From: Halothiobacillus sp.
Lineage (GTDB): Bacteria; Pseudomonadota; Gammaproteobacteria; JAAZVP01
Length of the DNA stretch: 64,000 bases
Assembly (NCBI GenBank): GCA_018623495.1
Contig: JAAZVP010000005.1
Coordinates: 1,218-65,217, forward strand
Direction: 5' to 3'
Shown here: positions 1 to 64,000 of the stretch, in pieces
Position numbering within the stretch: position 1 is the first letter of the stretch
How the letters are laid out: every line of letters begins with the position of its first letter
The notes under the pieces: generated by a model
Databases searched by the model: none
The model's input: only the letters and a program-made list of their open reading frames with translations
What the model was told of the DNA's origin: nothing
Program-made: the position numbers and the translations under genes

Positions 1-469
1 CCACCGGCTGCATCGCCGGTCCCAACCGCGCCATCAGGGTGGAGACCAGAAAGAAGCGCGCCCCCCGGCCCACCACCGCCGCCACGGTGAACGGCAGGAG
101 CGGCATCGCCAGCGCCCCGGCCGAGAGCGTGAACACCTTGAAGGGAATGGGCGAGAACCCGGCGAGGAAGACCGCCCAGAACCCCCAGCGCGCGAACCAG
201 TCGCGGGCATGCTCGTAGTGGCCAAGATAGCCGGCCCGCTCGATCAGCGGCAAGACCGCGTCCAGGGCCAGCAGACCGATGAAATAACCCACCAGGCCGC
301 CGACCACCGACGCCAGGGTGGTGATCAGCGCCAGCTGCAGGTGGCGCTCGGGACGGGCCACGGACATGGGGGCGAGCATCACGTCCGGCGGCACCGGGAA
401 AAAGGAGGACTCGGCGAAGCTCAGCCCGCCCAGGTACCACGGCGCCCGCGGGTGGGCGGAGAGACGCAT
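1..469 (-). CDS. DedA/YqaA-family inner-membrane protein (5' end inside window, 3' end runs off window start)
   Basis: Minus-strand translation from ATG at 469 gives MRLSAHPRAPWYLGGLSFAESSFFPVPPDVMLAPM...; a hydrophobic DedA/SNARE-associated pattern. It is not in the ORF track because it runs off the edge. Confidence 0.55.
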   Translation of the reverse strand, partial: MRLSAHPRAPWYLGGLSFAESSFFPVPPDVMLAPMSVARPERHLQLALITTLASVVGGLVGYFIGLLALDAVLPLIERAGYLGHYEHARDWFARWGFWAVFLAGFSPIPFKVFTLSAGALAMPLLPFTVAAVVGRGARFFLVSTLMARLGPAMQPV

Positions 470-498
470 GACCCAGTCGTAGAGGGCACCGAAGGGCC

Positions 499-1176
499 TC
501 ACGCGGACACCCCGTCGAGCATCGGCACGAAGCTCACCCGCTCGAGCACCTCCCGGCGAAAGCCGTCGCCCTCGCGCCAGATCCGCACCAGGTCCTGCTC
601 GCTCCGGCGCGCGCCCACGGGAATCACCATGCAGCCGCCGTCGGCCAGCTGGGCCAGCAGCGACTCGGGGACGCTGTCCGGGGCGGCGGTGACCAGGATG
701 CCGTCGAAGGGCCCCCGGTCGGACCAGCCGCGGTAGCCGTCGGCACACTTGAGCTGGACGTTGTAGAGCCGCAACAGGCGGATGCGCTCGCGGGCTCGGT
801 TGGCCAGTGCCCGCAGGCGCTCGACGGTGAACACCTGCTCCACCAGCCCGCCGAGCACCGCGGCCTGGTAGCCCGAGCCGGTGCCCACCTCGAGCACCCG
901 CCGGCAACCGCCCTCCAGCAGCGCCTCGGTCATCCGGGCCACCGCGTAGGGCCGCGAGAGGGTCTGGCCGTGACCGATGGGCAGGGCCGTGTCCTCGTAG
1001 GCGCGGCTGGCCAGTGCCTCGTCGAGGAACACGTGGCGCGGTGTCTGGCGCATGCGTTCGAGCACGCGGGGATCGCGCACGCCGGCATCGGCCAGGCGCT
1101 CGGCCAGCCGGTCACGGGTGCGCTGGGAGGTCATCCCCACGCCCCGTAGGCGTCGCTCCAGATCAGCCGACATCAC
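499..1176 (-). CDS. pcm: protein-L-isoaspartate O-methyltransferase
   Basis: 225-aa ORF with the SAM-binding motif [15 protein letters not shown]. It forms the conserved surE-pcm pair. Confidence 0.9.
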
Positions 1177-1912
1177 CGAGCCATGCCTCCGTGGATTCCA
1201 GGACCCCGTGGCGGGTCAGGTCGAGGTTGATGGGGGTCACCGAGACCCAGCCACTCGCCACGGCGTGGAAGTCGGTGCCCTCGCCGGCGTCCTCCTCGGC
1301 GCCGGCCTGGCCGATCCAGTAGATCGGGTGGCCGCGGGGATCGGTCTCGCGGATCACCTTCTCCGAGGGATGGCGACGCCCCATGCGGGTGGCGCGCATG
1401 CCCCGCACCTCCGACCAGGGGATGTCGGGGATGTTGACGTTGAGCAGGGTGTTGCCGGGCAGGTTGTGATCCTCCAGGCGCCGAACCACGTGGGTGACCA
1501 CGCGGGCGGCCGTGTCCCAGTGGCGCGGCGCGAAGCTGGCCATGGAGAAGGCCACCGCCGGGTAGCCGAGATAGCGCCCCTCGGTGGCCGCGGCCACGGT
1601 GCCGGAATAGAGGATGTCGTCACCGAGGTTGGCGCCGATGTTGATCCCGGAGAGCACCACGTCGGCCCGCTGCGCGGTCAGGCCGGTGAGGCCGAGGTGG
1701 ACGCAGTCGGTGGGCGTGCCGTCCACCGCGTAGACCCCCGGCTCGGCCTCGCGGGCCCGCAGCGGCCGGGTGAGGGTGAGCGAGTTGCTCGCGCCGCTGC
1801 GCTCGCGGTCCGGTGCGACCACCATCACCTCGGCCAGCTCCCGGGCGGCGTCCGCCAGGCAGGCCAGGCCGGGGGAGAGGTAACCGTCGTCGTTGCTGAC
1901 CAGAATCTTCAT
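1163..1912 (-). CDS. surE: 5'/3'-nucleotidase SurE
   Basis: 249 aa starting [11 protein letters not shown], the characteristic SurE N-terminus. It overlaps pcm by 14 nt. Confidence 0.9.
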
Positions 1913-1977
1913 CTCTGCTGGAACTTTGCGAAACCGATCCCCTACTATACCGGGAGACCGCGAGGATATCGCCCGCC

Positions 1978-2514
1978 ATGAATGCCGACGAGCCCGACAC
2001 CGACAGCGACCTGTTCCGCGACGCCATCGGCGAGGTTCGCCCGCTGGCCCGCGAGCGCCACTACACCCCGCCGCCGAAACCCTCCGCGCGCCCGCGCATG
2101 CGCGAGCAGGACGAGGCCGAGGCCGTGCGCGACATGCTCAGCGACGACTTCGATCCCGGCACGGTGGACTACGGCGACTACCTCTTCCACGCCCTCCCGG
2201 GCGTGAAGAAGAGCCTGCTGCGCCAGCTGCGCCGCGGCAACCTGCCCATCGACGGCGACCTGGACCTCCACGGGATGATCCGGCGCGAGGCCCGCCAGGC
2301 CGTCAGCGAGTTCCTGCGCGAGGCCCGCGACCACCGGGCCCGCTGCGTCAAGATCATCCACGGCAAGGGCAACCGCTCGGCCGGCCAGGGGCCGGTGCTC
2401 AAGAACATGGTCAACCGCTGGCTGGTCCAGCGCGACGACGTCCTCGCCTTCTGCTCGGCCACGCCCGACGACGGCGACATCGGCGCCGTCTACGTGCTGC
2501 TCCGGCGGGGCTGA
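1978..2514 (+). CDS. Smr-domain protein (SmrA/YfcN-like DNA endonuclease)
   Basis: The C-terminal [22 protein letters not shown]...KIIHGKG motif is typical of the Smr/MutS2 C-terminal domain. Confidence 0.8.
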
Positions 2515-2623
2515 TCACCGACCCCGGCGGCCCAGCACCCTGGGGCGCAGGGTGCGGGCGGGCGGTCATGGCCGCCGGGGCACCCCGTGAAGGGCATGCC
2601 GGCCAGGGCGCGGGGTGAGGCCC

Positions 2624-3119
2624 CTACCGCTGCCGCGACTGCGCCTCGAAGGGGAACCGGGCCACCCACATCCGCTCGGTACCGGAGAGCGTGACCGTGG
2701 CGACCCAGTCGGTGCGGCCCGTGGTGCACACGGGGATCACCGCCTGGCCGGCAAACCCTCCGCCGGCGGCCGGCTCCACGCGAAAGCGGTTGATCCCCAT
2801 GTCCATGCCGGTCATCTCGAACTCCACCATCGCCCGCTGGGCCTCGATCCCGCTGCCCGGTGCCGGGCGAATGCGGACCTCGAAGGGCTCCAGCGGCCGG
2901 ACGCCCTCGGAGAACCGCAGCGTGAAGCCGCCGTCCTCGCCGGTGGCCGGACAGGCCCGGCCCAGCGGCTCGCAGCCGGATTCGGCCCGGAGCTCGACCA
3001 CCTCACCGGAGAACGGCTCGTCCGGCTGGCCCAGCAACGCCGGGTTGCGGCTGGCCAGGTAGCCCACCAGGGCGACGGCGAAAAACACCAGTATCATCCA
3101 CCGCGCTTGCTGCATGTTC
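2624..3119 (-). CDS. hypothetical membrane-anchored periplasmic protein
   Basis: Likely start MNMQQARWMILVFFAVALVGYLA (signal anchor), then a Met-rich segment FEMTGMDMG, ~165 aa. The longer track ORF 2624..3637 has a low-complexity N-terminal extension in a different compositional regime. Function unknown; possibly a FixH/Cu-binding-like fold, not verifiable here. Confidence 0.45.
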
Positions 3120-3122
3120 ATG

Positions 3123-4070
3123 TCAGTCCTCCCAGAACCCGCGAATGGCGGCCACGCCCTGCCCGCCCGCGGCCACGGCGGTGTCGACATCAGCGCCGCC
3201 GAGACCGCCGAGGGCATAGACGGGCATGGCGGCCGCCTCGGCCAGGGCCGCGAATCCGTCCCAGCCCAGCGGCCTGGCACCGGGGTGGCTGGCGGTGGGC
3301 GCCACCGGCGAGACCAGGGCGAAATCCACCCCCAGCCGGGCAGCGCGTTCCAGCTCGCCGCGGTCGTGGCAGGCGGCCGAGACCCAGGCCAGGCCCTCGG
3401 GACGGGTCTCCCGGGCGGCCAGCCGGGCGCCGTCGAGATGCACGCCGTCGAAACCCAGTCGCCGCGCCGTGTCCGGGTCGCCGTTGAACAGGATGCGGCC
3501 CCCGGCCGCCTGCACGCGGGGGACGGCGATGCCCGCCGCCCACTCCGCGTCGATGCCCCGCGCCAGGCGCAGCTGGACCAGGCGGATGCCGTTGCCCAGG
3601 GCGCGCTCGATGCCGGCCGCCAGGCGCTCGCCGTCACCGTCGAAGTCGCCGGTGACCAGCAGCCGATCGGGCAGCGCGAGCGCGGCGAGGATCGGCCGGT
3701 TGGCCGCCGGCATCGAAAGCTCGCCCAGGGCGTCGCCGGCCACCCAGTCCAGCGGCTGCCCCTCGCGCCCGGTGGCCCGCCCGGTGAAGCCGTCGACCCG
3801 GTAGCAGTGGAGGATCACCCTGCGCTCGGGATAGCCATGGGACACGCGGATGAGGGGCGCGAGGGCACGGGCCTCCAGGCCCACCTCCTCGCGCAGCTCG
3901 CGCACCAGCGCCTCGCGGACCCCCTCGCCCGGTTCCACCTTGCCGCCGGGGAATTCCCAGCGACCGCCCTGGTGGGCCCGGTCGGGACGCCGGGCCACCA
4001 GCACCCGGCCCGCGCCGTCGCGGACCACCGCGACGGCGACGTGGATGGTCTCAGGTGCGGTATTCCGCAT
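3123..4070 (-). CDS. mutT: bifunctional Nudix hydrolase (MutT-like 8-oxo-dGTPase) / thiamine-phosphate synthase-like protein
   Basis: Start MRNTAPETIHVAVAVV opens a Nudix box (GGKVEPGEGVREALVRELREEVG). The C-terminal half resembles a ThiE/TMP-synthase TIM barrel (LVQLRLARG...VYALGGL). The start at 4070 overlaps argJ by 20 nt. The track's MPPPP start was rejected. Confidence 0.75.
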   Translation of the reverse strand: MRNTAPETIHVAVAVVRDGAGRVLVARRPDRAHQGGRWEFPGGKVEPGEGVREALVRELREEVGLEARALAPLIRVSHGYPERRVILHCYRVDGFTGRATGREGQPLDWVAGDALGELSMPAANRPILAALALPDRLLVTGDFDGDGERLAAGIERALGNGIRLVQLRLARGIDAEWAAGIAVPRVQAAGGRILFNGDPDTARRLGFDGVHLDGARLAARETRPEGLAWVSAACHDRGELERAARLGVDFALVSPVAPTASHPGARPLGWDGFAALAEAAAMPVYALGGLGGADVDTAVAAGGQGVAAIRGFWED

Positions 4071-5268
4071 TGATGGTGACGTAGTCGTAGGAGAGATCGG
4101 TGGTCCAGACGGTGGCGGCGGCATCGCCCCGGCCGAGCCGGATGCCGATGGTGATCGCCTCGCGGTCCATGACCGCCTGGCCGCGGGCCTCGGTGTAGTC
4201 CGCGGCCGGCTCGCCGCCGGCGACGATGGTCACCTCGTCGAGGCGGATGTCGACGCCGGCGACGTCGAGCCCGTCCAGCCCGGCGCGGCCCACCGCGGCG
4301 AGGATCCGCCCCCAGTTGGGGTCGGAGGCGAACAGCGCGGTCTTGACCAGCGGCGAGTGGGCCACGGTGAAGGCCACCTGGCGGCACTCGGCCTCGTCAC
4401 GGCCATCCTGCACGTCCAGGGTGACGAACTTGGTCGCCCCCTCGCCGTCGCGGATGATCGCCTGGGCCAGCTCGGTCATCACCTCGGCGATCACGGCCTC
4501 GAGGGCCTCGGCCGCCGGTGTGTCGGCGGTGATGGGCTCGCCCCCGGCACGGCCGGTGGCCGCGAGCACGCAGGCGTCGTTGGTGGAGGTGTCGCCGTCC
4601 ACGGTGATGCTGTTGAAGGAGCGGTCGGTGGTCCGGCGCAGGAGCGCGTCCAGCAGGGCCGGGGCCACCGGCGCGTCGGTGGCGACGAAGCCCAGCATGG
4701 TGGCCATGTCCGGGCGGATCATCCCCGAGCCCTTGGCGATGCCGGTGACGGTGACGGTGCGACCGTCGATCTCCACCCGGCGCGAGGCCCCCTTGGGCAG
4801 GGTGTCGGTGGTCATGATGGCCCGCGCCGCGTCCAGCCAGCCGTCCTCGCCCATGGCCTGCGCGGCGGCCTCGATACCGGCGTCGAGCCGGTCCATGGGC
4901 AGGCGCTGCCCGATCACGCCGGTGGAGAACGGCAGGACCTCGGCCGCCGCCACTCCCAGGCGCCCGGCGACCCGTTCGCAACTGGTGCGGGCGTCCTCCA
5001 GGCCGCGCCGGCCGGTGCCGGCGTTGGCGTTGCCGGCGTTGATCACCAGCGCGCGCGGCGCACGCCCGTCCAGGTGCTCGCGGGCCACGGTCACGGGGGC
5101 GGCGCAGAAGGCGTTGCGGGTGAACACCGCGCTCACCGTCGTGCCGGGCTCCAGCGCCAGCAGGGCGACATCCTCCGCCCCGCCCTTCTTGAGCCCCCCG
5201 GCACCGGCGCCCAGGCGCACCCCGGGCACGGGCAGCAGCGGACCGGGGGCCTTCAGTCCGACGGCCAT
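4051..5268 (-). CDS. argJ: bifunctional glutamate N-acetyltransferase / amino-acid acetyltransferase ArgJ
   Basis: 405 aa with the ArgJ signature including the autocatalytic ATML site (DMATMLGFVATDA). Confidence 0.9.
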   Translation of the reverse strand: MAVGLKAPGPLLPVPGVRLGAGAGGLKKGGAEDVALLALEPGTTVSAVFTRNAFCAAPVTVAREHLDGRAPRALVINAGNANAGTGRRGLEDARTSCERVAGRLGVAAAEVLPFSTGVIGQRLPMDRLDAGIEAAAQAMGEDGWLDAARAIMTTDTLPKGASRRVEIDGRTVTVTGIAKGSGMIRPDMATMLGFVATDAPVAPALLDALLRRTTDRSFNSITVDGDTSTNDACVLAATGRAGGEPITADTPAAEALEAVIAEVMTELAQAIIRDGEGATKFVTLDVQDGRDEAECRQVAFTVAHSPLVKTALFASDPNWGRILAAVGRAGLDGLDVAGVDIRLDEVTIVAGGEPAADYTEARGQAVMDREAITIGIRLGRGDAAATVWTTDLSYDYVTINAEYRT

Positions 5269-5278
5269 CGCGCCCCCC

Positions 5279-8014
<2,736 letters not shown>

Positions 8015-8244
8015 CGGCGGACTGTCTTCTCTATCGGGCCTGGAAGGCGGGTTCGGGGTAGCCGGGCGGGCACATCCGTGGGCCTCCCGCGAACGGCCGC
8101 CAAAAAAGGCCCCATGGTAGAATATTCACCCGTCCATTGGTAGTTGACCGGCATGAACATTGTGTTTGCACCGGCGCCCGGCCCCGCCCGGGACCACCTG
8201 CGCCCGCGGGGCCTGCTGCCGGCCAGCCGGGCGGGGAACGGCAC

Positions 8245-8655
8245 GTGAGGGGCCTGGAGCGCTTCCTGGACTCGCGGCTGGTGCGCCGCGCACGCGAGCT
8301 CGACCGGCTGACCCGCCGCCTGCGCCGGCTGCTTCCCCCGGGGCTCGCCGAGCGGGTCGCGGTGAGCCACTACCGGGACGGCGTGCTCACCCTGAACGTG
8401 CCCGGTGCCGCCTGGGCCTCGCGGCTGCGCTTCATGGAAGGCGAGATCCGCGAGGACTTCGAGCAGCGACTCGGGCTGCCCGTCCGCCGCGTGCGGGTCC
8501 GGGTGTCGATCGCCCCGCCGGAGGCCGAACGGCGCCCGGGGCCGGCGCACATGAGTGCTGCCGGGCGGGCCAGCCTGGAGGCGGCCGCCGAGGGTGTCGA
8601 TGACGAGCGGCTGAAGGCGTCGCTGCGGCGCCTGGCGCGCCACGGGGGGAAATGA
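8245..8655 (+). CDS. dciA: DUF721 / DciA-like protein (putative replicative helicase loader)
   Basis: The small basic ORF between secA and lpxC is the conserved DUF721 position seen in Pseudomonas-like genomes. C-terminal VRRVRVRV motif. The frame is open from 8137; the GTG start at 8245 is my guess. Confidence 0.5.
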   Translation: MRGLERFLDSRLVRRARELDRLTRRLRRLLPPGLAERVAVSHYRDGVLTLNVPGAAWASRLRFMEGEIREDFEQRLGLPVRRVRVRVSIAPPEAERRPGPAHMSAAGRASLEAAAEGVDDERLKASLRRLARHGGK

Positions 8656-8664
8656 CCGGGCGCC

Positions 8665-9579
8665 TCAGGCGCCGGCCTGGACCGGCTGGATGTAGGAGAT
8701 GGGCAGCTCGTCGTTGGCCTCGAAGGTGACCTCCTCCCAGGCACTCTCGTCGGCCAGCAGGGTGCGCAGCAGCGCGTTGTTGAGCGCATGGCCGGACTTG
8801 TGACCCGAGAACGAGCCGATCAGGCTGTGGCCCAGCAGGTAGAGGTCGCCGATGGCGTCGAGGATCTTGTGCTTGACGAACTCGTCGTCGTAGCGCAGCC
8901 CCTCCTCGTTGAGCACATGGTAGTCCCCCACCACGATGGCGTTGTCCACGCTGCCGCCGAGGGCGAGGTTGTGCCGGCGCAGGTACTCCAGGTCACGCAT
9001 GAAGCCGAAGGTGCGCGCCCGGCTCACCTCCTTGACGAAGGAGGTGGTGGAGAAATCCATCTCCGAGCGCTGGCAGGAGGCATTGAGCACCGGGTGCTCG
9101 AAGTCGATCTCCATGGCCACGCGAAAGCCGTCGAAGGGCTCGAACTGCACCCACTTGTCGCCGTCCTCCACGCGCACCTTGCGCTTGATGCGGATAAAGC
9201 GCTTGGCCGCCGGCTGGTCCTGGATCCCCGCCGACTGCACGAGGAACACGAAGGGGCTCGAGCTGCCGTCCATGATGGGCATCTCGGGGCCGTCGATGTC
9301 GACGTGCAGATTGTCGATGCCCAGGCCCGCCAGCGCCGACATCAGGTGCTCCACCGTGGAGATGCTGACCCCGTCGCGGACCAGCGTGGTGGACAGCTGC
9401 GTCTCGCCGACGTTGGCCGGGTGGGCCTTGACCGTGACCGGCCGGTCGAGGTCGAGCCGGTGGAAGACGATGCCCGTGTTGGGATGCGCGGGCCGCAGGG
9501 TGAGCAGGACCTTCTCGCCGGTGTGCAGGCCGATGCCGGTCGCGCGGATGGGATTCTTGAGCGTGCGTTGACAAATCAA
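8665..9579 (-). CDS. lpxC: UDP-3-O-acyl-N-acetylglucosamine deacetylase
   Basis: 304 aa starting MIKQRTLK-like ([23 protein letters not shown]), the LpxC hallmark. Confidence 0.95.
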
Positions 9580-9685
9580 GCGGCAGTCCTCGATGCGCCC
9601 TCAATCGATGATCGCGCATTATGACACAGCCGTGAAGCGGCAGGAACCATGGACACGCGAATGTCAAACACCCGCCCGGCCGGGC

Positions 9686-9726
9686 ACGAAAAAGCCGCCG
9701 GCGACGCGGGACGTCGGCACGGCGGC
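9686..9726 (-). terminator. rho-independent terminator downstream of htpG
   Basis: A GC-rich hairpin (gccgccg...cggcggc, with an inner gacg/cgtc stem) is followed on the minus strand by TTTTTCGT. Confidence 0.5.
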
Positions 9727-9751
9727 TTCGCGGGCCCGGGATGCGGCGGGA

Positions 9752-11650
9752 TCAGAGCGAGGCGACCAGCACCTCGTTCATCCGCTTGACGAAGCCCGCC
9801 GGGTCGTCGAGCTGGCCGCCCTCGGCGAGCACGGCCTGGTCGAGGACCAGGCGCGCGCGGCGCTCGAGTTCGTCGCCGTCCACCTGTTCCAGGCGGTGGA
9901 TCAGCGGATGCTGCAGGTTGACCTCCAGCACCGGCTTGCCGGCGGGCATCTCGTGGCCCGCCTCCTTGAGCATGCGCTGCATGTGCATGGGCAGGTCCTG
10001 CTCGCTCATCACCAGGCAGGCCGGCGAGTCCACCAGCCGGTCGGAGCGGCGCACGTCGGCGACCTGCTCGCCTAGGGCGGACTTGATCTTCTCCAGCACG
10101 TCGCTGGCCGCCTCCTGCCCGGATTCCTGCTCGTCGTCGGCCGTGTCCTCCTCGGTCTCGTCCAGGTCCAGGCCCTCGCGCGCCACGGATTGCAGGGGCT
10201 TGCCGTCGAACTCGGTGAGGTGGCTGACCACCCACTCGTCCACCCGGTCGGAGAGCAGCAGGACCTCGATGCCCTTCTTGCGAAAGATCTCCAGGTGCGG
10301 GCTGTTGGCGGCCGCGGAATGGCTGTCGGCGGTGATGTAGTAGATCTTTTTCTGCGACTCGGGCATGCGCTCGATGTAGTCGGCCAGGCTCACGTCCTGG
10401 GCATCGCCCTCGCCCCGGGTGGAGGCGAACCGCAGCAGGCCAGCGACCCGCTCGCGGTTGGCGGTGTCCTCGACCACGCCCTCCTTGAGCACCGGCCCGA
10501 ACTGCTTCCAGAACTCGGCGTACTGCTCGGGCGCGTCCTTGGCGAGCTTTTCCAGCATGCCCAGGGTGCGCTTGACCAGCGCGCCCTTGATCACGCGGGT
10601 GGCGCGGTTGCCCTGGAGGATCTCGCGGGAGACGTTGAGCGGCAGGTCGGCGGAGTCCACCACCCCGCGCACGAAGCGCAGGTAGCGCGGCAGCAGCTCC
10701 TCGGCGGCATCCATGATGAACACCCGCTTGACGTAGAGCTTGAGCCCGCGGATCCCCTCGCGGTCCCACAGGTCGAAGGGTGCCTGGCCGGGGATGAACA
10801 GCAGCGAGGTGTACTCGTAGTTACCCTCGACGTGGTTGTGGGCCCAGGTGAGCGGGTCGGCGAAATCGTGGGAGATGTGCTTGTAGAAGGCCTTGTAGTC
10901 GTCCTCGGAGAGCTCGCCCTGCGGCCGCGCCCAGAGGGCCGAGGCGCTGTTGACGCGCTCCCACTCGGGCTCGGCCTCGGCATCCTCGTCGTCGCGATCC
11001 GCGGGCTTTTCCATCATCACCGGGAAGGTGATGTGGTCGGAATAGCGGGTGATGATGTTGCGCAGGCGCCAGTGATCGAGGAACTCGTCCTCGCCCTCGC
11101 GCAGGTGCAGGGTGACCTCGGTGCCGCGGGCGGGCCGCTCGATGGTCTCCAGGGTGTACTCGCCGTCGCCGCCGGAGACCCAGCGCACGCCGTGCTCGGC
11201 GCCCAGCCCGGCCCGGCGGGTCTCGACGGTCACGCGGTCGGCGACGATGAAGGCCGAGTAGAAGCCCACGCCGAACTGGCCGATGAGGTGGGCGTCCTTG
11301 GCCTGGTCGCCGGTGAGCGAATCGAAGAACTTGCGGGTTCCCGACTTGGCGATGGTACCGATGTTGTCCACCACCTCCTGGCGGTTCATGCCCACGCCGT
11401 TGTCGCGCACGGTGACGGTGCGGGCGTCCTTGTCGAACGCCACCTCCACGCGCAGGTCGCTGTCCTGTTCGAACAGGGCGTCGTCGGCGAGCGCCTCGAA
11501 GCGCAGCTTGTCGCAGGCGTCCGAGGCGTTGGAGACCAGCTCGCGGAGAAAGATCTCCTTGTCGGAGTAGAGCGAGTTGATCATCAGGTCGAGCAGCTGC
11601 TTGACCTCGGCCTGGAATTCGCGGTGTTCGGTGTGGGCGTCGACCGTCAT
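9752..11650 (-). CDS. htpG: molecular chaperone HtpG (Hsp90)
   Basis: 632 aa with the GHKL ATPase N-terminus LYSDKEIFLRELVSNASDACDKLRF. Confidence 0.95.
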   Translation of the reverse strand: MTVDAHTEHREFQAEVKQLLDLMINSLYSDKEIFLRELVSNASDACDKLRFEALADDALFEQDSDLRVEVAFDKDARTVTVRDNGVGMNRQEVVDNIGTIAKSGTRKFFDSLTGDQAKDAHLIGQFGVGFYSAFIVADRVTVETRRAGLGAEHGVRWVSGGDGEYTLETIERPARGTEVTLHLREGEDEFLDHWRLRNIITRYSDHITFPVMMEKPADRDDEDAEAEPEWERVNSASALWARPQGELSEDDYKAFYKHISHDFADPLTWAHNHVEGNYEYTSLLFIPGQAPFDLWDREGIRGLKLYVKRVFIMDAAEELLPRYLRFVRGVVDSADLPLNVSREILQGNRATRVIKGALVKRTLGMLEKLAKDAPEQYAEFWKQFGPVLKEGVVEDTANRERVAGLLRFASTRGEGDAQDVSLADYIERMPESQKKIYYITADSHSAAANSPHLEIFRKKGIEVLLLSDRVDEWVVSHLTEFDGKPLQSVAREGLDLDETEEDTADDEQESGQEAASDVLEKIKSALGEQVADVRRSDRLVDSPACLVMSEQDLPMHMQRMLKEAGHEMPAGKPVLEVNLQHPLIHRLEQVDGDELERRARLVLDQAVLAEGGQLDDPAGFVKRMNEVLVASL

Positions 11651-12159
11651 TCTGCAATCCCCGTGTTCTGGTTGGTGACGCGGAGTGGATTGGGGCGCGC
11701 ACCGGGCTTTTCAAGGGCGAGCAGGAAAATCTTGCGTTCGAGCTCCACACCGGCCCGCGAGCCACCGAAGCCACCGGGGCCGTGGGCGGCCACCACGCGG
11801 TGGCAGGGCACCACCAGCGGCAGCGGATTGGCGCGGCAGGCATTGCCCACCGAGCGCGGCGAGCCGCCCACCGAGCGGGCCAGCCGGCCGTAGCTGCGGG
11901 TCTCGCCGGCGGGGATGGCCAGAAGGCCCCGCCAGACCCGGCGCTGGTAGTCGGTGCCGGCGAGGCGGTAGGCCACCGGGATCGGCCAGCGCCCGGTCTC
12001 CAGGTAGGCGGCCAGGGGTTCGGCGATGGCCGCCGGCGGTGCCGGCAGGCCGGCGGGGTCGCCTCCCAGGCGGATGCCCAGCAGCACCGGCCCCTCGTGG
12101 CGCAGCACCAGGCCGCCCAGCGGGCTGGCCATGCCGGCGAGCCCGGCCTCAGCCATCGC
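11647..12159 (-). CDS. ogt: methylated-DNA--protein-cysteine S-methyltransferase
   Basis: Contains the active-site PCHRVV motif and an HTH region. The start MAEAGLAG is at 12159. Upstream track residues are a low-complexity extension and were rejected. Confidence 0.8.
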   Translation of the reverse strand, partial: AMAEAGLAGMASPLGGLVLRHEGPVLLGIRLGGDPAGLPAPPAAIAEPLAAYLETGRWPIPVAYRLAGTDYQRRVWRGLLAIPAGETRSYGRLARSVGGSPRSVGNACRANPLPLVVPCHRVVAAHGPGGFGGSRAGVELERKIFLLALEKPGARPNPLRVTNQNTGIAE

Positions 12160-13921
12160 CACCGGCCAGGCGCAGCTGCTGGATGTCGTGCTTGAGGGTG
12201 GCCCGGCGGGCGGGGTCGCGGGTGACGCCCAGCAGGCGCTCGAGGATGCGGCGGGCGTCGGCCCGCAGGCCCGCCTCGCGCAGGGCCCCGGCGGCCTGGT
12301 AGAGGGCGGTCTGGGCCCAGGGGTCGAGGGTGTAGGGCCCGGGCAGCGTGGCCGAGCGCAGGAAATGCTCGGCGGCCGCGGCCGGCTGGCCGGTGCCCTG
12401 CAGGGACTCGGCGGTCCAGTAGAGCAGCTCGCGGTGCTGGCGCGGCTCGACGGGGCGCTCGAGCAGTGCACGGAAATGCGGCAGGGCCAGGTCGTGGCGG
12501 TCCACCTTCTGCAGGTCGAAACAGACCTGCAGCAGCCGATCCACCCGTTGCGGATCGAACGCTTCCATGCCGGCCAGCGTCTCGGCGAGCATGCGCGAAC
12601 CGGCCTCGAAGCGCCCGGCCAGGATGTGCACCCGGGCCCGTCGCAGCTGCCAGGCAAATGCGTGTTCCCGCTCGCCGGCCGGGGGCCGCGGCAGGCTTTC
12701 CATCAGCCGGGCCGCCCGCTCGATGGCCCCGATTTCCAGCGCCTGGTCCACCAGCCGGTAGCGCACCGGCCGCGGGATCGCACCGGCCTCGGGAAAGCGC
12801 TCGGCATCGGCGTAGAGCCCCGCCACCAGGGAGCCGCCCAGGTGTTTCACCAGCGACCTGGCCAGTGCCTCGTGGCCCTTTTCCCGGGCCCGGGCATCCT
12901 GGCCGTTGACCGCCAGGAAGGCATACAGGGACCGGGCCTCGATTCCCGCGGACTCCTCGCGGGCAAGCGCCTCGCTGAACCAGCGGTCGTCGTCGCCCAC
13001 CAGCAGGTTGATGCGGTTGCCCAGTGCCCGACCGGTGTCCAGGTAGGCCCGCCAGAGGCGCGGGGCATCACGCCCGGGACGCGGGCGCAGCCAGGCGTGT
13101 TCGGCCTCCAGGGCCAGCGCCCGTTCCAGGGCCCGGATCTCGCCGCGGGCCGAACCGGCCCGGGCATGGGCCTCGGCTGCCAGGCGCCACCACCCGAGGC
13201 GGCGCTCGGCGTCGAGATCATCCCTGGCAGCGCGACTGGCCGCCTGCTCGGCGATCGCGGCAGCCTCTGCCTCGCCCGCCGCCAGGCGCGCCCGGGCACG
13301 CATCAGGCCGACCCCCGGGCCGTCCATGTCGGCGAGTACAGACAGTGCCTGGGCCGGCCGGTCGGCCGCCAGCAGGACCCGGGCCTCGAGCTCGCGGTCC
13401 CCCTTTTCCAGGGCGCCATCCTGGCGCAGGCGGATGAGTGCGGCGTAGGCATCCCGTGGGCGATCGAGGGCGAGGTAGGCCCGGACCACCCAGCGGCGCC
13501 AGCGGTCCAGCCCGCCCTCGCCGCTCCAGATCCAGTCACGCAGGCGTGCCAGCGCGGCCTCCGGGCGATGCAGCCGCAGCAAGGCCCGCAGCTGCTGCTC
13601 GCGGAACCAGGGATCGGCGATCCCGGCGTTGTCCACCCATTCCACCAGCCCGGCCCAGTCGCCGTTCTTTGCCAGCAGCTCGACGCGCAGCCGCCGGAGG
13701 GCTTCCCGCGCCAGCGGGTCCGCGGCCGGGGGCAGGGCCTCCAGCCGGGCGAGGGCGAGCCCCGGCGCCCCGGCACGGGCAAGATCGCGCAGGGCCTCGG
13801 CGTCCTCGGCTGCGACCGGACCGGGCGCGACCGCCAGCATCGCCAGCACCAGCGCGGCCCGGACACGACGAAGGGCCCACCGCTTGCGCGGTGCGCCCTT
13901 CGCGACGGAGGCCCGGCGCAT
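12149..13921 (-). CDS. exported Ala/Arg/Leu-rich TPR-like repeat protein
   Basis: The signal peptide MRRASVAKGAPRKRWALRRVRAALVLAMLAVAPGPVAA is followed by ~560 aa of helical-repeat-like sequence. It overlaps ogt by 11 nt. The alternative start at 13957 is possible. Confidence 0.5.
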   Translation of the reverse strand: MRRASVAKGAPRKRWALRRVRAALVLAMLAVAPGPVAAEDAEALRDLARAGAPGLALARLEALPPAADPLAREALRRLRVELLAKNGDWAGLVEWVDNAGIADPWFREQQLRALLRLHRPEAALARLRDWIWSGEGGLDRWRRWVVRAYLALDRPRDAYAALIRLRQDGALEKGDRELEARVLLAADRPAQALSVLADMDGPGVGLMRARARLAAGEAEAAAIAEQAASRAARDDLDAERRLGWWRLAAEAHARAGSARGEIRALERALALEAEHAWLRPRPGRDAPRLWRAYLDTGRALGNRINLLVGDDDRWFSEALAREESAGIEARSLYAFLAVNGQDARAREKGHEALARSLVKHLGGSLVAGLYADAERFPEAGAIPRPVRYRLVDQALEIGAIERAARLMESLPRPPAGEREHAFAWQLRRARVHILAGRFEAGSRMLAETLAGMEAFDPQRVDRLLQVCFDLQKVDRHDLALPHFRALLERPVEPRQHRELLYWTAESLQGTGQPAAAAEHFLRSATLPGPYTLDPWAQTALYQAAGALREAGLRADARRILERLLGVTRDPARRATLKHDIQQLRLAGGDG

Positions 13922-14005
13922 GGGCGCCGTGCGGCGATCGCTGCCGACGCTTACCATGGGCCTGCCTCGAGCTGCCCGTCCACCGTCGGCCACGGGGCCG
14001 GCGGC

Positions 14006-14359
14006 TTACCGGTTGGCCAGCTTTTCCTTGATGCGCGCGCCCTTGCCGGTGCGGCTGCGCAGGTAGTAGAGCTTGGCGCGACGCACCTTGCCCCGGCGCT
14101 TGACCTTGATGTTGCCGATGTTCGGGCTGTTGAGCTGGAACACCCGCTCCACGCCCTCGCCGGAGGAGGTCTTGCGCACGGTGAAGGCGGAGTGCAGGCC
14201 GCGGTTGCGCTTGGCGATCACCACGCCCTCGAAGGGCTGCAGGCGCTCGCGGTTGCCCTCGCGCACCTTGACTTCCACCAGCACGGTGTCGCCCGGCGCG
14301 AATTCCGGCAGATCGCTGCGGATCTGTTCGGCTTCCAGTTGATCGATGATGTTGCTCAT
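14006..14359 (-). CDS. rplS: 50S ribosomal protein L19
   Basis: 117 aa starting [12 protein letters not shown], the classic L19 sequence. Confidence 0.95.
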
Positions 14360-14371
14360 TTCCGTTCCCCG

Positions 14372-15127
14372 TTAGCTCTCGCGTTTCTCTTGCGCCTGCC
14401 ACTCGTCCCGGAATTCCTCGAGCAGCCGGCGTTGGGTCTCGTTCAGCGTCTTGTGGGCCAGCAGATCGGGCCGCCGCAGCCAGGTCCGACCGAGTGCCTG
14501 TTTCTCCCGCCAGCGGGCGATGCGCTGGTGGTCGCCGGACAGCAGCACCTCCGGCACACGCTCGCCCTCGAACACCTCGGGCCGCGTGTAGTGGGGGCAG
14601 TCCAGGAGCCCGTCCATGAACGAGTCCTGGTCGGCGGAATCGGCATCCCCCAGCGCCCCCGGCAACAGGCGGGTGACCGCGTCCATGAGCACCATCGCCC
14701 CCAGCTCGCCGCCGGAGAGGACGTAGTCGCCGATGGAAACCTCGGCATCCACGTGGTGCTCGACGAGGCGCTCGTCCACCCCCTCGTAGCGACCGGCCAG
14801 CAGGATCAGGCCCGGCTGGCGGGCGAAGGCGCGGACCGCGTCCTGGTCCAGCCGCCGCCCCTGCGGGCTGAGGTAGACCACCTTCGCCCCCGGCGAGGCC
14901 GCCCGCGCCGCCTCGATGGCATCGCGCACGGGCTGGACCTTCATCAGCATGCCCGGGCCGCCGCCGTAGGGCCGGTCGTCCACCGTGCGATGGCGGTCGT
15001 GGGTGTAGTCGCGGGGGTTCCAGGCATGCAGCTCCAGGATCCCCGCGGCCACCGCTCGCCGCGGCACGCCGTGTTCCACCAGCGTCTCGACCAGTTCCGG
15101 GAAGAGCGTGACGACGTCGAAGCGCAC
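14372..15127 (-). CDS. trmD: tRNA (guanine37-N1)-methyltransferase
   Basis: A GTG start gives [14 protein letters not shown], the TrmD N-terminus. The track ORF runs further upstream in the same frame, across rimM, and was rejected. Conserved rpsP-rimM-trmD-rplS order. Confidence 0.9.
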
Positions 15128-15129
15128 GT

Positions 15130-15648
15130 TCAGAAATCCGGATCCCAGTCGACGGTGATCTGTCCCGCCGCGGCATCGACCTGGACCACCGCGTGCCCCA
15201 TGGTGAAGGGGATCAGGCGCTCCCGGTCGCCCTTCACCACCAGCACGTCGTTGGCGCCGGTCTCGATCAGGTGGTCCACCACCCCGAGGTCGATGCCCTC
15301 GGTGGTGGCCACCCGCAGGCCGATCATGTCCCGCCAGTAGAACTCGTCGTCCTCCAGCGGCGGCAGCTGCGACTCGCGTACCGCGATGCGGCTGCCGGTG
15401 AGCGCCTCGGCCTGCTCGCGGCCGTCGATGCCGGCCAGCTTGGCCACCACCGTGCGGCCCTGGGGCCGGCAGCCCTCGACCGCCATGGCCTGCCAGTCGC
15501 CCGGCCGCCCGAGCAGCCACTCGGCGTATTCGCCGATGGCCTCGCGCGGCCGCGTGTGGGAGAAGACCTTGACCCAGCCGCGGATCCCCGAGGCGCCGCT
15601 CACGCGACCCAGCTCGACGACCCCTTCACTGCCACGGTCCACGCCCAC
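15130..15648 (-). CDS. rimM: ribosome maturation factor RimM
   Basis: 172 aa with RimM PRC-barrel-like sequence, positioned between rpsP and trmD. Confidence 0.9.
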
Positions 15649-15662
15649 TCGGTCGGAGTGCC

Positions 15663-15929
15663 TTACGCGGCGCTCCGCTTCTGCGCCCGGGCATTCTCCT
15701 TGAGGAGTGCCAGGACACGGTTGCTGGGCTTCGCACCCACCTCGATCCAGTGCTGGATGCGCTCCTCGTCGATCTTGAGACGCTGTTCGTTGCCCCGTGC
15801 TACCGGATTGTAGAAACCGACCCGCTCGCGGTGATTACCGGAATCGCGCGCCTTCCTACTATCGGTAACAACAAGGTGGTAGAACGGCCGCTTCTTGGCG
15901 CCGCCGCGTTGCAGACGAATCGTGAGCAT
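15663..15929 (-). CDS. rpsP: 30S ribosomal protein S16
   Basis: 88 aa starting [17 protein letters not shown]. Confidence 0.95.
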
Positions 15930-16065
15930 ATTGGCTACCTTGTCGTTTATACCCTAGCAGTTTCAATCACTTGGACTTCGACCTACCCGGCCGGGCCCGA
16001 ACGCCCGGGAACCGGTTAAGCCGGGCATTCTACCGGATCGGCGAGAAAAGGAAAGCCCGCCGGCC

Positions 16066-17433
16066 TCAGAAGGGCATCCCGCCGCCGCCACCGGGCAGCT
16101 TGCCGCCCATGCCGCGCATCATCTTGGTCATGTTGCCGCCCTTGAGCTTCTTCATCATCTTGCGCATCTGGGTGTACTGCTTGAGCAGGCGGTTGACGTC
16201 CTGCACCTGGACACCGGCGCCGGTGGCGATGCGCCGCTTGCGCGAACCCTTGATCAGGTCGGGATGGCGGCGTTCCTGGGGGGTCATGCCGTTGACGATG
16301 GCGATCATCTGGCGCACCTGGCTGTCGCCGGCCTGGTCGTCCAGGCCCTTGGGCATCTTGCCCATGCCCGGCAGCTTGTCCATCAGCCCGGCCATGCCGC
16401 CCATCTTCTGCATCTGCTCGAGCTGGTCGCGCAGGTCGGCGAGGTCGAAGCCCTTGCCCTTCTTGACCTTGCGCACCAGCTTCTCGGCCTTTTCCTTGTC
16501 GACCGTGCGCTCGGCCTCCTCCACCAGGCTGACCACGTCGCCCATGCCCAGGATGCGGTTGGCCACGCGGTCGGGATGGAAGGGTTCGAGGGCCTTGAGC
16601 TTCTCGCCGCTGCCGAGGAACTTGATCGGCTTGCCGGTGATCGCGCGCACCGACAGCGCCGCCCCGCCGCGGGCGTCACCGTCGGTCTTGGTGAGCACCA
16701 CGCCGGTGAGCGGCAGCGCGTCGTTGAAGGCCTTGGCGGTGTTGGCGGCGTCCTGGCCGGTCATGGAGTCGACCACGAACAGGGTCTCCACCGGCTCCAC
16801 CGCCGCCTGCAGGCGGGCCACCTCGTCCATCATCGCCTCGTCCACGTGCAGGCGACCGGCGGTATCCACGATGACCACGTCGATGAACCGCTTGCGCGCC
16901 TCCTCCAGCGCACCCTCGGCGATGGCCACCGGGTCCTGGTCGGCGGAGCTGGGGTGGAAGGCCACCTCCACCTCGCCGGCGAGGCGCTCGAGCTGGTCGA
17001 TGGCGGCCGGGCGGTAGACGTCGGTGCTCACCAGCATCACCGACTTCTTCTGCTCCTCGCGGAGCCACCGGGCCAGCTTGCCGGCGCTGGTGGTCTTGCC
17101 CGCGCCCTGCAGGCCGGCCAGCATCACCACCGCCGGCGGCTGGGCGGCCAGGTCCAGGGCGGCGTTGGACTCGCCCATGGTGGCCACCAGCTCGTCGTTG
17201 ACGATCTTGACGAAGACCTGGCCCGGGGTGACGCTCCGGGTCACCTCCTGGCCCACGGCGCGCTCGCGCACCCGGCCGATGAAGTCGCGGACCACCGGCA
17301 GGGCCACGTCGGCCTCCAGCAGGGCCATGCGGACCTCGCGCAGGGTGGACTTGATGTTGTCCTCGGTCAGCCGGCCCTGGCCTCGCAGGCCCTTGAAGGT
17401 GGCCGTGAGACGATCGGTGAGATTCTCGAACAT
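16066..17433 (-). CDS. ffh: signal recognition particle protein Ffh
   Basis: The start MFENLTDRL is the canonical Ffh N-terminus. GTPase G-boxes are present, and the C-terminal M-domain is Met-rich. The track's N-terminal extension was rejected. Confidence 0.9.
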   Translation of the reverse strand: MFENLTDRLTATFKGLRGQGRLTEDNIKSTLREVRMALLEADVALPVVRDFIGRVRERAVGQEVTRSVTPGQVFVKIVNDELVATMGESNAALDLAAQPPAVVMLAGLQGAGKTTSAGKLARWLREEQKKSVMLVSTDVYRPAAIDQLERLAGEVEVAFHPSSADQDPVAIAEGALEEARKRFIDVVIVDTAGRLHVDEAMMDEVARLQAAVEPVETLFVVDSMTGQDAANTAKAFNDALPLTGVVLTKTDGDARGGAALSVRAITGKPIKFLGSGEKLKALEPFHPDRVANRILGMGDVVSLVEEAERTVDKEKAEKLVRKVKKGKGFDLADLRDQLEQMQKMGGMAGLMDKLPGMGKMPKGLDDQAGDSQVRQMIAIVNGMTPQERRHPDLIKGSRKRRIATGAGVQVQDVNRLLKQYTQMRKMMKKLKGGNMTKMMRGMGGKLPGGGGGMPF

Positions 17434-17617
17434 CGCTTGCGCCTGGAAATCGGGTCTGGAAAAACCGCCATTATAGAGGGCAAGCGGTCCAAACCCATAG
17501 CGCCACGGTTGCGCGGCCACTCGTGGCGTGGCTAACATGCCTCGAGCCTCAACTGATTCCCGGCCTCCGGCCGACTACGGACGGACCCGGCGCCACCGCG
17601 GACAGCGCAAACAGCCC

Positions 17618-18430
17618 ATGAACACCCTATTCGGCAGCCTGGCGATCCTTCTCTATGGCGCGAGTGCCCTGTGGCTCGCCCGGGGCGTATTCCTCGGCCG
17701 CCCCCGCCACGACGCGCCGCCGCTGCTGCCCGGCTTCGCCGCCGTGGCCCTGCACGCGGCCTACCTCAAGGGCAGCATCTGCTGCGGGACCGACGGGCTG
17801 GATCTCAACCTGCTCAACGCGCTGTCGCTGGTGGCCTGGCTGACCGCGTTGCTGCTGCTGGTGAGCTCGCTGCGCCGACCGCTGCACAACCTGGTGATGG
17901 TGATGCTGCCGATCACCGCGGCCACCGTGCTGCTGGAGCTGGTCTTCGGCCGGGGTCCGAGCATCGAGGTGAGCGGCGGCCCCGAGCTCAAGATCCACAT
18001 CCTCGTCTCGATCCTGGCCTATGCCTTGCTGACCCTGGCGGCCCTGCAGGCCGCGGTCCTGGCCGTGCAGCACAACTCGCTGCGCAGCGGGCATCCCGGG
18101 GGCCGGTTCGTGCGCGCCCTGCCGCCCCTGCAGGCCATGGAAAGCCTGCTCTTCCAGCTGATCGGCCTGGGCTTCGTGGTGCTCACGGGCAGCCTGGTGA
18201 CGGGCTTTGTCTACCTCGAGGACATGTTCGCCCAGCACGTGGCCCACAAGACCGTCCTGTCGGTGGTGGGGTGGGTGGTCTATGCCATCCTGCTGCTCGG
18301 CCGGCTGCGGTTCGGCTGGCGGGGTCGCACCGCGATCCGCTGGACGCTGGGCGGCTTCGCCATCCTGCTGGTCGCCTACTTCGGCACCAAGCTGGTGCTG
18401 GAGTGGATCCTGGGCGTGGCCACGACCTGA
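17618..18430 (+). CDS. YpjD/CcsA-like cytochrome c assembly-family inner membrane protein
   Basis: Multi-TM protein transcribed divergently from ffh, as E. coli ypjD is. The start MNTLFGSLAILLY was chosen over the track's extension. Confidence 0.7.
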   Translation: MNTLFGSLAILLYGASALWLARGVFLGRPRHDAPPLLPGFAAVALHAAYLKGSICCGTDGLDLNLLNALSLVAWLTALLLLVSSLRRPLHNLVMVMLPITAATVLLELVFGRGPSIEVSGGPELKIHILVSILAYALLTLAALQAAVLAVQHNSLRSGHPGGRFVRALPPLQAMESLLFQLIGLGFVVLTGSLVTGFVYLEDMFAQHVAHKTVLSVVGWVVYAILLLGRLRFGWRGRTAIRWTLGGFAILLVAYFGTKLVLEWILGVATT

Positions 18431-18510
18431 GACCCGCCGCGGGGAACCTTGACAGCGCCGCACCCCGGCCGCTGAAATAGCTCCTCTTCCCATACCAAGG
18501 CTTTTCCCTG

Positions 18511-19821
18511 TTGAGCGACATACCCATCGCCTTCCTGTTTGGGCTGCTCGTTCTGCTGATCATCCTCTCGGGGCTGTTCTCGGGTTCGGAAACGGGCCTG
18601 ATGACCATCAACCGCTACCGCCTCCGGCACCAGGCCAAGGCCGGTCATCCGGGCGCCCGGCGGGCGCAGCGGCTGCTGGAACGCCCCGACCGCCTGATCG
18701 GCCTGATCCTGCTGGGCAACAACTTCGTCAACATCCTGGCCTCCTCGCTGGCCACGGTGATCGCCCTGCGCCTGATCGGCGAGGCGGGTATCGCCGTGGC
18801 CGCCGGCCTGCTCACGCTGGTAATCCTGATCTTCTCCGAGGTGGCGCCCAAGACCCTGGCCGCCATCCATCCCGAGCGCATCGCCTTTCCCGCGGCCTAC
18901 GTCTACGTGCCCATGCTGCGGGTGCTGAGCCCGCTGGTGGCGGTGGTCAACTTCCTCGCCAACGGGGTGCTCAAGCTGCTGCGCGTCTCCCCCGAGCAGG
19001 CCCAGGAACACTCGCTCTCGCGCGAGGAGCTGCGCACGGTGGTCAACGAGGCCGGCTCGATGATCCCGGAAAAGCACCAGCGCATGCTGCTCTCCATCCT
19101 CGACCTCGAGCGGGTGACGGTGGACGACATCATGGTGCCGCGCAACGAGATCGTCGGCATCGACCTCGACGACGACTGGGAGACCATCGTCGCCCAGATC
19201 ACCAACAGCCCCTACAGCCGCCTGCCGGTCTTCCACGAGAGCATCGACAACATGGTGGGCTACGTGCGCCTGCGCCACGTGCTCCGGCCGCTGCGCGAGG
19301 GGCGATTCGACCTCAAGAAGCTCAAGTCGGTGATGCGCGACCCCTACTTCGTCCCCGAGGGCACCTCGCTGCATACCCAGCTGCTCAACTTCCAGCGCAG
19401 CCGCCGGCGGCTGGGCCTGGTGGTGGACGAGTACGGCGACATCCAGGGCCTGGTGACGCTCGAGGACATCCTCGAGGAGATCGTCGGCGAGTTCACCACC
19501 GCTCCCTCGCAGGAACACCCCGACATCGTCCGCGAGTCCGAGGACAACTACCTGGTGGAAGGCAGCGCCACCATCCGCGACATCAACCGGGCACTGGGCA
19601 TCCACCTGCCCCTGAACGGCCCCAAGACCCTCAACGGCCTGATCACCGAGGAGCTCGAGACCATCCCCGAGATCGGCACCCGGCTGGGCGTCCAGGGACA
19701 CGGCATCGAGGTAGTGAAGATGAAGCGCAAGATGGTCAAGACCGCGCGCATCCGCCTGCGCCGCGACCACCGCCGGGGCCAGGCCCCCGCCACGCCGACC
19801 GAGACCGGCGAGCAAGCCTGA
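18511..19821 (+). CDS. corB: CNNM/CorB-family Mg2+/Co2+ transporter (DUF21-CBS-CorC)
   Basis: 436 aa with an N-terminal DUF21 membrane domain, a CBS pair and a C-terminal CorC domain. Matches the E. coli ffh-ypjD-yfjD neighbourhood. Confidence 0.85.
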   Translation: MSDIPIAFLFGLLVLLIILSGLFSGSETGLMTINRYRLRHQAKAGHPGARRAQRLLERPDRLIGLILLGNNFVNILASSLATVIALRLIGEAGIAVAAGLLTLVILIFSEVAPKTLAAIHPERIAFPAAYVYVPMLRVLSPLVAVVNFLANGVLKLLRVSPEQAQEHSLSREELRTVVNEAGSMIPEKHQRMLLSILDLERVTVDDIMVPRNEIVGIDLDDDWETIVAQITNSPYSRLPVFHESIDNMVGYVRLRHVLRPLREGRFDLKKLKSVMRDPYFVPEGTSLHTQLLNFQRSRRRLGLVVDEYGDIQGLVTLEDILEEIVGEFTTAPSQEHPDIVRESEDNYLVEGSATIRDINRALGIHLPLNGPKTLNGLITEELETIPEIGTRLGVQGHGIEVVKMKRKMVKTARIRLRRDHRRGQAPATPTETGEQA

Positions 19822-19824
19822 GCC

Positions 19825-21183
19825 GTGGCCCGCGCGAAGACCCGTTTCGTCTGCAGCGCCTGTGGCGCCGTGTCTCCCAAGTGGACCGGCCAGTGTCCCG
19901 ACTGCGGCGAGTGGAACACCCTCACCGAGGAACGCACTGCACCGGCCTCCACCGCCGGCCGCCGGGCGGGCTTCTCGGGTGACCTGTCGGGCAACGTCCG
20001 GCGACTGGGCGAGATCGAGATCGCCGACACCCCGCGCATCGGCTCGGGGATGCGGGAGCTCGATCGCGTGCTGGGCGGCGGGCTGGTGCCGGGCTCGGTG
20101 ATCCTGGTGGGGGGGCATCCCGGTGCGGGCAAGTCCACCCTGCTGCTGCAGACCCACGCCCACCTGGCCGGCACGCTCCCGGCCCTCTACGTCACCGGCG
20201 AGGAATCCCTGCAGCAGGTGGCCCGCCGCGCCGAGCGCCTGGGCATCGCCAACGACGACCTGCGCCTGCTCTCCGAGACCCGGGTGGAGGCGATCGTCGA
20301 GACCGCCCGCCGCGAGCGCCCCCGGGCACTGGTCGTGGACTCCATCCAGGTGATGCACCTGGCCGACGTGCAATCGGCGCCCGGCGGCGTGGCCCAGGTG
20401 CGCGAGAGCGCGGCGGTGCTCACCCAGTTCGCCAAGCAGACCGACACGGTGCTCTTCCTGGTGGGCCACGTCACCAAGGAGGGCCACCTCGCCGGACCCA
20501 AGGTCCTCGAGCACATGATCGACTGCTCGCTGCTGCTCGAGGGCGACGCCGACAGCCGCTTTCGCACCCTGCGCAGCCACAAGAACCGCTTCGGCGCGGT
20601 CAACGAGCTGGGCGTGTTCGGCATGACCGAGCGCGGCCTGCGCGAGGTCAAGAACCCCTCGGCGATCTTTCTCACCCGCGAGGGCCAGCCGGCCCCCGGC
20701 AGCCTGGTGACCGTGGCCTGGGAGGGCACCCGCCCGCTGCTGGTGGAGCTCCAGGCCCTGGTGGACCCCACCACCCTGGGCACCCCGCGGCGCGTCACCG
20801 TGGGGCTCGACACCAACCGCCTGGCGATGCTGCTGGCCGTGCTGCACCGCCACGGCGGGCTCACCGTGGGCGACTACGACGTCTTCGCCAACGTGGTGGG
20901 GGGGGTACGCATCAACGAGACCAGCGCCGACCTCGCCCTGTTGCTGTCGGTGGTATCCTCTCTGCGCGACCAGGTCCTGCCCCAGGAGCTGGTGGTCTTC
21001 GGCGAGGTGGGCCTGGCCGGCGAGATCCGGCCCGTTCCCAGCGGCCAGGAGCGCCTCCACGAGGCCGCCAAGCACGGCTTCACCCGCGCCATCGTGCCCC
21101 GGGCCAACCAGCCCCGGCGGCCCATCGAGGGGCTGCAGGTGGACGGCGTGCAGACCCTCGCCGAGGCCCTGGACATACTCTGA
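19825..21183 (+). CDS. radA: DNA repair protein RadA/Sms
   Basis: N-terminal zinc finger CSACGAVSPKWTGQCPDCGEWNT, a Walker A box GHPGAGKST and a C-terminal Lon-like domain. Confidence 0.95.
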   Translation: MARAKTRFVCSACGAVSPKWTGQCPDCGEWNTLTEERTAPASTAGRRAGFSGDLSGNVRRLGEIEIADTPRIGSGMRELDRVLGGGLVPGSVILVGGHPGAGKSTLLLQTHAHLAGTLPALYVTGEESLQQVARRAERLGIANDDLRLLSETRVEAIVETARRERPRALVVDSIQVMHLADVQSAPGGVAQVRESAAVLTQFAKQTDTVLFLVGHVTKEGHLAGPKVLEHMIDCSLLLEGDADSRFRTLRSHKNRFGAVNELGVFGMTERGLREVKNPSAIFLTREGQPAPGSLVTVAWEGTRPLLVELQALVDPTTLGTPRRVTVGLDTNRLAMLLAVLHRHGGLTVGDYDVFANVVGGVRINETSADLALLLSVVSSLRDQVLPQELVVFGEVGLAGEIRPVPSGQERLHEAAKHGFTRAIVPRANQPRRPIEGLQVDGVQTLAEALDIL

Positions 21184-21195
21184 GCGGATACCCCC

Positions 21196-21450
21196 ATGAG
21201 CGAATCGCACGAGACCGACACCGAAGACAACCGCGTGGCCCGCTTCGAGGCCGCGCTCGAGGAGCTGGAAGGCATCGTCGAGCGCATGGAGGACGGCGAC
21301 CAGAACCTCGAACGCTCGCTGGCCGACTTCGAGCGCGGCGTGCGCCTGGCCCGCCAGTGCCAGAAGGCCCTCGACGAGGCCGAGCACAAGGTGGAGATAC
21401 TCCTGGGCGAGGACGAGAATGAGCGACCGGAGCCCTACCCCGAACAGTGA
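21196..21450 (+). CDS. xseB: exodeoxyribonuclease VII small subunit
   Basis: 84-aa acidic helical protein in the conserved xseB-ispA-dxs arrangement. Confidence 0.9.
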   Translation: MSESHETDTEDNRVARFEAALEELEGIVERMEDGDQNLERSLADFERGVRLARQCQKALDEAEHKVEILLGEDENERPEPYPEQ

Positions 21451-22339
21451 CCAGCGGCTCGAGGCGGCCCTGGCGGCCAGCCGCGAGCGGATCGAGCAGG
21501 CCCTGGCGGGCTGGCTGCCCGCGCACGGCGACGCCACGCGCCTGGAGCAGGCCATGCGCTACGCGGTCACCGGCGGCGGCAAGCGCATCCGCCCGCACCT
21601 GGTCTATGCCGCCGGGGCCGCCCTGGGGCTGGACGCCGGGCGGCTAGACGGGCCCGCCTGCGCGGTGGAGATGATCCATGCCTACTCGCTGGTCCACGAC
21701 GACCTGCCGGCGATGGACGACGACGACCTGCGCCGCGGGCGTCCCACCTGCCACCGGGCCTTCGACGAGGCCACCGCCATCCTCGCCGGCGACGCCCTCC
21801 AGACCCTGGCCTTCCAGCTGATCGCCGAGGACCCGGCCATGGGCGTGGGCAGCGACCGGCGGCTGGCGGTGATCGCCCTGCTGGCGCGGGCCTCGGGCGT
21901 GGGCGGCATGGCCGGCGGCCAGGCCATGGACCTGGCCGCCACCGGCCAGCAGGTGGACCTGGGTCTGCTCGAACGCATCCACCGACACAAGACCGGTGCG
22001 CTGATCGAGGCCTGCGTGCAACTGCCCGCCCTGCTGGCGGAACACGCCGAGAGCGGGACGGTGGCCGCCCTGGCCGACTACGGCCGCCACCTCGGGCTCG
22101 CCTTCCAGATCCAGGACGACATCCTCGACGAGATCGGCGAGACCGACACCCTGGGCAAGTCCAGCGGCGCCGACCGCGACCGCCAACAGCCCACCTACGT
22201 CAGCCTGCTGGGCCTCGACGAGGCCCGCCGCCGGGCCCGGCGCGAGGCCGATACCGCGGGCGCGGCACTCGAGCCACTGGGCGCGCGTGGCGCCCAACTG
22301 GTGGCCCTGGCCGATTACGTGGTCCGCCGACAACGATGA
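21419..22339 (+). CDS. ispA: (2E,6E)-farnesyl diphosphate synthase
   Basis: Both aspartate-rich motifs are present (LVHDDLPAMDDDDLRRG and FQIQDDILD). Confidence 0.9.
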   Translation: MSDRSPTPNSDQRLEAALAASRERIEQALAGWLPAHGDATRLEQAMRYAVTGGGKRIRPHLVYAAGAALGLDAGRLDGPACAVEMIHAYSLVHDDLPAMDDDDLRRGRPTCHRAFDEATAILAGDALQTLAFQLIAEDPAMGVGSDRRLAVIALLARASGVGGMAGGQAMDLAATGQQVDLGLLERIHRHKTGALIEACVQLPALLAEHAESGTVAALADYGRHLGLAFQIQDDILDEIGETDTLGKSSGADRDRQQPTYVSLLGLDEARRRARREADTAGAALEPLGARGAQLVALADYVVRRQR

Positions 22340-22375
22340 CCCATCCCCTCCGTACAACCCCGGAAGCCCGCTGAC

Positions 22376-24223
22376 GTGTCCGCCGACTACCCCCTGCTGG
22401 AAACCATCGACAGCCCCGCCGACCTGCGTCGCCTCGGGCGGACGCGGCTGCCCGCGCTGGCCGAGGAGGTGCGCCGCTTCCTGCTGCATTCGCTGTCGCG
22501 CACCGGCGGCCACCTGGCCGCCAACCTGGGCACCGTCGAGCTCACCCTGGCCCTGCACCATGCCTTCGACACCCCGGCCGACCGGCTGGTCTGGGACGTG
22601 GGCCACCAGTGCTACACCCACAAGATCCTCACCGGCCGCCGCGAGCGCATGGACAGCCTGCGCCAGCGCGGCGGCCTGGCCGGCTTCCCCAGCCGCAGCG
22701 AGAGCGCCTTCGACGCCTTCGGCGTGGGCCATTCCAGCACCTCCATCAGCGCCGCGCTGGGCATGGCCCTGGGGGCCCGGGGTTCCGGCCGCAAGCACGT
22801 CGCCGTGATCGGCGACGGCGCCATGGGCGCGGGCATGGCCTTCGAGGCCCTGAACCATGCCGGCGACGTGGAGGCCGACCTGCTGGTGGTCCTCAACGAC
22901 AACGCCATGTCCATCAGTCCCAACGTGGGCGCGCTCAACAACCACCTCACCCGCCTGCTCTCGGGCCATGCCTACGCCCGCGTGCGCGAGGGCGGCAAGG
23001 CCTTCCTCGGCCACCTGCCCGGCGCGCGCGAGTTCGCCCGCCGCGCCGAGGAACACGTCAAGGGCATGCTCAGCCCGGCGACCCTGTTCGAGGAACTCGG
23101 CTTTCGCTACTTCGGCCCGGTGGACGGCCACGACGCCGTTGCCCTGCGCGACGTGCTGGCCAACCTGCGCGACCAACAGGGACCGCGGCTGCTGCACGTG
23201 GTCACCCGCAAGGGCCAGGGCTTCGAGCCCGCCGAGGCCGACCCCTGCCGCTACCACGGCGTGGGCCGCTTCGACCCCGACAGCGGCGAGCCCGAGGGTG
23301 GCGGCAAGCCGCGCAGCTTCACCGGGGTGTTCGGCGACTGGGCCTGCCAGGCCGCCGCGGCCGACGAACGCGTCGAGGTGATCACCCCCGCCATGCGCGA
23401 GGGCTCGGGGCTGGTGGACTTCGCCCGGCGCTTCCCGGAGCGCTTCCACGACGTGGGCATCGCCGAGCAGCACGCCGTCACCCTGGCCGGCGGCCTGGCC
23501 TGCGAGGGCCGCCGGCCGGTGCTGGCGATCTACTCCACCTTCCTCCAGCGGGCCATGGACCAGCTGATCCACGACATCGCCCTGCAGGGCCTGCCCGTGC
23601 TCTTCGCCATCGACCGCGCCGGGATCGTCGGCCCGGACGGCGCCACCCACGCCGGCCTGTTCGACCTGGCCTTCCTGCGCGCGATCCCGGGCATGCTGGT
23701 GATGGCACCGGCCGACGGCGAGGAATGCCGGCGCATGCTGGCCACCGGCCTGGCCCACGACGGCCCCGCGGCGGTGCGCTACCCCCGCGATGCCGCCGGC
23801 GACAACGACAGCGGCGCGACCGCCCCCCTGCCCCTGGGACGCTCGCGCACCCTGCGCGAGGGGCGCCGCGTGGCACTGCTCAACTTCGGCGCCCTGCTCG
23901 GCGGCGTCCGGGAGGCCGGCGAGACGCTGGATGCCACGGTGGTGGACATGCGCTTCGTCGCCCCGCTGGACACCGCCGCGCTGGCGGAACTCGCCGGGCG
24001 CCATGAACTGCTGGTCACCGTCGAGGACCATGTCATCCGGGGCGGGGCCGGCGGCGCGGTCGCCGAATGGCTGGAGGCCGCCGGCAGCGCGGCCGGACTG
24101 CTGCAGCTCGGCCTGCCGCACGCATTCCCGCCCCACGGCGGCCGCGGGGAACTGCTCGCCGAACTGGGCCTGGACGCCGCCGGCATCGTCGCGGCCGTGC
24201 ACCGACGGCTGGAAAATCCCTGA
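22376..24223 (+). CDS. dxs: 1-deoxy-D-xylulose-5-phosphate synthase
   Basis: 615 aa with the TPP-binding [18 protein letters not shown] motif and a transketolase-like domain. Confidence 0.95.
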
Positions 24224-24319
24224 CGAACCGCCGTTTGCCGGCCCCGGCCGGCTTCGCTATCATCTGCGCGCTTCGGGCACTGCCCCGCAATCCAGTTACC
24301 GGGAGATCCCGTCAAGGCC

Positions 24320-24697
24320 ATGGCCGGAACCTACACCCTACGCGTACACACCGACTTCGCCGCGGCCCACCGGCTGCTCGGCTACCCCGGCAACTGCAAC
24401 CGCCTGCACGGCCACAACTGGAAGGTCGAGGTGGAGGTCGCCGGCGAGCAGCTGGACGAGGTGGGCATGGTGGTGGACTTCAAGACCATCAAGCGCGCCG
24501 CCGGGACGGTGGCCGATCGGCTGGACCATGCCTATCTCAACGAGGTCCCGCCGTTCGACACCATCAATCCCACGGCCGAGAACATCGCGCGCTACTTCTT
24601 CCAGGAGTTGGGCGCGATCCTCGACGACGACCGGGCCCGGGTGCGAGCCGTGACCATCTGGGAGACCGACCGCGCCTGCGTCCGCTATACCGAGTGA
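24320..24697 (+). CDS. queD: 6-carboxy-5,6,7,8-tetrahydropterin synthase
   Basis: 125 aa in the PTPS family with CxxxHGH-type residues (NRLHGHNW). Confidence 0.85.
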   Translation: MAGTYTLRVHTDFAAAHRLLGYPGNCNRLHGHNWKVEVEVAGEQLDEVGMVVDFKTIKRAAGTVADRLDHAYLNEVPPFDTINPTAENIARYFFQELGAILDDDRARVRAVTIWETDRACVRYTE

Positions 24698-24706
24698 GGC
24701 CCGCCA

Positions 24707-25497
24707 TGCCAGAGCAGACCTGTTCCATCCCGGACATCCAGTCCACCGAGGACGCCCGCCGCATCGCCATCGACCGGGTGGGGATCAAGGACATCCGCCA
24801 CCCCGTCTACGTCCGCGACGCCCACGGCAACCGCCATCCCAGCGTGGCCCGCGTGAGCATGTACGTGAACCTGCCCCACGACCGCAAGGGCACGCACATG
24901 TCGCGCTTCGTGGCGATGCTCAACGAGGGCGAGGTGGAGGCCTCCATCCCCGCCTTCCACACCCTGCTCGAGACCATGACCGAGCGCCTCGAGGCCGACC
25001 GCGGCTACGTCGAGATGGCCTTCACCTACTTCATGGAGAAGGCCGCGCCGGTCTCGGGCCAGGCCAGCCTGATGGACTACGACGTCACCCTGGTGGGCGA
25101 GTCCGGCCCCGAGGACACCGAGGTCCGCCTGCGCCTGACCGTGCCGGTGACCAGCCTCTGCCCCTGCTCCAAGGAGATCTCCGAGTACGGCGCCCACAAC
25201 CAGCGCTCCCACATCCGCCTGGACGCGGTGGTGGACGACAGCGTGAGCATCGAGGGGTTGATCCACACCCTGGAGGCCGAGGGCTCCTGCGAGCTCTACG
25301 GGCTGCTCAAGCGGCCCGACGAGAAGCACATCACCGAGAAGGCCTACGAGAACCCCAAGTTCGTCGAGGACATGATCCGCGACGTGGCCGTGGCCCTGGA
25401 CCGCGAGAGTGGCCTGCGCGCCTACACCGTGGAGACCGAGAACTTCGAGTCCATCCACAACCACTCGGCCTACGCCTGCATCCGCCGCGAGGCGTAG
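24707..25497 (+). CDS. folE2: GTP cyclohydrolase FolE2 (type IB, MptA family)
   Basis: 263 aa from ATG 24707 (MPEQTCSIPDIQS...). Carries the conserved SLCPCSKEISEYGAHNQRS motif of GTP cyclohydrolase IB. The track's long upstream extension was rejected. Confidence 0.85.
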
Positions 25498-25555
25498 GCG
25501 AACCCCGCCCCCCGCGCCCCGCCGGGCCGCGGGATCGCGCCCCCGGACACGAAAA

Positions 25556-25588
25556 GGCCCGGCACCCTCGGGTGCCGGGCCTTTTTCC
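25556..25588. terminator. bidirectional rho-independent terminator (folE2 / bamC convergent)
   Basis: The stem ggcccggcaccc-tcg-ggtgccgggcc is flanked by AAAA on the left and TTTTT on the right, so it can terminate both strands. Confidence 0.7.
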
Positions 25589-25590
25589 GG

Positions 25591-25818
25591 TTCATCGCCC
25601 TTTGGCGTGGCATCCCTCGTCAGGACGCCGCAGAGGGCAATGTCTCTCGCCAGGGCGCCGGGGTGTCCGGATCGAAGGGGACTTCCTGTTGGCTCAGCGA
25701 TGGAAAGTGCGCTCGCGCACCCGGCAACCCCCGTAGGGGAAGGACAACGGCCCCGAAGGGGCGCGAAATCCCTGTCACGTCGCACATGCCTCCTGTTTCA
25801 CGGCAAAGTGCCGGTGAA
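25591..25818 (-). repeat. copy A of a ~230-bp non-coding repeat element (MITE-like / structured RNA candidate); minus strand matches copy B
   Basis: Its reverse complement aligns end-to-end at ~80% identity with 46526..46757. It has imperfect terminal inverted repeats (ttcaccggcactttgccgtg ... cacgccaaagggcgatgaa) and starts 3 nt after the terminator U-tract. No coding frame is conserved between the copies. Confidence 0.65.
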
Positions 25819-25853
25819 CCCTCTTGCTGCCCGACCCGCCGGGCGCGCCGCGG

Positions 25854-26960
25854 TCAGCGCAGGCGCTCGCTCAGGATCGAGCCCACCAGCCGTTCGGTCT
25901 CGGTCACGTCGGGATCGGAACCGAGCTCCATGGGCAGGATCTCGATGCCGCCGGCGTCGCGCTCCTTGACCACCAGCTTGAGCTCCAGCGGCTCGACGTC
26001 CTCGGGCGCCTCGGCGTCGAGTTGCTCCGAGGTCATGCGCCCACCCTGGGCGAGCACGTCCGGGCGGGGATGGCGCACGCGCAGCTCGCCGTCCTCGCGG
26101 TCGGCGGCGACGATGTCGAAGCCGGTGGTCTCCAGGGCACGGACCAGGCGGTTCCAGGCCAGCGTGCGGTTCTGCTCGACCACCACGCGGGTCTCGCCCT
26201 TCTCGCTGTCGTAGATCATCTCGGCTCGCGGGGCGAGCTCGGCCCGCGCCACCCGCGCCCGGGCGTCCTCCTGGGCCATGCCCAGGTGGACCATCAGGCG
26301 CACCAGGACCTCGTTCTCCAGCGCGGGATCGGGCTCGGCCGGCTCCCAGGTGAAGGTCTCCGCCTCGCCCATGGCGTTCTCCTCGCCCACGCGCTCCATG
26401 CGGCGATGACTGAGAAAGACGCGCGAACCGCCTCCCTCGCCGGGCTCGAGGCGCAGGCGCAGCTTGTCCTGAACGTCGGGGGCCGAGAAGGACTGCACGG
26501 CACGCATCAGCAGACCCTGCAGGCCCTCGCGTTCCGGCGCCCCGGCGCCGGTACCGCTCCATTGGGTCTCGATGATGCCCAGCGCCCGGTCCTTGCGGGC
26601 CACGACGTAGCCCTCGTCGGCGAGAAAGGCCTGGATCTCGCGCCAGACCTCCTGCGGCGGGGCCTCCACCTCGAGGTAACGGCGGTTGCCGGCGCGGGCG
26701 ATCTCCACTGACTCCGTGCCGGTAATCAGCCCGTCCGGCTGCTCGGCGGCCTGGCGCTCCATGGCCCGCGCCGAGGCCACCTCGGGAACGTAGGTGGCCG
26801 CTTCGGGGTCCGGGGCGGAGAGCGGCGGCGGCACCTCCAGGGCCGGCAGGGCCGCGCGGTCTTCCCCGCCGACCTTGCCGAACAGGCCGGTGTTGGAGCA
26901 GCCCGCCAGCAGGCCGGGGGCGGCGATCAATGCGATACGTGCGGTGTTTTTCCAGTACAT
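25854..26960 (-). CDS. bamC: outer membrane protein assembly factor BamC (NlpB) lipoprotein
   Basis: The lipobox LLAGCS follows a signal peptide. It sits downstream of dapA, the conserved dapA-nlpB position. Confidence 0.75.
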   Translation of the reverse strand: MYWKNTARIALIAAPGLLAGCSNTGLFGKVGGEDRAALPALEVPPPLSAPDPEAATYVPEVASARAMERQAAEQPDGLITGTESVEIARAGNRRYLEVEAPPQEVWREIQAFLADEGYVVARKDRALGIIETQWSGTGAGAPEREGLQGLLMRAVQSFSAPDVQDKLRLRLEPGEGGGSRVFLSHRRMERVGEENAMGEAETFTWEPAEPDPALENEVLVRLMVHLGMAQEDARARVARAELAPRAEMIYDSEKGETRVVVEQNRTLAWNRLVRALETTGFDIVAADREDGELRVRHPRPDVLAQGGRMTSEQLDAEAPEDVEPLELKLVVKERDAGGIEILPMELGSDPDVTETERLVGSILSERLR

Positions 26961-26972
26961 AGGGTTTCCGGT

Positions 26973-27848
26973 TCAGAGCAGCCCGGCGCCACGCAGCGCC
27001 TCGCGCAAGGGCTCGTGGAACTCATCGGCCAGCGGGGTCAGGGGCAGGCGGATGCCGGGACCGATCATGCCCATCTCGTAGAGCGCCCACTTGACCGGGA
27101 TCGGGCTGGTCTCGAAAAACAGGGCCGCGTGCACGGGCGCGAGGCGCTCGTCGATGGCATCGGCGGTCTCGCGGTCGCCCTTGAGCGCGGCGGCACACAT
27201 GGCGTGCATCGGCCCGGGAGCGACGTTGGCCGAGACCGAGATCACGCCCTTGCCGCCGGCGAGGATGGTCTCGCGAGCGATGTGGTCGTCGCCGCTGAAG
27301 ATGTCGACGCGGTCGCCGACCCGCTCCACCAGCTCGGCATTGCGCTCCACGCTGCCGCTGGCCTCCTTGAGGCCGACGATGTTGGAGATATCGGCCAGAC
27401 GCTCGACGGTCTCGGGCTTCATGTCCACGGCCGTGCGCCCGGGGACGTTGTACATGATCTGGGGCACTGCCGCGGCCTCGGCAATGGTGCGGAAGTGCTG
27501 GTAGAGGCCTTCCTGGGTCGGCTTGTTGTAGTAGGGGGTGACCAGCAGGCAGGCATCCACGCCGCTGCGCATGGCGGCCTGGGTGAGCTCCACCGCCTCG
27601 CCGGTGTTGTTGGCCCCGGTGCCGGCGATCACCGGCACGCGCCCGTCGACCATTTCCACGGTCCGGTCGATCACGTCGCGGTGCTCGGCGAAGCCCAGCG
27701 TGGACGATTCGCCGGTGGTGCCCACCGAGACGATGCCGTCGGTGCCGTTGTCGATGTGGAACTCGACGAGGCGCTCGAGGGCCTCGAAATCCACCTCCCC
27801 CTCCGCGGACATGGGGGTCACCAGCGCCACCAGGCTCCCGTGGAACAT
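26973..27848 (-). CDS. dapA: 4-hydroxy-tetrahydrodipicolinate synthase
   Basis: 291 aa beginning MFHGSLVALVTPM with the GTTGES motif. The catalytic lysine sequence context is present. Confidence 0.95.
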   Translation of the reverse strand: MFHGSLVALVTPMSAEGEVDFEALERLVEFHIDNGTDGIVSVGTTGESSTLGFAEHRDVIDRTVEMVDGRVPVIAGTGANNTGEAVELTQAAMRSGVDACLLVTPYYNKPTQEGLYQHFRTIAEAAAVPQIMYNVPGRTAVDMKPETVERLADISNIVGLKEASGSVERNAELVERVGDRVDIFSGDDHIARETILAGGKGVISVSANVAPGPMHAMCAAALKGDRETADAIDERLAPVHAALFFETSPIPVKWALYEMGMIGPGIRLPLTPLADEFHEPLREALRGAGLL

Positions 27849-28048
27849 CCTCTACCTCCAGGCTTCATGGAACCGCCGGCGAAGGCGCCGGCCGAACGGT
27901 CTCCGACGTGCATCCCCGGCATTCGGTGCCGGGCACAATCCCCGCATGTTACCCGTAGCCAAAAGCACGTGACAAGGCGCCATCACCGGCTTGCGACCGG
28001 GATCGACGCGTGCAAGGATTGGCCGCGCCCCAACCAGGAGAACCGCCG

Positions 28049-28519
28049 ATGACCGAGATCCGCGTGGGTCGGCCCGTGCCCGACTTCGAACTCCCCGCGA
28101 CCGGCGACCGGACCATCCGCCTGTCCGAGCTGCGCGGCCGCAACGTCGTGCTCTACTTCTATCCCAAGGACAACACCCCGGGATGCACCGCCGAGGGCCA
28201 GGACTTTCGCGACCGCCATGGCGCCTTCACGGCCCTGGACACGGTCATCCTGGGCGTCTCCCGCGACGGCCTGCGCGCCCACGAGAACTTCAAGGCCCGG
28301 CACGCCTTCCCCTTCGAGCTCCTCTCCGACAAGGACGAGACCGTCTGCCGCCTGTTCGACGTGATCCGCAAGAAGAAGATGTACGGCCGCGAATCCTGGG
28401 GCGTGGAGCGCTCCACCTTCCTGATCGACCGCGAGGGCATCCTGCACCGGGAATGGCGCAAGGTGCGGGTCAAGGGGCACGTGGACGAGGTGCTGGAGGC
28501 GACCCGCGAACTGGACTGA
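28049..28519 (+). CDS. bcp: thiol peroxidase Bcp (peroxiredoxin Q/BCP family)
   Basis: The start MTEIRVGRPVPDFELP is followed by the peroxidatic TPGCT motif. Confidence 0.9.
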   Translation: MTEIRVGRPVPDFELPATGDRTIRLSELRGRNVVLYFYPKDNTPGCTAEGQDFRDRHGAFTALDTVILGVSRDGLRAHENFKARHAFPFELLSDKDETVCRLFDVIRKKKMYGRESWGVERSTFLIDREGILHREWRKVRVKGHVDEVLEATRELD

Positions 28520-28528
28520 CCCGGCGCG

Positions 28529-29602
28529 TCAGCCGGGGGCGTCGAGCGCCTTCGGTTCGCGCCGCGGCCAGGAGTTGAGCACGGCCTGGAGCAGGCTCGC
28601 CAGGGGAATGGCGAAGAACACCCCCCAGACACCCCAGACCCCGCCGAAGAAGAGCACCGCGACGATGATCGCCACGGGGTGAAGGTTGACCACCTCGGAG
28701 AACAGCAGCGGCACCAGGATGTTGCCGTCGATGAACTGGATCACCCCGTAGGCGCCCACCAGGTAGAGGAACTCCGCCGACCAGCCCCACTGGAAGTAGC
28801 CCACCAGGGCCACCGGCAGGGTGACCACGATCGCCCCCACGTAGGGCACGATCACCGAAAGCCCCACCAGCGCCGAGAGCAGCATGGCGTAGTTCACGCC
28901 CAGCAGCTTGAAGGTGATGTAGCTGGCCACCCACACCAGCAGGATCTCGAGGAACTTGCCGCGCACGTAGCTGGCGATCTTGTCGTTCACCTCGTGCCAG
29001 ACCTGGGTGGCCAGGCCCCGCTGCGCCGGCAGGAAGCGACTGCCCCACACCAGGATGCGGTGCTTGTCCTTGAGAAAGAAGAAGGCCAGCAGGGGCACGA
29101 GCACGAGATAGACCAGGAAGGTCATCACGCCCACCACCGACGAGACCGACCAGGAGATCACCTTCTGGCCCAGCCCGGTGAGCTCGCTGCCGATGCTCTC
29201 GAGCCAGCGCCGCACCTGCTCCTCGGAGATGAAGTCGGGGTATTTCTCCGGCAGGGCGAGCAGGGCCTTCTGGCCCTGGGCCACCATGTCGGGCAACTCG
29301 CGGACGAACTGGGTGAGCTGCTGGGAAAGCAGCGGCACCAGGCCGAACAACACCACCAGCAAAAAGACCATGAACAGGGTGAAGACCACGGCCACGGCGA
29401 TGAACCGCGGCATCCGGAACCGCTGCAACTGGACCACGCCGCCATCGAGCAGGTAGGCGACCACCACGCCGGCGAGCACCGGGGCGAGCAGGTCGCCCAT
29501 GAAGACGATGACCGCCAGGCCGGTGAGCAGCAGCAGGGCCAGGATCACCACCTGGGGGTCGGTGAAGTGCCGCTGGTACCAGTCCTTGATGACGTCGATC
29601 AT
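28529..29602 (-). CDS. AI-2E family transporter (PerM/TqsA-like)
   Basis: Multi-TM protein starting MIDVIKDWYQRHF. The track's N-terminal extension was rejected. Confidence 0.8.
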   Translation of the reverse strand: MIDVIKDWYQRHFTDPQVVILALLLLTGLAVIVFMGDLLAPVLAGVVVAYLLDGGVVQLQRFRMPRFIAVAVVFTLFMVFLLVVLFGLVPLLSQQLTQFVRELPDMVAQGQKALLALPEKYPDFISEEQVRRWLESIGSELTGLGQKVISWSVSSVVGVMTFLVYLVLVPLLAFFFLKDKHRILVWGSRFLPAQRGLATQVWHEVNDKIASYVRGKFLEILLVWVASYITFKLLGVNYAMLLSALVGLSVIVPYVGAIVVTLPVALVGYFQWGWSAEFLYLVGAYGVIQFIDGNILVPLLFSEVVNLHPVAIIVAVLFFGGVWGVWGVFFAIPLASLLQAVLNSWPRREPKALDAPG

Positions 29603-29687
29603 GGCGAGGGTCGCCTCCGCGACCGGCAAGGCCGCTTGCTGGGGGTGTCCCGGGTGGCGTCGGGCGGTGCCGGCACCGGAAGCGGTG

Positions 29688-30617
29688 TCAGCCGGCGGTC
29701 TCGGCGGCTTCCTTGTCGGCGGCCTCGACACGCTGGCAATAGTCGCGGGCGAAGTCGAGCAGTTCTTCCATGGCCCGCAGGCGGAACTTGTGCCGCTGGC
29801 GGACGAAGGAGAAGTCGCGGGTCAGCGGCGGGTCGAGCGGGACGGCCTTGAGCAATCCCAGCTGTTCTTCCTTGGTGATGCCCACCTTGGACATGATGGA
29901 CAGGCCCATGCCGGCACGCACCGCCCCCTTGATGGCCTCCGGGCTGCCGAGCTCCATGCACACGTCCCAGCCCTGGGAGTAGCCGTGGTCCTTGAGGTAG
30001 CGCAGGACCACCTCGCGGGTCCCCGAGCCCTCCTCCCGGCAGATGAAGGGGTGCGGCATGAGCTGCTCGACCGAGAGCGTCTCGTTGTCGGCCAGCGGGT
30101 GGTCGGGCGGCATCACCACCATCAACTCGTCGGAGCGGCACTTCTCCACCAGCAGGTTCTTGTTGCCCACCTCGGACTCGACGATCGCCAGGTCGACCAC
30201 GTTGTGCTCGACCATGGAGACGATGTTGTCGGTGTTGCCCACCTTCAGGCGGACGTTGATGTCCTCGTTCTTGCGCTTGAAGTCGCCCAGCAGCGCCGGG
30301 AGCATGTTCTCCGCCACGGTCATGCTCGCCCCGAGGGTGAGCGCGCCGCCCACCTCGCCGGTCATCTCGCGCACCTTGTTCTCCATCTCCTCGTAGAGCT
30401 CGAAGATGCGGTCGGCAGACTCGTAGACCACCTGGCCCACGTCGGTGAGGCTGACCCGGTTGTGGGTGCGATCGAACAGGCGGGTGTTGAAATGCTCCTC
30501 GAGCTGGCGCACCTGGAAGGTGACTGCCGGCTGGGTCATGTGCAGGGCTTCGGCGGCCTTCGTGAAGCTCAGAAGGCGCGCGACGGTGTGAAAAACCTTG
30601 AGTCTGCGATCGGCCAT
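29688..30617 (-). CDS. LysR-family transcriptional regulator
   Basis: The N-terminal HTH LKVFHTVARLLSFTKAAEALHMTQPAVTFQVRQLEE is followed by a LysR substrate-binding domain. Confidence 0.85.
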   Translation of the reverse strand: MADRRLKVFHTVARLLSFTKAAEALHMTQPAVTFQVRQLEEHFNTRLFDRTHNRVSLTDVGQVVYESADRIFELYEEMENKVREMTGEVGGALTLGASMTVAENMLPALLGDFKRKNEDINVRLKVGNTDNIVSMVEHNVVDLAIVESEVGNKNLLVEKCRSDELMVVMPPDHPLADNETLSVEQLMPHPFICREEGSGTREVVLRYLKDHGYSQGWDVCMELGSPEAIKGAVRAGMGLSIMSKVGITKEEQLGLLKAVPLDPPLTRDFSFVRQRHKFRLRAMEELLDFARDYCQRVEAADKEAAETAG

Positions 30618-30725
30618 TGGGGCTTGGGTCCAGGTTGGTCAGACAAAAGCAGATTCGATCCTATATTACCAACGCGGTTTTATCCAAAAAAACACCGCCC
30701 CGGCCGGGGCGGCGTTGGATCGGCA

Positions 30726-33700
30726 TCAATCCGCGCGCAGGCGATCGATGCGCCGGAAGGCATAGGCGTAGTAGACCACCGGGATCACCACCAGGGTGAG
30801 CACGGTGGAGACCAGCACGCCGAAGATCAGCGAGATGGCCAGGCCGTTGAAGATCGGGTCGTCGAGGATGAACAGCGCCCCGAGCATGGCCGCCAGCGCC
30901 GTGAGCACGATGGGCTTGGCCCGCACCGCGCCGGCCCGGATCACCGCCTCCTGCAGCTCCATGCCGTTTCTCACCGACTGGTTGATGAAGTCCACCAGCA
31001 GGATCGAGTTGCGCACGATGATCCCCGCCAGGGCGATCATGCCGATCATCGAGGGCGCGGTGAAGTTGGCCCCCAGCACGGCATGCCCCGGCATGATGCC
31101 GATCACGGTCAGCGGGATGGGCGCCATGATGATCAGCGGCACCAGGTAGGAGCGGAATTGCGCCACCACCAGCAGGTAGATCAGGATCAGGCCCACGCCG
31201 TAGGCGATGCCCATGTCGCGGAAGGTCTCGTAGGTGACCTGCCACTCCCCGTCCCACTTCATGCTGTAGTCGTCCGGGTTCTCCGGCTGGGCGATCAGGT
31301 GCTGGGTGAACGAGGGCCCGAAGGGCTCCTCGTCCATGATCCTGAGAAAGATCTCGAACATCCCGTAGAGCGGGCTGTCCAGGTCGCCCGCCATGTCCCC
31401 GGTCACCATCACCAGCGGCAGCAGGTTCTTGTGGTAGATGGTCTGCTCGCGGCGGGTGCGCTCGACCGAGACCACCTCGGAGATGGGGATCAGCTCCCCC
31501 TGGCGATTGGCCACCTTGAGCGCGAACAGGTCCTCGAGCGTGGACTTCACCTCCACCGGGTACTCCACCCGGATGGGGACCGGGTAGGCGAGGTTCTCGC
31601 CGTGCAGGAAGGAGACGTCCTCGCCGTCGAGGATGGTGTCCACGGCCCGGGCCACGCTGCGCTGGTCCACGCCCAGGGCGGCGGCCTTCTGCCGGTCGAC
31701 GTGGACGATCAGGCGCTCGCTGGGCGCGGTCACCGAGTCGTCGACGTCCACCACGCCCTCGGTCTGCTCGAACAGCTCGCGCACCTCCTTGGCGACCTCG
31801 ATCTGGCCCTGGTAGTCGAGGCCGTAGATCTCGGCGACCAGGGGCGCCATCACCGGCGGCCCCGGGGGCATCTCCACGATCTTGACGTTGGCATCGAAGC
31901 GCTCGCCCACCGCCTGCAGCGGTTCGCGCACCGCCTTGGCGATCTCGTGGCTCTGGCGCTCGCGGTGGTGCTTGTCGGTGAGGTTCACCTGGATCTCGCC
32001 GACGTTGGCGCCCTCGCGCAGGTAGTACTGGCGCACCAGGCCGTTGAAGTTGATGGGTGCGTTCTCGCCGACATAGACCTGGTAGTCGGTGACCTCGGGG
32101 ACCTCGCGCAGCTCGCCGGCGAGCGCGTCGAGCACGCGGGCGGTCTGCTCGAGACTGGTGCCCTCGGGCATGTCCACCACCACCTGGAACTCCGACTTGT
32201 TGTCGAAGGGCAGCATCTTGAGGATCACGGTCTTGTTGTAGCCGAGAAACAGCGAGGCCCCGATCAGCACCAGCACCACTACAAGCATCAGCCAGCGCAG
32301 GGGGGCGCCCTTGCGCTCGCGCAGCATGGGGCCGTTGACGGCGCGGAAGAAGCGGTAGAGCCGGTCGGAACCGGGCTTTTCCCGGCCGCCCTCTTCCCCG
32401 TGTCCGTGGTGCACCTTGAGCAGCTTGAGCGACAGCCAGGGGGTGATCACGAAGGCCACCGCCAGCGAGATCAGCATCCCGGTGCTGGCGTTGATGGGGA
32501 TGGGGCTCATGTAGGGCCCCATCAGGCCGCTGACGAAGGCCATGGGCATCAGCGCGGCGATCACGGTGAAGGTGGCCAGGATGGTGGGCCCGCCCACCTC
32601 GTCGACGGCCAGGGGAATGGCCTCGACCATCCGCTGACCGGTCTCCTGCATGTGGCGGTGGATGTTCTCCACCACCACGATGGCGTCGTCCACCAGGATG
32701 CCGATGGAGAAGATCAGCGCGAACAGCGAGACGCGGTTGAGGGTGAAGCCCCAGGCCCAGGAGGCGAACAGCGTCACCGCCAGGGTGATCAGCACCGCGG
32801 CACCCACCACGATCGCCTCGCGGATCCCCAGGAAAAGCGCCACCAGGATCACCACCACGCCGGTGGCGAAGACCAGCTTCTTCATCAGCTTCTTGGCCTT
32901 GGCGTCGGCGGTGGCCCCGTAGTTGCGGGTGACCGTGGCCTCCACGCCCTCGGGGATGTAGGTCCCCTTGAGGTCCTCGAAACGGTCGATCAGGCGCTCG
33001 GCGATGGTGACCGCGTTGGTGCCCGGCTTCTTGGCCACCGCCAGGGTCACCGCGGGGAACTGGCCGGCCGCCTCCAGGCCCTTGGCAGCCGCCGCCGGGC
33101 CGCTGCCGAACCAGACGTAGCTCTCCGGGGTGTCCGGCCCCAGGCGGATGTCGGCGACGTCCTCGAGATACACCGGCGCGCCGTCGTGCATGCCCACCAC
33201 CAGCGAGCTGACCTCCTCGGGGCGGGTCATGAAGTGGCCGGCCTGGACCGGGATCTCGAGGTTGTTGCCCACCAGCTCGCCGGCATCGCGCGAGGCGTTG
33301 GCCGCCAGCAGGCTGTTGCGCAGGGCATCCAGGGAGATGTCGTAGCCCGCCAGACGCTGGGGATCGAGGCGGACGTGGAGGACCTTGTCGGGCCCGCCCT
33401 TGGTGTAGATGTCGCGGGTGCCGGGCACGCGCTTGAGCTGGGTCTCGATGGCATGGGCCACCTCGAGCAGCTCGTGGGCACCGCGCGACTCGTCCTTCGT
33501 CCACAGCGTCAGCGAGACGATAGGCACGTCGTCGATGCCCTTGGGCTTGATGATCGGCTCGCCCACACCCAGCCCCCGCGGCAGGAAATCCTGGTTGGAG
33601 AAGATCTTGTTGTACAGGCGCACGATGGCCGCGGTGCGGTCCTCGCCCACCTCGTATTCCACCGTGATCACCGCCATGCCGGGACGGGACATGGAGTAGA

Positions 33701-33959
33701 TGTCGTCGACCCCCTTGATCTCGGAGAGCACCCGCTCGGCCGGTGTGGCCACCAGGCTCTCCACCTCCTCGGCGGTGGCGCCGGGGAAGGGGATGAAGAC
33801 GTTGGCGAAGGTCACGTCGATCTGCGGCTCCTCCTCGCGCGGCGTGACCAGCACCGCGAACAGCCCCAGCAGCAGGCCCACCAGGGCCAGCAGCGGGGTG
33901 ATCTCGGTGCGCAGGAACCGGTTCGCGATGCGCCCGGAAATGCCCAGTACGCTGCTCAT
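30726..33959 (-). CDS. RND efflux transporter permease subunit
   Basis: 1077 aa with 12-TM RND architecture and large periplasmic loops. Confidence 0.9.
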   Translation of the reverse strand: MSSVLGISGRIANRFLRTEITPLLALVGLLLGLFAVLVTPREEEPQIDVTFANVFIPFPGATAEEVESLVATPAERVLSEIKGVDDIYSMSRPGMAVITVEYEVGEDRTAAIVRLYNKIFSNQDFLPRGLGVGEPIIKPKGIDDVPIVSLTLWTKDESRGAHELLEVAHAIETQLKRVPGTRDIYTKGGPDKVLHVRLDPQRLAGYDISLDALRNSLLAANASRDAGELVGNNLEIPVQAGHFMTRPEEVSSLVVGMHDGAPVYLEDVADIRLGPDTPESYVWFGSGPAAAAKGLEAAGQFPAVTLAVAKKPGTNAVTIAERLIDRFEDLKGTYIPEGVEATVTRNYGATADAKAKKLMKKLVFATGVVVILVALFLGIREAIVVGAAVLITLAVTLFASWAWGFTLNRVSLFALIFSIGILVDDAIVVVENIHRHMQETGQRMVEAIPLAVDEVGGPTILATFTVIAALMPMAFVSGLMGPYMSPIPINASTGMLISLAVAFVITPWLSLKLLKVHHGHGEEGGREKPGSDRLYRFFRAVNGPMLRERKGAPLRWLMLVVVLVLIGASLFLGYNKTVILKMLPFDNKSEFQVVVDMPEGTSLEQTARVLDALAGELREVPEVTDYQVYVGENAPINFNGLVRQYYLREGANVGEIQVNLTDKHHRERQSHEIAKAVREPLQAVGERFDANVKIVEMPPGPPVMAPLVAEIYGLDYQGQIEVAKEVRELFEQTEGVVDVDDSVTAPSERLIVHVDRQKAAALGVDQRSVARAVDTILDGEDVSFLHGENLAYPVPIRVEYPVEVKSTLEDLFALKVANRQGELIPISEVVSVERTRREQTIYHKNLLPLVMVTGDMAGDLDSPLYGMFEIFLRIMDEEPFGPSFTQHLIAQPENPDDYSMKWDGEWQVTYETFRDMGIAYGVGLILIYLLVVAQFRSYLVPLIIMAPIPLTVIGIMPGHAVLGANFTAPSMIGMIALAGIIVRNSILLVDFINQSVRNGMELQEAVIRAGAVRAKPIVLTALAAMLGALFILDDPIFNGLAISLIFGVLVSTVLTLVVIPVVYYAYAFRRIDRLRAD

Positions 33960-35059
33960 CAGCCGTGCTCCCCGGCCGCGCCCTGCTCGGCCTCCCGGCG
34001 GAACTGTTCACGGGCGACGACGCCCGCCCGGACCGGGTCGACCGCCACCTGCTCGCCGTCCTCCAGGCCGGCGAGGATCACCACGCGGCCGTCGATGCGA
34101 TGCCCCAGGCGCACGTGGCGCATGTGGACCTTGCCCTCGGCATCCACCACGTACACCGCGGTGACCTCGCTGCGGTGGGCCACGGCCTCTGCCGGCACCG
34201 TCAACCGCCGATCGGTACCCAGGTCGAAGGCCACCTTGACGAACATCCCCGGGAACAGCCCCTCGGTGCCCTTGGGCAGGTTGACCCGCACGCGAAAGGA
34301 GTGGGTGGTGGGATCGGCGTAGGGGTAGAAAGTGAGCGACTCCGCGTCGATCTCGCGGGCCTCGCCGTTGGTGGCCCCGGCCCCGGGCTCGCTCACCAGC
34401 ACCCGCGCCTTGCGCCGCTCGCGCACGGGGTCGATGAAGCGCTGGGGCACATGGACCACCACCCGCATCTCCTCGAGCGACAGCCCCGAAATCAGCTTCT
34501 GGCCGACGTTGGCGGCCTCGCCCTCCTCCACGTGGCGCTCGGTGACGATGCCGGAGAAGGGTGCGCGCACGACCGTGTAGGAGAGCTGTTCCTCGGCCTC
34601 CTCGACCTGGGCGCGGGCCGCTTCCAGTCGGGCCCGGGCGGAGTCCAGGGCGGCCTCGGCGCGGTCCATCTGCGAGCGTGAGACCAGGTCCCGCTCGAAG
34701 ATGTCCTTCACCCGCCGATACTCCGAGCGGGCCTCCTCGAAGCGGGCCTGGGCCTCGGTCAGGCTGGCCCGGGCCTGGGACAGCTGGGCCCGCTGCGACT
34801 CGTCGCGAAAGCGCAGGATGACGTCGCCTTCCTCCACGTAGTCGTCGACGTCGAAGTTGAGCTCGCGGATCCTTCCCGAGGTCTCGGCGGTCAGCGTGGC
34901 CTGGGTGACCGCCTCCACGGTCCCGTCCAGCAGGCGCATGCGGGGGACGTTGGTCCACTCCGCCGGTTTCACCTCGAGACCGGCGGCACCCGTCTCGGCG
35001 GCGGCCAGCGGGGCGGCGGCCCACAGACCCAGGCTCAGAATCATCAGCAATCGACGCAT
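33959..35059 (-). CDS. RND efflux periplasmic adaptor (membrane fusion protein)
   Basis: Start MRRLLMILSLGLWAAAPLAAA (signal peptide), then a coiled-coil hairpin and barrel domains. Its stop overlaps the RND start. Confidence 0.8.
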   Translation of the reverse strand: MRRLLMILSLGLWAAAPLAAAETGAAGLEVKPAEWTNVPRMRLLDGTVEAVTQATLTAETSGRIRELNFDVDDYVEEGDVILRFRDESQRAQLSQARASLTEAQARFEEARSEYRRVKDIFERDLVSRSQMDRAEAALDSARARLEAARAQVEEAEEQLSYTVVRAPFSGIVTERHVEEGEAANVGQKLISGLSLEEMRVVVHVPQRFIDPVRERRKARVLVSEPGAGATNGEAREIDAESLTFYPYADPTTHSFRVRVNLPKGTEGLFPGMFVKVAFDLGTDRRLTVPAEAVAHRSEVTAVYVVDAEGKVHMRHVRLGHRIDGRVVILAGLEDGEQVAVDPVRAGVVAREQFRREAEQGAAGEHG

Positions 35060-35226
35060 GGCTCCAGCTCTCCAACAGCGGTTTGGCGCGTATCCTACCA
35101 GAGCAATATTAGTTTTTTCTAATACGCAGCAATTCGGCTGATCCGTCGGGCGCGAGAAACTGGTGTTCAACCAGTGTAGTGGCTAACCTTAGGGTCTGAT
35201 CGAATCTTCAACGGGAGAGGCACGCC

Positions 35227-35694
35227 ATGATGAAGGGAGTCAGCCTCGTGTTGCTCGCGCTGGTCGGTCTGACCGGCACGATCGCGGCCCAGGCGGAAAT
35301 CTACAAGTGGACCGACAAGGACGGCGTCACCCACTACTCCGAGATCCCGCCCTCGGAGAACGGCGCCGCGCCGGTGGACGATCCCTATGCCGACGGCGAC
35401 CGACCGTCCCGGCCCGCGCCCGCGCCCGCCGGCCCGGCGAAGCAGCCCGCCCCGGAGAAGCCCGCGGAGCCCGAGGCGGAGGCCGGGGACGGCGAGAAGC
35501 CGGCCGACGACATGCCCGACGAGGTGGCCGCCTGGCACTGCAACAAGGCCCGCGAGCAGCTCGAGAAACTCGAGACCAACCCGGGTCGCCTGCTGCAGAA
35601 GAACGAGGCCGGCGAGTACGAGCGGGTGAGCGAGGAGCAGCGGCAACAGATGATGAACGAGCAGAAGAAGCGGATCGAGCGCTTCTGCCGCTGA
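35227..35694 (+). CDS. DUF4124 domain exported protein
   Basis: A signal peptide is followed by the IYKWTDKDGVTHYSE motif typical of DUF4124. Confidence 0.65.
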   Translation: MMKGVSLVLLALVGLTGTIAAQAEIYKWTDKDGVTHYSEIPPSENGAAPVDDPYADGDRPSRPAPAPAGPAKQPAPEKPAEPEAEAGDGEKPADDMPDEVAAWHCNKAREQLEKLETNPGRLLQKNEAGEYERVSEEQRQQMMNEQKKRIERFCR

Positions 35695-35740
35695 CCCGCG
35701 ACCACCACGCGAACCGCAACGGATCCACCGAGGAGCATCC

Positions 35741-36085
35741 ATGCCACAACTGCGAATCCTGACCAACGTCGAGCTCGACGCGGCCCGCAGCGAGGAGCTG
35801 CTGCACAAGGCCTCGGCGGAAGTCGCGGACATGCTGGGCAAGGCCGAGCGCTTCGTCATGGTGGTGATCGAGGGCGGTCACCACATGAGCATGGGCGGCT
35901 CGAACGAGGCCTGCGCCTACCTCGAGCTCAAGAGCATCGGCCTGCCCGAGGAGCGCACCGCCGAGTTCTCCAGCCGCCTGGCCAACTTCGTCGAGGCCCA
36001 CCTGGCGATCCACGCACCGCGCGTCTACATCGAGTTCGCCAACGCCGAACGCCACATGTGGGGCTGGGACGGCAAGACCTTCTGA
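35741..36085 (+). CDS. MIF/tautomerase-superfamily protein (phenylpyruvate tautomerase-like)
   Basis: 114 aa starting MPQL; Pro-1 after Met removal is the catalytic residue of MIF-family tautomerases. Confidence 0.65.
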
Positions 36086-36168
36086 CGGCCGGCCCCCTGC
36101 CCCCGCCGATTCACGGCGGCCCGCCGTCGGCGGGCCGCTTTCGTTCAAAAACCGGAAAAACGACACGA

Positions 36169-37890
36169 CCCATGCGAGCGACCCGCTTTCCTCTCTCGAC
36201 CCTCAAGGAAACCCCCGCCGACGCCGATATCGTCAGCCACCAGCTGATGCTGCGCGCCGGCATGATCCGCCAGCTGAGCAGTGGCCTCTACACCTGGATG
36301 CCGCTGGGCCTGCGCGTGCTGCGCCGGGTGGAGGCCATCGTGCGCGAGGAGATGGACCGCGCCGGAGCCCTGGAGGTCCTGATGCCCGCCGTCCAGCCGG
36401 CCGAGCTGTGGGAGGAATCCGGGCGCTGGCAGAAGTACGGCCCCGAGCTGTTGCGCCTCAAGGACCGCCACGACCGCGACTTCTGCTTCGGCCCCACCCA
36501 CGAGGAGGTGGTCACCGACCTCGCCCGCCGGGAACTGCGCAGCTACAAGCAGCTGCCGGTGACCCACTACCAGATCCAGACCAAGTTCCGCGACGAGATC
36601 CGGCCGCGCTTCGGCGTGATGCGCTCGCGGGAATTTTTGATGAAGGACGCCTACTCCTTCCACATGGACGATGCCTCGCTGGCCGAGACCTACGGCCTCA
36701 TGGTGGACGCCTACAGCCGCATCTTCTCGCGGCTGGGCCTCGACTTCCGCGCCGTGGAGGCCGACACCGGCAGCATCGGCGGCCGCGCCTCGCACGAGTT
36801 CCACGTGCTGGCCGACTCCGGCGAGGACGCCATCGCCTTCTCCAGCGAGAGCGAATTCGCCGCCAACGTCGAGCTCGCCGCCGCCCTGCCCCCCGAGGCG
36901 CCGCGCCCCGAGCCGCGCGAGGCGCTGGCCACCGTGGACACGCCCGACCAGCAGAGCATCGCCGAGGTCGCCGCGTTCCTCGACGTGCCGCCCTCGCAGT
37001 GTGTCAAGACCCTGATCGTCGAGGGTGCCGAAGGCGACCCGGTGGCCCTGGTGCTGCGCGGCGACCACGAGCTCAACGACATCAAGGCCGAGGCCCTCGA
37101 GGCGGTCGCCGAACCCCTGGCCTTCGCCGACGAGGCCACCATCCGCCGGGTCGCCGGCAGCGGCCCCGGCTCGCTGGGCCCCCGCGGGCTGGAGATCCCG
37201 GTGATCGTCGACCACGCCGCCGCCCGCGCGGCGGACTTCGTCTGCGGCGCCAACGTCGACGGCCAGCACCTGCGGGGCGTCAACTGGGGCCGGGACCTGC
37301 CCGAGCCCGAGACCGCCGACCTGCGCAACGTGGTCGAGGGCGACCCCTCGCCGGACGGTCGCGGGCACCTCTCCATCGTCCGCGGCATCGAGGTGGGCCA
37401 CGTCTTCCAGCTCGGCGACACCTATTCCCGCGCCATGGGCCTGACGGTGCTCGACGAATCCGGCCGCGAGCGCACCCCCACCATGGGTTGCTACGGCATC
37501 GGCGTGTCGCGGCTGGTGGCGGCGGCCATCGAGCAGAACCACGACGACCGCGGCATCCGCTGGCCCGAGCCCATCGCGCCGTTCCAGCTGGCCCTGATCC
37601 CCATCAACCTGCACAAGTCCGAGCGCCTGCGGGAGGCCGTGGAGAGGCTCTACACGGAACTCCGGGCCGCCGGCATCGACGTCCTGCTCGACGACCGTGA
37701 TGCCCGGCCGGGCTTCAAGTTCGCCGACTGCGAGTTGATCGGCATCCCCCACCGGCTGGTGATCAGCGAGCGCGGCCTGGATGCCGGGCAGGTGGAATAC
37801 CGCCGCCGCGGCGACGACCAGAGCAGCGACCGGCCCCTGGAAGGCATCGTCGAATTCCTGCGGGGACAGGTGGATGGCGGGGCGGGCTGA
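36169..37890 (+). CDS. proS: proline--tRNA ligase
   Basis: Start [34 protein letters not shown], with class II aaRS motifs and an INS editing domain. Confidence 0.95.
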
Positions 37891-38458
37891 CCGGTCCCGC
37901 CGACCGCTGGCCTGGCTGCTGGCGGCGATCCTGCTCGTCCCGGCCGCGGTCGGGGCCCGTGACGTCGACCCCGAGTTGCGGGCCAAGCTCAAGGCCGCCG
38001 TGGAGCTCTCGGACAGCTTCCGGGACCGCTTCGCGGCCGAGGTCTGGCTGTTCGACATGTCCAACCGACTGGCCGACCGGGTGCCCGACGCCGACTATCG
38101 CCTGCGCCTGCTGCGCCTGGTGCACCAGGAAGCGACCCGCGTGGACCTGCCGCCGGAGCTGGTGCTGGCGGTGATCGAGGTGGAGAGCGGTTTCGACCGC
38201 TTCGCCCTGTCCCACGCCGGGGCGCAGGGGCTGATGCAGGTGATGCCCTTCTGGCTCGAGGAGATCGGCCACCCGGAGGACAACCTGATCGAGATGCGCA
38301 CCAACCTGCGCATGGGCTGCACCATCCTGCGCCACTACCTGGACATGGAGGACGGCGAGCTGGCGCCGGCCCTGGCACGCTACAACGGCAGCCTGGGCAG
38401 CCGACGCTATCCCGACCGGGTGCTCACGGCCCTGAGCGAGCGCTGGTACCAGCGCTGA
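37874..38458 (+). CDS. lytic transglycosylase (SLT domain, MltE/EmtA-like)
   Basis: A signal peptide is followed by [27 protein letters not shown], the SLT catalytic Glu motif. It overlaps the proS end by 17 nt. Confidence 0.75.
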
Positions 38459-38494
38459 CCGGACCTGGCTCGCCGGGCGGGGCCGGCAGGCCGC

Positions 38495-38758
38495 TCAGCC
38501 GGTGGTGAAATCGGCGGGGACGGGTTCGGGCGCTTCGGCCGGCTGGCAGTCGAGGTCGCTCACCACCGCCATCCGCGGCCCTTCCCCGAGCCACTCGCGC
38601 AGCTCGGCCAGGGCCGCATCCGGGCCGCAGGCGAGCACCTCCACGCTACCATCGGAACGGTTGAGCGCATGACCCACCAGCCCCAGCGCCCGGGCCCGTT
38701 CCCGGGTGGACTGGCGGAAGAACACCCCCTGGACACGGCCGGTCACGCGGCAGCGCAT
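38495..38758 (-). CDS. acyP: acylphosphatase
   Basis: 87 aa with the VTGRVQGVFFR acylphosphatase signature. Confidence 0.85.
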   Translation of the reverse strand: MRCRVTGRVQGVFFRQSTRERARALGLVGHALNRSDGSVEVLACGPDAALAELREWLGEGPRMAVVSDLDCQPAEAPEPVPADFTTG

Positions 38759-38763
38759 GCAAC

Positions 38764-39528
38764 TCACGGCAGGCTGACCTCCGCCTCCTGCCCGGCCACC
38801 AGGCCTTCGCCACCGGTGAACGCCACTTCCACGGCGTAGCCGTCCTCGGTGGGTGCCACGGCCACCACTTCGGCGTCGAACGCCTCGCCGCCGACGCTCA
38901 CCCGGGCCGCGTCGCCCAGCACCACTCCCGCGGCCTGTTCGGCCGTGACACGGACGCGGGCGCGCATGCGATCGGCACGGGCCACCTCCACCAGCGGCCG
39001 GGCGCTCTGCTCGGCGATCACCGCCTCGCCCGGCGCGACGTGCACCGCCAGCACCCGTGCGGGAAACGGCGCGTTGATCTCGGCGTACTCTCGGTCGAGC
39101 TTCGCCAGTGCCAGCCCCGCCCGGGCCTGGCGATAATCGGCGTCGACGGCGAGGAAGGCGATCTCGTCCTGGCGCAGCTCCACCTCCGAGAGCACGGTAC
39201 GGTCGAAGAGCTCCTGGGAACGCTCGAACGCGCGCTTGGCCTCGTCGCGTTCCGGCTCGATGCCCTCGACCCGCGCCCGGGCCCGCTCGACACGGGCATC
39301 GAAGGGTCGCGCGTCCAGGGCCACCAGGCGCTCGCCGGTCTCGACCCGCTGACCGGGGGCGACGGCGACGGTGGCCACCTTGCCCGAGACCGGGGTGGAC
39401 AGGGCCACCTTGCCGGCCCAGGTGAGCTGGGCGGGGTAGTCCGCGGCGCCGGCCACGCCGGCGGCCAGCCACAGGGCGCCCGCAACGAGCGACTGTGCGC
39501 GGCGGATCGTGGTTCGCTTGCTCATGCC
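38764..39528 (-). CDS. HlyD-family periplasmic adaptor subunit
   Basis: Start MSKRTTIRRAQSLVAGALWLAAGVAGA (signal peptide), with biotinyl-lipoyl and barrel-sandwich segments. Confidence 0.7.
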   Translation of the reverse strand, partial: GMSKRTTIRRAQSLVAGALWLAAGVAGAADYPAQLTWAGKVALSTPVSGKVATVAVAPGQRVETGERLVALDARPFDARVERARARVEGIEPERDEAKRAFERSQELFDRTVLSEVELRQDEIAFLAVDADYRQARAGLALAKLDREYAEINAPFPARVLAVHVAPGEAVIAEQSARPLVEVARADRMRARVRVTAEQAAGVVLGDAARVSVGGEAFDAEVVAVAPTEDGYAVEVAFTGGEGLVAGQEAEVSLP

Positions 39529-39529
39529 T

Positions 39530-40849
39530 TCATTCCTCCGGTTCCAGTGCGCTGACGGTGCGTCCCATGAGGGCCTGCAGTTCGGCCCAGGCCAGCGCCA
39601 TCGCGAATTCGGTCTGGCGCATCCTGAAGCGGGCACGGGTGTGCTCTACCAGGGCATCGCCCAGGTCGGTGGCCACCTCCAGGTCGTAGAGGGAACGCGC
39701 CCGGTCGAGATAGATCTCGCGGTAGTCGAAGCGGACCCAGTCCGACTCGCGGCGCGCCTGGAGGTCGGCGATCTGCTGCCAGAGCTCCAGGGCCCGCTGG
39801 CGAATGTCGCGCCGGGCCTCGGCCAGTCGCGCCTGGGCACGCAGCTTCTCGGCGCGGGCCTCGGCCACCGCCGCGGCCACGCGCCCGCCCCGGTAGAGGG
39901 GCACGTTCAGGCGCAGGCCCGCCTGGAGATCGTCGCGGCCGGAGAGATCGCGCCGGTAGGCATTGGCCGCCAGCTCCAAATCCAGGCTCGGCCGGCCGCT
40001 GCGCCGGGCCGCCTCGATCCGCCCCTGGGCGGCCTCCACGGCCTTTTGCAGGGCCTGGATGCGGGGATTGTTCTCCAGGGCCTTCTCGATGATCGCCTCG
40101 AGCTCGCCGCGTTCGCGGTCGAAGAGGTGGCCGAAGTCCGGCGGCACGAGTTCGGCGGGCACCTCCTCGGGCCGGTCGAGGATCTCGGCCAGTGCCTGGC
40201 GGGTGGTGCGCTGGCGGTTGGCGGCGGCGGTGCGCCGGGCCAGCACCTCCTGGTACTCGGCCTCCGCCGCCAGCAGGTCCACGTCGTTGATCTCGCCGAG
40301 CTCGGAGCGGTCCTCGACCTTGTCGAAGTCGATGAACTCGATGGCCATGCGCTCGTTGATCACGCGGTACTCGATGTCGGCAAGGAGGACGTCGAAGAAG
40401 CGGCGCATGATCTCCAGCCGGCGTTGCTGCAGCCGGTCGACATAGCCCTGCTCGGCACTGTCGACCTCGGCGGCACTGGCCCCTTCCAGGGCGTCACGCC
40501 GGCCCGCGTCCCAGAGGCGCTTGCTGGCATAGATCCCCAGCTGATGGTCGTCGCGGTGGTCGGCCAGGTCGCTGGCCTCTTCGTTGGGATCGACGAAGCG
40601 CAGCTGGCCCTCGGCCCGCACTTCCCAGCCGTAGCCGGCTTCGATGGCCGCCTGGCGGGCCTCGGCGGCATCCACCTGCGCCTTTCCCAGGAGCACGTCA
40701 TAGTGCGGTGCGCCGGCCATGGAGAGCGCATCCCCCAGGCCCAGCGGCTGCGGCAATGGCGCGGACTCCGCCCCGGCCGCGGAAACGGCCAGGCCGGTGG
40801 CGGCGGCGAGAAGGCGTGCGCGCCAGCGACGTGCGGCACGGTAGCTCAT
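39530..40849 (-). CDS. TolC-family outer membrane efflux protein
   Basis: The start MSYRAARRWRARLLAAATGLAVSAAGA is followed by two TolC repeat halves. Its stop overlaps the adaptor start. Confidence 0.8.
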   Translation of the reverse strand: MSYRAARRWRARLLAAATGLAVSAAGAESAPLPQPLGLGDALSMAGAPHYDVLLGKAQVDAAEARQAAIEAGYGWEVRAEGQLRFVDPNEEASDLADHRDDHQLGIYASKRLWDAGRRDALEGASAAEVDSAEQGYVDRLQQRRLEIMRRFFDVLLADIEYRVINERMAIEFIDFDKVEDRSELGEINDVDLLAAEAEYQEVLARRTAAANRQRTTRQALAEILDRPEEVPAELVPPDFGHLFDRERGELEAIIEKALENNPRIQALQKAVEAAQGRIEAARRSGRPSLDLELAANAYRRDLSGRDDLQAGLRLNVPLYRGGRVAAAVAEARAEKLRAQARLAEARRDIRQRALELWQQIADLQARRESDWVRFDYREIYLDRARSLYDLEVATDLGDALVEHTRARFRMRQTEFAMALAWAELQALMGRTVSALEPEE

Positions 40850-40932
40850 GTGCACGGACTCACCTCCGTGTTCTGTCTCTGGGATGGGCCCCGGCCGGGC
40901 CGGGGCGTCGGTCTGCCGGTCCCGGGTCGCGA

Positions 40933-41490
40933 TCAGCGCTGCTCGCGGCGCTTCTGGCGCTTGTACCGGGTGAAGCTGGTGTTCTTGTAGTGGCCCTCGG
41001 CGAAAAACTCGCCCAGCCACAGGAACTGGTCGGCGGTGGAGGTGGGGCCGGTATGGCGGACCTTGAGCTCTCCGTCGAGGCCGAAGAAGGCGAGCACCGG
41101 GGTGGCGCGGACGCGGTACTTGTCGAAGGCGAACTCCTTCTGCTTCATCCGGTTGCCCTCGAAATCGGTGATTTCCAGGTCGCCTTCGATGTCGACGGTG
41201 AAGTTGCGGAAGTGCTCGCGGTAGTAGTCCTGCACCTCCACCTGGTTGAGCTGGGTGGTGCGCATGCGGTGACAGAAGGGGCACTCGTCCATCTCGAAGA
41301 AGATGAAGATGCCGTCCTTGCCCTCGTCCCGGGCGATCTGCAGCTCCTCGGAGAAATCACCGAAGGTGGAGTTGAAGAAGTGGTCATCCGGGGCACGGGT
41401 TTCCGCGGCGGCCACCGCGACACCCAGCTGAACGACCAGGAGGGTGAACAGAAGGAGCAGTCTATTCATCTCGGGCACCTGCTTCGCCAT
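40933..41490 (-). CDS. periplasmic thioredoxin-fold protein (CPFC active site)
   Basis: A signal peptide is followed by FIFFEMDECPFCHRM, a CxxC motif in a thioredoxin-like fold. Confidence 0.6.
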   Translation of the reverse strand: MAKQVPEMNRLLLLFTLLVVQLGVAVAAAETRAPDDHFFNSTFGDFSEELQIARDEGKDGIFIFFEMDECPFCHRMRTTQLNQVEVQDYYREHFRNFTVDIEGDLEITDFEGNRMKQKEFAFDKYRVRATPVLAFFGLDGELKVRHTGPTSTADQFLWLGEFFAEGHYKNTSFTRYKRQKRREQR

Positions 41491-41583
41491 GGACTAAAAC
41501 GCATATTCTAGCGAGCGAGACTCGGCTGGCGAATAAAACTTCATTATCCCGGGTATTTTGATGCCCTATCACCAGCCCGGCCG

Positions 41584-42054
41584 TCACTCGCTGATCACCT
41601 GTTCCAACCACTCGGTGGTGACCGCGCCCACCTGCCGGCGGACGATCTCGCCCTCCGGCGACACCACCACCGTGGTGGGCAGACCGCGGATGCGCCCGAA
41701 CGGCGTGGAACCGCGCGGGGAAACGGGGAACACCGGGTAGCTGATGAACTGGTCGTCGACGAAGCGCCGCAGCTCCTCCTCGCCGATCCGCTCGGGGTTC
41801 ACCCCCCAGACCACCGCGTCCTCGTCCTTGTGCGCGTCGTGGAACATCACCAGCTCGGGGATCTCCTCGAGGCACGGCGGGCACCAGGTGGCCCAGAAGT
41901 TGACGATCACCCACTTGCCCTCGTGGTCGGCGATCCGGTGGGTCTCGCCGTCGAGATCGGTGAGCGCGACGTCGGAGACCTCGCCGGCCTGCACCATCGT
42001 CGCCAACGCCAGGCCCAGCAGGGCCGCCAGCCATCGAACACCATGGAAATTCAT
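41584..42054 (-). CDS. TlpA-family thiol:disulfide oxidoreductase
   Basis: A signal peptide is followed by VNFWATWCPPCLEEIPEL. Confidence 0.8.
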   Translation of the reverse strand: MNFHGVRWLAALLGLALATMVQAGEVSDVALTDLDGETHRIADHEGKWVIVNFWATWCPPCLEEIPELVMFHDAHKDEDAVVWGVNPERIGEEELRRFVDDQFISYPVFPVSPRGSTPFGRIRGLPTTVVVSPEGEIVRRQVGAVTTEWLEQVISE

Positions 42055-42572
42055 CAGTGACTGTCTCCCTTGTGTGACAGGTAGAGCGCCAGGCCCAGCA
42101 GGGCGATGCCGCCCGCGAACTGCAACAGGTCCATGGGCGTCTTGAAGGACATGTTGAGCGCGTACTCGAAGAACTTGACGATCAGGATCATCAGCACGAC
42201 CTTGGCCAGCCGGCCCTTGAGGTCGTCGAGGCTGGTGATCATCAGCACGTTGCTCGCCGCGGTATGCCCCTTGGCCTGGTCGATCTCCTTGATGAACAGC
42301 TCGTAGAGACCGAAGGCGAAGATCAGCAGCACCGTGGCCAGCAGGTAGCCGTCCACCACTTCGACCACGTGGGTGATGGTACTGTTCCGCAACTCGAGGC
42401 GCGCCGCGGTCTCCAGTTCCGGCGAGGCGTAGTGGACCAGGTGGGTGAGCATGTAGAAGGCATCCACCGTGGCCACGAAGAACATCGCCAGGCCGGCGAC
42501 CAGGCTGGTCACCACGGCCACCAGCACCACCAGGCGGCTCTCCCAGAGCACGTATTCGAAAAACCGCTGCAT
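42054..42572 (-). CDS. YqhA/UPF0114-family inner membrane protein
   Basis: 172 aa with hydrophobic helices and an N-terminus resembling YqhA. Confidence 0.65.
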   Translation of the reverse strand: MQRFFEYVLWESRLVVLVAVVTSLVAGLAMFFVATVDAFYMLTHLVHYASPELETAARLELRNSTITHVVEVVDGYLLATVLLIFAFGLYELFIKEIDQAKGHTAASNVLMITSLDDLKGRLAKVVLMILIVKFFEYALNMSFKTPMDLLQFAGGIALLGLALYLSHKGDSH

Positions 42573-42671
42573 CGGATTCCGGGTCCTCGGGTATGGATGG
42601 GCGCCGGGGCCTCCCCGGGCACAAAAAAGGGGCCGGACGGCCCCTTTCTCGGTCTGCCGGGATGGCCCGGC

Positions 42672-43457
42672 TTACTGGCGCAGGTAGGCCTTGTCGGAGG
42701 CCTCGACGTTGCCCAGCGACCAGGCACCGCGGGTCTTGGCGTGCTCGACGGCGGATTCCACCGCGGCCGCACCGGGGTTGGTCTCGATGTCGAGCGACTG
42801 CCCCGGGTAGATCAGGTCGGCGTCCTCGATCCGGTCGCTGTTGTTCTTGTAGATCAGCGGCCACTGGTAGGGGTTGCCGTAGATCTCGTCCTTGCCGGAG
42901 ATGCCCCACAGGCTGTCGCCGCGGACCACCTCGTAGACCATGGACGCGTCCTGGAGGGCGGCCAGCTCGGCGGCCAGCTCCTGGGCATATTCGTTGGCCG
43001 CGGCACCGTCGCCGGACTTGATCAGCTCCAACAGCTCGTTCAGCCGGGCCTTCTGCTCGGCATCGAGGCCCTGGATGTCCTTGAGCTCGAGATAGGTCAG
43101 GCGAGCGTCTTCCAGCTTCTTCTGGTTGATGGCGTCCGCCGCCTGTTCCCGGGCCTTGCGGGCCAGCTCCTGCGCCTTGGCGTATTCCTTCTCGCCCAGT
43201 GCCATCTCGGCCTGCTTGATGATGTCGCCCGTGGTGGTCCACTCGTAACCCATGGATGCAGCGCGGTCGTTCATCGACTTGGCAACCGCGATGGCCCGCT
43301 CGGCGGCGGCCTTGCTCACGCCCGTCTGCTCGGCAGCGCCGTTGTCGACGGCCTCGGGACCCTTCTGGCCAGCCGTGCTGGCACAACCCGCGGCGATACC
43401 CAGCGCCAGCGCCGCGATGGTCAGGCTCTTGCCCGTTGCTTGGAAATTCATCTGCAC
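42672..43457 (-). CDS. LysM-domain lipoprotein
   Basis: The lipobox IAAGCAS is followed by a C-terminal LysM (YEVVRGDSLWGIS...IYPGQSL). Confidence 0.75.
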   Translation of the reverse strand: MQMNFQATGKSLTIAALALGIAAGCASTAGQKGPEAVDNGAAEQTGVSKAAAERAIAVAKSMNDRAASMGYEWTTTGDIIKQAEMALGEKEYAKAQELARKAREQAADAINQKKLEDARLTYLELKDIQGLDAEQKARLNELLELIKSGDGAAANEYAQELAAELAALQDASMVYEVVRGDSLWGISGKDEIYGNPYQWPLIYKNNSDRIEDADLIYPGQSLDIETNPGAAAVESAVEHAKTRGAWSLGNVEASDKAYLRQ

Positions 43458-43633
43458 CCTCCAGGATGATTATTCAGTCCCGCCGGCAACCCGGCGTTCG
43501 ATGACCGCTGACGTCCAGGGCCGAACCCTGCACGAAGGAATATAGCGAAAATTATCACCCCCTTCTGACAGGGGTCAACTCGGGGCCGTGAGCCCTATAC
43601 AATACTGCCCAGCCCGTTTTTACGAATGGATGA

Positions 43634-44625
<992 letters not shown>

Positions 44626-44636
<11 letters not shown>

Positions 44637-44964
44637 AACGATCCGGTCGGGCGCGGAGCTGGAGGCGCTGGGCCGGCACCAGCCGGGTGCCGTCCTGCTG
44701 GTCAGCTCGCCCAACTGCAGCGTCTGCACGCCGGTGCGGGCCAAGCTCGCCGAACTGGTGGCGACCCGCTTCCCCCGCCTGCAACTGGCCGAGCTCGACG
44801 CCGGCGAGCACCCCGAGCTGGCCGCCCAGCAGGGGATCTTCAGCTTTCCCACGGTCGTGGTCTACATGGGCGGCGGCGAGGTGCTGCGCCGCTCCCGCGC
44901 CTTCGGCATGGGCGAGATCACCGCCGCCATCGAGCGGCCCTACGCCATCCTCGCCGGCGACTGA
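44626..44964 (+). CDS. thioredoxin-like protein (CSVC active site)
   Basis: 112 aa with a CxxC motif in thioredoxin-fold context. Confidence 0.6.
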
Positions 44965-45051
44965 GCCCGCCGCCGGGTATGGAATTTCCCCCCGGGCGTC
45001 CCTATGATCACGGGAAACCGCCCACGAATCGGTAACGCGCCAAGGTCACCC

Positions 45052-45873
45052 ATGCTCAAGAAGTGTCTGTTTCCCGCCGCCGGCTACGGCACCCGGTTTC
45101 TGCCGGCCACCAAGGCGATGCCCAAGGAAATGCTTCCCATCGTCAACAAGCCCCTGATCCAGTACGGCGTGGAGGAGGCCCTGGAGGCCGGGATGGACCG
45201 CATCGCCATCGTCACCGGTCGCGGCAAGCGGGCCATCGAGGACCATTTCGACATCTCCTACGAGCTCGAGCACCAGATCCGGGGCACCGACAAGGAGGAA
45301 CGGCTGGCCGACATCCGCCGGCTGATCGACGAGTGCACCTTCTCCTACACCCGCCAGCTGGAGATGCGCGGGCTGGGCCACGCCATCCTCACCGGCGAGA
45401 CGCTGATCGGCCGCGAGCCCTTCGGCGTGCTGCTGGCCGACGACCTCTGCGAGGGCGAGGACCACGGCGTGCTCAAGCAGATGGCCCGGCTCTACGAGCA
45501 GTACCACTGCTCCATCGTGGCCGTGGAGGAGGTCCCCGAGACCGAGGTGCACAAGTACGGCGTGATCCGCGGCGACCGCCTCGAACCCGGCATCCACCGG
45601 GTGCGCGACATGGTGGAGAAACCCGCGCGCGAGCAGGCCCCCAGCAACCTCGCCATCATCGGCCGCTACATCCTCACCCCCGACATCTTCGACATCCTGC
45701 GCAAGACCCCGCCCGGCAAGGGGGACGAGGTGCAGATCACCGACGCGTTGCTGGAGCAGGCCAAGGCGGGCAACGTCATCGCCTACCAGTTCCGTGGCCA
45801 GCGCTTCGATTGCGGCAGCGTCGGCGGCTTCGTCGAGGCCACCCAGCACTTCCATGCCCAGATGGACGACTGA
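45052..45873 (+). CDS. galU: UTP--glucose-1-phosphate uridylyltransferase
   Basis: The start MLKKCLFPAAGYGTRFLPATKAMPKEMLP is the GalU signature. Confidence 0.9.
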   Translation: MLKKCLFPAAGYGTRFLPATKAMPKEMLPIVNKPLIQYGVEEALEAGMDRIAIVTGRGKRAIEDHFDISYELEHQIRGTDKEERLADIRRLIDECTFSYTRQLEMRGLGHAILTGETLIGREPFGVLLADDLCEGEDHGVLKQMARLYEQYHCSIVAVEEVPETEVHKYGVIRGDRLEPGIHRVRDMVEKPAREQAPSNLAIIGRYILTPDIFDILRKTPPGKGDEVQITDALLEQAKAGNVIAYQFRGQRFDCGSVGGFVEATQHFHAQMDD

Positions 45874-45986
45874 CCGCCGGGCGCATTCTTCCACGCGGTC
45901 AACGAGTTGACTCGCCCTGCCCGGGTGACACCGGCGGGGAGGGTGGGCTATGGTGGGCGGACATTCACGCAGGGCAGTATCCCGCA

Positions 45987-46466
45987 ATGCAAGTTGAAGA
46001 CAATTGTTGCGTCGCCATCGACTACACGGTGAAGGACGACGAAGGCACCGTGGTCGACACCTCCGAGGGCCGCGACCCGCTGGTCTATCTCCACGGCCAC
46101 AACAACATCGTCCCCGGCCTGGAGAAGGCCCTGGTGGGCAAGTCCGAGGGTGACGAGCTGGAAGTCAAGGTGGAGCCCGGCGAGGGCTATGGCGAGCGCG
46201 TCGAGGAACTGGTCCAGGACGTTCCCCGGGAGATGTTCCAGGGCGTCGACGACATCCAGCCCGGCATGCAGTTCCAGGCCCAGACTGCCAACGGCCCGCA
46301 GATCGTCACCGTCTCCGAGGTGGGCGACGAATCGGTCAAGGTCGACGGCAACCACCCCATGGCCGGCAAGACCCTGCACTTCGACGTCAAGGTCGCCAAC
46401 ATCCGCGAGGCCACCGAGGAAGAGATCGAGCACGGCCACGCCCACGAGATGGCCAGCAACGAATAG
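45987..46466 (+). CDS. slyD: FKBP-type peptidyl-prolyl cis-trans isomerase SlyD
   Basis: An FKBP/IF domain is followed by a His/Asp/Glu-rich metal-binding tail (EEEIEHGHAHEMASNE). Confidence 0.9.
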   Translation: MQVEDNCCVAIDYTVKDDEGTVVDTSEGRDPLVYLHGHNNIVPGLEKALVGKSEGDELEVKVEPGEGYGERVEELVQDVPREMFQGVDDIQPGMQFQAQTANGPQIVTVSEVGDESVKVDGNHPMAGKTLHFDVKVANIREATEEEIEHGHAHEMASNE

Positions 46467-46492
46467 GCTCGCTGTCATCGGCGATTCACGAA

Positions 46493-46522
46493 CCCGTGCC
46501 AGGATCGGCACGGGTTTTTTTA
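46493..46522 (+). terminator. rho-independent terminator of slyD
   Basis: The stem cccgtgcc-aggatc-ggcacggg is followed by TTTTTTTA. Confidence 0.75.
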
Positions 46523-46525
46523 TGT

Positions 46526-46757
46526 TTCTTCGCATGTTGCCGTGAAACAGGAGGCATACAAGCGACGTGACAGGGATTTCGCGCACCGTTTCGGGCCGAT
46601 GTTCTTCCTCTCCGTTTGTTGCCGGGTGCGCGAGGCCCTCTCTATATGCTTGCCCAGTGGAATCCCCCTTCGATCCGGGCACCCCGGCGCCTTGGCGAGA
46701 AGCATCGACCCCTGCTGCGTCCTGGTGAGGGGTGTCACGCGAAAGTGCGAAGAACGC
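46526..46757 (+). mobile_element. copy B of ~230-bp repeat element, flanked by perfect 8-bp direct repeat TTTTATGT (MITE-like insertion)
   Basis: The direct repeat ttttatgt sits at 46518..46525 and 46758..46765. The element has terminal inverted repeats (ttcttcgcat ... gtgcgaagaa) and is ~80% identical to the reverse complement of 25591..25818. It is inserted between the slyD terminator U-tract and the MFS start codon. Confidence 0.7.
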
Positions 46758-46761
46758 TTTT

Positions 46762-47991
46762 ATGTCCGAGAGCACCATGAGCGAAGCCACCGGACTGCGT
46801 GACTACTTCCTGGTCACGGGCAACTACTGGACCTTCACCGTCACCGACGGCGCCATCCGCATGCTGGTGGTGCTGTTCTTCCACCAGCTGGGCTACACCC
46901 CGCTGGAAATCGCCCTGCTGTTTCTCTTCTACGAGTTCTTCGGCGTGGTCACCAACATGGTGGGCGGCTGGCTGGGGGCGCGCATCGGCCTCAACCGCAC
47001 CATGCAGCTGGGCACCGGCCTGCAGATCGTCGCCCTGCTGCTGCTCACCGTGCCCGAGCCCTGGCTGTCGGTGGGCTACGTGATGTTCGCCCAGGCGCTC
47101 TCCGGGATCGCCAAGGACCTCAACAAGATGAGCGCCAAGAGCAGCGTCAAGGCGCTGGTGGCCGACGAGGACTCGCGGCTGTTCAAGTGGGTGGCCGTGC
47201 TCACCGGCTCCAAGAACGCGCTCAAGGGGGCCGGCTTCTTCGTCGGCGGGCTGCTGCTGGCGGTGGTGGGCTTTCGCTGGGCGCTGGTCATCCTGGCCGG
47301 TGCCCTGGCCGTCGCCCTGGTGGTCACCCTGCTCCTGCTGCCGACGGGGATGGGACGCTCGAAGGCCCGGCCACGGTTCAACCAGGTGTTTTCCAACACC
47401 CGCGAGATCAACTGGCTTTCCGCCGCCCGCTTCTTCCTGTTCGGTGCCCGCGACATCTGGTTCGTGGTCGCCCTGCCGGTCTTTCTCTACTCCCTGGGCT
47501 GGGACTTCTGGCAGGTGGGGGCCTTCCTCGCCCTCTGGGTGATCGGCTACGGCATCGTCCAGGCGGGCGCGCCGCGCTTTCTGAAAAACCCCCGCTCCCC
47601 GCGCGGGCCGGACGGGACCACCGCCCGCCTCTGGACCTTCGCCCTCGCCGCCATCCCCGCGGGCATCGCGCTGGGCATGATGGCGGGGCTGGATCCGGCG
47701 TGGGTGGTGGTCGCCGGGCTGGCGGTGTTCGGCGTGGTCTTCGCCATCAACTCCAGCGTCCACTCCTACCTGATCCTGGCCTACTCCGACCACGACAAGG
47801 TCGCCCTCAACGTGGGCTTCTACTACATGTCCAACGCCGGCGGTCGACTGGTGGGCACGGTGCTCTCGGGCTGGGTGTTCCAGGAATACGGCCTGGTGGG
47901 CTGCCTGTGGGGCTCGACGCTCTTCGTCCTCGCCGCGGGACTGCTTTCCCTCCCCCTGCCCGGGTCACGCCGGGCCGTGACACCGGCCTGA
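46762..47991 (+). CDS. MFS transporter (possible ArsJ-like organoarsenical efflux permease)
   Basis: 12-TM MFS protein. The ATG at 46762 lies inside the target-site duplication; the alternative ATG is at 46777. The ArsJ assignment rests on remembered family motifs (TDGAIRMLV, AKDLNKMSAKS), not on a search. Confidence 0.7.
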   Translation: MSESTMSEATGLRDYFLVTGNYWTFTVTDGAIRMLVVLFFHQLGYTPLEIALLFLFYEFFGVVTNMVGGWLGARIGLNRTMQLGTGLQIVALLLLTVPEPWLSVGYVMFAQALSGIAKDLNKMSAKSSVKALVADEDSRLFKWVAVLTGSKNALKGAGFFVGGLLLAVVGFRWALVILAGALAVALVVTLLLLPTGMGRSKARPRFNQVFSNTREINWLSAARFFLFGARDIWFVVALPVFLYSLGWDFWQVGAFLALWVIGYGIVQAGAPRFLKNPRSPRGPDGTTARLWTFALAAIPAGIALGMMAGLDPAWVVVAGLAVFGVVFAINSSVHSYLILAYSDHDKVALNVGFYYMSNAGGRLVGTVLSGWVFQEYGLVGCLWGSTLFVLAAGLLSLPLPGSRRAVTPA

Positions 47992-48107
47992 CCGGCGCGC
48001 CTCGCAAACCCGGCTGCATGGCCGGCCGCTCCCGCCTGGCCCCTTGGCGGCCCCGGCGCCTCCGGGCCGACCCGACCTTCGGCGAGGGGAAAGGCAGGAA
48101 AGCCCGT

Positions 48108-49067
48108 TCAGGCGGAGACCCGCAACAGGTGGACCCCGAACAGCCCGCGGGAGTCGGTCCAGAAGCCGTCCGGCTCGAAACCGGCCGCCCCGGCCAGCGA
48201 CTCGAACTCCGCGGGCGTGTACTTGTAGGAGTTCTCGGTGTGGATGGTCTCGCCGGGGGCGAACGCGAAGGCCCGGTGGCCCAGCCGGATGGCCTGCGGC
48301 GAGCGGGCCTCCAGGTGCATCTCCACCCGCCCGGCGTCGCGGTTGTAGAAGGCACGGTGGGCGAAACCCATCGTTTCGATCTCGGCGTCCAGTTCCCGCC
48401 GCATCCGCTCCAGCAGGTTGCGGTTGAAGGCCGCCGTGAGCCCGCGGGCGTCGTTGTAGGCGGCATCCAGGATGGCGGGATCCTTCTTGCGGTCCACGCC
48501 GATCAGCAGCCGGCCGCCCGTCCCCAGCTCGCCGGCGATCCGTGACAGCAGGGCCCGGGCCTCGACGGGCTCGAAGTTGCCGATGCTCGAACCGGGAAAG
48601 AAGGCCAGCCGGCCTTGCCCCCGGGCCTCGGGCAGGTGAAAGGGCCGGGTGAAGTCGGCGCACAGCGCGTGCACCTCCAGCCAGGGATGGTCCACGGCCA
48701 GCCGGCGGGTGGAATCGAGGAGGAAGTCGCCGGAGATGTCCAGCCCCGTGTAGCTGGCCGGTTGCAGGGCATCGAGCAGGATGCGGATCTTGCGGCTGGC
48801 CCCGCTGCCGAACTCCACCAGCCGGCAGTCGGTGCCGCAGTGCGCGGCGATCTCGCCGGCGTGGCGCTCGAGGATGGCGGTCTCGGTGCGGGTGGGATAG
48901 TACTCGGGCTGGCGGCAGATGGCGTCGAAGAGTTCCGACCCCCGCCGATCGTAGAAGAACTTGGGCGGGATGGCCCTGGGCTCGCGCGCCAGTCCCTCCT
49001 CGACGGCCTCGCCCAGCGAGGCGTCGGCCACCGCCACCGAGTGGACCTTCACTGCCGGTTCGCTCAT
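48108..49067 (-). CDS. egtD: L-histidine N-alpha-methyltransferase (ergothioneine biosynthesis)
   Basis: 319 aa with EgtD motifs (EFGSGASRKIR, HTENSYKY). Confidence 0.85.
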   Translation of the reverse strand: MSEPAVKVHSVAVADASLGEAVEEGLAREPRAIPPKFFYDRRGSELFDAICRQPEYYPTRTETAILERHAGEIAAHCGTDCRLVEFGSGASRKIRILLDALQPASYTGLDISGDFLLDSTRRLAVDHPWLEVHALCADFTRPFHLPEARGQGRLAFFPGSSIGNFEPVEARALLSRIAGELGTGGRLLIGVDRKKDPAILDAAYNDARGLTAAFNRNLLERMRRELDAEIETMGFAHRAFYNRDAGRVEMHLEARSPQAIRLGHRAFAFAPGETIHTENSYKYTPAEFESLAGAAGFEPDGFWTDSRGLFGVHLLRVSA

Positions 49068-50335
49068 CGGTCCTCCGCCAGCCGGATGCCGGCGAACTGC
49101 CAGCGCTCATGGGGGTAGAAGAAGTTGCGGTAGGTGGCCCGGATGTGGGACTCGGGGGTGGCGCAGGAACCGCCACGCAGCACCATCTGGCCGGACATGA
49201 ACTTGCCGTTGTACTCGCCGATGGCCCCCTCCGCCGGCCGGTAGCCCGGGTAGGCGGTGTAGGGGCTGGCGGTCCACTCCCAGACATCGCCGAAGAGCTG
49301 CACCAGCCCGTCGCCGGCGGCGACGGCCGGTTGCAGGTAGCGGCTCTCGACGAAGTTGCCCGCGACGGGGCGCGAGCCCGCGGCGTGCTCCCACTCGGCC
49401 TCGGTGGGCAGGCGTGCGCCGGCCCAGCTGGCGTAGGCATCCGCCTCGAAATGGCTCACGTGGCAGACCGGCGCACCGGGATCGAGCTCGCGCAGGCCCG
49501 CCAGCGTCATCTGGAACCAGCGCCCGTCGTGCTCCTCCCAGTAGAGCGGCGCCCGCCAGCCCTCCCGGCAGACGGCGGCCCAGCCGTCCGAGAGCCAGAA
49601 CTCGGGCCGCTGGTAGCCGCCGTCCCGCACGAACTCGAGGTACTCGGCATTGGTCACCGGCCGGCTGGCGAGGGCGAAGTCCTGGAGAAAGACCCGGTGG
49701 CGCGGGCCCTCGTTGTCGTAGGCGAACCCCTCGCCGGCGTGGCCGATCTCGACCACGCCCCCCTCGAACTCGCACCGGGTCATCGCCGGTGCCTCCCGCC
49801 TCGGCGGCGCCGGCAGCTGGCAGTAGGCGGGGCGCATGGGGTTCTGGCCGAAGATGTGCTTGATGTCGGTACAGAGCAGCTCCTGGTGCTGCTGCTCGTG
49901 GTTGAGGCCCAGCTCCACCCGCTCGGCCACGGCGGGCCAGTCGGCGTCGCGGCAATCGAGGATCAGCCATTCCATGGCCTGGTCGACGTGCAGGCGATAG
50001 TCGAAGATCTCGCGCACCGTCGGCCGCGCCAGCAACCCGCGGCGGGGCCGGGGATAGGGCGTGCCGTGGGTGACGTAATAGGAGTTGAACAGGTAGTCGA
50101 AATCGGGATGGAACGGCCGGTGGCCCGGCTGGAAGCGCCCCAGGAGGAAGGTCTCGTAGAACCAGGTGACGTGTGCCAGGTGCCACTTGGGCGGGCTCAC
50201 CGAGGGCATGGTCTGGATGACGTAGTCCTCCACCTCCAGCGGTCGGCAGAGGTTCTCGCTCGCCCTGCGCACGCGGCGATAGCGATCGAGCAGGGCCTCG
50301 CGGCCGCTCTCGGCCGCCTTCATCACGGGCTGCAT
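49064..50335 (-). CDS. egtB: ergothioneine biosynthesis sulfoxide synthase EgtB (DinB-like + FGE-sulfatase domains)
   Basis: 423 aa with an N-terminal DinB_2-like domain bearing iron-binding His residues and a C-terminal FGE-like domain (WEWT). It overlaps the egtD start by 4 nt. Confidence 0.85.
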   Translation of the reverse strand: MQPVMKAAESGREALLDRYRRVRRASENLCRPLEVEDYVIQTMPSVSPPKWHLAHVTWFYETFLLGRFQPGHRPFHPDFDYLFNSYYVTHGTPYPRPRRGLLARPTVREIFDYRLHVDQAMEWLILDCRDADWPAVAERVELGLNHEQQHQELLCTDIKHIFGQNPMRPAYCQLPAPPRREAPAMTRCEFEGGVVEIGHAGEGFAYDNEGPRHRVFLQDFALASRPVTNAEYLEFVRDGGYQRPEFWLSDGWAAVCREGWRAPLYWEEHDGRWFQMTLAGLRELDPGAPVCHVSHFEADAYASWAGARLPTEAEWEHAAGSRPVAGNFVESRYLQPAVAAGDGLVQLFGDVWEWTASPYTAYPGYRPAEGAIGEYNGKFMSGQMVLRGGSCATPESHIRATYRNFFYPHERWQFAGIRLAEDR

Positions 50336-50370
50336 CGGGGACTCCCGGTTCGGGCTCCTGCGAGTCTAGT

Positions 50371-51564
50371 TCACCCCGGCCCGCTCGCAACCAGCGATTC
50401 CACGGCCGCCACCAGGGCATCGATCTCGTCAGCGGTGTTGTAGTAATGGGGCGAGGCGCGCACCCGCGCACGGGCGATGTCCAGCCGGGAGGTGCCCGGT
50501 ACGGAGACCGAGCACTGGATGCCCCGCTCGCGCAGCCGGTCCACCACCACGCCCGCCGGCCAGTCCGCCACCCCGAAGGTGACGATGGCGCTCTGGCGCT
50601 CGCCGCGATCGAGGACGGTGATCCCCTCCACGGCGGCCAGCCCCGCCCGCAACCGTCCGGCCAGTTCCGCCAGGCGCTCGCGGATGGCCGCCGGCCCGAT
50701 GTCGCGGGCCAGCCGCACGGCCCGGCCCAGCCCCAGGCGCAGCGCCGGACCGTGCTCCCAGGATTCCAGCCGCCGGGCGTCGCCCCGCAGCCGGTATTCA
50801 CCGGCATCCAGCCACTCGGCGCTGCGCATGTCCGGCAAAGGCGGATCGAGCCGTTCGATGCATCCCTCGCGCACCCAGGCGAAACCCGTCCCCCGCGGAC
50901 CCCGGAGGAACTTGCGGCCGGTGGCGGTGAGGAAATCGCAGGCGACGGCCGCGGGCTCCACCGGCATCTGGCCCACCGACTGGCAGGCATCCAGCAGGTA
51001 GAGGCAGTCCCAGCGGCGGGTGATCTCGCCCACCGCCCCGGCGGGATTGACCAGGCCGTCGTGGGTCGGCACGTGGGTCAGCGACACCAGCCGGACCCGC
51101 CTCCCCATGGCCTTCGCCAGCGCCCCCAGCGAAACCTGGCCGGAACGGTCGTCGGGGATCGTCTCGATGGTCACGCCATGGGCCCGGTGCAGGCGAAGCA
51201 GGGCCAGGTAGTTGCTCACGTACTCGCTGCGCGAGACCAGCACCCGGTCGCCCGCGCGCCAGGGGAGCGCCTGGAGGATACCGCCCCAGGCCCGGCCGGC
51301 ACTCTCCGCCAGGGCGATTTCGCCGCGCGCGGCCCCGAGCAGTCCGGCGATCTCGTCGTAGACCGCCTCCAAGGCATCGTGCGCCGCCGCGGCGGTCTCG
51401 TAGCCGCCGCCCAGCATCTCGCGGTGCAGGTAATCCGTGACCGTCTCGACCACCGCCCGCGGCATCAGCGCCGCGCCGGCATTGTTGAGGTGGTTGACGC
51501 GCCCGCAACCCGGCGTCTCCGAGCGCAATCGGCGGACGGCCTCCTCGGTCAGCGACTCGTGCAT
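50371..51564 (-). CDS. class-V aminotransferase-fold PLP enzyme (EgtE-like C-S lyase / cysteine desulfurase family)
   Basis: Start MHESLTEEAVRR with a class V PLP fold and a putative Lys site in TATGRKFLRGPRG. It sits upstream of egtB-egtD. The track's N-terminal extension was rejected. Confidence 0.6.
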   Translation of the reverse strand: MHESLTEEAVRRLRSETPGCGRVNHLNNAGAALMPRAVVETVTDYLHREMLGGGYETAAAAHDALEAVYDEIAGLLGAARGEIALAESAGRAWGGILQALPWRAGDRVLVSRSEYVSNYLALLRLHRAHGVTIETIPDDRSGQVSLGALAKAMGRRVRLVSLTHVPTHDGLVNPAGAVGEITRRWDCLYLLDACQSVGQMPVEPAAVACDFLTATGRKFLRGPRGTGFAWVREGCIERLDPPLPDMRSAEWLDAGEYRLRGDARRLESWEHGPALRLGLGRAVRLARDIGPAAIRERLAELAGRLRAGLAAVEGITVLDRGERQSAIVTFGVADWPAGVVVDRLRERGIQCSVSVPGTSRLDIARARVRASPHYYNTADEIDALVAAVESLVASGPG

Positions 51565-51598
51565 GCCCACTCCCGATTCCGATATCCTTGCGTCATTG

Positions 51599-51613
51599 TC
51601 CACAGATTCTGTG
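51599..51613. promoter_or_regulatory. near-perfect palindrome CCACAGATTCTGTGG upstream of egtE-like operon
   Basis: 6-bp arms ccacag/ctgtgg with a 3-nt spacer, in the divergent intergenic region between the egtE-like gene and the UbiA gene. Confidence 0.3.
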
Positions 51614-51727
51614 GAAAAGTCTGTGAACGCACTGGGGTCATGGGCCGCGAAGCAGCGACGGGCGAGGCCCGTGCGCCAGATTGGCGACATTTTGACCATC
51701 ACCCGCAAGTGACTGATTCCCCGCCGG

Positions 51728-52744
51728 TTGACAACCACGACCCCGGCCGGGAAGCACCCGGAGAGACGGCTCGGGCGCGGTCCCCGGCCGGCCCTGTGCA
51801 CAAAGGAGGCACCCTTGCAGGAACCCCGCCCCGAGACACTGCGTTCACCGGCCCTGCGCCTGTTTCTGGCCACGCGCCCGCCCTTCTTGCTCGCCACGCT
51901 GGTGCCGGTGGGACTGGGGCTGGCCTTGGCCGCCCACCAGGGCGCCGGCATCGACCCCCTGGCCGCCCTGCTCACCGTGCTCGCGGCCCTATCCCTGCAT
52001 GCCGGCGTCAACGTGCTCAACGACTACTTCGATGCCCGCAACGGCACCGACGCCATCAACCGCGAGCGGATCTTTCCCTTCACCGGGGGCAGCCGCTTCA
52101 TCCAGAACGGCATCCTCGGCGCCGACACGATGCGCCGACTGGGGACCGGGCTGCTGGTGGGCACCACCGCACTGGGACTGGTGCTCACCGGGATGGCCGG
52201 CCCCGGCCTGGTCCCCCTCGGGCTGGCCGGCATCGCGCTGGGCTGGGCCTACTCGGCCCCGCCGCTGGCCCTCAACAGCCGCGGCCTGGGCGAGTTCTGC
52301 GTGCTCGCCGGTTTCGGGCTGCTGCCCCTGGGCGCCTTCTACGTGCAGACCGGCGTGCTCGACCCGCGGGGCCTCTGGGTGGGCCTGCCCCAGGGGCTGC
52401 TCACCGCTGCCCTGCTCTACATCAACCAGTTCCCGGACCGCGTGGCCGACCGCCAGGCCGGCAAGTTCCACTGGGTGGCCCGACTGGAGCCCCGCAGCGC
52501 CCGCTGGGGCTACTGGATGATGGCCGGCGGGGCCTACCTCGGGCTGGCACTGCTGGTGGCCGTGGACCGTCTCCCGGTCACGGCCCTCGCCGGGCTGGCC
52601 ACCCTGCCCCTGAGCCTCGCCGCCGCCGTCCTGCTCGGCCGCCACGCCCACCGGCCCCGCCGGCTGGGCGGCGCCATCACCCTGACGCTGGCGGCCATGC
52701 TGGCCCACGGATTGCTGGTGAGCCTGGCCCTGCTGCTGGCCTGA
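51728..52744 (+). CDS. UbiA-family prenyltransferase (MenA-like)
   Basis: Carries the NDYFDARNGTD Asp-rich motif in multi-TM context. The start is uncertain (TTG at 51728 or downstream). Confidence 0.65.
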   Translation: MTTTTPAGKHPERRLGRGPRPALCTKEAPLQEPRPETLRSPALRLFLATRPPFLLATLVPVGLGLALAAHQGAGIDPLAALLTVLAALSLHAGVNVLNDYFDARNGTDAINRERIFPFTGGSRFIQNGILGADTMRRLGTGLLVGTTALGLVLTGMAGPGLVPLGLAGIALGWAYSAPPLALNSRGLGEFCVLAGFGLLPLGAFYVQTGVLDPRGLWVGLPQGLLTAALLYINQFPDRVADRQAGKFHWVARLEPRSARWGYWMMAGGAYLGLALLVAVDRLPVTALAGLATLPLSLAAAVLLGRHAHRPRRLGGAITLTLAAMLAHGLLVSLALLLA

Positions 52745-53170
52745 TCAGGCCCCGGCGATCCAACCCTTCACCCGCTCGCGGATGGCGTCGCGGATCCGGC
52801 GGACCTGCTCGAGTTTCTCCTCCTGCGTCCCCTCGACCCTGGAGGGGTCTTCGAAAGGCCAGCGCAGGGTCCGGCGCACGCCCGGAAAGACCGGGCACTT
52901 TTCCTCCACGCCCCGCTCGCAGACGTAGATCACGTAGTCGTACAGCCGTCCCTCCCGGAAGAACTGCATGATGCTGTCGGCCCTGGCATCGCTGAGATCG
53001 ATGCCCTCCTCGCGCATCACCTGGACCACGAGCGGGTGAATGTCGCGGGGTTGCAGGCCCGCGCTCTCCGCCTCGAAGGCCTCCCCGCCCAGGGCATCGA
53101 GGTAGGCCTCGGCCATCTGGCTGCGGGCACTGTTGTGGATGCAGACGAAGAGCACGCGCGTGGCCCCCAT
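52745..53170 (-). CDS. arsC: arsenate reductase (LMW-PTP family, thioredoxin-coupled)
   Basis: The start MGATRVLFVCIHNSARSQMAEAY is the CX5R P-loop of LMW-PTP ArsC. Confidence 0.85.
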   Translation of the reverse strand: MGATRVLFVCIHNSARSQMAEAYLDALGGEAFEAESAGLQPRDIHPLVVQVMREEGIDLSDARADSIMQFFREGRLYDYVIYVCERGVEEKCPVFPGVRRTLRWPFEDPSRVEGTQEEKLEQVRRIRDAIRERVKGWIAGA

Positions 53171-53199
53171 GAAAAGACTCCTCCCGGAACGAACCGGCT

Positions 53200-53225
53200 T
53201 GTATATTCGGAAAAACGCATATACA
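53200..53225. promoter_or_regulatory. candidate ArsR operator (inverted repeat TGTATAT-N12-ATATACA)
   Basis: Perfect 7-bp inverted repeat in the 82-bp divergent arsC/arsR intergenic region. Confidence 0.4.
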
Positions 53226-53252
53226 GTCTACCGCATATCCGGTTAAGGGAAT

Positions 53253-53606
53253 ATGTCCGTGCAAGCCCATCGCCTCTTCCACCTGCTCGCCGATCCCACT
53301 CGCCTGCGCCTGACCCTGCTGCTCGCCAGCCAGGGCCGGCTCTGCGTCTGCGAACTGCAACACGCCATCGACGAACCCCAGCCCAAGATCTCGCGCCACC
53401 TCGCCGCGATGCGCGACGCGGGCCTGGTGGCCGGCGAGCGCCACGGGCAGTGGGTCCACTACCGGATCCATCCCGACCTGCCGGACTGGGCCCGGGCCGT
53501 GATCGAGCGCACGCTCGCCGGCGTTGGCGAACAGCCGCCCTTCGCCGACGACCGCCGGACCCTGGCCGACATGCCCAACCGCCCCGGCGCCGCGTGCACC
53601 GCCTGA
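53253..53606 (+). CDS. arsR: ArsR/SmtB-family metalloregulator
   Basis: The HTH region carries the metal-binding CVC motif (LCVCELQHAIDEPQPKISRHL). Confidence 0.85.
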   Translation: MSVQAHRLFHLLADPTRLRLTLLLASQGRLCVCELQHAIDEPQPKISRHLAAMRDAGLVAGERHGQWVHYRIHPDLPDWARAVIERTLAGVGEQPPFADDRRTLADMPNRPGAACTA

Positions 53607-53632
53607 ACCCCCGGAAAGGAGCCATCCCGATC

Positions 53633-54562
53633 ATGCCTCGATCCATCACCGCCCTGCTGGGTGTTGTCACCCTCCTCGCCGCCACTGCCGCGGCGGCCCA
53701 TGAACCGACCCCCGAGCGGGTGACCGACGGGGTCTACGCCCTGGTGGGACCGATCACCGGCCGCACCGCGGAAAACGACGCCCTCAACAACAACCTGGGG
53801 TTCGTGGTCACCGAGACCGGCGTGGTACTCATCGACTCCGGCGCATCGACACTGGGCGCGCAGAAGATCGATGCCGCCATCGACACGGTCACCGACAAAC
53901 CCGTGACCCACGTGATCAACACCGGCAGCCAGGACCACCGCTGGCTGGGCAACGGCTATTTCCGCGACCAGGGCGCCGAGATCATCGCCCTGGCCCGCAC
54001 CGTGGCGACCCAGAAGCGCTTCGCCGAACCGCACATGGACCGCCTGGAAGGCATTCTAGGCGAGCGGCTCGAGGGCACCACGCCCGTCCATGCCGCCGAT
54101 CCCATCGACGCCGACCGCGCTACCTTCGAGATCGGCGGCACCCAATTCCAGCTGCTCTTTTTCGGCGATGCCCACTTCCCGGGCGATGCCGTGGTCTGGC
54201 TGCCGAAACAAGAAACCGTATTCACCGGCGACCTGGTCTACGTCGACCGGATGCTGGGCATCCATCCCTTCTCGGATGTCGTCAGCTGGCGCCGGGCCTT
54301 CCACGCCATGGAAAAGCTCGAGCCCGAACACGTGGTGCCCGGCCACGGCGGCGTCTGCGACCTGGAACAGGCCCGATCCGAGACCGGCGACTACCTGGAC
54401 TTCCTGGTCACCGAGGTGCGCGACGCCGTGGCGGACTTCCAGGGCCTGCAGACCACCGTGGACGAGCTCGCCGACGCCCCGCGTTTCGAACACCTCGAAC
54501 ACTTCGATTCCTGGCACCGCACCAACATCAACCGCGCCTTTCTCCAGCTGGAGATGGAGTGA
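53633..54562 (+). CDS. periplasmic MBL-fold metallo-hydrolase
   Basis: A signal peptide is followed by a beta-lactamase-like fold. The metal motif is degenerate (THVINTGSQDHRWLGN instead of HxHxDH). The SD ggaaaggag lies upstream of ATG 53633. Confidence 0.65.
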   Translation: MPRSITALLGVVTLLAATAAAAHEPTPERVTDGVYALVGPITGRTAENDALNNNLGFVVTETGVVLIDSGASTLGAQKIDAAIDTVTDKPVTHVINTGSQDHRWLGNGYFRDQGAEIIALARTVATQKRFAEPHMDRLEGILGERLEGTTPVHAADPIDADRATFEIGGTQFQLLFFGDAHFPGDAVVWLPKQETVFTGDLVYVDRMLGIHPFSDVVSWRRAFHAMEKLEPEHVVPGHGGVCDLEQARSETGDYLDFLVTEVRDAVADFQGLQTTVDELADAPRFEHLEHFDSWHRTNINRAFLQLEME

Positions 54563-54565
54563 TCC

Positions 54566-55522
54566 ATGTTCACGGCCCTCGCCGACAGCCTGGTCTACGG
54601 CCTGCTCGGCCTGACCGAGGGCGACCGCCTGGCCGATGCCCTCCACTTCTTCGTGATGGACACGGCCAAGATCTTCGTCCTGCTGGTGGCCGTGATCTAC
54701 GTGATGGGTCTCTTGCGGGCGCTGGTCAGCCCCGAGAAGGTACGCGGCTACGTGCGCGGCAAGCCGCCCTGGCTGGCGCGGACGCTGGCCATCGGCCTGG
54801 GCGCGGTGACCCCCTTCTGCTCCTGCTCCTCGGTGCCGCTGTTCATCGGCTTCGTGGAGGCGGGCATCCCGCTGGGGGTCACCTTCTCCTTTCTGATCGC
54901 CAGCCCCATGATCAACGAGATCGCCGTGGTCCTGCTGGCCGGCATCCTGGGCTGGGAGATCGCCGCACTCTACGTGGCCGCGGGGCTCACCGTGGCCTGG
55001 GTCGGGGGCATCGTCATGCAGCGCTTTCGCCCCGAGCGCTGGGTGGAGGACTACGTCTGGAAGATCCGGATGGGCGAGACCCATGAACAGGCACCGGATA
55101 CCTCCTGGGCCGGCCGCCATCGTTTCGCCATGGCCGAGGTGCGCGAGATCCTGCGCCGGGTGTGGAAATGGGTGCTCATCGGCATCGCCGTGGGGGCGCT
55201 GTTCCACGGCTTCGTGCCGGGCGACTGGGTCACCGAGCACCTGGGCGGCGAGGGCAACTGGCTGGCCGTGCCCGGCGCGGTGCTGCTGGGCATCCCCCTG
55301 TATGCCAACGCCACCGGGGTGATCCCCGTGGCCGAGGCCATGCTGGGCAAGGGCGTGGCCATCGGCACCACCCTGGCCTTCATGATGAGCGTGGCCGCGC
55401 TGTCCCTTCCCGAGATGCTCATCCTGCGCAAGGTCATCCGCTGGCCGGCCCTGGCGCTGTTCGCCGGTGTACTGGCCGTGGCCTTCGTGCTGGTGGGCTG
55501 GAGCTTCAACCTGATCACCTGA
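54566..55522 (+). CDS. arsP: ArsP-type organoarsenical efflux permease
   Basis: Multi-TM permease carrying the TPFCSCSSVP motif characteristic of ArsP. Confidence 0.75.
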   Translation: MFTALADSLVYGLLGLTEGDRLADALHFFVMDTAKIFVLLVAVIYVMGLLRALVSPEKVRGYVRGKPPWLARTLAIGLGAVTPFCSCSSVPLFIGFVEAGIPLGVTFSFLIASPMINEIAVVLLAGILGWEIAALYVAAGLTVAWVGGIVMQRFRPERWVEDYVWKIRMGETHEQAPDTSWAGRHRFAMAEVREILRRVWKWVLIGIAVGALFHGFVPGDWVTEHLGGEGNWLAVPGAVLLGIPLYANATGVIPVAEAMLGKGVAIGTTLAFMMSVAALSLPEMLILRKVIRWPALALFAGVLAVAFVLVGWSFNLIT

Positions 55523-55532
55523 GGAAACCGCA

Positions 55533-55916
55533 ATGACCGACACACCGCCACTCAATCCCGCCATCCGCGACATCGCCGGGCTCGCGGCCTCCATCGCCAT
55601 CCGCTGCCCCTCCATGACCCACACCCTGGCCGAGCGCCTGCGCGGCCACGGCCTGCCCGAGGGCCAGATCCGCGAGGTGGTCGAGGCCGCGCGGGCGGTC
55701 AGCCACGAGGCACGGATCCGCGGCGAGTCGATGCTCGACGCCGTGCTCGCCGGCGAAAGCCCCACCACCTGCATGCAGTCCATGGACGACACCGCGTCCG
55801 GCGGCTGTTGCCAGAGCGAGGATGGCTGCAACGACGCGGCCGCGTCCGGCGGCTGCCGTGACGAGGCGGCGAGCGACGGTTGCTGCGGCGAAACCCGAAC
55901 CGAAACCTGCTGCTAG
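55533..55916 (+). CDS. AhpD/CMD-like domain protein with Cys-rich C-terminal tail
   Basis: 127 aa with the C-terminus GGCCQSEDGCNDAAASGGCRDEAASDGCCGETRTETCC. Confidence 0.5.
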   Translation: MTDTPPLNPAIRDIAGLAASIAIRCPSMTHTLAERLRGHGLPEGQIREVVEAARAVSHEARIRGESMLDAVLAGESPTTCMQSMDDTASGGCCQSEDGCNDAAASGGCRDEAASDGCCGETRTETCC

Positions 55917-55929
55917 AGGAACGAGACCC

Positions 55930-56163
55930 ATGAAGACCATCCAGGTACTGGGCAGCGGCTGCGCCCGCTGCGAGAGCACCTACCGGCTGATCGACGAGCT
56001 CGCCCGGGAACAGGGCGTGGAAGTCGAGCTGAAAAAGGTCGAGGACATCGCCGAGATCATGGCCATGGGCGTGATTTCCACGCCGGGCGTGGCCATCGAC
56101 GGCGAGGTGGTGCACACGGGCTCGGTCCCCGACCGCAAGCTCGTCGCCGACTGGCTGGCATGA
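55930..56163 (+). CDS. thioredoxin-family small redox protein (CxxC)
   Basis: The start [21 protein letters not shown] is a TIGR00412-like redox-active disulfide protein, of the kind common in ars operons. Confidence 0.7.
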
Positions 56164-56176
56164 GGGGGCCCGGGCA

Positions 56177-57184
56177 ATGACCGTCAAGATCGGCATCAAC
56201 GGCTTCGGCCGCATGGGCCGCCTGGGCTTCCGGGCCGGCTGGGACCATCCCGCCTTCGACGTCATCCACGTCAACGAGACCAGCGGGGACGCGGCCACCG
56301 CCGCCCACCTGCTGGAGTTCGACTCGGTCCACGGCCGCTGGCCGCGGATGATCGAGGCGGACAGCGCGGGCTTCTCCGTCGAGGGCCGCCACGTGGGCTT
56401 CTCGAGCTTTGCCACGCCCGCGGAGATCCCCTGGGCGGAACGGGGCGTGGAGATCGTGGTGGAGGCCTCCGGCGCCTTCGTCACCCCCGCGACCCTGGCC
56501 GGCCACTTCGAGCGCGGCGCGCGCAAGGTGGTGGTGGCCGCACCGGTCAGGGAAGACGCGCTCAACATCGTCATGGGGGTCAACGACCACCTCTACGACC
56601 CGGCGCGCCACGACCTGGTCACCGCTGCCTCCTGCACCACCAACTGCCTGGCACCGGTGGTGGCGGCCCTCAAGGACACCGTGGGCATCGAGCGGGGCAC
56701 CATGACCACGCTGCACGACGTCACCAACACCCAGCGCATCGTCGACAAGCCCCACAAGGACCTGCGCCGGGCCCGCTCGGCCAGCGAGTCGCTGATCCCC
56801 ACCACCACCGGCTCGGCGCGGGCCATCGGCAGGATCTTCCCCGAGCTCGACGGCCGGCTGAACGGCCTGGCCGTCCGGGTGCCGCTGCAGAACGCCTCGC
56901 TCACCGACTTCGTCTTCCAGGCCCCGCGGCCGGTGACCGCCGAGGCGGTCAACGCCCACCTGCGCGCGGCGGCCGAGGGGCCGCTCGCCGGCATCCTGGG
57001 CTTCGAGACCCGGCCGCTGGTCTCGGTGGACTACCGCGACGACCCCCGCTCGGGGATCGTGGACGCCCCCTCCACCATGATCATCGACGACCGGCTGGTG
57101 AAGGTGCTGGCCTGGTACGACAACGAGTGGGGCTATGCCAACCGGCTGATGGAGCTCACGGCCAAGGTGGCGCAAGCCCTCTGA
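56177..57184 (+). CDS. glyceraldehyde-3-phosphate dehydrogenase, divergent ArsJ-associated type
   Basis: 335 aa with [10 protein letters not shown] and the catalytic SCTTNCLAP. It is a divergent GAPDH inside the ars cluster. Confidence 0.8.
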
Positions 57185-57237
57185 CCCGGCACCCGGCACC
57201 GGGGGCGAGAGCCTCCGCCTCGACCGGCGGCCCGGGG

Positions 57238-57828
57238 TCAGCCGGGGAGGTCGGCCGGTTCGGCACAGCGATCGAGATGCGCGCGGAAGGCCTCGAAAGC
57301 GGCCTCGGCGGCCGCCGCGGCGGGGGCATGGTCGGCCGGGCCGCAGAGGCCGTCGGCAAGGTCCCAGAAGGCGCGCCAGTGCCGGCCCACGCCGTCGCCG
57401 GCAAAGAAGCGCACGGGCGTGTCCTCGCCCAGCACCCGGCGCACGTGGCGGGCGATCATCGCCCCGCCGAAGCGCGATCCCTCGAGCACGTAGAGCGCCC
57501 CCACCAGCCCGGCGGGGGTCGCCAGGCCCGGTGTGCGGATGCCGCTGTCGTCGCTCGGCTCACGCCCCAGGGCGGCCAGGTCGGCCCGCAGGTCGGCGAC
57601 CCGGCGGGTGAAGCCGTACCCGGGCGCCAGGGCGTCGATGGCCCCGGCGACCTCGGCCTCCAGCCGAGCCTGCGGGGCGTGCAGCGCGGCCAGGGCGCGG
57701 CCGTAGGCGGCCTCGTCCAGCGCGTCGGTCACCAGGGGCGCGAGCAGCGCATGGTGGTCCAGCGCCTCGTGGGCCGGGGCCGTCGCCGCTCGCAGGTGGC
57801 GGGCCAGGGGGGATTCTCCGGGTCTCAT
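57238..57828 (-). CDS. heme oxygenase (BphO-like, biliverdin-producing)
   Basis: The N-terminal LARHLRAATAPAHEALDHHALLAPL region is the heme oxygenase proximal-His motif. Its start overlaps the phytochrome stop (ATGA). Confidence 0.75.
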   Translation of the reverse strand: MRPGESPLARHLRAATAPAHEALDHHALLAPLVTDALDEAAYGRALAALHAPQARLEAEVAGAIDALAPGYGFTRRVADLRADLAALGREPSDDSGIRTPGLATPAGLVGALYVLEGSRFGGAMIARHVRRVLGEDTPVRFFAGDGVGRHWRAFWDLADGLCGPADHAPAAAAAEAAFEAFRAHLDRCAEPADLPG

Positions 57829-59165
57829 GGGCGCATTTCCCGTTTCAGCAGATCACGCAGGCGCAGCAGCTTGAGGCGAGCCTCGGTGGGCCAGGGGCGG
57901 CTGTGGCCGAAACGCTGCTCCACCCATTTCTCGAAGGAACGCCGGGGGGCGATCCCCAGCCGCCCGTCATGATACTCCACCGGCTTGTCCGGGTTGCCGC
58001 CCCAGGCCACCTCGTAGACCTGCTCGCCGCGGTGGAGATAGATGCGTGCCCCGTCCGGGGCACCGGGCGTGCCGAGCTCGACGGCCGCCACCCCCGCCAT
58101 GGCCGACAGCCCCAGCCCGTCGACGTGGCGATTCAGCTGATCGGTGGCCAGCACCAGTTCCGGGTGTTCGCCGAACCAGCGGTCCAGGGCGCGAACGGAA
58201 TCGTCGTCCACCTCGCTGCCCACGCGGTGGATGCGGTCGCCGGTGCAGAGCACGGCGCCGTCGGCATCGAAGAGCTCGGCCAGCCGCGCACCGATCTCGC
58301 CCCAGGCCTCCCCCAGGTCGCCCGCCCGGTGCAGCCCCTGGCGGATTTCGTCGAACTGCCGGTCGAGGCCGTCGAGCATCTCCATGCGCTCGCGGGTCTG
58401 CCAGTCGCGCAGCTCGAGGTTGAAGAACCCGGCGAGGTGACTGACGCGCTGCAGGAGCGCGGTGGGCAGCCGCCGGGGCCGCAGGCCGTGACAGGCCACC
58501 AGCGCCACCAGCTCGTTGCCGATGACGATGGGCAACGACAACGAGGCCCGCAACCCCATGTTCTGCATGTAGACCTTGTGCACCGGCGAGACGCTGCGCA
58601 GGTCGGTATGGGCCAGGTCGGGCGGCCCCTCGTCCACGCCCAGCACCGGCACGTCCTCGGCGCGGCAGTCGGAGATGGTCCGCCAGGGGTTTTCCACGTA
58701 GAGGCGACGGGCGATCATGGGGATGTCGCTGGCGGGGAAACGCAGGCCCAGGTAGCTCCCGGTGGCCGCCTCGCCCCGCGACTCGGCGAGCACGGTGCCG
58801 TCACCGCCCTCCACGAACTGGTAGTACATCACCCGGTCGAAACCGGTGAGCTCGCGGACGCGCTCCACCAGCGCCTGGCGGCGCTCGGCCAGGTCCGCGG
58901 CATCACCCAGGGCCCGGTACTCCCCCGCCGACCAGCGCTCCACGCCCTCCGTGGCCGCCAGGATCTCGATCGTGAAGCCCCCGTCCCGCGCCCGGCACGC
59001 CACCAGTTCGACGTCACCGTGACGGCCTTCCAGGGCCGTTTCCAGCACCAGCCGGCTGCCGGGCGGGTCGCCCAGCTCCCGCAGGGGATCGGCGAGCTCG
59101 GCCGGCAGCGGCGCGCCGAGGATCGCACCCGGCTCGTGGGCCAGCCAGTCGGCGAGGTTGGTTGC
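57825..59165 (-). CDS. phytochrome photosensory module (PAS-GAF-PHY), 3' part of CheB-CheR::phytochrome gene; no kinase output domain
   Basis: The GAF signature RELTGFDRVMYYQFVEGGDGTVLAESR...LGLRFPASDIPMIARRLY is followed by a PHY domain ending SFEKWVEQRFGHSRPW. The frame is open up to 59402, but the N-terminal 75 codons are low-complexity and overlap the CheBR frame. Confidence 0.7.
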   Translation of the reverse strand, partial: ATNLADWLAHEPGAILGAPLPAELADPLRELGDPPGSRLVLETALEGRHGDVELVACRARDGGFTIEILAATEGVERWSAGEYRALGDAADLAERRQALVERVRELTGFDRVMYYQFVEGGDGTVLAESRGEAATGSYLGLRFPASDIPMIARRLYVENPWRTISDCRAEDVPVLGVDEGPPDLAHTDLRSVSPVHKVYMQNMGLRASLSLPIVIGNELVALVACHGLRPRRLPTALLQRVSHLAGFFNLELRDWQTRERMEMLDGLDRQFDEIRQGLHRAGDLGEAWGEIGARLAELFDADGAVLCTGDRIHRVGSEVDDDSVRALDRWFGEHPELVLATDQLNRHVDGLGLSAMAGVAAVELGTPGAPDGARIYLHRGEQVYEVAWGGNPDKPVEYHDGRLGIAPRRSFEKWVEQRFGHSRPWPTEARLKLLRLRDLLKREMRP

Positions 59166-60675
59166 CGTCGGTGTCGCAGAGCGCGGCGGTGGCGCCGAAC
59201 CGGGCGGCGAGCGCCTCGAGCAGTTGCTCGAGGCTGTCGGCACGTCGCCGGACCACGCCGCCGCGGGCGGGTGTCGAGGACACCGGCGGCAGGTCGCGGC
59301 TGTCACCGCGCTTGCGGAACAGCCGCTCGCGCCGGTCGGCCACCTCGAACAGCGACTCGCCCTGGCCGATGCCCTCGGATCGCCCGAGAAACAGGTGTCC
59401 ACGCCGGTTCAGGGCGAAATGGAAGCGCTGCAACACCCGCGCCTGGAGCCGGGCGTCGAAATAGATCAGCACGTTGCGGCAGGTGATCAGGTCGGTGCGC
59501 AAAAACGGCGGGTCGTCCACCAGGTTGTGCCGGGCGAACACGATCATGTCGCGCAGGCGCTTGCCCACCTCGTAGTGCCGATCGGCGGGATGGAAATAGC
59601 GCTCGATGCAGTCCGGCGGCAGGGCCTGCAGGGCGGCCGCGGGATACAGGCCGCGCCGGGCGGTATCGAGCGCGTCCTCGTCGATGTCGGTGGCGAACAC
59701 CTGGATGGTCTGGCCCAGGCCCTGCTCGCGCTGGGCCTCGGCGAACAGGATGCCGATGGAGTAGGCCTCCTCGCCGGTGGCGCAGCCGGCCACCCAGACC
59801 CGGATGGAGCCGGCTTCGCCCTTCTCCCGGCAGATGCCGCGGACCGTCTCGGCGAGCGCGTCGAAGGCCTCGGGATCGCGGAAGAAGGCGGTCACCGAGA
59901 TCAGGATGTCGCGGGCCAGGCGGTCGAGCTCCTCGGGGTGTGCCTCGACCCAGTCGGCGTAGCGGCGGACATCGGTATTGCCGGTGGCCACCATCCGCCG
60001 GCGGATCCGCCGCGCCAGGGTGCTGGGCTTGTAGCCCGAGAAGTCGATGTCGCGCCGGCGGCGCACCCGCTCCACCAGGCGCTCCATCAGCTCGGCGGGC
60101 AGTTCGTCCCGCCCGGGGGGCCGCATCCGGGCGAACGCCCCCAGGCGCTGCCCGAGCTCCACCGGGGCGAGGACGTGGTCGGCCACGCCCGCCTCGATGG
60201 CCGACAGCGGCATGCCCGTGTACTTGGCCGAGTCCGGCGCCTGCGCCAGGGTGAGGCCGCCGGCGGCCTGGATGGCACGCAGGCCGGCGGTGCCGTCCGA
60301 GCCGGTCCCCGAGAGCACCACGCCGATGGCCGACTCCCCGGCCTCCGCCGCCAGGGAGATGAAGAACTCGTTGACCGAGGGCTTGGGGACCACCTCGGGA
60401 TCGGCGTTGACCAGGCGGAAGCGGCCCTCGCGGATCAGCGCCTTGGAACGCGCCGGCACCACGTACACCGTGCCCGGCCGCGGGGTGTCGCCGTCGACCA
60501 TCTCCTGCACCGCGAGGGCGGTGTCGCGGGAGAGGATGTCCACCAGCATGCTGCGATGGTCGGGGGAGAGATGCTGGAGGACCACGTAGGCGAGCGGCCA
60601 GTCGGGCTCGAGGGTCCCCACCAGCTTGCCCAGGGCCTCCAGGCCGCCGGCCGAGGCGCCGATGCCCACCACCAT
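59014..60675 (-). CDS. CheB methylesterase-CheR methyltransferase fusion (5' part; frame discontinuity ~59150-59170 into phytochrome frame)
   Basis: Start VMVVGIGASAGGLEAL (ATG at 60675) opens a CheB catalytic domain, followed by a CheR SAM-methyltransferase domain (VWVAGCATGEEAYSIG). The last ~50 codons before the stop at 59014 are low-complexity. Phytochrome PAS homology continues in the +1 frame. Confidence 0.7.
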   Translation of the reverse strand: MVVGIGASAGGLEALGKLVGTLEPDWPLAYVVLQHLSPDHRSMLVDILSRDTALAVQEMVDGDTPRPGTVYVVPARSKALIREGRFRLVNADPEVVPKPSVNEFFISLAAEAGESAIGVVLSGTGSDGTAGLRAIQAAGGLTLAQAPDSAKYTGMPLSAIEAGVADHVLAPVELGQRLGAFARMRPPGRDELPAELMERLVERVRRRRDIDFSGYKPSTLARRIRRRMVATGNTDVRRYADWVEAHPEELDRLARDILISVTAFFRDPEAFDALAETVRGICREKGEAGSIRVWVAGCATGEEAYSIGILFAEAQREQGLGQTIQVFATDIDEDALDTARRGLYPAAALQALPPDCIERYFHPADRHYEVGKRLRDMIVFARHNLVDDPPFLRTDLITCRNVLIYFDARLQARVLQRFHFALNRRGHLFLGRSEGIGQGESLFEVADRRERLFRKRGDSRDLPPVSSTPARGGVVRRRADSLEQLLEALAARFGATAALCDTDGNQPRRLAGPRAGCDPRRAAAGRARRSPAGAGRPARQPAGAGNGPGRPSR

Positions 60676-60850
60676 CACCGGCCCGTCCGGCGCGTTGTCC
60701 GATTCCGTCTCGCTCAACCCGGCTCCCCCGTGCGTGTTCGCCCGCCCTGCTCCGGATGCCCCTGTCTTTCTATTATGCAAACCCTGTACATGCAAGCGGG
60801 AGCAACCCGGCAAGCCGTGGGGAGGCGGGGTCCCCGGCCCGGGCAAGGCA

Positions 60851-63800
60851 TCAGGAACGGGGGCCGGCGAGCCAGTCCTCGAACGCGCCGGCAGGCAGGG
60901 GCCGGCTGTAGAAATAGCCCTGCCCCAGGGGGCAACCGGCCTGCCGCAGGAAATCGGCGTGGGTGGCCGTCTCCACCCCCTCGGCGATGATCGCCAGCCC
61001 CAGGTTCCGGGCCATGGCGATCACCGCGCGGGTGATGGCGACGTCGGAGGGATCCGCCGGGATGCCGCCGACGAAGGAACGGTCGACCTTGAGCTTGTCG
61101 ATGGGCATGTCCTTGAGCCGCGCCAGCGAGGAGTAGCCGGTACCGAAATCGTCCACTGCCAGGCACACGCCGAGCTCGCGGAAGGCCCGCAGGAGGTGGA
61201 CCACCTGGCTGTCCTGGACGATGCCGGTCTCGGTGACCTCGAGTTCCAGCGCCGTGGCCGGCAGCCCCGTCTCCTCGAGCACCTGCTCCACCACCAGTGC
61301 CAGCGAGCGGTTCTCCAGCTGGCGACCGGCGAGGTTCACCGAGACGTATTCCAGCGACCGGCCCGCGGCCCGCCAGTGCTGCATCTGTCGGCAGGCCTCG
61401 CGCAGGACCCACTCGCCCAGGGGCACGATCAGGCCGGTCTCCTCGGCCAGCGGGATGAACTGGCCCGGGGAGACCAAGCCGCGCCCGGGATCGCGCCAGC
61501 GCACCAGGGCCTCGGCCCCCACGGTCCGGCCGTCGGCGAGATCCACCAGCGGCTGGTAGTGGACCTCGAACTCCCCGCGCTCCAGGGCCCGGCGCATGGC
61601 GCTGTCGAGCAGGACCCGCTCGCGGCTGGTCTCCACCAGCTCGGGGTGGAACAGGCCGAAGGTGTTCCGGCCCCGGTCCTTGGCCTTGAACAGGGCGGCG
61701 TCGGCGTTCTTGAGCAGGGTCTCGGCGGCGAGACCGTCGTTGGGGCTGATGGCGATGCCGATGCTGGCCGTGGTGTAGAGCTCGATCTCGTCCACCTCCA
61801 GCGGCCGGCGCAGGCATGCGAGCAGCTCGCCGGCCACCCGCTCGGCGGCCGCGGGGCCCTCGATGGCCTCGAGCAGCACGGCGAACTCGTCGCCGCTCAC
61901 CCGGGCCACGGTGGCATCCGGGCGCAGCCGCTCGCGGAACCGCGCCGCCACCTGGCGCAGCACGCCGTCGCCCGCCGGGTGGCCGAAGCTGTCGTTGATC
62001 GCCTTGAAGCGGTCGAGGTCGCAGTAGAGCACCGCCACCCGCTCGCCGCTGCAGTGGCCACGCTCCAGGGCATGCTCCAGGCGCTCCTGGAACAGCATCC
62101 GGTTGGGCAGGCCGGTGAGCGGGTCGTGGTGGGCGAGATGGCGCAGCTCGTCCTCGGTCTGCTTGATCCGGCTGATGTCGGAGAAGACGCTGACGTAGTG
62201 GGTCAGGCGCCCGGCGCGGTCGCGCACCGCGCTGATGGTCTGCCACTCGGGGAAGGCCTCGCCGTTGCGCCGCCGGTTCCAGACCTCTCCCTGCCAGTGG
62301 TCGGTGGCGCTCAGCGACGCCCACATCGCCTGGTAGAAGGCCTCGTCGTGGTGGCCCGACCGGAGCATGGACGGCCGGCGCCCCAGGACCTCGGCCTCGG
62401 GGTAACCGGTGATGCGGGTGAAGGCCTCGTTGACGCCGGTGATCCGGCCGTCGACGTCGGTGATCATGATGCCCTCGTCGGTGTTGTCGAACACCGCCGC
62501 GGCCTGCAGCAGGCGGGTCTCGTGCTGCTTGCGCTGGCTGATGTCGCGCACCAGGGCGACGTCCATCGGCTCGCCGTCGAACTCGAAGATCCGTGCACTG
62601 ATCTCCACCGGCAGCCGCTCGCCGGCCCGGTTGCGCAGGGTCGCCTCGAACACCCGCCGACCGCTCTCCTTCAGCCGCCGTCGCTCCTCCGCGCTGCCGA
62701 AGAACCGGGCGTCCTCCGGATCGCTGATGTCCGCCACGGTCATCCCCAGCAGTTCCTCGCGGGAATAGCCCAGCCAACGGCAGGCCACCTCGTTGACCTC
62801 GACGAAGGGAGCGAAACCCGACTCCCGGAACGGGTGCAGGAAGACGGCGTCGCTGATGCCCTCGAACAGCGCCCGGTAGCGGGCCTCGGTGCGCCGGCGC
62901 GCCTCGTCGGCCCGGCGCCGCTCGGTGACGTCCAGGTGGGTGCCGGCCATCCACAGCGGGCGGCCGTCGGCCTGCCACTCGATCACCCGGCCGCGCGCCA
63001 GCATCCAGACCCAGTGCCCATGGGCATGGCGCATGCGCAGCTCGCACTCGTAAACATCGAGTTCGCCGCCAAAATGGCGCTGCAGAAGCGCCTCGGCGCG
63101 CTCCAGGTCCTCGGGATGGCCGAGTTCGCGCCAGGTGGACACGCTCACCGGCTCGAGGGCGTCCGCGGCGTAGCCCAGCAGCGTCTTCCAGCGGTCGTTG
63201 ATGATCAGCTCGCCGGTCTGCACGTTCCACTGCCAGGTGCCGGCCCGGGTGCCGGCGATCACCTGTTCCAGGCGGCGGCGCTCGTCCTCCAGCGCCCGGC
63301 GGGACCGCAGGCGCTCGCTGATGTCGTTGAACACCGCCACCGCGCCGGTCACCTCGCCGCCGGGGGCACGCACGGGGGAGACGAAGACCTCCGCCGGGAA
63401 ACCGCTGCCGTCGGCGCGGTAGAAGCGATCCTCCCAGGCATCCAGCGACTCGCCGGTCCGCATCACCCAGTGGACCGGGCAGGCCCCGCCGTCGTGGGCA
63501 CTGCCGTCGGGCGCCACGTGGATCGTCTCGTGGCTGTTGCGGCCCAGCAGCTCGCACTCGTCGTCGTAGCCCAGCAACGCCAGGGCCCGCGGGTTGAGGA
63601 AGGTGAAGTCGCCGGCGGTGTCGATGCCGAAGACGCCCTCGCCGAGGCTGTCGAGCAGCGTCTGGCCGAACCGCTCGGCCCGGGCCTGCGGGGTGAGATC
63701 GCGCTGGATCGCGACGTAGGCCTCCGGGCGGCCGGAAGCGCCCGGCAGCGGCAGGGCCTTGCACTCGAGCAGGTAGGGGCTGCCGTCCTTGCGGTAGTTG

Positions 63801-64000
63801 ACCACGCACCCGGTGAAGGTCTCGCCCGCCGCCAGGCAGGCCCGCATCCGGTCGAGTTCGGCGCGGTCGGTACCCGGCCCCTGGAACAGGCGGGGACTGG
63901 CACCGATGAGCTCGTCACGCCGGTAGCCGCTCATGCGGCAGAAGGCCTCGTTGACGTAGGTGATCCGGGGTCCGGGAGCCTCCAGCTCCGCGGTCGTGGC
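60851..64000 (-). CDS. multi-PAS sensor diguanylate cyclase/phosphodiesterase (GGDEF variant SGDEF + EAL); N-terminus beyond window
   Basis: More than 1027 aa with several PAS/PAC repeats, then RVSGDEFAVLL (GGDEF domain) and EALVRW...EVTE (EAL domain). The frame stays open to the window end, so the gene is partial. Confidence 0.85.
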   Translation of the reverse strand, partial: ATTAELEAPGPRITYVNEAFCRMSGYRRDELIGASPRLFQGPGTDRAELDRMRACLAAGETFTGCVVNYRKDGSPYLLECKALPLPGASGRPEAYVAIQRDLTPQARAERFGQTLLDSLGEGVFGIDTAGDFTFLNPRALALLGYDDECELLGRNSHETIHVAPDGSAHDGGACPVHWVMRTGESLDAWEDRFYRADGSGFPAEVFVSPVRAPGGEVTGAVAVFNDISERLRSRRALEDERRRLEQVIAGTRAGTWQWNVQTGELIINDRWKTLLGYAADALEPVSVSTWRELGHPEDLERAEALLQRHFGGELDVYECELRMRHAHGHWVWMLARGRVIEWQADGRPLWMAGTHLDVTERRRADEARRRTEARYRALFEGISDAVFLHPFRESGFAPFVEVNEVACRWLGYSREELLGMTVADISDPEDARFFGSAEERRRLKESGRRVFEATLRNRAGERLPVEISARIFEFDGEPMDVALVRDISQRKQHETRLLQAAAVFDNTDEGIMITDVDGRITGVNEAFTRITGYPEAEVLGRRPSMLRSGHHDEAFYQAMWASLSATDHWQGEVWNRRRNGEAFPEWQTISAVRDRAGRLTHYVSVFSDISRIKQTEDELRHLAHHDPLTGLPNRMLFQERLEHALERGHCSGERVAVLYCDLDRFKAINDSFGHPAGDGVLRQVAARFRERLRPDATVARVSGDEFAVLLEAIEGPAAAERVAGELLACLRRPLEVDEIELYTTASIGIAISPNDGLAAETLLKNADAALFKAKDRGRNTFGLFHPELVETSRERVLLDSAMRRALERGEFEVHYQPLVDLADGRTVGAEALVRWRDPGRGLVSPGQFIPLAEETGLIVPLGEWVLREACRQMQHWRAAGRSLEYVSVNLAGRQLENRSLALVVEQVLEETGLPATALELEVTETGIVQDSQVVHLLRAFRELGVCLAVDDFGTGYSSLARLKDMPIDKLKVDRSFVGGIPADPSDVAITRAVIAMARNLGLAIIAEGVETATHADFLRQAGCPLGQGYFYSRPLPAGAFEDWLAGPRS

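Follow-up and report, generated by a model that had tools for sequence, protein, structure and literature searches.

A 232-bp intergenic repeat with imperfect terminal inverted repeats, probably a lineage-restricted MITE-type element, beside bamC and arsJ in a GC-rich gammaproteobacterium

The window, i.e., the whole 64-kb stretch of DNA that was analysed, has a GC content of 70%, and the ORFs scanned in it correspond to ordinary chromosomal genes (RND efflux, LysR, AhpC, ffh, htpG, lpxC, an ars cluster and others). The Pfam scan of these ORFs detected no transposase, reverse transcriptase or phage gene, in line with the first-pass annotation, which had noted the absence of transposase and reverse transcriptase genes nearby. 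Two intergenic spacers of the window harbour a copy of the same repeat, in inverted orientation. The features of these two spacers are the following.

25550-25583, bidirectional: intrinsic terminator shared by bamC/copy A (minus strand) and folE2 (plus strand), from the terminator scan and from partial Rfam matches limited to the terminator
25588-25819, minus strand: copy A of the 232-nt repeat, between the bamC stop codon (25854) and the bidirectional terminator common with folE2, delimited by alignment to copy B
46490-46517, plus strand: intrinsic terminator of a slyD-like FKBP gene, made of an 11-bp stem and then a T-run, and directly adjacent to copy B on its upstream side
46526-46757, plus strand: copy B of the 232-nt repeat, with the slyD-like FKBP terminator on its left and the start codon of arsJ (46777) on its right
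46777-47991, plus strand: arsJ, encoding an organoarsenical efflux MFS transporter (Pfam MFS_1; homologues named ArsJ by NCBI)

Copy A starts 34 nt past the stop codon of bamC, a gene of the NlpB/DapX family with dapA upstream, and ends 4-5 nt before the strong bidirectional terminator, so that its downstream side consists of this terminator and of a convergent gene. Copy B ends 19 nt before the ATG of arsJ, whose product of 404 amino acids is a 100% match to the database protein P0001. Past the slyD terminator, copy B is the only DNA that precedes arsJ, and arsJ must therefore be transcribed from within or through this copy.

The first-pass annotation had described two inverted, look-alike copies of approximately 230 bp with roughly 80% identity, and this description holds. 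The reverse complement of positions ~25590-25820 aligns with positions ~46524-46756 over 221-232 nt (MAFFT and blastn), with ~80% identity (183 of 230 ungapped columns; blastn E = 2e-50) and indels of 2, 1, 1 and 1 nt, and every shared block listed earlier is present in this alignment. In a whole-window repeat scan, the A/B pair is by far the strongest repeat of the 64 kb, well above the GC-rich background, and two 17-nt blocks that were tested, GTGACAGGGATTTCGCG and GTTGCCGGGTGCGCGAG, have exact matches in copies A and B only. The flanks of the two copies are unrelated and the homology ends sharply on either side, indicating a discrete unit rather than a segmental duplication; a duplication including the flanks, the alternative raised by the first-pass annotation, does not fit these boundaries. 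We also rejected an invertible segment of 21 kb, since the flanks are unrelated and the gene order on either side matches that of relatives.

The family turned out not to be limited to two copies, as had been proposed. A search with an nhmmer profile built from A and B, which covered all sequences retrieved for this analysis, detected a third, diverged copy just outside the window (copy C; E = 5.6e-14, model positions 3-72), at positions 7816-7887 of L018, a Logan contig from the same organism whose first 6835 nt match window positions 6835-1 at 99.9%. Copy C, which is oriented as copy A and is found 981-1052 nt before the first position of the window, is located 93 nt downstream of nlpD (local gene order surE-pcm-VTT-nlpD). 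It is partial, the end of the contig cutting it 72 nt in, and its identity over these common 72 nt amounts to 73% with A and 83% with B. Blocks 1 and 2, identical in A and B, contain six of its substitutions with no compensating pattern, implying that these blocks are not strictly required. The family is thus made of at least three old, dispersed copies in ~48 kb, present in both orientations and all intergenic. In gammaproteobacteria, the gene after nlpD is usually rpoS; the break of the contig inside copy C, in the spacer that follows nlpD, may be due to the repeat or to low coverage.

Relatives of the repeat were sought much more widely. A blastn search of plasmids and phages with copy B, in a setting for distant similarity, yielded no match. 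The sequence CGTGACAGGGATTTCGCG gave eight chance matches, limited to an 18-20-mer, in 185,579 species genomes, among which the source species is apparently not represented; CCTTCGATCCGGRCACCCCGGCG had no match in the JGI metagenomes, the pattern GAAACAGGAGGN{8,20}GACAGGGATTT had five chance matches in the same metagenomes, and two blocks searched in IMG/VR produced chance matches only, these scans of genomes, metagenomes and IMG/VR requiring exact patterns that diverged relatives could escape. No parent insertion sequence with matching ends was detected among the window ORFs (Pfam), plasmids or phages, and the literature contained nothing relevant to the sequence blocks of the repeat.

Imperfect terminal inverted repeats (~20 bp) mark both ends of each full copy.

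25803-25820, minus strand: 5' (left) arm of the terminal inverted repeats of copy A, with the sequence GGTTCACCGGCACTTTGC; over 18 nt its complementarity to 25589-25606 is 72%
25589-25606, minus strand: right (3') terminal inverted-repeat arm of copy A, from the inverted-repeat search, duplex energy and alignment of the termini
46526-46548, plus strand: left arm of the terminal inverted repeats of copy B, with the sequence TTCTTCGCATGTTGCCGTGAAAC; over 23 nt its complementarity to 46732-46754 is 78%
46732-46754, plus strand: right terminal inverted-repeat arm of copy B, from the inverted-repeat search and duplex energy

The end-to-end duplex has an energy of -23.5 kcal/mol in copy A, where 1.3% of shuffles are as good and no internal window does better, and of -24.6 kcal/mol in copy B, where 0.2% of shuffles are as good (p ~0.002). 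The best pairing partner of each end is the opposite end, tied in copy B with one internal window. The consensus GTTCWTCGCMYTTTGSCGTG is common to all five available termini (the left ends of A, B and C, and the right ends of A and B once reverse-complemented), and the similarity between them ends at GTTC. The termini can be placed only to within 1-3 nt, copy B being devoid, at its left end, of the G or GCG present at the other termini.

Short repeats are found immediately outside these ends.

46518-46525, plus strand: TTTTATGT on the left side of copy B, one half of an exact 8-bp direct repeat, forming the tail of the slyD terminator T-tract
46758-46765, plus strand: right copy of the same 8-bp direct repeat, TTTTATGT, abutting copy B
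25820-25827, minus strand: candidate decayed left copy of a target duplication at copy A, GCAAGAGG, 6/8 identical to GAAAAAGG, suggestive only
25580-25587, minus strand: GAAAAAGG, possible right-hand half of a target duplication at copy A, also the A-tract of the bidirectional terminator

The sequence TTTTATGT occurs twice in the 64-kb window, both strands considered, and both occurrences flank copy B; the expected number is 0.05 and none of 100 shuffles gave two. The direct repeat is exact at copy B alone. The 6/8 repeat at copy A was retained after several registers had been examined, and its register is one base off that of copy B at the left end; the right end of copy C is missing. In both A and B, the DNA comprised between the flanking repeats measures exactly 232 nt. 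An A/T run of at least 4 nt is present within 10 nt of the terminus in four of the five flanks, vs. 0.8% of 10-nt windows in this 70% GC sequence: copy B is located in the tail of the slyD terminator T-tract, and copy A in the A-tract flanking the bidirectional terminator towards bamC. If copy B was removed together with one copy of its direct repeat, arsJ would begin 12 nt past the tail of the slyD terminator, a spacing suggesting that the insertion is incidental rather than designed.

A site without the element is observed in the closest relative for BamC (L002), which exhibits the same dapA-bamC-terminator-folE2 arrangement. There, bamC is followed successively by 45 nt, an A-tract, a hairpin, a T-tract and folE2, with AAAAAAAG directly before the terminator stem, in a comparison that involves a distant relative, the two BamC proteins being just 51% identical. 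In L001, the closest relative for ArsJ (84% identical), no copy of the element was found in 10.7 kb.

The non-coding character of the repeat, already proposed from the sequence, is supported by several analyses. The GC3 values of all six frames of A and B range from 0.52 to 0.70, vs. 0.76-0.98 for the window ORFs picked as genes, and the reading frames shift between copies through indels, between A and B and again in C; for instance, the 86-aa frame that begins at GTG 46542 in copy B is reduced to VKQEACAT followed by a stop in copy A, i.e., to eight codons, as stated in the first-pass annotation. None of eight ORFs tested from inside the copies is present among 15 billion predicted proteins (exact look-up), a concatenated six-frame translation of copy A retrieved nothing at E <= 10 from 5.8 billion proteins, and phmmer with the 86-aa ORF against 1.84 billion representatives retrieved just two unrelated tandem-repeat proteins. 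A candidate for a family of small proteins is an ORF of 52-53 aa starting from the GTG in GACGTGACAGGG, 10-12 nt past an AGGAGG motif, which is open in both A and B and encodes in both an MTGISR N-terminus and a C-terminal PFDPxTPAPWRE...AAS motif. However, +1 and -1 indels put its 27 middle codons into frames that differ between A and B, its in-frame C-terminal part contains three synonymous vs. five non-synonymous differences (hand count on the A/B alignment), its GC3 is 0.65-0.70 vs. more than 0.9 for typical genes here, and copy C has AGGGGG instead of AGGAGG as well as another frame shift. With the database searches also failing to reveal its exact sequences or any relatives, a small-protein gene is hardly credible, and we rejected it on the frame and GC3 evidence.

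Taken together, these features make the element probably a lineage-restricted, non-autonomous DNA repeat of the MITE type, 232 bp long, non-coding and bounded by imperfect terminal inverted repeats. It is smaller than ~500 bp, has no coding capacity, has inverted repeats at its ends and is absent from the corresponding site of a relative. Between the two possibilities put forward by the first-pass annotation, a mobile element or an sRNA family, the former is thus the better supported, because of the terminal inverted repeats, the 8-bp repeat at copy B, the insertion in terminator A/T tracts, the empty site, the third copy and the lack of a shared promoter; the sRNA part found no positive support. 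Some observations nevertheless count against a MITE, among them the number of documented copies (three), the failure to detect a transposase or a parent insertion sequence, the ambiguous termini, and a target duplication that is exact at copy B alone. Active MITEs usually conserve their ends best, whereas here the terminal arms are only 72-78% complementary and some internal blocks surpass them in conservation between A and B. The mismatches between A and B are clustered (p = 0.005 for the four longest identical runs summed, p = 0.011 for dispersion), with variable segments between blocks of identity that measure 21, 23, 17 and 36 nt (two transitions occur in the 36-nt block); this hints at a constraint on internal blocks that would not be predicted for a dead transposon decaying neutrally. 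Finally, one terminal position changes in concert on both arms (A-U vs. U-A between A and B), as predicted for a closing RNA stem, and the likeness of the termini across copies would also be expected for any conserved closing stem.

The pairing ends and the clustered conservation would also fit the main alternative, namely that the copies are structured non-coding RNAs, acting in trans as sRNAs or in cis as a UTR module, with the ends as closing stem and functional internal blocks; copy A would then stop at the strong terminator located just behind it and copy B would be the leader of arsJ. The two ends pair in each full copy, A, B and C are each oriented like the upstream gene, and a few internal hairpins still pair through one- or two-sided changes (CGCC-AAAG-GGCG vs. 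CGCG-AAAG-UGCG, and AGGGAU/GUCCUU vs. AGGGAU/GUUCUU), an observation that, like the one at the terminal position, is anecdotal with two sequences and a third of another. We nevertheless consider such an RNA family unlikely. The Rfam 15 search of the 64 kb yielded no match at gathering thresholds, be it to a tRNA, an rRNA, a riboswitch or another family, which answers the possibility, raised by the first-pass annotation, of a known RNA family; at E <= 10, copies A and B gave only terminator-like partial matches and a chance-level match to GlsR17_miR2 (E = 2, on the opposite strand, inside copy B). The single-copy folds have non-significant z-scores of -1.3 and -1.8, the minimum-free-energy folds of A and B differ, and the A/B consensus fold (Alifold), compared with column-shuffled alignments, has a z-score of -0.8 for the sense strand and a better one (-2.3) for the antisense strand. 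The regions upstream of A, B and C have no sequence in common, and a scan of A and B detected no sigma-70-like site, so that, if the ends pair in RNA, transcription must come from foreign upstream promoters, as is known for MITE, REP and ERIC-type repeats, unlike sRNA gene families. A proper terminator follows copy A but is missing between copy B and arsJ, and only copy B directly precedes a gene, as would be required of a riboswitch or another cis-acting leader. The uncompensated changes of copy C in blocks 1 and 2, the exact direct repeat around copy B, which an RNA family leaves unexplained, and the absence of the element at syntenic sites of relatives also argue against it. In particular, a Csr/Rsm-type sponge (CsrB, RsmY/Z) was rejected: GGA occurs 5 and 3 times vs. 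shuffle means of 4.0 and 3.6 (p = 0.36 and 0.73), ANGGA is not enriched either, the upstream flanks are unrelated, and copy C changes two of the three conserved GGA sites (AGGAGG to AGGGGG and ACAGGGA to AUCGGGA).

A combination of both ideas, a mobile structured-RNA module that would spread as DNA and be kept by the host since its transcript acts in cis, appears distinctly unlikely. In such a module, the closing hairpin, the U-run at copy B (GAACGC-UUUU) and the conserved blocks would constitute an attenuator, insulator or stabiliser, which would gate arsJ (its partner gapdh being lost at this place, with no other upstream region) and cap the bamC and nlpD transcripts. It is very unlikely that the repeat is instead a regulatory cassette acting at the DNA level, i.e., a protein-binding or promoter-bearing module copied to several loci and now used as promoter or operator of arsJ. 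The position of copy B, alone upstream of arsJ past the slyD terminator, and the long identical blocks, which could be binding sites, would fit such a cassette, but there is no sigma-70-like promoter in or near A or B, copy A runs into a terminator and has no gene beyond it, the blocks are altered in copy C, and the arsJ spacing expected after excision again makes the insertion look incidental; sigma-54 and sigma-70 promoter readings of blocks 1-3 were rejected after inspection by eye and by scan. As for inert relics of an old duplication or gene conversion, neither mobile nor functional, the age of the copies (73-83% identical) and the failure to find anything related elsewhere are compatible with them, but they are highly improbable in view of three dispersed copies in differing orientations with sharp common bounds, inverted-repeat ends, a flanking 8-bp repeat and unrelated flanks, a pattern that segmental duplication does not yield.

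For a MITE-type element, one can propose that a transposase encoded elsewhere copied the repeat into target sites rich in A/T, which here belong to the tracts of intrinsic terminators, and that each insertion duplicated ~8 bp of the target, the exact repeat at copy B being the model for what may be a general rule. Once inserted, the element would be transcribed with its neighbours, copy A in the 3' UTR of bamC and copy B in the 5' leader of arsJ, and its two ends would pair in the transcript to form a long hairpin, with possible effects on termination or on the stability of the mRNA.

Several known MITEs, such as the Correia elements (CREE/NEMIS) of Neisseria, RUP of Streptococcus pneumoniae, Nezha and Chunjie, owe their mobility to transposases of insertion sequences, supplied in trans. 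Transcripts of adjacent genes often include them, their ends then forming a long RNA hairpin. The repeat described here resembles them in being small (100-400 bp in these families) and non-coding, with terminal inverted repeats, candidate target duplications and diverged intergenic copies either way round. It differs from them by having no known cognate insertion sequence, just three documented copies, imperfectly complementary ends and some internal blocks that are better kept than these ends. Furthermore, Correia and RUP duplicate TA, whereas the present element apparently duplicates 8 bp of A/T-rich target. A second group of comparison includes bcr1 of the Bacillus cereus group and the ERIC/IRU and YPAL repeats of enterobacteria, which are likewise dispersed, foldable, intergenic and located beside A/T-rich motifs. 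These repeats of 130-170 bp are transcribed within UTRs and can alter mRNA stability, and bcr1 is flanked by TTTAT. Our element has no sequence similarity with them, comes from another phylum or family and is longer; moreover, ERIC and YPAL are palindromic over most of their length, whereas just the terminal ~20 bp pair here. Paralogous sRNAs, such as Qrr1-5, RsmX/Y/Z, PrrF1/2 and the Bartonella Brt RNAs, are also intergenic non-coding units of 100-250 nt, and copy A has, as they do, a strong terminator. However, these families possess a conserved promoter or activator box upstream and one terminator per copy, whereas the upstream flanks are unrelated here, copy B has no terminator, GGA is not enriched and no Rfam model matches.

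If the repeat is indeed a MITE, it would be one more lineage-specific element of this type, from the MAG of an uncultured gammaproteobacterium, and would challenge no current knowledge. Its copies should be masked as repeats in annotations rather than recorded as sRNA or small-protein genes, and they may break assemblies, a Logan contig ending in copy C. The apparent targeting of terminator A/T tracts is of interest in a genome in which these tracts are among the few A/T-rich targets. Since copy B represents the whole upstream region of arsJ, with a closing hairpin followed by a U-run, it could also influence the expression of arsenic efflux. Independently, a part of the slyD terminator hairpin, GTGCCAGGATCG (46496-46507), is 92% complementary over 12 nt to CGATCCGGGCAC (46671-46682) in copy B, a block that is nearly invariant between A and B; this could be due to chance in GC-rich DNA or could correspond to an alternative pairing competing with the slyD terminator.

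The surroundings of arsJ present additional features. In L001 (positions 3282-4476), arsJ is translationally coupled to an upstream gapdh gene, in the order FKBP-gapdh-arsJ. In the corresponding part of the window (46466-46777), gapdh is absent, and just the slyD terminator and copy B precede arsJ; we considered and rejected the possibility that copy B is a remnant of the missing gene, as it has no similarity to the gapdh of L001 or to its leader. An ars-type cluster is present ~5-9 kb downstream of arsJ (52745-57184), encoding an ArsC-like low-molecular-weight phosphatase, ArsR, an ArsP permease, a thioredoxin-like protein and a GAPDH. The N-terminus of this GAPDH resembles that of the arsJ-linked GAPDH of L001, so that the partner of arsJ seems to have been relocated rather than lost. 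Within this cluster, the arsR-arsP spacer (53607-54565, ~960 nt) contains no picked gene, the ORF filter being set at 80 aa or more and gene-like GC3, and no Rfam match. Downstream of arsJ, on the minus strand (48108-50335), a gene encoding an EgtD-like histidine-specific methyltransferase (Methyltransf_33) adjoins one encoding an EgtB-like protein with DinB_2 and FGE-sulfatase domains, which suggests a pathway of the ergothioneine type for a thiol-histidine; this arrangement is kept in L001. Further downstream, genes encoding a heme oxygenase, a GAF-PHY phytochrome and a CheB-CheR fusion follow each other on the minus strand (57238-60846), next to one encoding a PAS-GGDEF-EAL protein (60851-63934). 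The longest ORFs of this series overlap at 59014-59402, and the start of the longest phytochrome ORF is probably wrong, the Logan annotation giving a protein of 407 aa.

Follow-up and report, generated by a model that had tools for sequence, protein, structure and literature searches.

What is the sequence that separates slyD (45987–46466) from arsJ, and how did arsJ come to lie behind it? A preliminary description of this DNA took it for a MITE-type insertion, a claim supported by our analysis of the window (the whole stretch of DNA analysed, 64 kb): the unit, called copy B here, is small and non-coding, has inverted ends, is flanked by a perfect 8-bp repeat and belongs to a family of at least three copies. 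The best-supported reading, and in our judgement a fairly probable one, is that copy B is a lineage-restricted, MITE-like, non-autonomous and probably mobile element. The features discussed are collected in Table 1.

Table 1. Features of the slyD–arsJ and bamC loci, in window coordinates.
Feature	Position	Strand	Remark
slyD intrinsic terminator hairpin	46490–46517	+	11-pair stem, then TTTTTTTATGTTT
Left direct repeat TTTTATGT	46518–46525	.	Presumed target-site duplication; the terminator tail ends in it
Copy B, ~230-bp MITE-like repeat	46526–46757	+	Similarity to copy A spans 46524–46755 (nhmmer, E 4e-79)
Copy B left terminal inverted repeat TTCTTCGCATGTTGCCGTGAAAC	46526–46548	+	
Copy B right terminal inverted repeat GTGTCACGCGAAAGTGCGAAGAA	46732–46754	+	
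Right direct repeat TTTTATGT	46758–46765	.	Includes ATG 46762, probably not the ArsJ start
arsJ, organoarsenical efflux MFS transporter	46777–47991	+	NCBIfam MFS_ArsJ, 604 bits against a cutoff of 400
Bidirectional hairpin terminator (AAAAAGGCCCGGCACCC-GAG-GGGTGCCGGGCCTTTT)	25552–25586	.	Between bamC/copy A and a convergent folE2-type gene; partly detected
Copy A 3' flank GAAAAAGG	25580–25587	-	After 2 nt CG; A-tract arm of the next terminator
Copy A	25590–25819	-	34 nt past the bamC stop, co-oriented with bamC
Copy A 5' flank GCAAGAGG	25820–25827	-	Candidate decayed target-site duplication

At least three copies of the repeat lie within ~66 kb. Over ~230 nt, copies A and B share 81% identity, with uninterrupted matches of 21 and 23 nt in their alignment; a third, copy C, follows nlpD, presumably ahead of rpoS, ~1 kb outside the window (L029, 7817–7887; E 9e-15), and the three differ from each other by 15–22%, a divergence that gives no sign of recent activity. 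The terminal inverted repeats described earlier are real: the arms of copy B are 23 nt long and 78% complementary, those of copy A (25589–25606 and 25803–25820) 18 nt and 72%, and the gapped arm scores, significant in both full copies, exceed those of 20,000 shuffles (P ≤ 5e-5). All five visible ends carry a common terminal inverted repeat of ~24 nt with the consensus GTTCWTCGCAYTTTGCCGTGAAAC; their alignment starts at GTTC, runs inward with 13 columns invariant, and gives way to divergence outside. A dispersed repeat might also spread without transposition, by duplication, gene conversion or recombination of intergenic modules, an explanation to which we give a minor share of the probability; the sharp stop of similarity at significant inverted ends, seen at all five termini, speaks against it, as it resembles a transposase substrate and not a segmental duplication.

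The octamer reported on both sides of copy B is likewise there, bracketing the element (approximately 46526–46755). TTTTATGT occurs at these two places and at no other site on either strand of the 64-kb window; shuffled windows average 0.05 matches, and none among 100 has two or more. Across the window, exact 8-mers are repeated 236–244 nt apart at 56 of 573,768 positions, and when only the two 20-nt flanks are shuffled, with an offset of 0–4 nt allowed at each element end, an exact 8-mer repeat has a P of 4e-4. The left octamer directly adjoins the left end of copy B (TTCTTCGCA, from 46526), while 2 nt, GC (46756–46757), lie between the right end (TGCGAAGAAC, up to 46755) and the right octamer. 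If the repeat had spread without transposition, the tail of the slyD terminator and the AT-rich stretch before arsJ would share TTTTATGT by coincidence. The 2 nt at the right end and the imperfect flanks of copy A agree with this, and a chance match is made more likely by the position of both halves, at which T-runs would be expected in any case. Once TTTT is granted on either side, ATGT alone has to match by chance, at ~0.006 per alignment or register, so that even with the T-runs assumed to be functionally required the coincidence is unlikely, if conceivable, and the flank-shuffle P value tells against it too. We infer that the octamer is the product of target duplication and not of chance.

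When the 2-nt offset of copy B is applied, the flanks of copy A, GCAAGAGG and GAAAAAGG, agree at 6 of 8 positions, a further point against spread without transposition. That copy A is the older of the two, as had been suggested, is plausible; the 5/8 flank match given for it is not retained, its register being off by 1 nt. A 6/8 match fits the one to two changes expected in 16 nt from copies that differ by 15–22%. The 5' flank of copy C is GAAAAAGC. Every copy is intergenic and has an observed end adjoining a rare A/T run: the 64 kb contain just 28 runs of at least 5 nt, and the share of positions no more than 12 nt away from such a run is 1.25%. Their presence beside all three copies suggests target choice, which again disfavours a repeat dispersed by duplication or recombination.

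In composition the element has a GC content of 61–65% (61% in copy B) against 70% for the window. It is non-coding, with A/B substitutions falling 11/11/7 by codon phase and indels of 2, 1 and 1 nt. An open reading frame of 52–53 codons follows a perfect AGGAGG in copies A and B, and a small protein or type I toxin gene was considered on this account; we rejected it, as 1-nt indels that differ among A, B and C break the frame, codon periodicity is absent, and such frames are expected at 65% GC. Prokaryotic MITEs are shorter than 500 bp, have inverted ends of 4–30 bp and flanking repeats that fade with age, are AT-richer than their host and favour AT-rich intergenic targets (PMC10969869 section 2.1; PMC3184786). 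The repeat, at ~230 bp, falls below the limit of ~500 bp and has neither a transposase nor conserved coding sequence; its inverted repeats stand at the exact ends of the unit, it is AT-richer than the host, and its insertions lie in AT-rich intergenic DNA. These features fit the published description and are counted for the MITE reading.

At the locus itself, the slyD terminator hairpin is intact together with its T7 tail (46515–46521), which extends into the left octamer, and termination of slyD should therefore be unaffected. The preliminary description had the element landing on the start codon of the transporter gene, the ATG of the right octamer; the likely ArsJ start is instead ATG 46777, 12 nt downstream of that octamer. 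An identical database protein (404 aa) begins here, this is also the aligned position of the start of the ArsJ orthologue in the nearest relative (L001), and the number of residues before the conserved LR.Y..TGNYW, which is 4–7 in most ArsJ homologues, comes to 6 from ATG 46777 and 11 from ATG 46762.

In L001 the order is slyD, a 187-nt spacer, gapdh and arsJ, with gapdh in the place of copy B and the element absent. We did not find the predicted empty site (...gggtttttttatgtccgag...): in the nearest relative, gapdh lies between slyD and arsJ; the exact empty-site junction expected for copy B is GGGTTTTTTTATGTCCGAGAGC. Nor has the insertion simply separated arsJ from a promoter on the slyD side, as had been supposed: since L001 carries gapdh there and the gene is missing here, gapdh had already disappeared from the locus together with its promoter region. 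arsJ is now 240 bp farther from the slyD terminator, behind sequence able to form a long hairpin. As a separate observation, arsJ stands here without its usual gapdh partner. Two other histories were discarded, namely a gapdh remnant beneath copy B, which has no similarity to the L001 gapdh, and an inversion by way of copies A and B, which lie in opposite orientations, ruled out because the adjacency of slyD and arsJ is ancestral (L001).

Copy A has a comparable setting. At its matching site in L006–L008 the element is absent and another gene follows bamC by 16–39 nt. The matching loci in L001 and L006–L008 differ in gene content as well, and the relatives without the element have 70–84% protein identity. 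Both full copies lie at synteny break-points, which would also fit repeats that took part in rearrangements or remained after them, in favour of a spread without transposition. The only other assemblies of the source organism represent the same strain, with 1 mismatch over 15 kb.

The setting of the copies raises a further alternative, namely that they are paralogous structured RNAs (small RNAs or 3'/5' UTR elements) whose transcription accompanies or follows that of the upstream gene; the inverted ends would then form a closing helix, and the octamer would be a coincidence of two U-rich tails. All three copies are oriented like the gene upstream, bamC (A), slyD (B) and nlpD (C); downstream lie a strong terminator (A) and arsJ (B), with CGCUUUUAU after the closing helix of copy B. 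One closing-helix pair is T-A in B and A-T in A, covariation is seen in a small hairpin of A (CATGT/ACAGG) and C (CCGAT/ATCGG), and the 21- and 23-nt identical blocks also count in its favour. We nevertheless consider this improbable. In B the A/C hairpin is disrupted, and its prediction is inconsistent; compensatory pairs number 2 of 54 (RNAalifold). The single-sequence fold has a z of only -1.4 on the element strand, and the A/B structure conservation index is 0.63, as against 0.63 for column shuffles (z -0.8; on the opposite strand z -1.5, p ~0.08). There are 0 Rfam matches, both at gathering scores over the whole window and in E-value mode around B. Conserved structure, covariation or a curated match was thus not found, at the low power of 2–3 sequences, and neither was a promoter and terminator of the element's own or a constant position beside a regulated gene. 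A promoter scan detected no sigma-70-like promoter in or around copies A and B, upstream or inside; for the idea that the element supplies a promoter there is no consensus match, and TTGCCG-N18-TATATG (46612–46641) is present in copy B only and fails the scan criteria. The absence of the element from relatives at 70–84% protein identity also weighs against a conserved RNA.

Transcripts of MITEs form stable hairpins and are a source of small RNAs (PMC10969869 section 4.1), so that the structured-RNA and MITE readings may both be true. There is a slim chance that the repeat has gained a function at the RNA level, as a module for transcript ends or read-through or as a MITE-derived small-RNA family; this would explain the co-orientation with the upstream gene and the location beside terminators in all three copies. 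If so, the element might, at the slyD–arsJ site, drive or gate an arsJ left without its gapdh partner and without a promoter region of its own.

How far does the family reach, and what might have moved it? No homologue with two independent sequence blocks was found in 185,579 species genomes (the source genome is not among them), where the searches returned 0 matches and then 20 chance ones within coding sequence. JGI metagenomes yielded no homologue, only two chance matches at the starts of prepilin-type genes; a sensitive blastn search of plasmids gave none, viral contigs gave seed-length matches only, and a concatenated six-frame protein query had no match among 5.8 billion proteins. Within the window there is no transposase gene, no full-length IS with these ends and no further end, and the plasmid and viral collections contained no transposase for it either, a result that favours the view of a repeat spread by means other than transposition. 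The several IS families that had been named as making 8-bp duplications cannot be narrowed to one: with no transposase or further ends in the window, none is assignable. Independent Logan contigs from two samples both end at window position 46589, inside copy B, and another ends inside copy C, which weakly favours the MITE reading and might be taken as proof of a high copy number; the latter was downgraded, for a contig also breaks inside arsJ, at 47107, outside the repeats, and such break-points therefore prove little.

On the MITE-like reading that we favour, a transposase encoded elsewhere would bind both inverted ends, staggered cuts 8 bp apart would be made in an A/T-rich target, the element would be joined to the cut ends, and repair of the gaps would duplicate the target. 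For copy B this target would have been TTTTATGT, where the U-tail of the slyD terminator ends and ~12 nt before the start codon of arsJ.

No general open question hinges on copy B. Its value lies first in annotation, where it accounts for a puzzling 240-bp spacer and leads to a corrected ArsJ start codon, and the loss of gapdh beside arsJ bears on whether ArsJ still functions in arsenate resistance. A repeat family of this kind can fragment assemblies of an uncultured gammaproteobacterium of 70% GC. Should the family prove abundant, its targeting of A/T runs (terminator tails) would be another case of mobile repeats finding safe sites in a very GC-rich genome.

Target duplications of 8 bp are made by IS1, IS6, IS66, IS256, ISL3 and IS1595, several of which would be compatible with an A/T-rich target duplicated over 8 bp; the consensus end GTTCWTCGCAYTTTGCCGTGAAAC could be assigned to none of them. 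REP/BIME sequences were discarded as a comparison, being often clustered, GC-rich palindromes of 20–40 nt that lack inverted ends and target duplication, where the repeat here is single, ~230 nt long and has inverted ends. Neither ERIC nor Correia has sequence similarity to it; Correia elements are flanked by TA and carry promoters and IHF sites, and neither promoters nor IHF sites were detected in our repeat. Both are shorter, ERIC at ~127 bp and Correia at 104–157 bp, and the ERIC-type flank is TA, in place of 8 bp here (PMC3184786). They resemble it as old, diverged intergenic repeats with inverted ends (ERIC in Enterobacteriaceae, Correia in Neisseria; PMC3184786, Table 1) that are usually co-transcribed with their neighbours, near terminators and often variable in position between relatives (PMC3184786).

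The closest likeness is to bacterial MITEs such as MITEAba12 of Acinetobacter and the IS-derived ones of Pseudomonas (PMC6382973, PMC3184786, PMC10969869). The repeat differs from them in that MITEAba12 has the parent ISAba12 and no parent IS is known for it, in the 15–22% divergence of its copies, and in that it is seen in three copies (~66 kb) in one uncultured gammaproteobacterial lineage only. The same, however, are the length below 500 bp and the lack of a transposase, the imperfect terminal inverted repeats, the direct repeat that flanks one copy or more, the potential for a long hairpin, the AT-richness relative to the host and the insertion into AT-rich intergenic sequence. A MITE-like repeat is an ordinary kind of element.

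The 8-bp direct repeat bracketing copy B, a ~230-bp repeat between slyD and arsJ, was confirmed at both positions noted in the preliminary description: TTTTATGT occurs at 46518-46525 and 46758-46765, and has no other match on either strand of the 64-kb window. The left octamer directly adjoins the left end of copy B (46526), while the right one lies 2 nt (GC) past 46755, the last base common to copy B and the second full copy, copy A. Dinucleotide shuffles gave a mean of 0.05 octamer matches, with two matches in 0/100. For a window of 70% GC, with both octamers in intergenic T-rich DNA, this null is too lenient, and stricter ones were therefore added. With only the two 20-nt flanks shuffled, and the repeat allowed 0-4 nt from the element end, an exact 8-mer repeat has P = 4e-4; window-wide, an exact 8-mer recurs at 236-244 nt spacing at ~1e-4 of positions. 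A chance octamer is thus unlikely. The reading in which copy B is a dispersed repeat flanked by the octamer by chance is rather improbable overall; if the T-runs are granted, terminator tails being functional, ATGT alone needs a chance match, at ~0.006 per register.

The repeat is a family with sharply defined ends. Copies A and B share 81% identity across ~230 nt, and a third, copy C, lies outside the window, ~1 kb left of position 1, in the spacer 3′ of nlpD on an independent assembly contig (L029) that ends inside the element, so that its first 70 nt are available. In gammaproteobacteria, rpoS is usually the next gene after nlpD. When the five visible termini (three left ends, plus the right ends of A and B as reverse complements) are aligned from GTTC inward, 13 columns are invariant, with consensus GTTCWTCGCAYTTTGCCGTGAAAC, and nothing is shared outside the aligned ends; the left end of copy B starts TTTC, not GTTC. 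The inverted ends are 78% complementary over 23 nt in copy B and 72% over 18 ungapped nt in copy A, and gapped inverted-end scores for both full copies have P <= 5e-5 against 20,000 shuffles. Two Logan contigs from different sequencing runs end at the identical base 46589 in copy B; together with the end of L029 in copy C, this hints at graph branching from further near-identical copies. These are low-coverage assemblies, and the break-points are given little weight because a Logan contig also breaks inside arsJ (47107).

Features of the slyD-arsJ locus and copies of the repeat
Feature	Position	Strand	Adjoining A/T run	Remarks
slyD	45987-46466			
slyD intrinsic terminator hairpin	46490-46517			then T7; left octamer is the end of the tail
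Copy B	about 46526-46755		T7 tail of slyD terminator	
arsJ	46777-47991			the "MFS gene" of the preliminary description; ArsJ equivalog, 604 bits (cutoff 400)
Copy A	25819-25590	minus	A5 arm of bidirectional terminator	34 nt after bamC stop
Copy C	L029 7817-7887		GAAAAAG	94 nt after nlpD stop; nhmmer E 9e-15

The composition and placement of the copies also fit a MITE. The element has a GC content of 61% and 65%, against 70% in the host, and an A/T run adjoins an observed end of all three copies, although the 64 kb hold just 28 such runs of at least 5 nt, with 1.25% of positions within 12 nt of one. The flanks of copy A, GCAAGAGG and GAAAAAGG, are identical at 6/8 positions at the 2-nt offset of copy B. 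The copies diverge from one another by 15-22%, from which roughly 1-2 changes would be expected in 16 nt of duplication; 0 are observed in copy B and 2 in copy A.

A structured-RNA family, which would itself be compatible with a MITE origin, appears very unlikely. A closing RNA helix would have strands that differ between copies while staying complementary. Read pair by pair, the ends contain one compensatory pair, T-A in B and A-T in A; of the broken pairs, two are lost in A alone and two in B alone. This is the pattern of decaying inverted repeats and offers no argument for selection on pairing. Rfam gave no match, either over the whole window at gathering scores or around copy B in E-value mode. 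Single-sequence folding is unremarkable on the element strand (z about -1.4), and gives z of -0.2 (copy B) and +0.7 (copy A) on the opposite strand. RNAalifold on A and B predicts 54 pairs, of which 2/54 are compensatory; the structure conservation index, 0.63, equals the mean of 0.63 from 300 column-shuffled alignments in an RNAz-style control, with a consensus-energy z of -0.8, and the opposite strand reaches z -1.5 (p about 0.08). A small hairpin with apparent A/C covariation is broken in B and inconsistently predicted. No result thus favors structured RNA, in tests of two to three sequences with low power.

Coding potential is likewise lacking. Substitutions between A and B fall 11/11/7 by codon phase, without periodicity, and their indels are of 2, 1, and 1 nt. 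A perfect Shine-Dalgarno-like AGGAGG is common to A (25792-25787) and B (46555-46560), and is AGGGGG in C; in A and B a GTG 10-12 nt past it opens a 52-53-codon ORF, the frame of which is shifted by indels that vary among A, B, and C, arguing against a real gene.

At the arsJ locus, the closest comparison is the nearest-relative sequence, L001 (ArsJ 84% identical), which has the gene order of the window: wrbA-type flavodoxin, DUF2069, thioredoxin, galU, slyD, then arsJ, egtD, and egtB. The empty site predicted in the preliminary description is not present there: the repeat was not found in L001, which instead has a gene for a 335-aa GAPDH between slyD and arsJ, its stop overlapping the arsJ start. 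The gapdh partner of arsJ, together with its upstream region, has been lost from the window genome, with copy B occupying the shortened spacer, and the perfect flanking repeat suggests that copy B is a simple insertion after this loss. In the window arsJ stands alone, the usual gapdh-arsJ pair being kept in L001 (3469-5684) between slyD and egtD, and the sole gapdh (56177-57184), 9 kb away, shares 64% identity with the ars-type enzyme of L001. Convergent to arsJ, as in L001, are the ergothioneine genes egtD and egtB (48108-50335, minus); this thiol-antioxidant pathway and the adjacent arsenical exporter may be functionally paired. In this thinly sampled lineage, further assemblies of the organism, with 1 mismatch in 15 kb, belong to the same strain as the window, and no insertion polymorphism was seen among them.

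The insertion had been placed on the start codon of arsJ, at ATG 46762. The likely start is instead ATG 46777: an identical 404-aa database protein begins there, the L001 start aligns with it, and it leaves 6 residues before the conserved motif LR.Y..TGNYW, compared with 11 from ATG 46762 and 4-7 in most homologues where the motif was found. The insertion therefore falls within the ribosome-binding region, ~12 nt before this ATG. A promoter resembling the sigma-70 type was not detected within copy B or close to it.

At the copy A locus, bamC is followed within 16-39 nt by an MBL-fold gene and purC in relatives whose DapA is 70-72% identical, leaving no room for the element. The order after dapA-bamC (24320-25497) accordingly differs, with the MBL-fold hydrolase and purC in L006-L008 and, in the window, copy A, a strong bidirectional hairpin terminator, and then convergent queD and folE2-type genes. 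With gene order differing at both loci, both full copies stand at synteny break-points.

Searches for homologues used two independent conserved blocks of the element. The first had 0 matches in 185,579 species genomes; the second had 20, limited to the pattern and inside coding sequence of unrelated phyla. JGI metagenomes yielded no homologue and 2 chance matches at the starts of prepilin-type genes (L002 358-389, L003 2493-2524), where the pattern coincided with the ribosome-binding site and initial codons (MRRDRGFTLIELLVV...) for a protein with a prepilin-type N-terminal domain; these were rejected as homologues, having no further similarity. A six-frame protein query and sensitive blastn against plasmids gave no match, and viral contigs none past the seed. 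No parent IS emerged from these searches or from the window, which holds no further element ends, and the IS families suggested as a source are not supported.

The MITE proposal itself is largely borne out, by the inverted ends, the repeat family, the AT-rich element, the A/T-run sites, and the flanks. Copy B is probably a non-autonomous, MITE-like element, of an already known kind, whose insertion into the A/T-rich tail of the slyD terminator duplicated 8 bp. The properties of the element match published descriptions of prokaryotic MITEs, which are <500 bp and AT-rich, have inverted ends 4-30 bp long and flanking repeats that decay over time, and insert preferentially into AT-rich intergenic DNA (PMC10969869 section 2.1; PMC3184786).

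Follow-up and report, generated by a model that had tools for sequence, protein, structure and literature searches.

The window, by which we mean the whole 64,000-nt stretch of DNA analyzed, carries a reading-frame switch on its minus strand at position 59160, and this junction is very likely a scar, left by one illegitimate deletion that took ∼3.0–3.1 kb out of a conserved three-gene operon. The first gene of the ancestral operon would have encoded a CheB-CheR-PAS-coiled-coil-PAS-GGDEF-EAL protein (∼1,490 codons), followed by the genes for an output-less PAS_2-GAF-PHY bacteriophytochrome (∼487 codons) and for a heme oxygenase. The breakpoints would lie just past codon ∼513 in the first gene and within codon ∼43 in that of the phytochrome, and the loss would comprise all PAS/GGDEF/EAL domains of the first gene, the gene boundary, and the N-terminal segment of the phytochrome with its conserved Cys and the first PAS strands. 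The rejoined stumps would be one base (+1) out of frame, and the first gene would now be translated as far as the end of a 48-codon nonsense tail, yielding a CheB-CheR-only protein of 567 aa.

The reading frame switches at position 59160

The original prediction placed a frame discontinuity at the CheR/phytochrome boundary. It is real, as judged by third-position GC content (GC3), by homology on either side, and by an identical second assembly. GC3, which is independent of homology, amounts to 0.88–0.95 for the CheBR frame as far as 59161 and to 0.50 thereafter; in the phytochrome frame, it is 0.85–0.95 from 59160 onward. The CheB-CheR ORF (60846..59014, minus strand) is sensible through ...ALCDTDGN, with its Asn codon at 59163–59161. 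Phytochrome-like reading starts one base further on, at NLADWL (Asn codon at 59159–59157). Two more features described in the original prediction were recovered, that is, the degeneration of the CheBR frame before its stop at 59014 (48 nonsense codons after DGN) and the onset of phytochrome-like sequence in the +1 frame at the junction, that frame being junk upstream of NLADWL, back to 59402.

The junction itself reads AAC-C-AAC (59157..59163, minus strand; gacggcaaccaacctcgcc is located at 59169–59151), and the lone C at 59160 sets the two frames one base apart. The left Asn codon encodes the final CheBR-family residue, and the right one the first phytochrome-family residue, which is invariant in an alignment of 13 sequences. 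As the residue following GN is Ile or Val in the relatives of the CheBR-family alignment, the C at 59160 more likely was the third position of the codon preceding Asn in the phytochrome gene. A separate Logan assembly of run SRR11922360 (L001), the reads of which may have been those behind the window's own assembly, is unbroken through the junction and matches positions 56631–62128 of the window (5,498 nt) with 100% identity.

Both flanks are truncated members of known families

The native part of the CheB-CheR gene (59161..60717, minus strand) begins at TTG 60717, the called start, extends to the Asn of ...LCDTDGN, and corresponds to residues 1–513 of a family of ∼1,490 aa, the members of which are annotated in the databases as [quoted passage not shown]. 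CheB_methylest (2e-53), CheR_N, and CheR (3e-53) are recognized by Pfam. The part is 62% identical to residues 4–513 of the family member P0003, the alignment stopping exactly at ...GN, and in an 18-member alignment of the family, the window departs immediately after GN. Thus, the N-terminal CheB methylesterase, CheR_N, and CheR domains typical of CheB-CheR-PAS-GGDEF-EAL proteins are present, and the C-terminal PAS domains, coiled coil, and GGDEF-EAL (or kinase) output are absent after family residue 513. Compared with CheB/CheR fusion proteins that carry PAS and GGDEF-EAL (or histidine-kinase) outputs, the three domains of the window are 57–63% identical and remain colinear 31 residues into the first PAS-like domain; they differ in that PAS, coiled coil, GGDEF, and EAL are replaced by the nonsense tail.

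The gene breaks off in the middle of that PAS-like domain, of which a 31-codon stump (VRRRADSLEQLLEALAARFGATAALCDTDGN; 59161..59253, minus strand) is left. The original prediction had regarded the end of the CheBR frame (...ALAARFGATAALCDTDGN) as the start of a phytochrome PAS domain, which proved to be a misassignment: the last 31 in-frame residues (…RRRADSLEQLLEALAARFGATAALCDTDGN) scored 37.8 bits (E 6e-14) against a profile of the matching CheB-CheR-PAS-GGDEF-EAL segment, but 0.3 bits against that of the phytochrome-family N-terminus. Weak MAFFT and phmmer extensions into this stretch reflect, according to the profile test, generic PAS-to-PAS similarity. Beyond GN, the relatives read I/V-x-H-x-x-G-x-V-x-R-F-L-x-F-P, which the window lacks. 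What follows instead (59014..59160, minus strand) is the phytochrome PAS region read in the wrong frame, that is, 48 nonsense codons (QPRRLAGPRAGCDPRR...; tail peptide QPRRLAGPRAGCDPR...) and the TGA at 59016–59014, and no homologues of these codons were found in the 18-member family alignment. They form the C-terminus of the called 567-aa product (P0001).

On the other side of the junction lies a headless bacteriophytochrome remnant (57825..59159, minus strand), comprising the C-terminal part of PAS_2, GAF, and PHY, without an output domain, and corresponding to residues ∼44–487 of a stand-alone PAS_2-GAF-PHY family with at least 116 homologues of ∼487 aa. The first homologous residues are NLADWL, at about residue 44 of that family, and identity to its 487-aa proteins is 45–53%. 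GAF (3.5e-11) and PHY (5e-24) are recognized by Pfam, and the remnant matches solved bacteriophytochromes (E 1.8e-48). In it, all 63 columns with a conservation of at least 98% are unchanged. For PAS_2, however, no match was obtained at E ≤ 10 even after frame correction, whereas the relatives match from model position 1. The first ∼43 residues are missing, including the conserved chromophore Cys, and the motif C-E-x-E-x-L-H-x-S-G-x-I-Q-x-H-G is absent from all three frames. In bacteriophytochromes, the N-terminal segment bears the site of covalent chromophore attachment (PMC6433076).

The gene callers placed the start of the remnant at GTG 59048 (407 aa; P0121), and 59003 and 58943 are further possible starts. 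Any product initiated at one of these positions would lack the chromophore-attachment segment and most of PAS_2 and, for this reason, is very probably not a working photoreceptor. The remnant retains the GAF and PHY domains and the adjacent, biliverdin-supplying heme oxygenase gene of a functional bacteriophytochrome; the Cys-bearing N-terminal segment followed by PAS_2 was not found. In comparison with the PAS-GAF-PHY core of bacteriophytochromes, it is without the ∼43 N-terminal residues, the Cys, the first PAS_2 strands, and a native start codon. Its nearest known group is a subfamily of output-less phytochromes of ∼487 aa adjoining CheBR-GGDEF-EAL genes, with which it shares all conserved GAF/PHY columns, the end after PHY, and a heme oxygenase gene directly downstream. 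Pairing of a bacteriophytochrome gene with one for heme oxygenase is known as the bphO-bphP type of arrangement. The bphO-like gene of the window (57238..57828, minus strand; 196 aa; Pfam Heme_oxygenase, 2.1e-09) is intact, with a 4-nt overlap between its ATG and the stop of the phytochrome remnant.

Relatives carry an intact operon

The locus was compared with 51 colinear loci of beta- and gammaproteobacteria, in which a CheBR-PAS-GGDEF-EAL gene is followed by a phytochrome and then a heme oxygenase gene. All 51 carry full-length genes, and the stretch that corresponds to the one missing from the window measures 3,073 nt in the median (range 2,398–3,249, n = 40). In L004/L005, for example, a 1,489-aa gene precedes that for a 486-aa phytochrome with an 8-nt overlap, and heme oxygenase follows; start/stop overlaps of this kind refer to those relatives' loci that were checked. 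A 196-aa gene occupies the heme oxygenase position in the relatives as it does in the window, in the same gene order. Independent lesions in the same operon were seen in other lineages (L070, L065).

The comparison bears on several parts of the original prediction. Its premise of one continuous CheBR-phytochrome gene does not hold, as the relatives have two separate genes, with ∼3.07 kb between the points that abut in the window. A frame-corrected CheBR-phytochrome fusion was also searched against 5.8 billion proteins and no homologue spanning both halves was found, the matches being confined to the CheBR side (best non-self match 688 bits, 53% coverage). The term “single-nucleotide” fits the offset between the two frames, which is one base; it does not fit the lesion, which is no one-base indel, since ∼3 kb of the relatives' sequence is missing. 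A simple frameshift pseudogene caused by such an indel was therefore rejected: correction restores no protein colinear with full-length homologues, ∼3,073 nt still being missing. Among the three explanations originally offered, a recent inactivating lesion or pseudogene comes closest to the evidence, except that what was broken was not a fusion gene.

Upstream of the CheB-CheR ORF, a multi-PAS-GGDEF-EAL gene (60851..64000, minus strand) remains open to base 64000 and runs past the window end. It was considered as the translocated missing part and rejected; identity to the last PAS-GGDEF-EAL of P0003 is 43%, versus 62% for the CheBR part, its PAS architecture differs, and it has no NEELQATNEEL coiled-coil region. 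It is a paralogue instead. When the window was searched by tblastn for the middle region of the family and for N-termini of phytochromes, nothing was returned beyond weak PAS matches in this paralogue. The missing segments are thus absent elsewhere in the window, which argues for a deletion rather than a local rearrangement.

Because no close relative was available, we infer the ancestral state of the window's lineage from distant ones (nearest homologues 63% identical for CheBR and 53% for the phytochrome) rather than from direct observation. A scan of GTDB genomes for closer relatives gave a best match of 50% identity, and an exact-match scan of JGI metagenomes with the left flank gave no matches. 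The lesion was probably one event, and it looks recent, because neither remnant shows further decay. Conservation of GAF-PHY could alternatively reflect ongoing selection on a shortened product.

Alternative origins of the junction

The same junction might have arisen in two steps, which we regard as unlikely. A deletion via the common CAAC would have created an in-frame CheB-CheR-(delta-PAS)-GAF-PHY chimera (...DGN-LADWL...), the frame of which would then have been broken by tandem duplication of 4 nt (CAAC/AACC) or by a sequencing error of equal length. The junction does have a two-copy AACC form (AACCAACC), and a single copy would give GAC GGC AAC CTC GCC, that is, D-G-N-L-A in frame. In addition, an Asn codon is located at the breakpoint in both parent families, the GAF-PHY part is undegraded, and the duplicated CAAC permits a deletion followed by a 4-nt duplication. 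However, two events are needed where one suffices, no natural CheBR-phytochrome fusion family was found, and the N-terminus and Cys of the phytochrome would be missing from the chimera as well; the sequencing-error variant is also at odds with the identical second assembly. In-register recombination between the two PAS-coding segments was rejected as well, nine phytochrome residues (the x-V-x-H-x-S-x region) being missing relative to an in-register join.

It is about as improbable, if not slightly more so, that products of the deletion are still live. Translation of the GAF-PHY remnant could begin at an internal start or resume by reinitiation once the CheBR stop is passed, and its product could sense bilin without the Cys and with a truncated PAS domain, or could act as a partner to the shortened CheB-CheR protein; alternatively, an in-frame CheB-CheR-phytochrome chimera could have existed transiently. 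If either is true, the locus would show, in nature, how a deletion gives rise to a new domain architecture.

Still less probable are two intact, working genes, the third of the original explanations: one for a short CheB-CheR protein and one for a phytochrome whose short N-terminus is natural and whose start is unusual. The gene callers annotate products of 567 and 407 aa, conserved columns are intact in both parts, and the heme oxygenase gene is intact with its 4-nt start/stop overlap with the remnant retained. Against this stand the low GC3 (0.50) and lack of homologues of the last 48 codons of the 567-aa product, the end of the CheBR part within a PAS-like domain, the loss of the Cys-bearing segment and of a detectable PAS_2 from the phytochrome, and the full-length genes in 51/51 colinear relatives. 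Moreover, no well-placed ribosome-binding site (Shine-Dalgarno sequence) was found for the candidate start codons after the junction.

An assembly or sequencing artefact, be it a collapsed or chimeric join or the one-base error that the original prediction had listed as an option, is very improbable. In its favor is that the window's genome is absent from the reference genomes searched. Against it, the Logan assembly is identical over 5.5 kb with the junction in mid-contig; CAAC, the only sequence common to both sides, is far too short for an assembler to join; there is neither a homopolymer at the site nor a composition break around it; and a one-base correction restores no known protein. Programmed +1 ribosomal frameshifting into a CheB-CheR-phytochrome fusion (junction-spanning product ...CDTDGNLADWLAHEPG..., i.e., …CDTDGN-LADWLAHEPG…) can practically be dismissed. 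All that speaks for it is a downstream frame that is +1 and free of decay; by-hand inspection of GGC AAC CAA CCT revealed neither a slippery or re-pairing site nor a slow or stop codon, and the arrangement is conserved nowhere, the relatives' genes being separate with 3 kb between the corresponding points.

Meaning of the locus

Pseudogenes and gene remnants generated by deletion are well known from bacteria. The deletion proposed here resembles them in being internal to an operon, in leaving truncated, out-of-frame stumps, and in having consumed no microhomology at the join. Nothing about it is unusual except that both stumps are joined within PAS-type segments, which is why the locus resembles a simple frameshift within one domain. 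It is ordinary gene decay, and its importance lies mainly in annotation, where the two ORFs should be marked as what is left after one ∼3-kb deletion, being neither a frameshifted fusion gene nor two normal genes.

The intact operon of the relatives, a by-product of the junction analysis, is conserved in at least 51 loci, Azonexus hydrophilus and Vreelandella venusta being among the organisms that have it, and is more interesting than the scar. Searches of the literature turned up no description of a CheBR-GGDEF-EAL/phytochrome/heme oxygenase operon. Its conserved gene order suggests that the phytochrome may act in trans on the c-di-GMP enzyme encoded upstream of it, and the operon merits follow-up.

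Gene layout and the frame switch

On the minus strand, four genes follow one another head to tail across the locus: a multi-PAS-GGDEF-EAL gene (64000..60851, crossing the window end), the CheB-CheR ORF (60846..59014), the GAF-PHY phytochrome frame (open from 59402 to 57825), and a heme oxygenase gene (57828..57238; 196 aa). The first is listed with 1027 aa from ATG 63934; its frame is open to base 64000 and reads mid-PAS sequence near the window end (...ITYVNEAFCRMSGYRRDELIG), so the gene extends past the window. It ends ∼130 nt before the gene callers' start of CheB-CheR (TTG 60717), which yields a 567-aa product (P0001). Very long ORFs of 527, 610, and 1031 aa (57903-59486 and 59158-60990, plus strand; 60714-63809, minus strand) overlap the real genes on the opposite strand or in another frame and are rich in Arg, Pro, Gly, and Ala; they are not taken as genes, being the usual by-product of a GC content of ∼72%.

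In the CheB-CheR frame, the final sensible residue is the Asn of ...LEALAARFGATAALCDTDGN (codon 59163-59161); 48 Arg/Pro/Gly/Ala-rich nonsense codons follow, up to the TGA at 59016-59014. Read one base further on, the sequence is nonsense from 59402 until NLADWLAHEPG (Asn codon 59159-59157), where it turns phytochrome-like. At this GC content, GC at third codon positions (GC3) can mark the true coding frame independently of homology. GC3 of the CheB-CheR frame is 0.88-0.95 down to 59161 and 0.50 thereafter; that of the phytochrome frame is 0.85-0.95 from 59160 onward. Thus, the frame discontinuity is real and lies where the original prediction had placed it, which had also correctly described the degeneration of the CheBR frame before its stop and the junk preceding the phytochrome-like stretch in the +1 frame.

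The 567-aa product, including its nonsense tail, is also present on a Logan contig from run SRR11922360 (L001), which is 100% identical to window positions 56631-62128 and carries the junction mid-contig. The site contains no homopolymer, and only four bases, CAAC, are common to the two sides, an overlap too short for any assembler to use. Together, the assembled sequences argue strongly, if indirectly, against an artefact of one assembly.

Origin of the two halves

The closest relatives of the left side are CheB-CheR-PAS-GGDEF-EAL proteins of ∼1490 aa, 57-63% identical over the CheB-CheR part. The alignment with one of them, P0003, covers residue 4 to residue 513 and ends exactly at the junction, where P0003 reads LRRRERKIEILLTELARHYGAAVVLCDSNGN and the window VRRRADSLEQLLEALAARFGATAALCDTDGN. 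This block is conserved in 18 family members and followed by I/V-x-H-x-x-G-x-V-x-R-F-L-x-F-P; the window is wholly different after GN. The 31-residue tail preceding the switch, originally read as phytochrome PAS sequence, scored 37.8 bits (E 6e-14) against a profile of the CheBR-family segment and 0.3 bits against one of phytochrome N-termini. These scores, together with the family alignments, identify it as the stump of the first PAS-like domain native to the CheBR family; its faint phytochrome likeness is generic similarity among PAS N-terminal strands. The CheB-CheR part deviates at 3 of 145 conserved columns, which is within the family's range. The first gene would now encode CheB-CheR, the PAS stump, and the 48-residue nonsense tail; it is homologous to CheB/CheR-fusion signalling proteins but without the output domains that define them.

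Relatives of the right side form a large family of stand-alone PAS_2-GAF-PHY proteins (∼487 aa, no output domain, 45-53% identical) with conserved N-termini (M...F-L-x-x-C-E-x-E-x-L-H-x-S-G-x-I-Q-x-H-G-A-L-L-V-x-D-x-x-G-x-V-x-H-x-S-x-N-L-A). The canonical bacteriophytochrome motif is C-E-x-E-P-I-H-x-P-G-x-I-Q-P-H-G; its prolines appear to be replaced in the output-less subfamily (C-E-x-E-x-L-H-x-S-G-x-I-Q-x-H-G; alignment A1, columns 1-45). The window enters the family alignment at the invariant Asn of N-L-A, around residue 44, and the preceding ∼43 residues, including the conserved Cys, were found neither in any of the three frames nor in the rest of the window. Pfam PAS_2 gave no match at E<=10 in the frame-corrected translation; intact relatives match it from model position 1. 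The part that is present deviates at 0 of 63 columns conserved to at least 98%, and at 1 of 88 conserved to at least 95%.

The phytochrome remnant appears to have lost its native start. Three in-frame candidate starts on the minus strand lie downstream of the junction: GTG 59048, the gene callers' choice, has no Shine-Dalgarno sequence; GTG 59003 follows the stop of the CheBR frame by 10 nt, so that reinitiation there is conceivable; and GTG 58943 has GGAGG just 2 nt upstream. A product made from any of them would be without the N-terminal segment, in which bacteriophytochromes carry the covalent chromophore attachment site (PMC6433076), and without most of PAS_2, so a working photoreceptor is unlikely. 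The remnant is homologous to bacteriophytochromes but without their defining Cys-bearing N-terminus and PAS_2.

A probable deletion between two genes

On a contig of a relative (L004), a 1489-aa CheB-CheR-PAS-GGDEF-EAL gene is followed by a 486-aa phytochrome and a heme oxygenase. There the phytochrome start lies 8 nt inside the end of the gene before it; L002, the other contig examined for this, has an overlap of start and stop of 14 nt. The closest phytochrome homologue shows the same order, from the end of an EAL gene to a 196-aa heme oxygenase. Scanning one genome per species yielded 80 loci; with the contig described above included, 51 loci, mostly of Beta- and Gammaproteobacteria, carry the CheBR part, the middle part specific to the family, and the phytochrome in colinear order on a single strand. 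Measured from where codon 513 ends, phytochrome codon 44 lies a median of 3073 nt away in relatives (range 2398-3249, n=40); in the window the two abut.

The junction is very probably the scar of a deletion of ∼3 kb. Lost with it were the first gene's PAS, coiled-coil, GGDEF, and EAL regions, the boundary between the genes, and ∼43 codons at the start of the phytochrome gene; the ends were joined one base out of register. As relatives have Ile or Val after GN, that is, a codon beginning with A or G, the odd C at 59160 more probably belongs to the phytochrome side, as third base of the codon preceding Asn. Both CAAC copies were kept, so no microhomology was consumed, which points to an illegitimate join. 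Neither remnant shows signs of further decay, and a recent event is therefore the simplest reading; continued selection on the shortened products is possible. Pairs of gene remnants left by a deletion, as here, are a well-known kind of lesion. Among the options of the original prediction, a pseudogene came nearest, albeit through loss of ∼3 kb between two genes rather than a one-base slip within one.

In-register recombination between PAS-coding segments was rejected, as nine phytochrome residues are missing compared with such a join. The upstream PAS-GGDEF-EAL gene was likewise rejected as the relocated missing piece: its identity to the last PAS-GGDEF-EAL of P0003 is just 43%, its N-terminal part is built differently, and the NEELQATNEEL coiled coil is lacking.

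A two-step history, in which an in-frame join through CAAC (...DGN-LADW...) was later broken by a 4-nt duplication, is permitted by the sequence but requires two events, and we consider it improbable. That these are two normal genes, the second with a non-canonical start, is very improbable: the tail is nonsense (GC3 0.50), both parts are truncated mid-domain, Cys and PAS_2 are missing, and 51 relatives are full-length. An assembly or sequencing artefact, such as the indel proposed originally, is hardly credible: the second assembly is identical, and changing one base does not yield any known protein. No protein covering both halves of the frame-corrected fusion was found (best non-self match 688 bits, 53% coverage). 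Programmed +1 frameshifting can practically be dismissed, as no frameshift motif is present and the arrangement is not conserved.

The operon in relatives

The complete operon (L004 4539-10961 and the 51 colinear loci within L007-L071; truncated version at window 57238-60717) comprises CheB-CheR-PAS-coiled-coil-PAS-GGDEF-EAL (∼1490 aa), the output-less PAS_2-GAF-PHY protein (∼487 aa), and heme oxygenase, and is found in Azonexus, Vreelandella/Halomonas, Nitrincola, Marinobacterium, Methylomonas, Hydrogenophilus, and others. In a Pseudomonadota MAG (L029, JBFLXA010000009.1), a HisKA-HATPase-receiver end replaces GGDEF-EAL (P0014, 1346 aa), and the output-less phytochrome still follows the CheB-CheR-PAS gene. 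A complete proteobacterial-type operon (CheBR part, middle region, GGDEF-EAL, phytochrome) is also carried by two assemblies labelled Mycobacterium, Mycobacterium sp. Root265 (L064, NZ_LMJA01000022.1) and a MAG labelled Mycobacterium sp. (L051), which could reflect horizontal transfer, mislabelling, or contamination.

In Marinobacter bryozoorum DSM 15401 (L070 5250-7316), ∼240 residues are missing within GGDEF-EAL, where the frame also changes, and the frame changes a second time in the phytochrome, near residue 372-394. In Vreelandella lionensis RHS90 (L065 1315-2827), it changes inside the CheR part. These look like independent lesions of the same operon; either real decay or sequencing error could account for them.

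No published description of this CheBR-GGDEF-EAL/output-less phytochrome/heme oxygenase operon was found in the literature searched. The operon is a more interesting lead than the junction itself: conserved gene order and overlapping reading frames suggest that the phytochrome may act in trans on the c-di-GMP enzyme.
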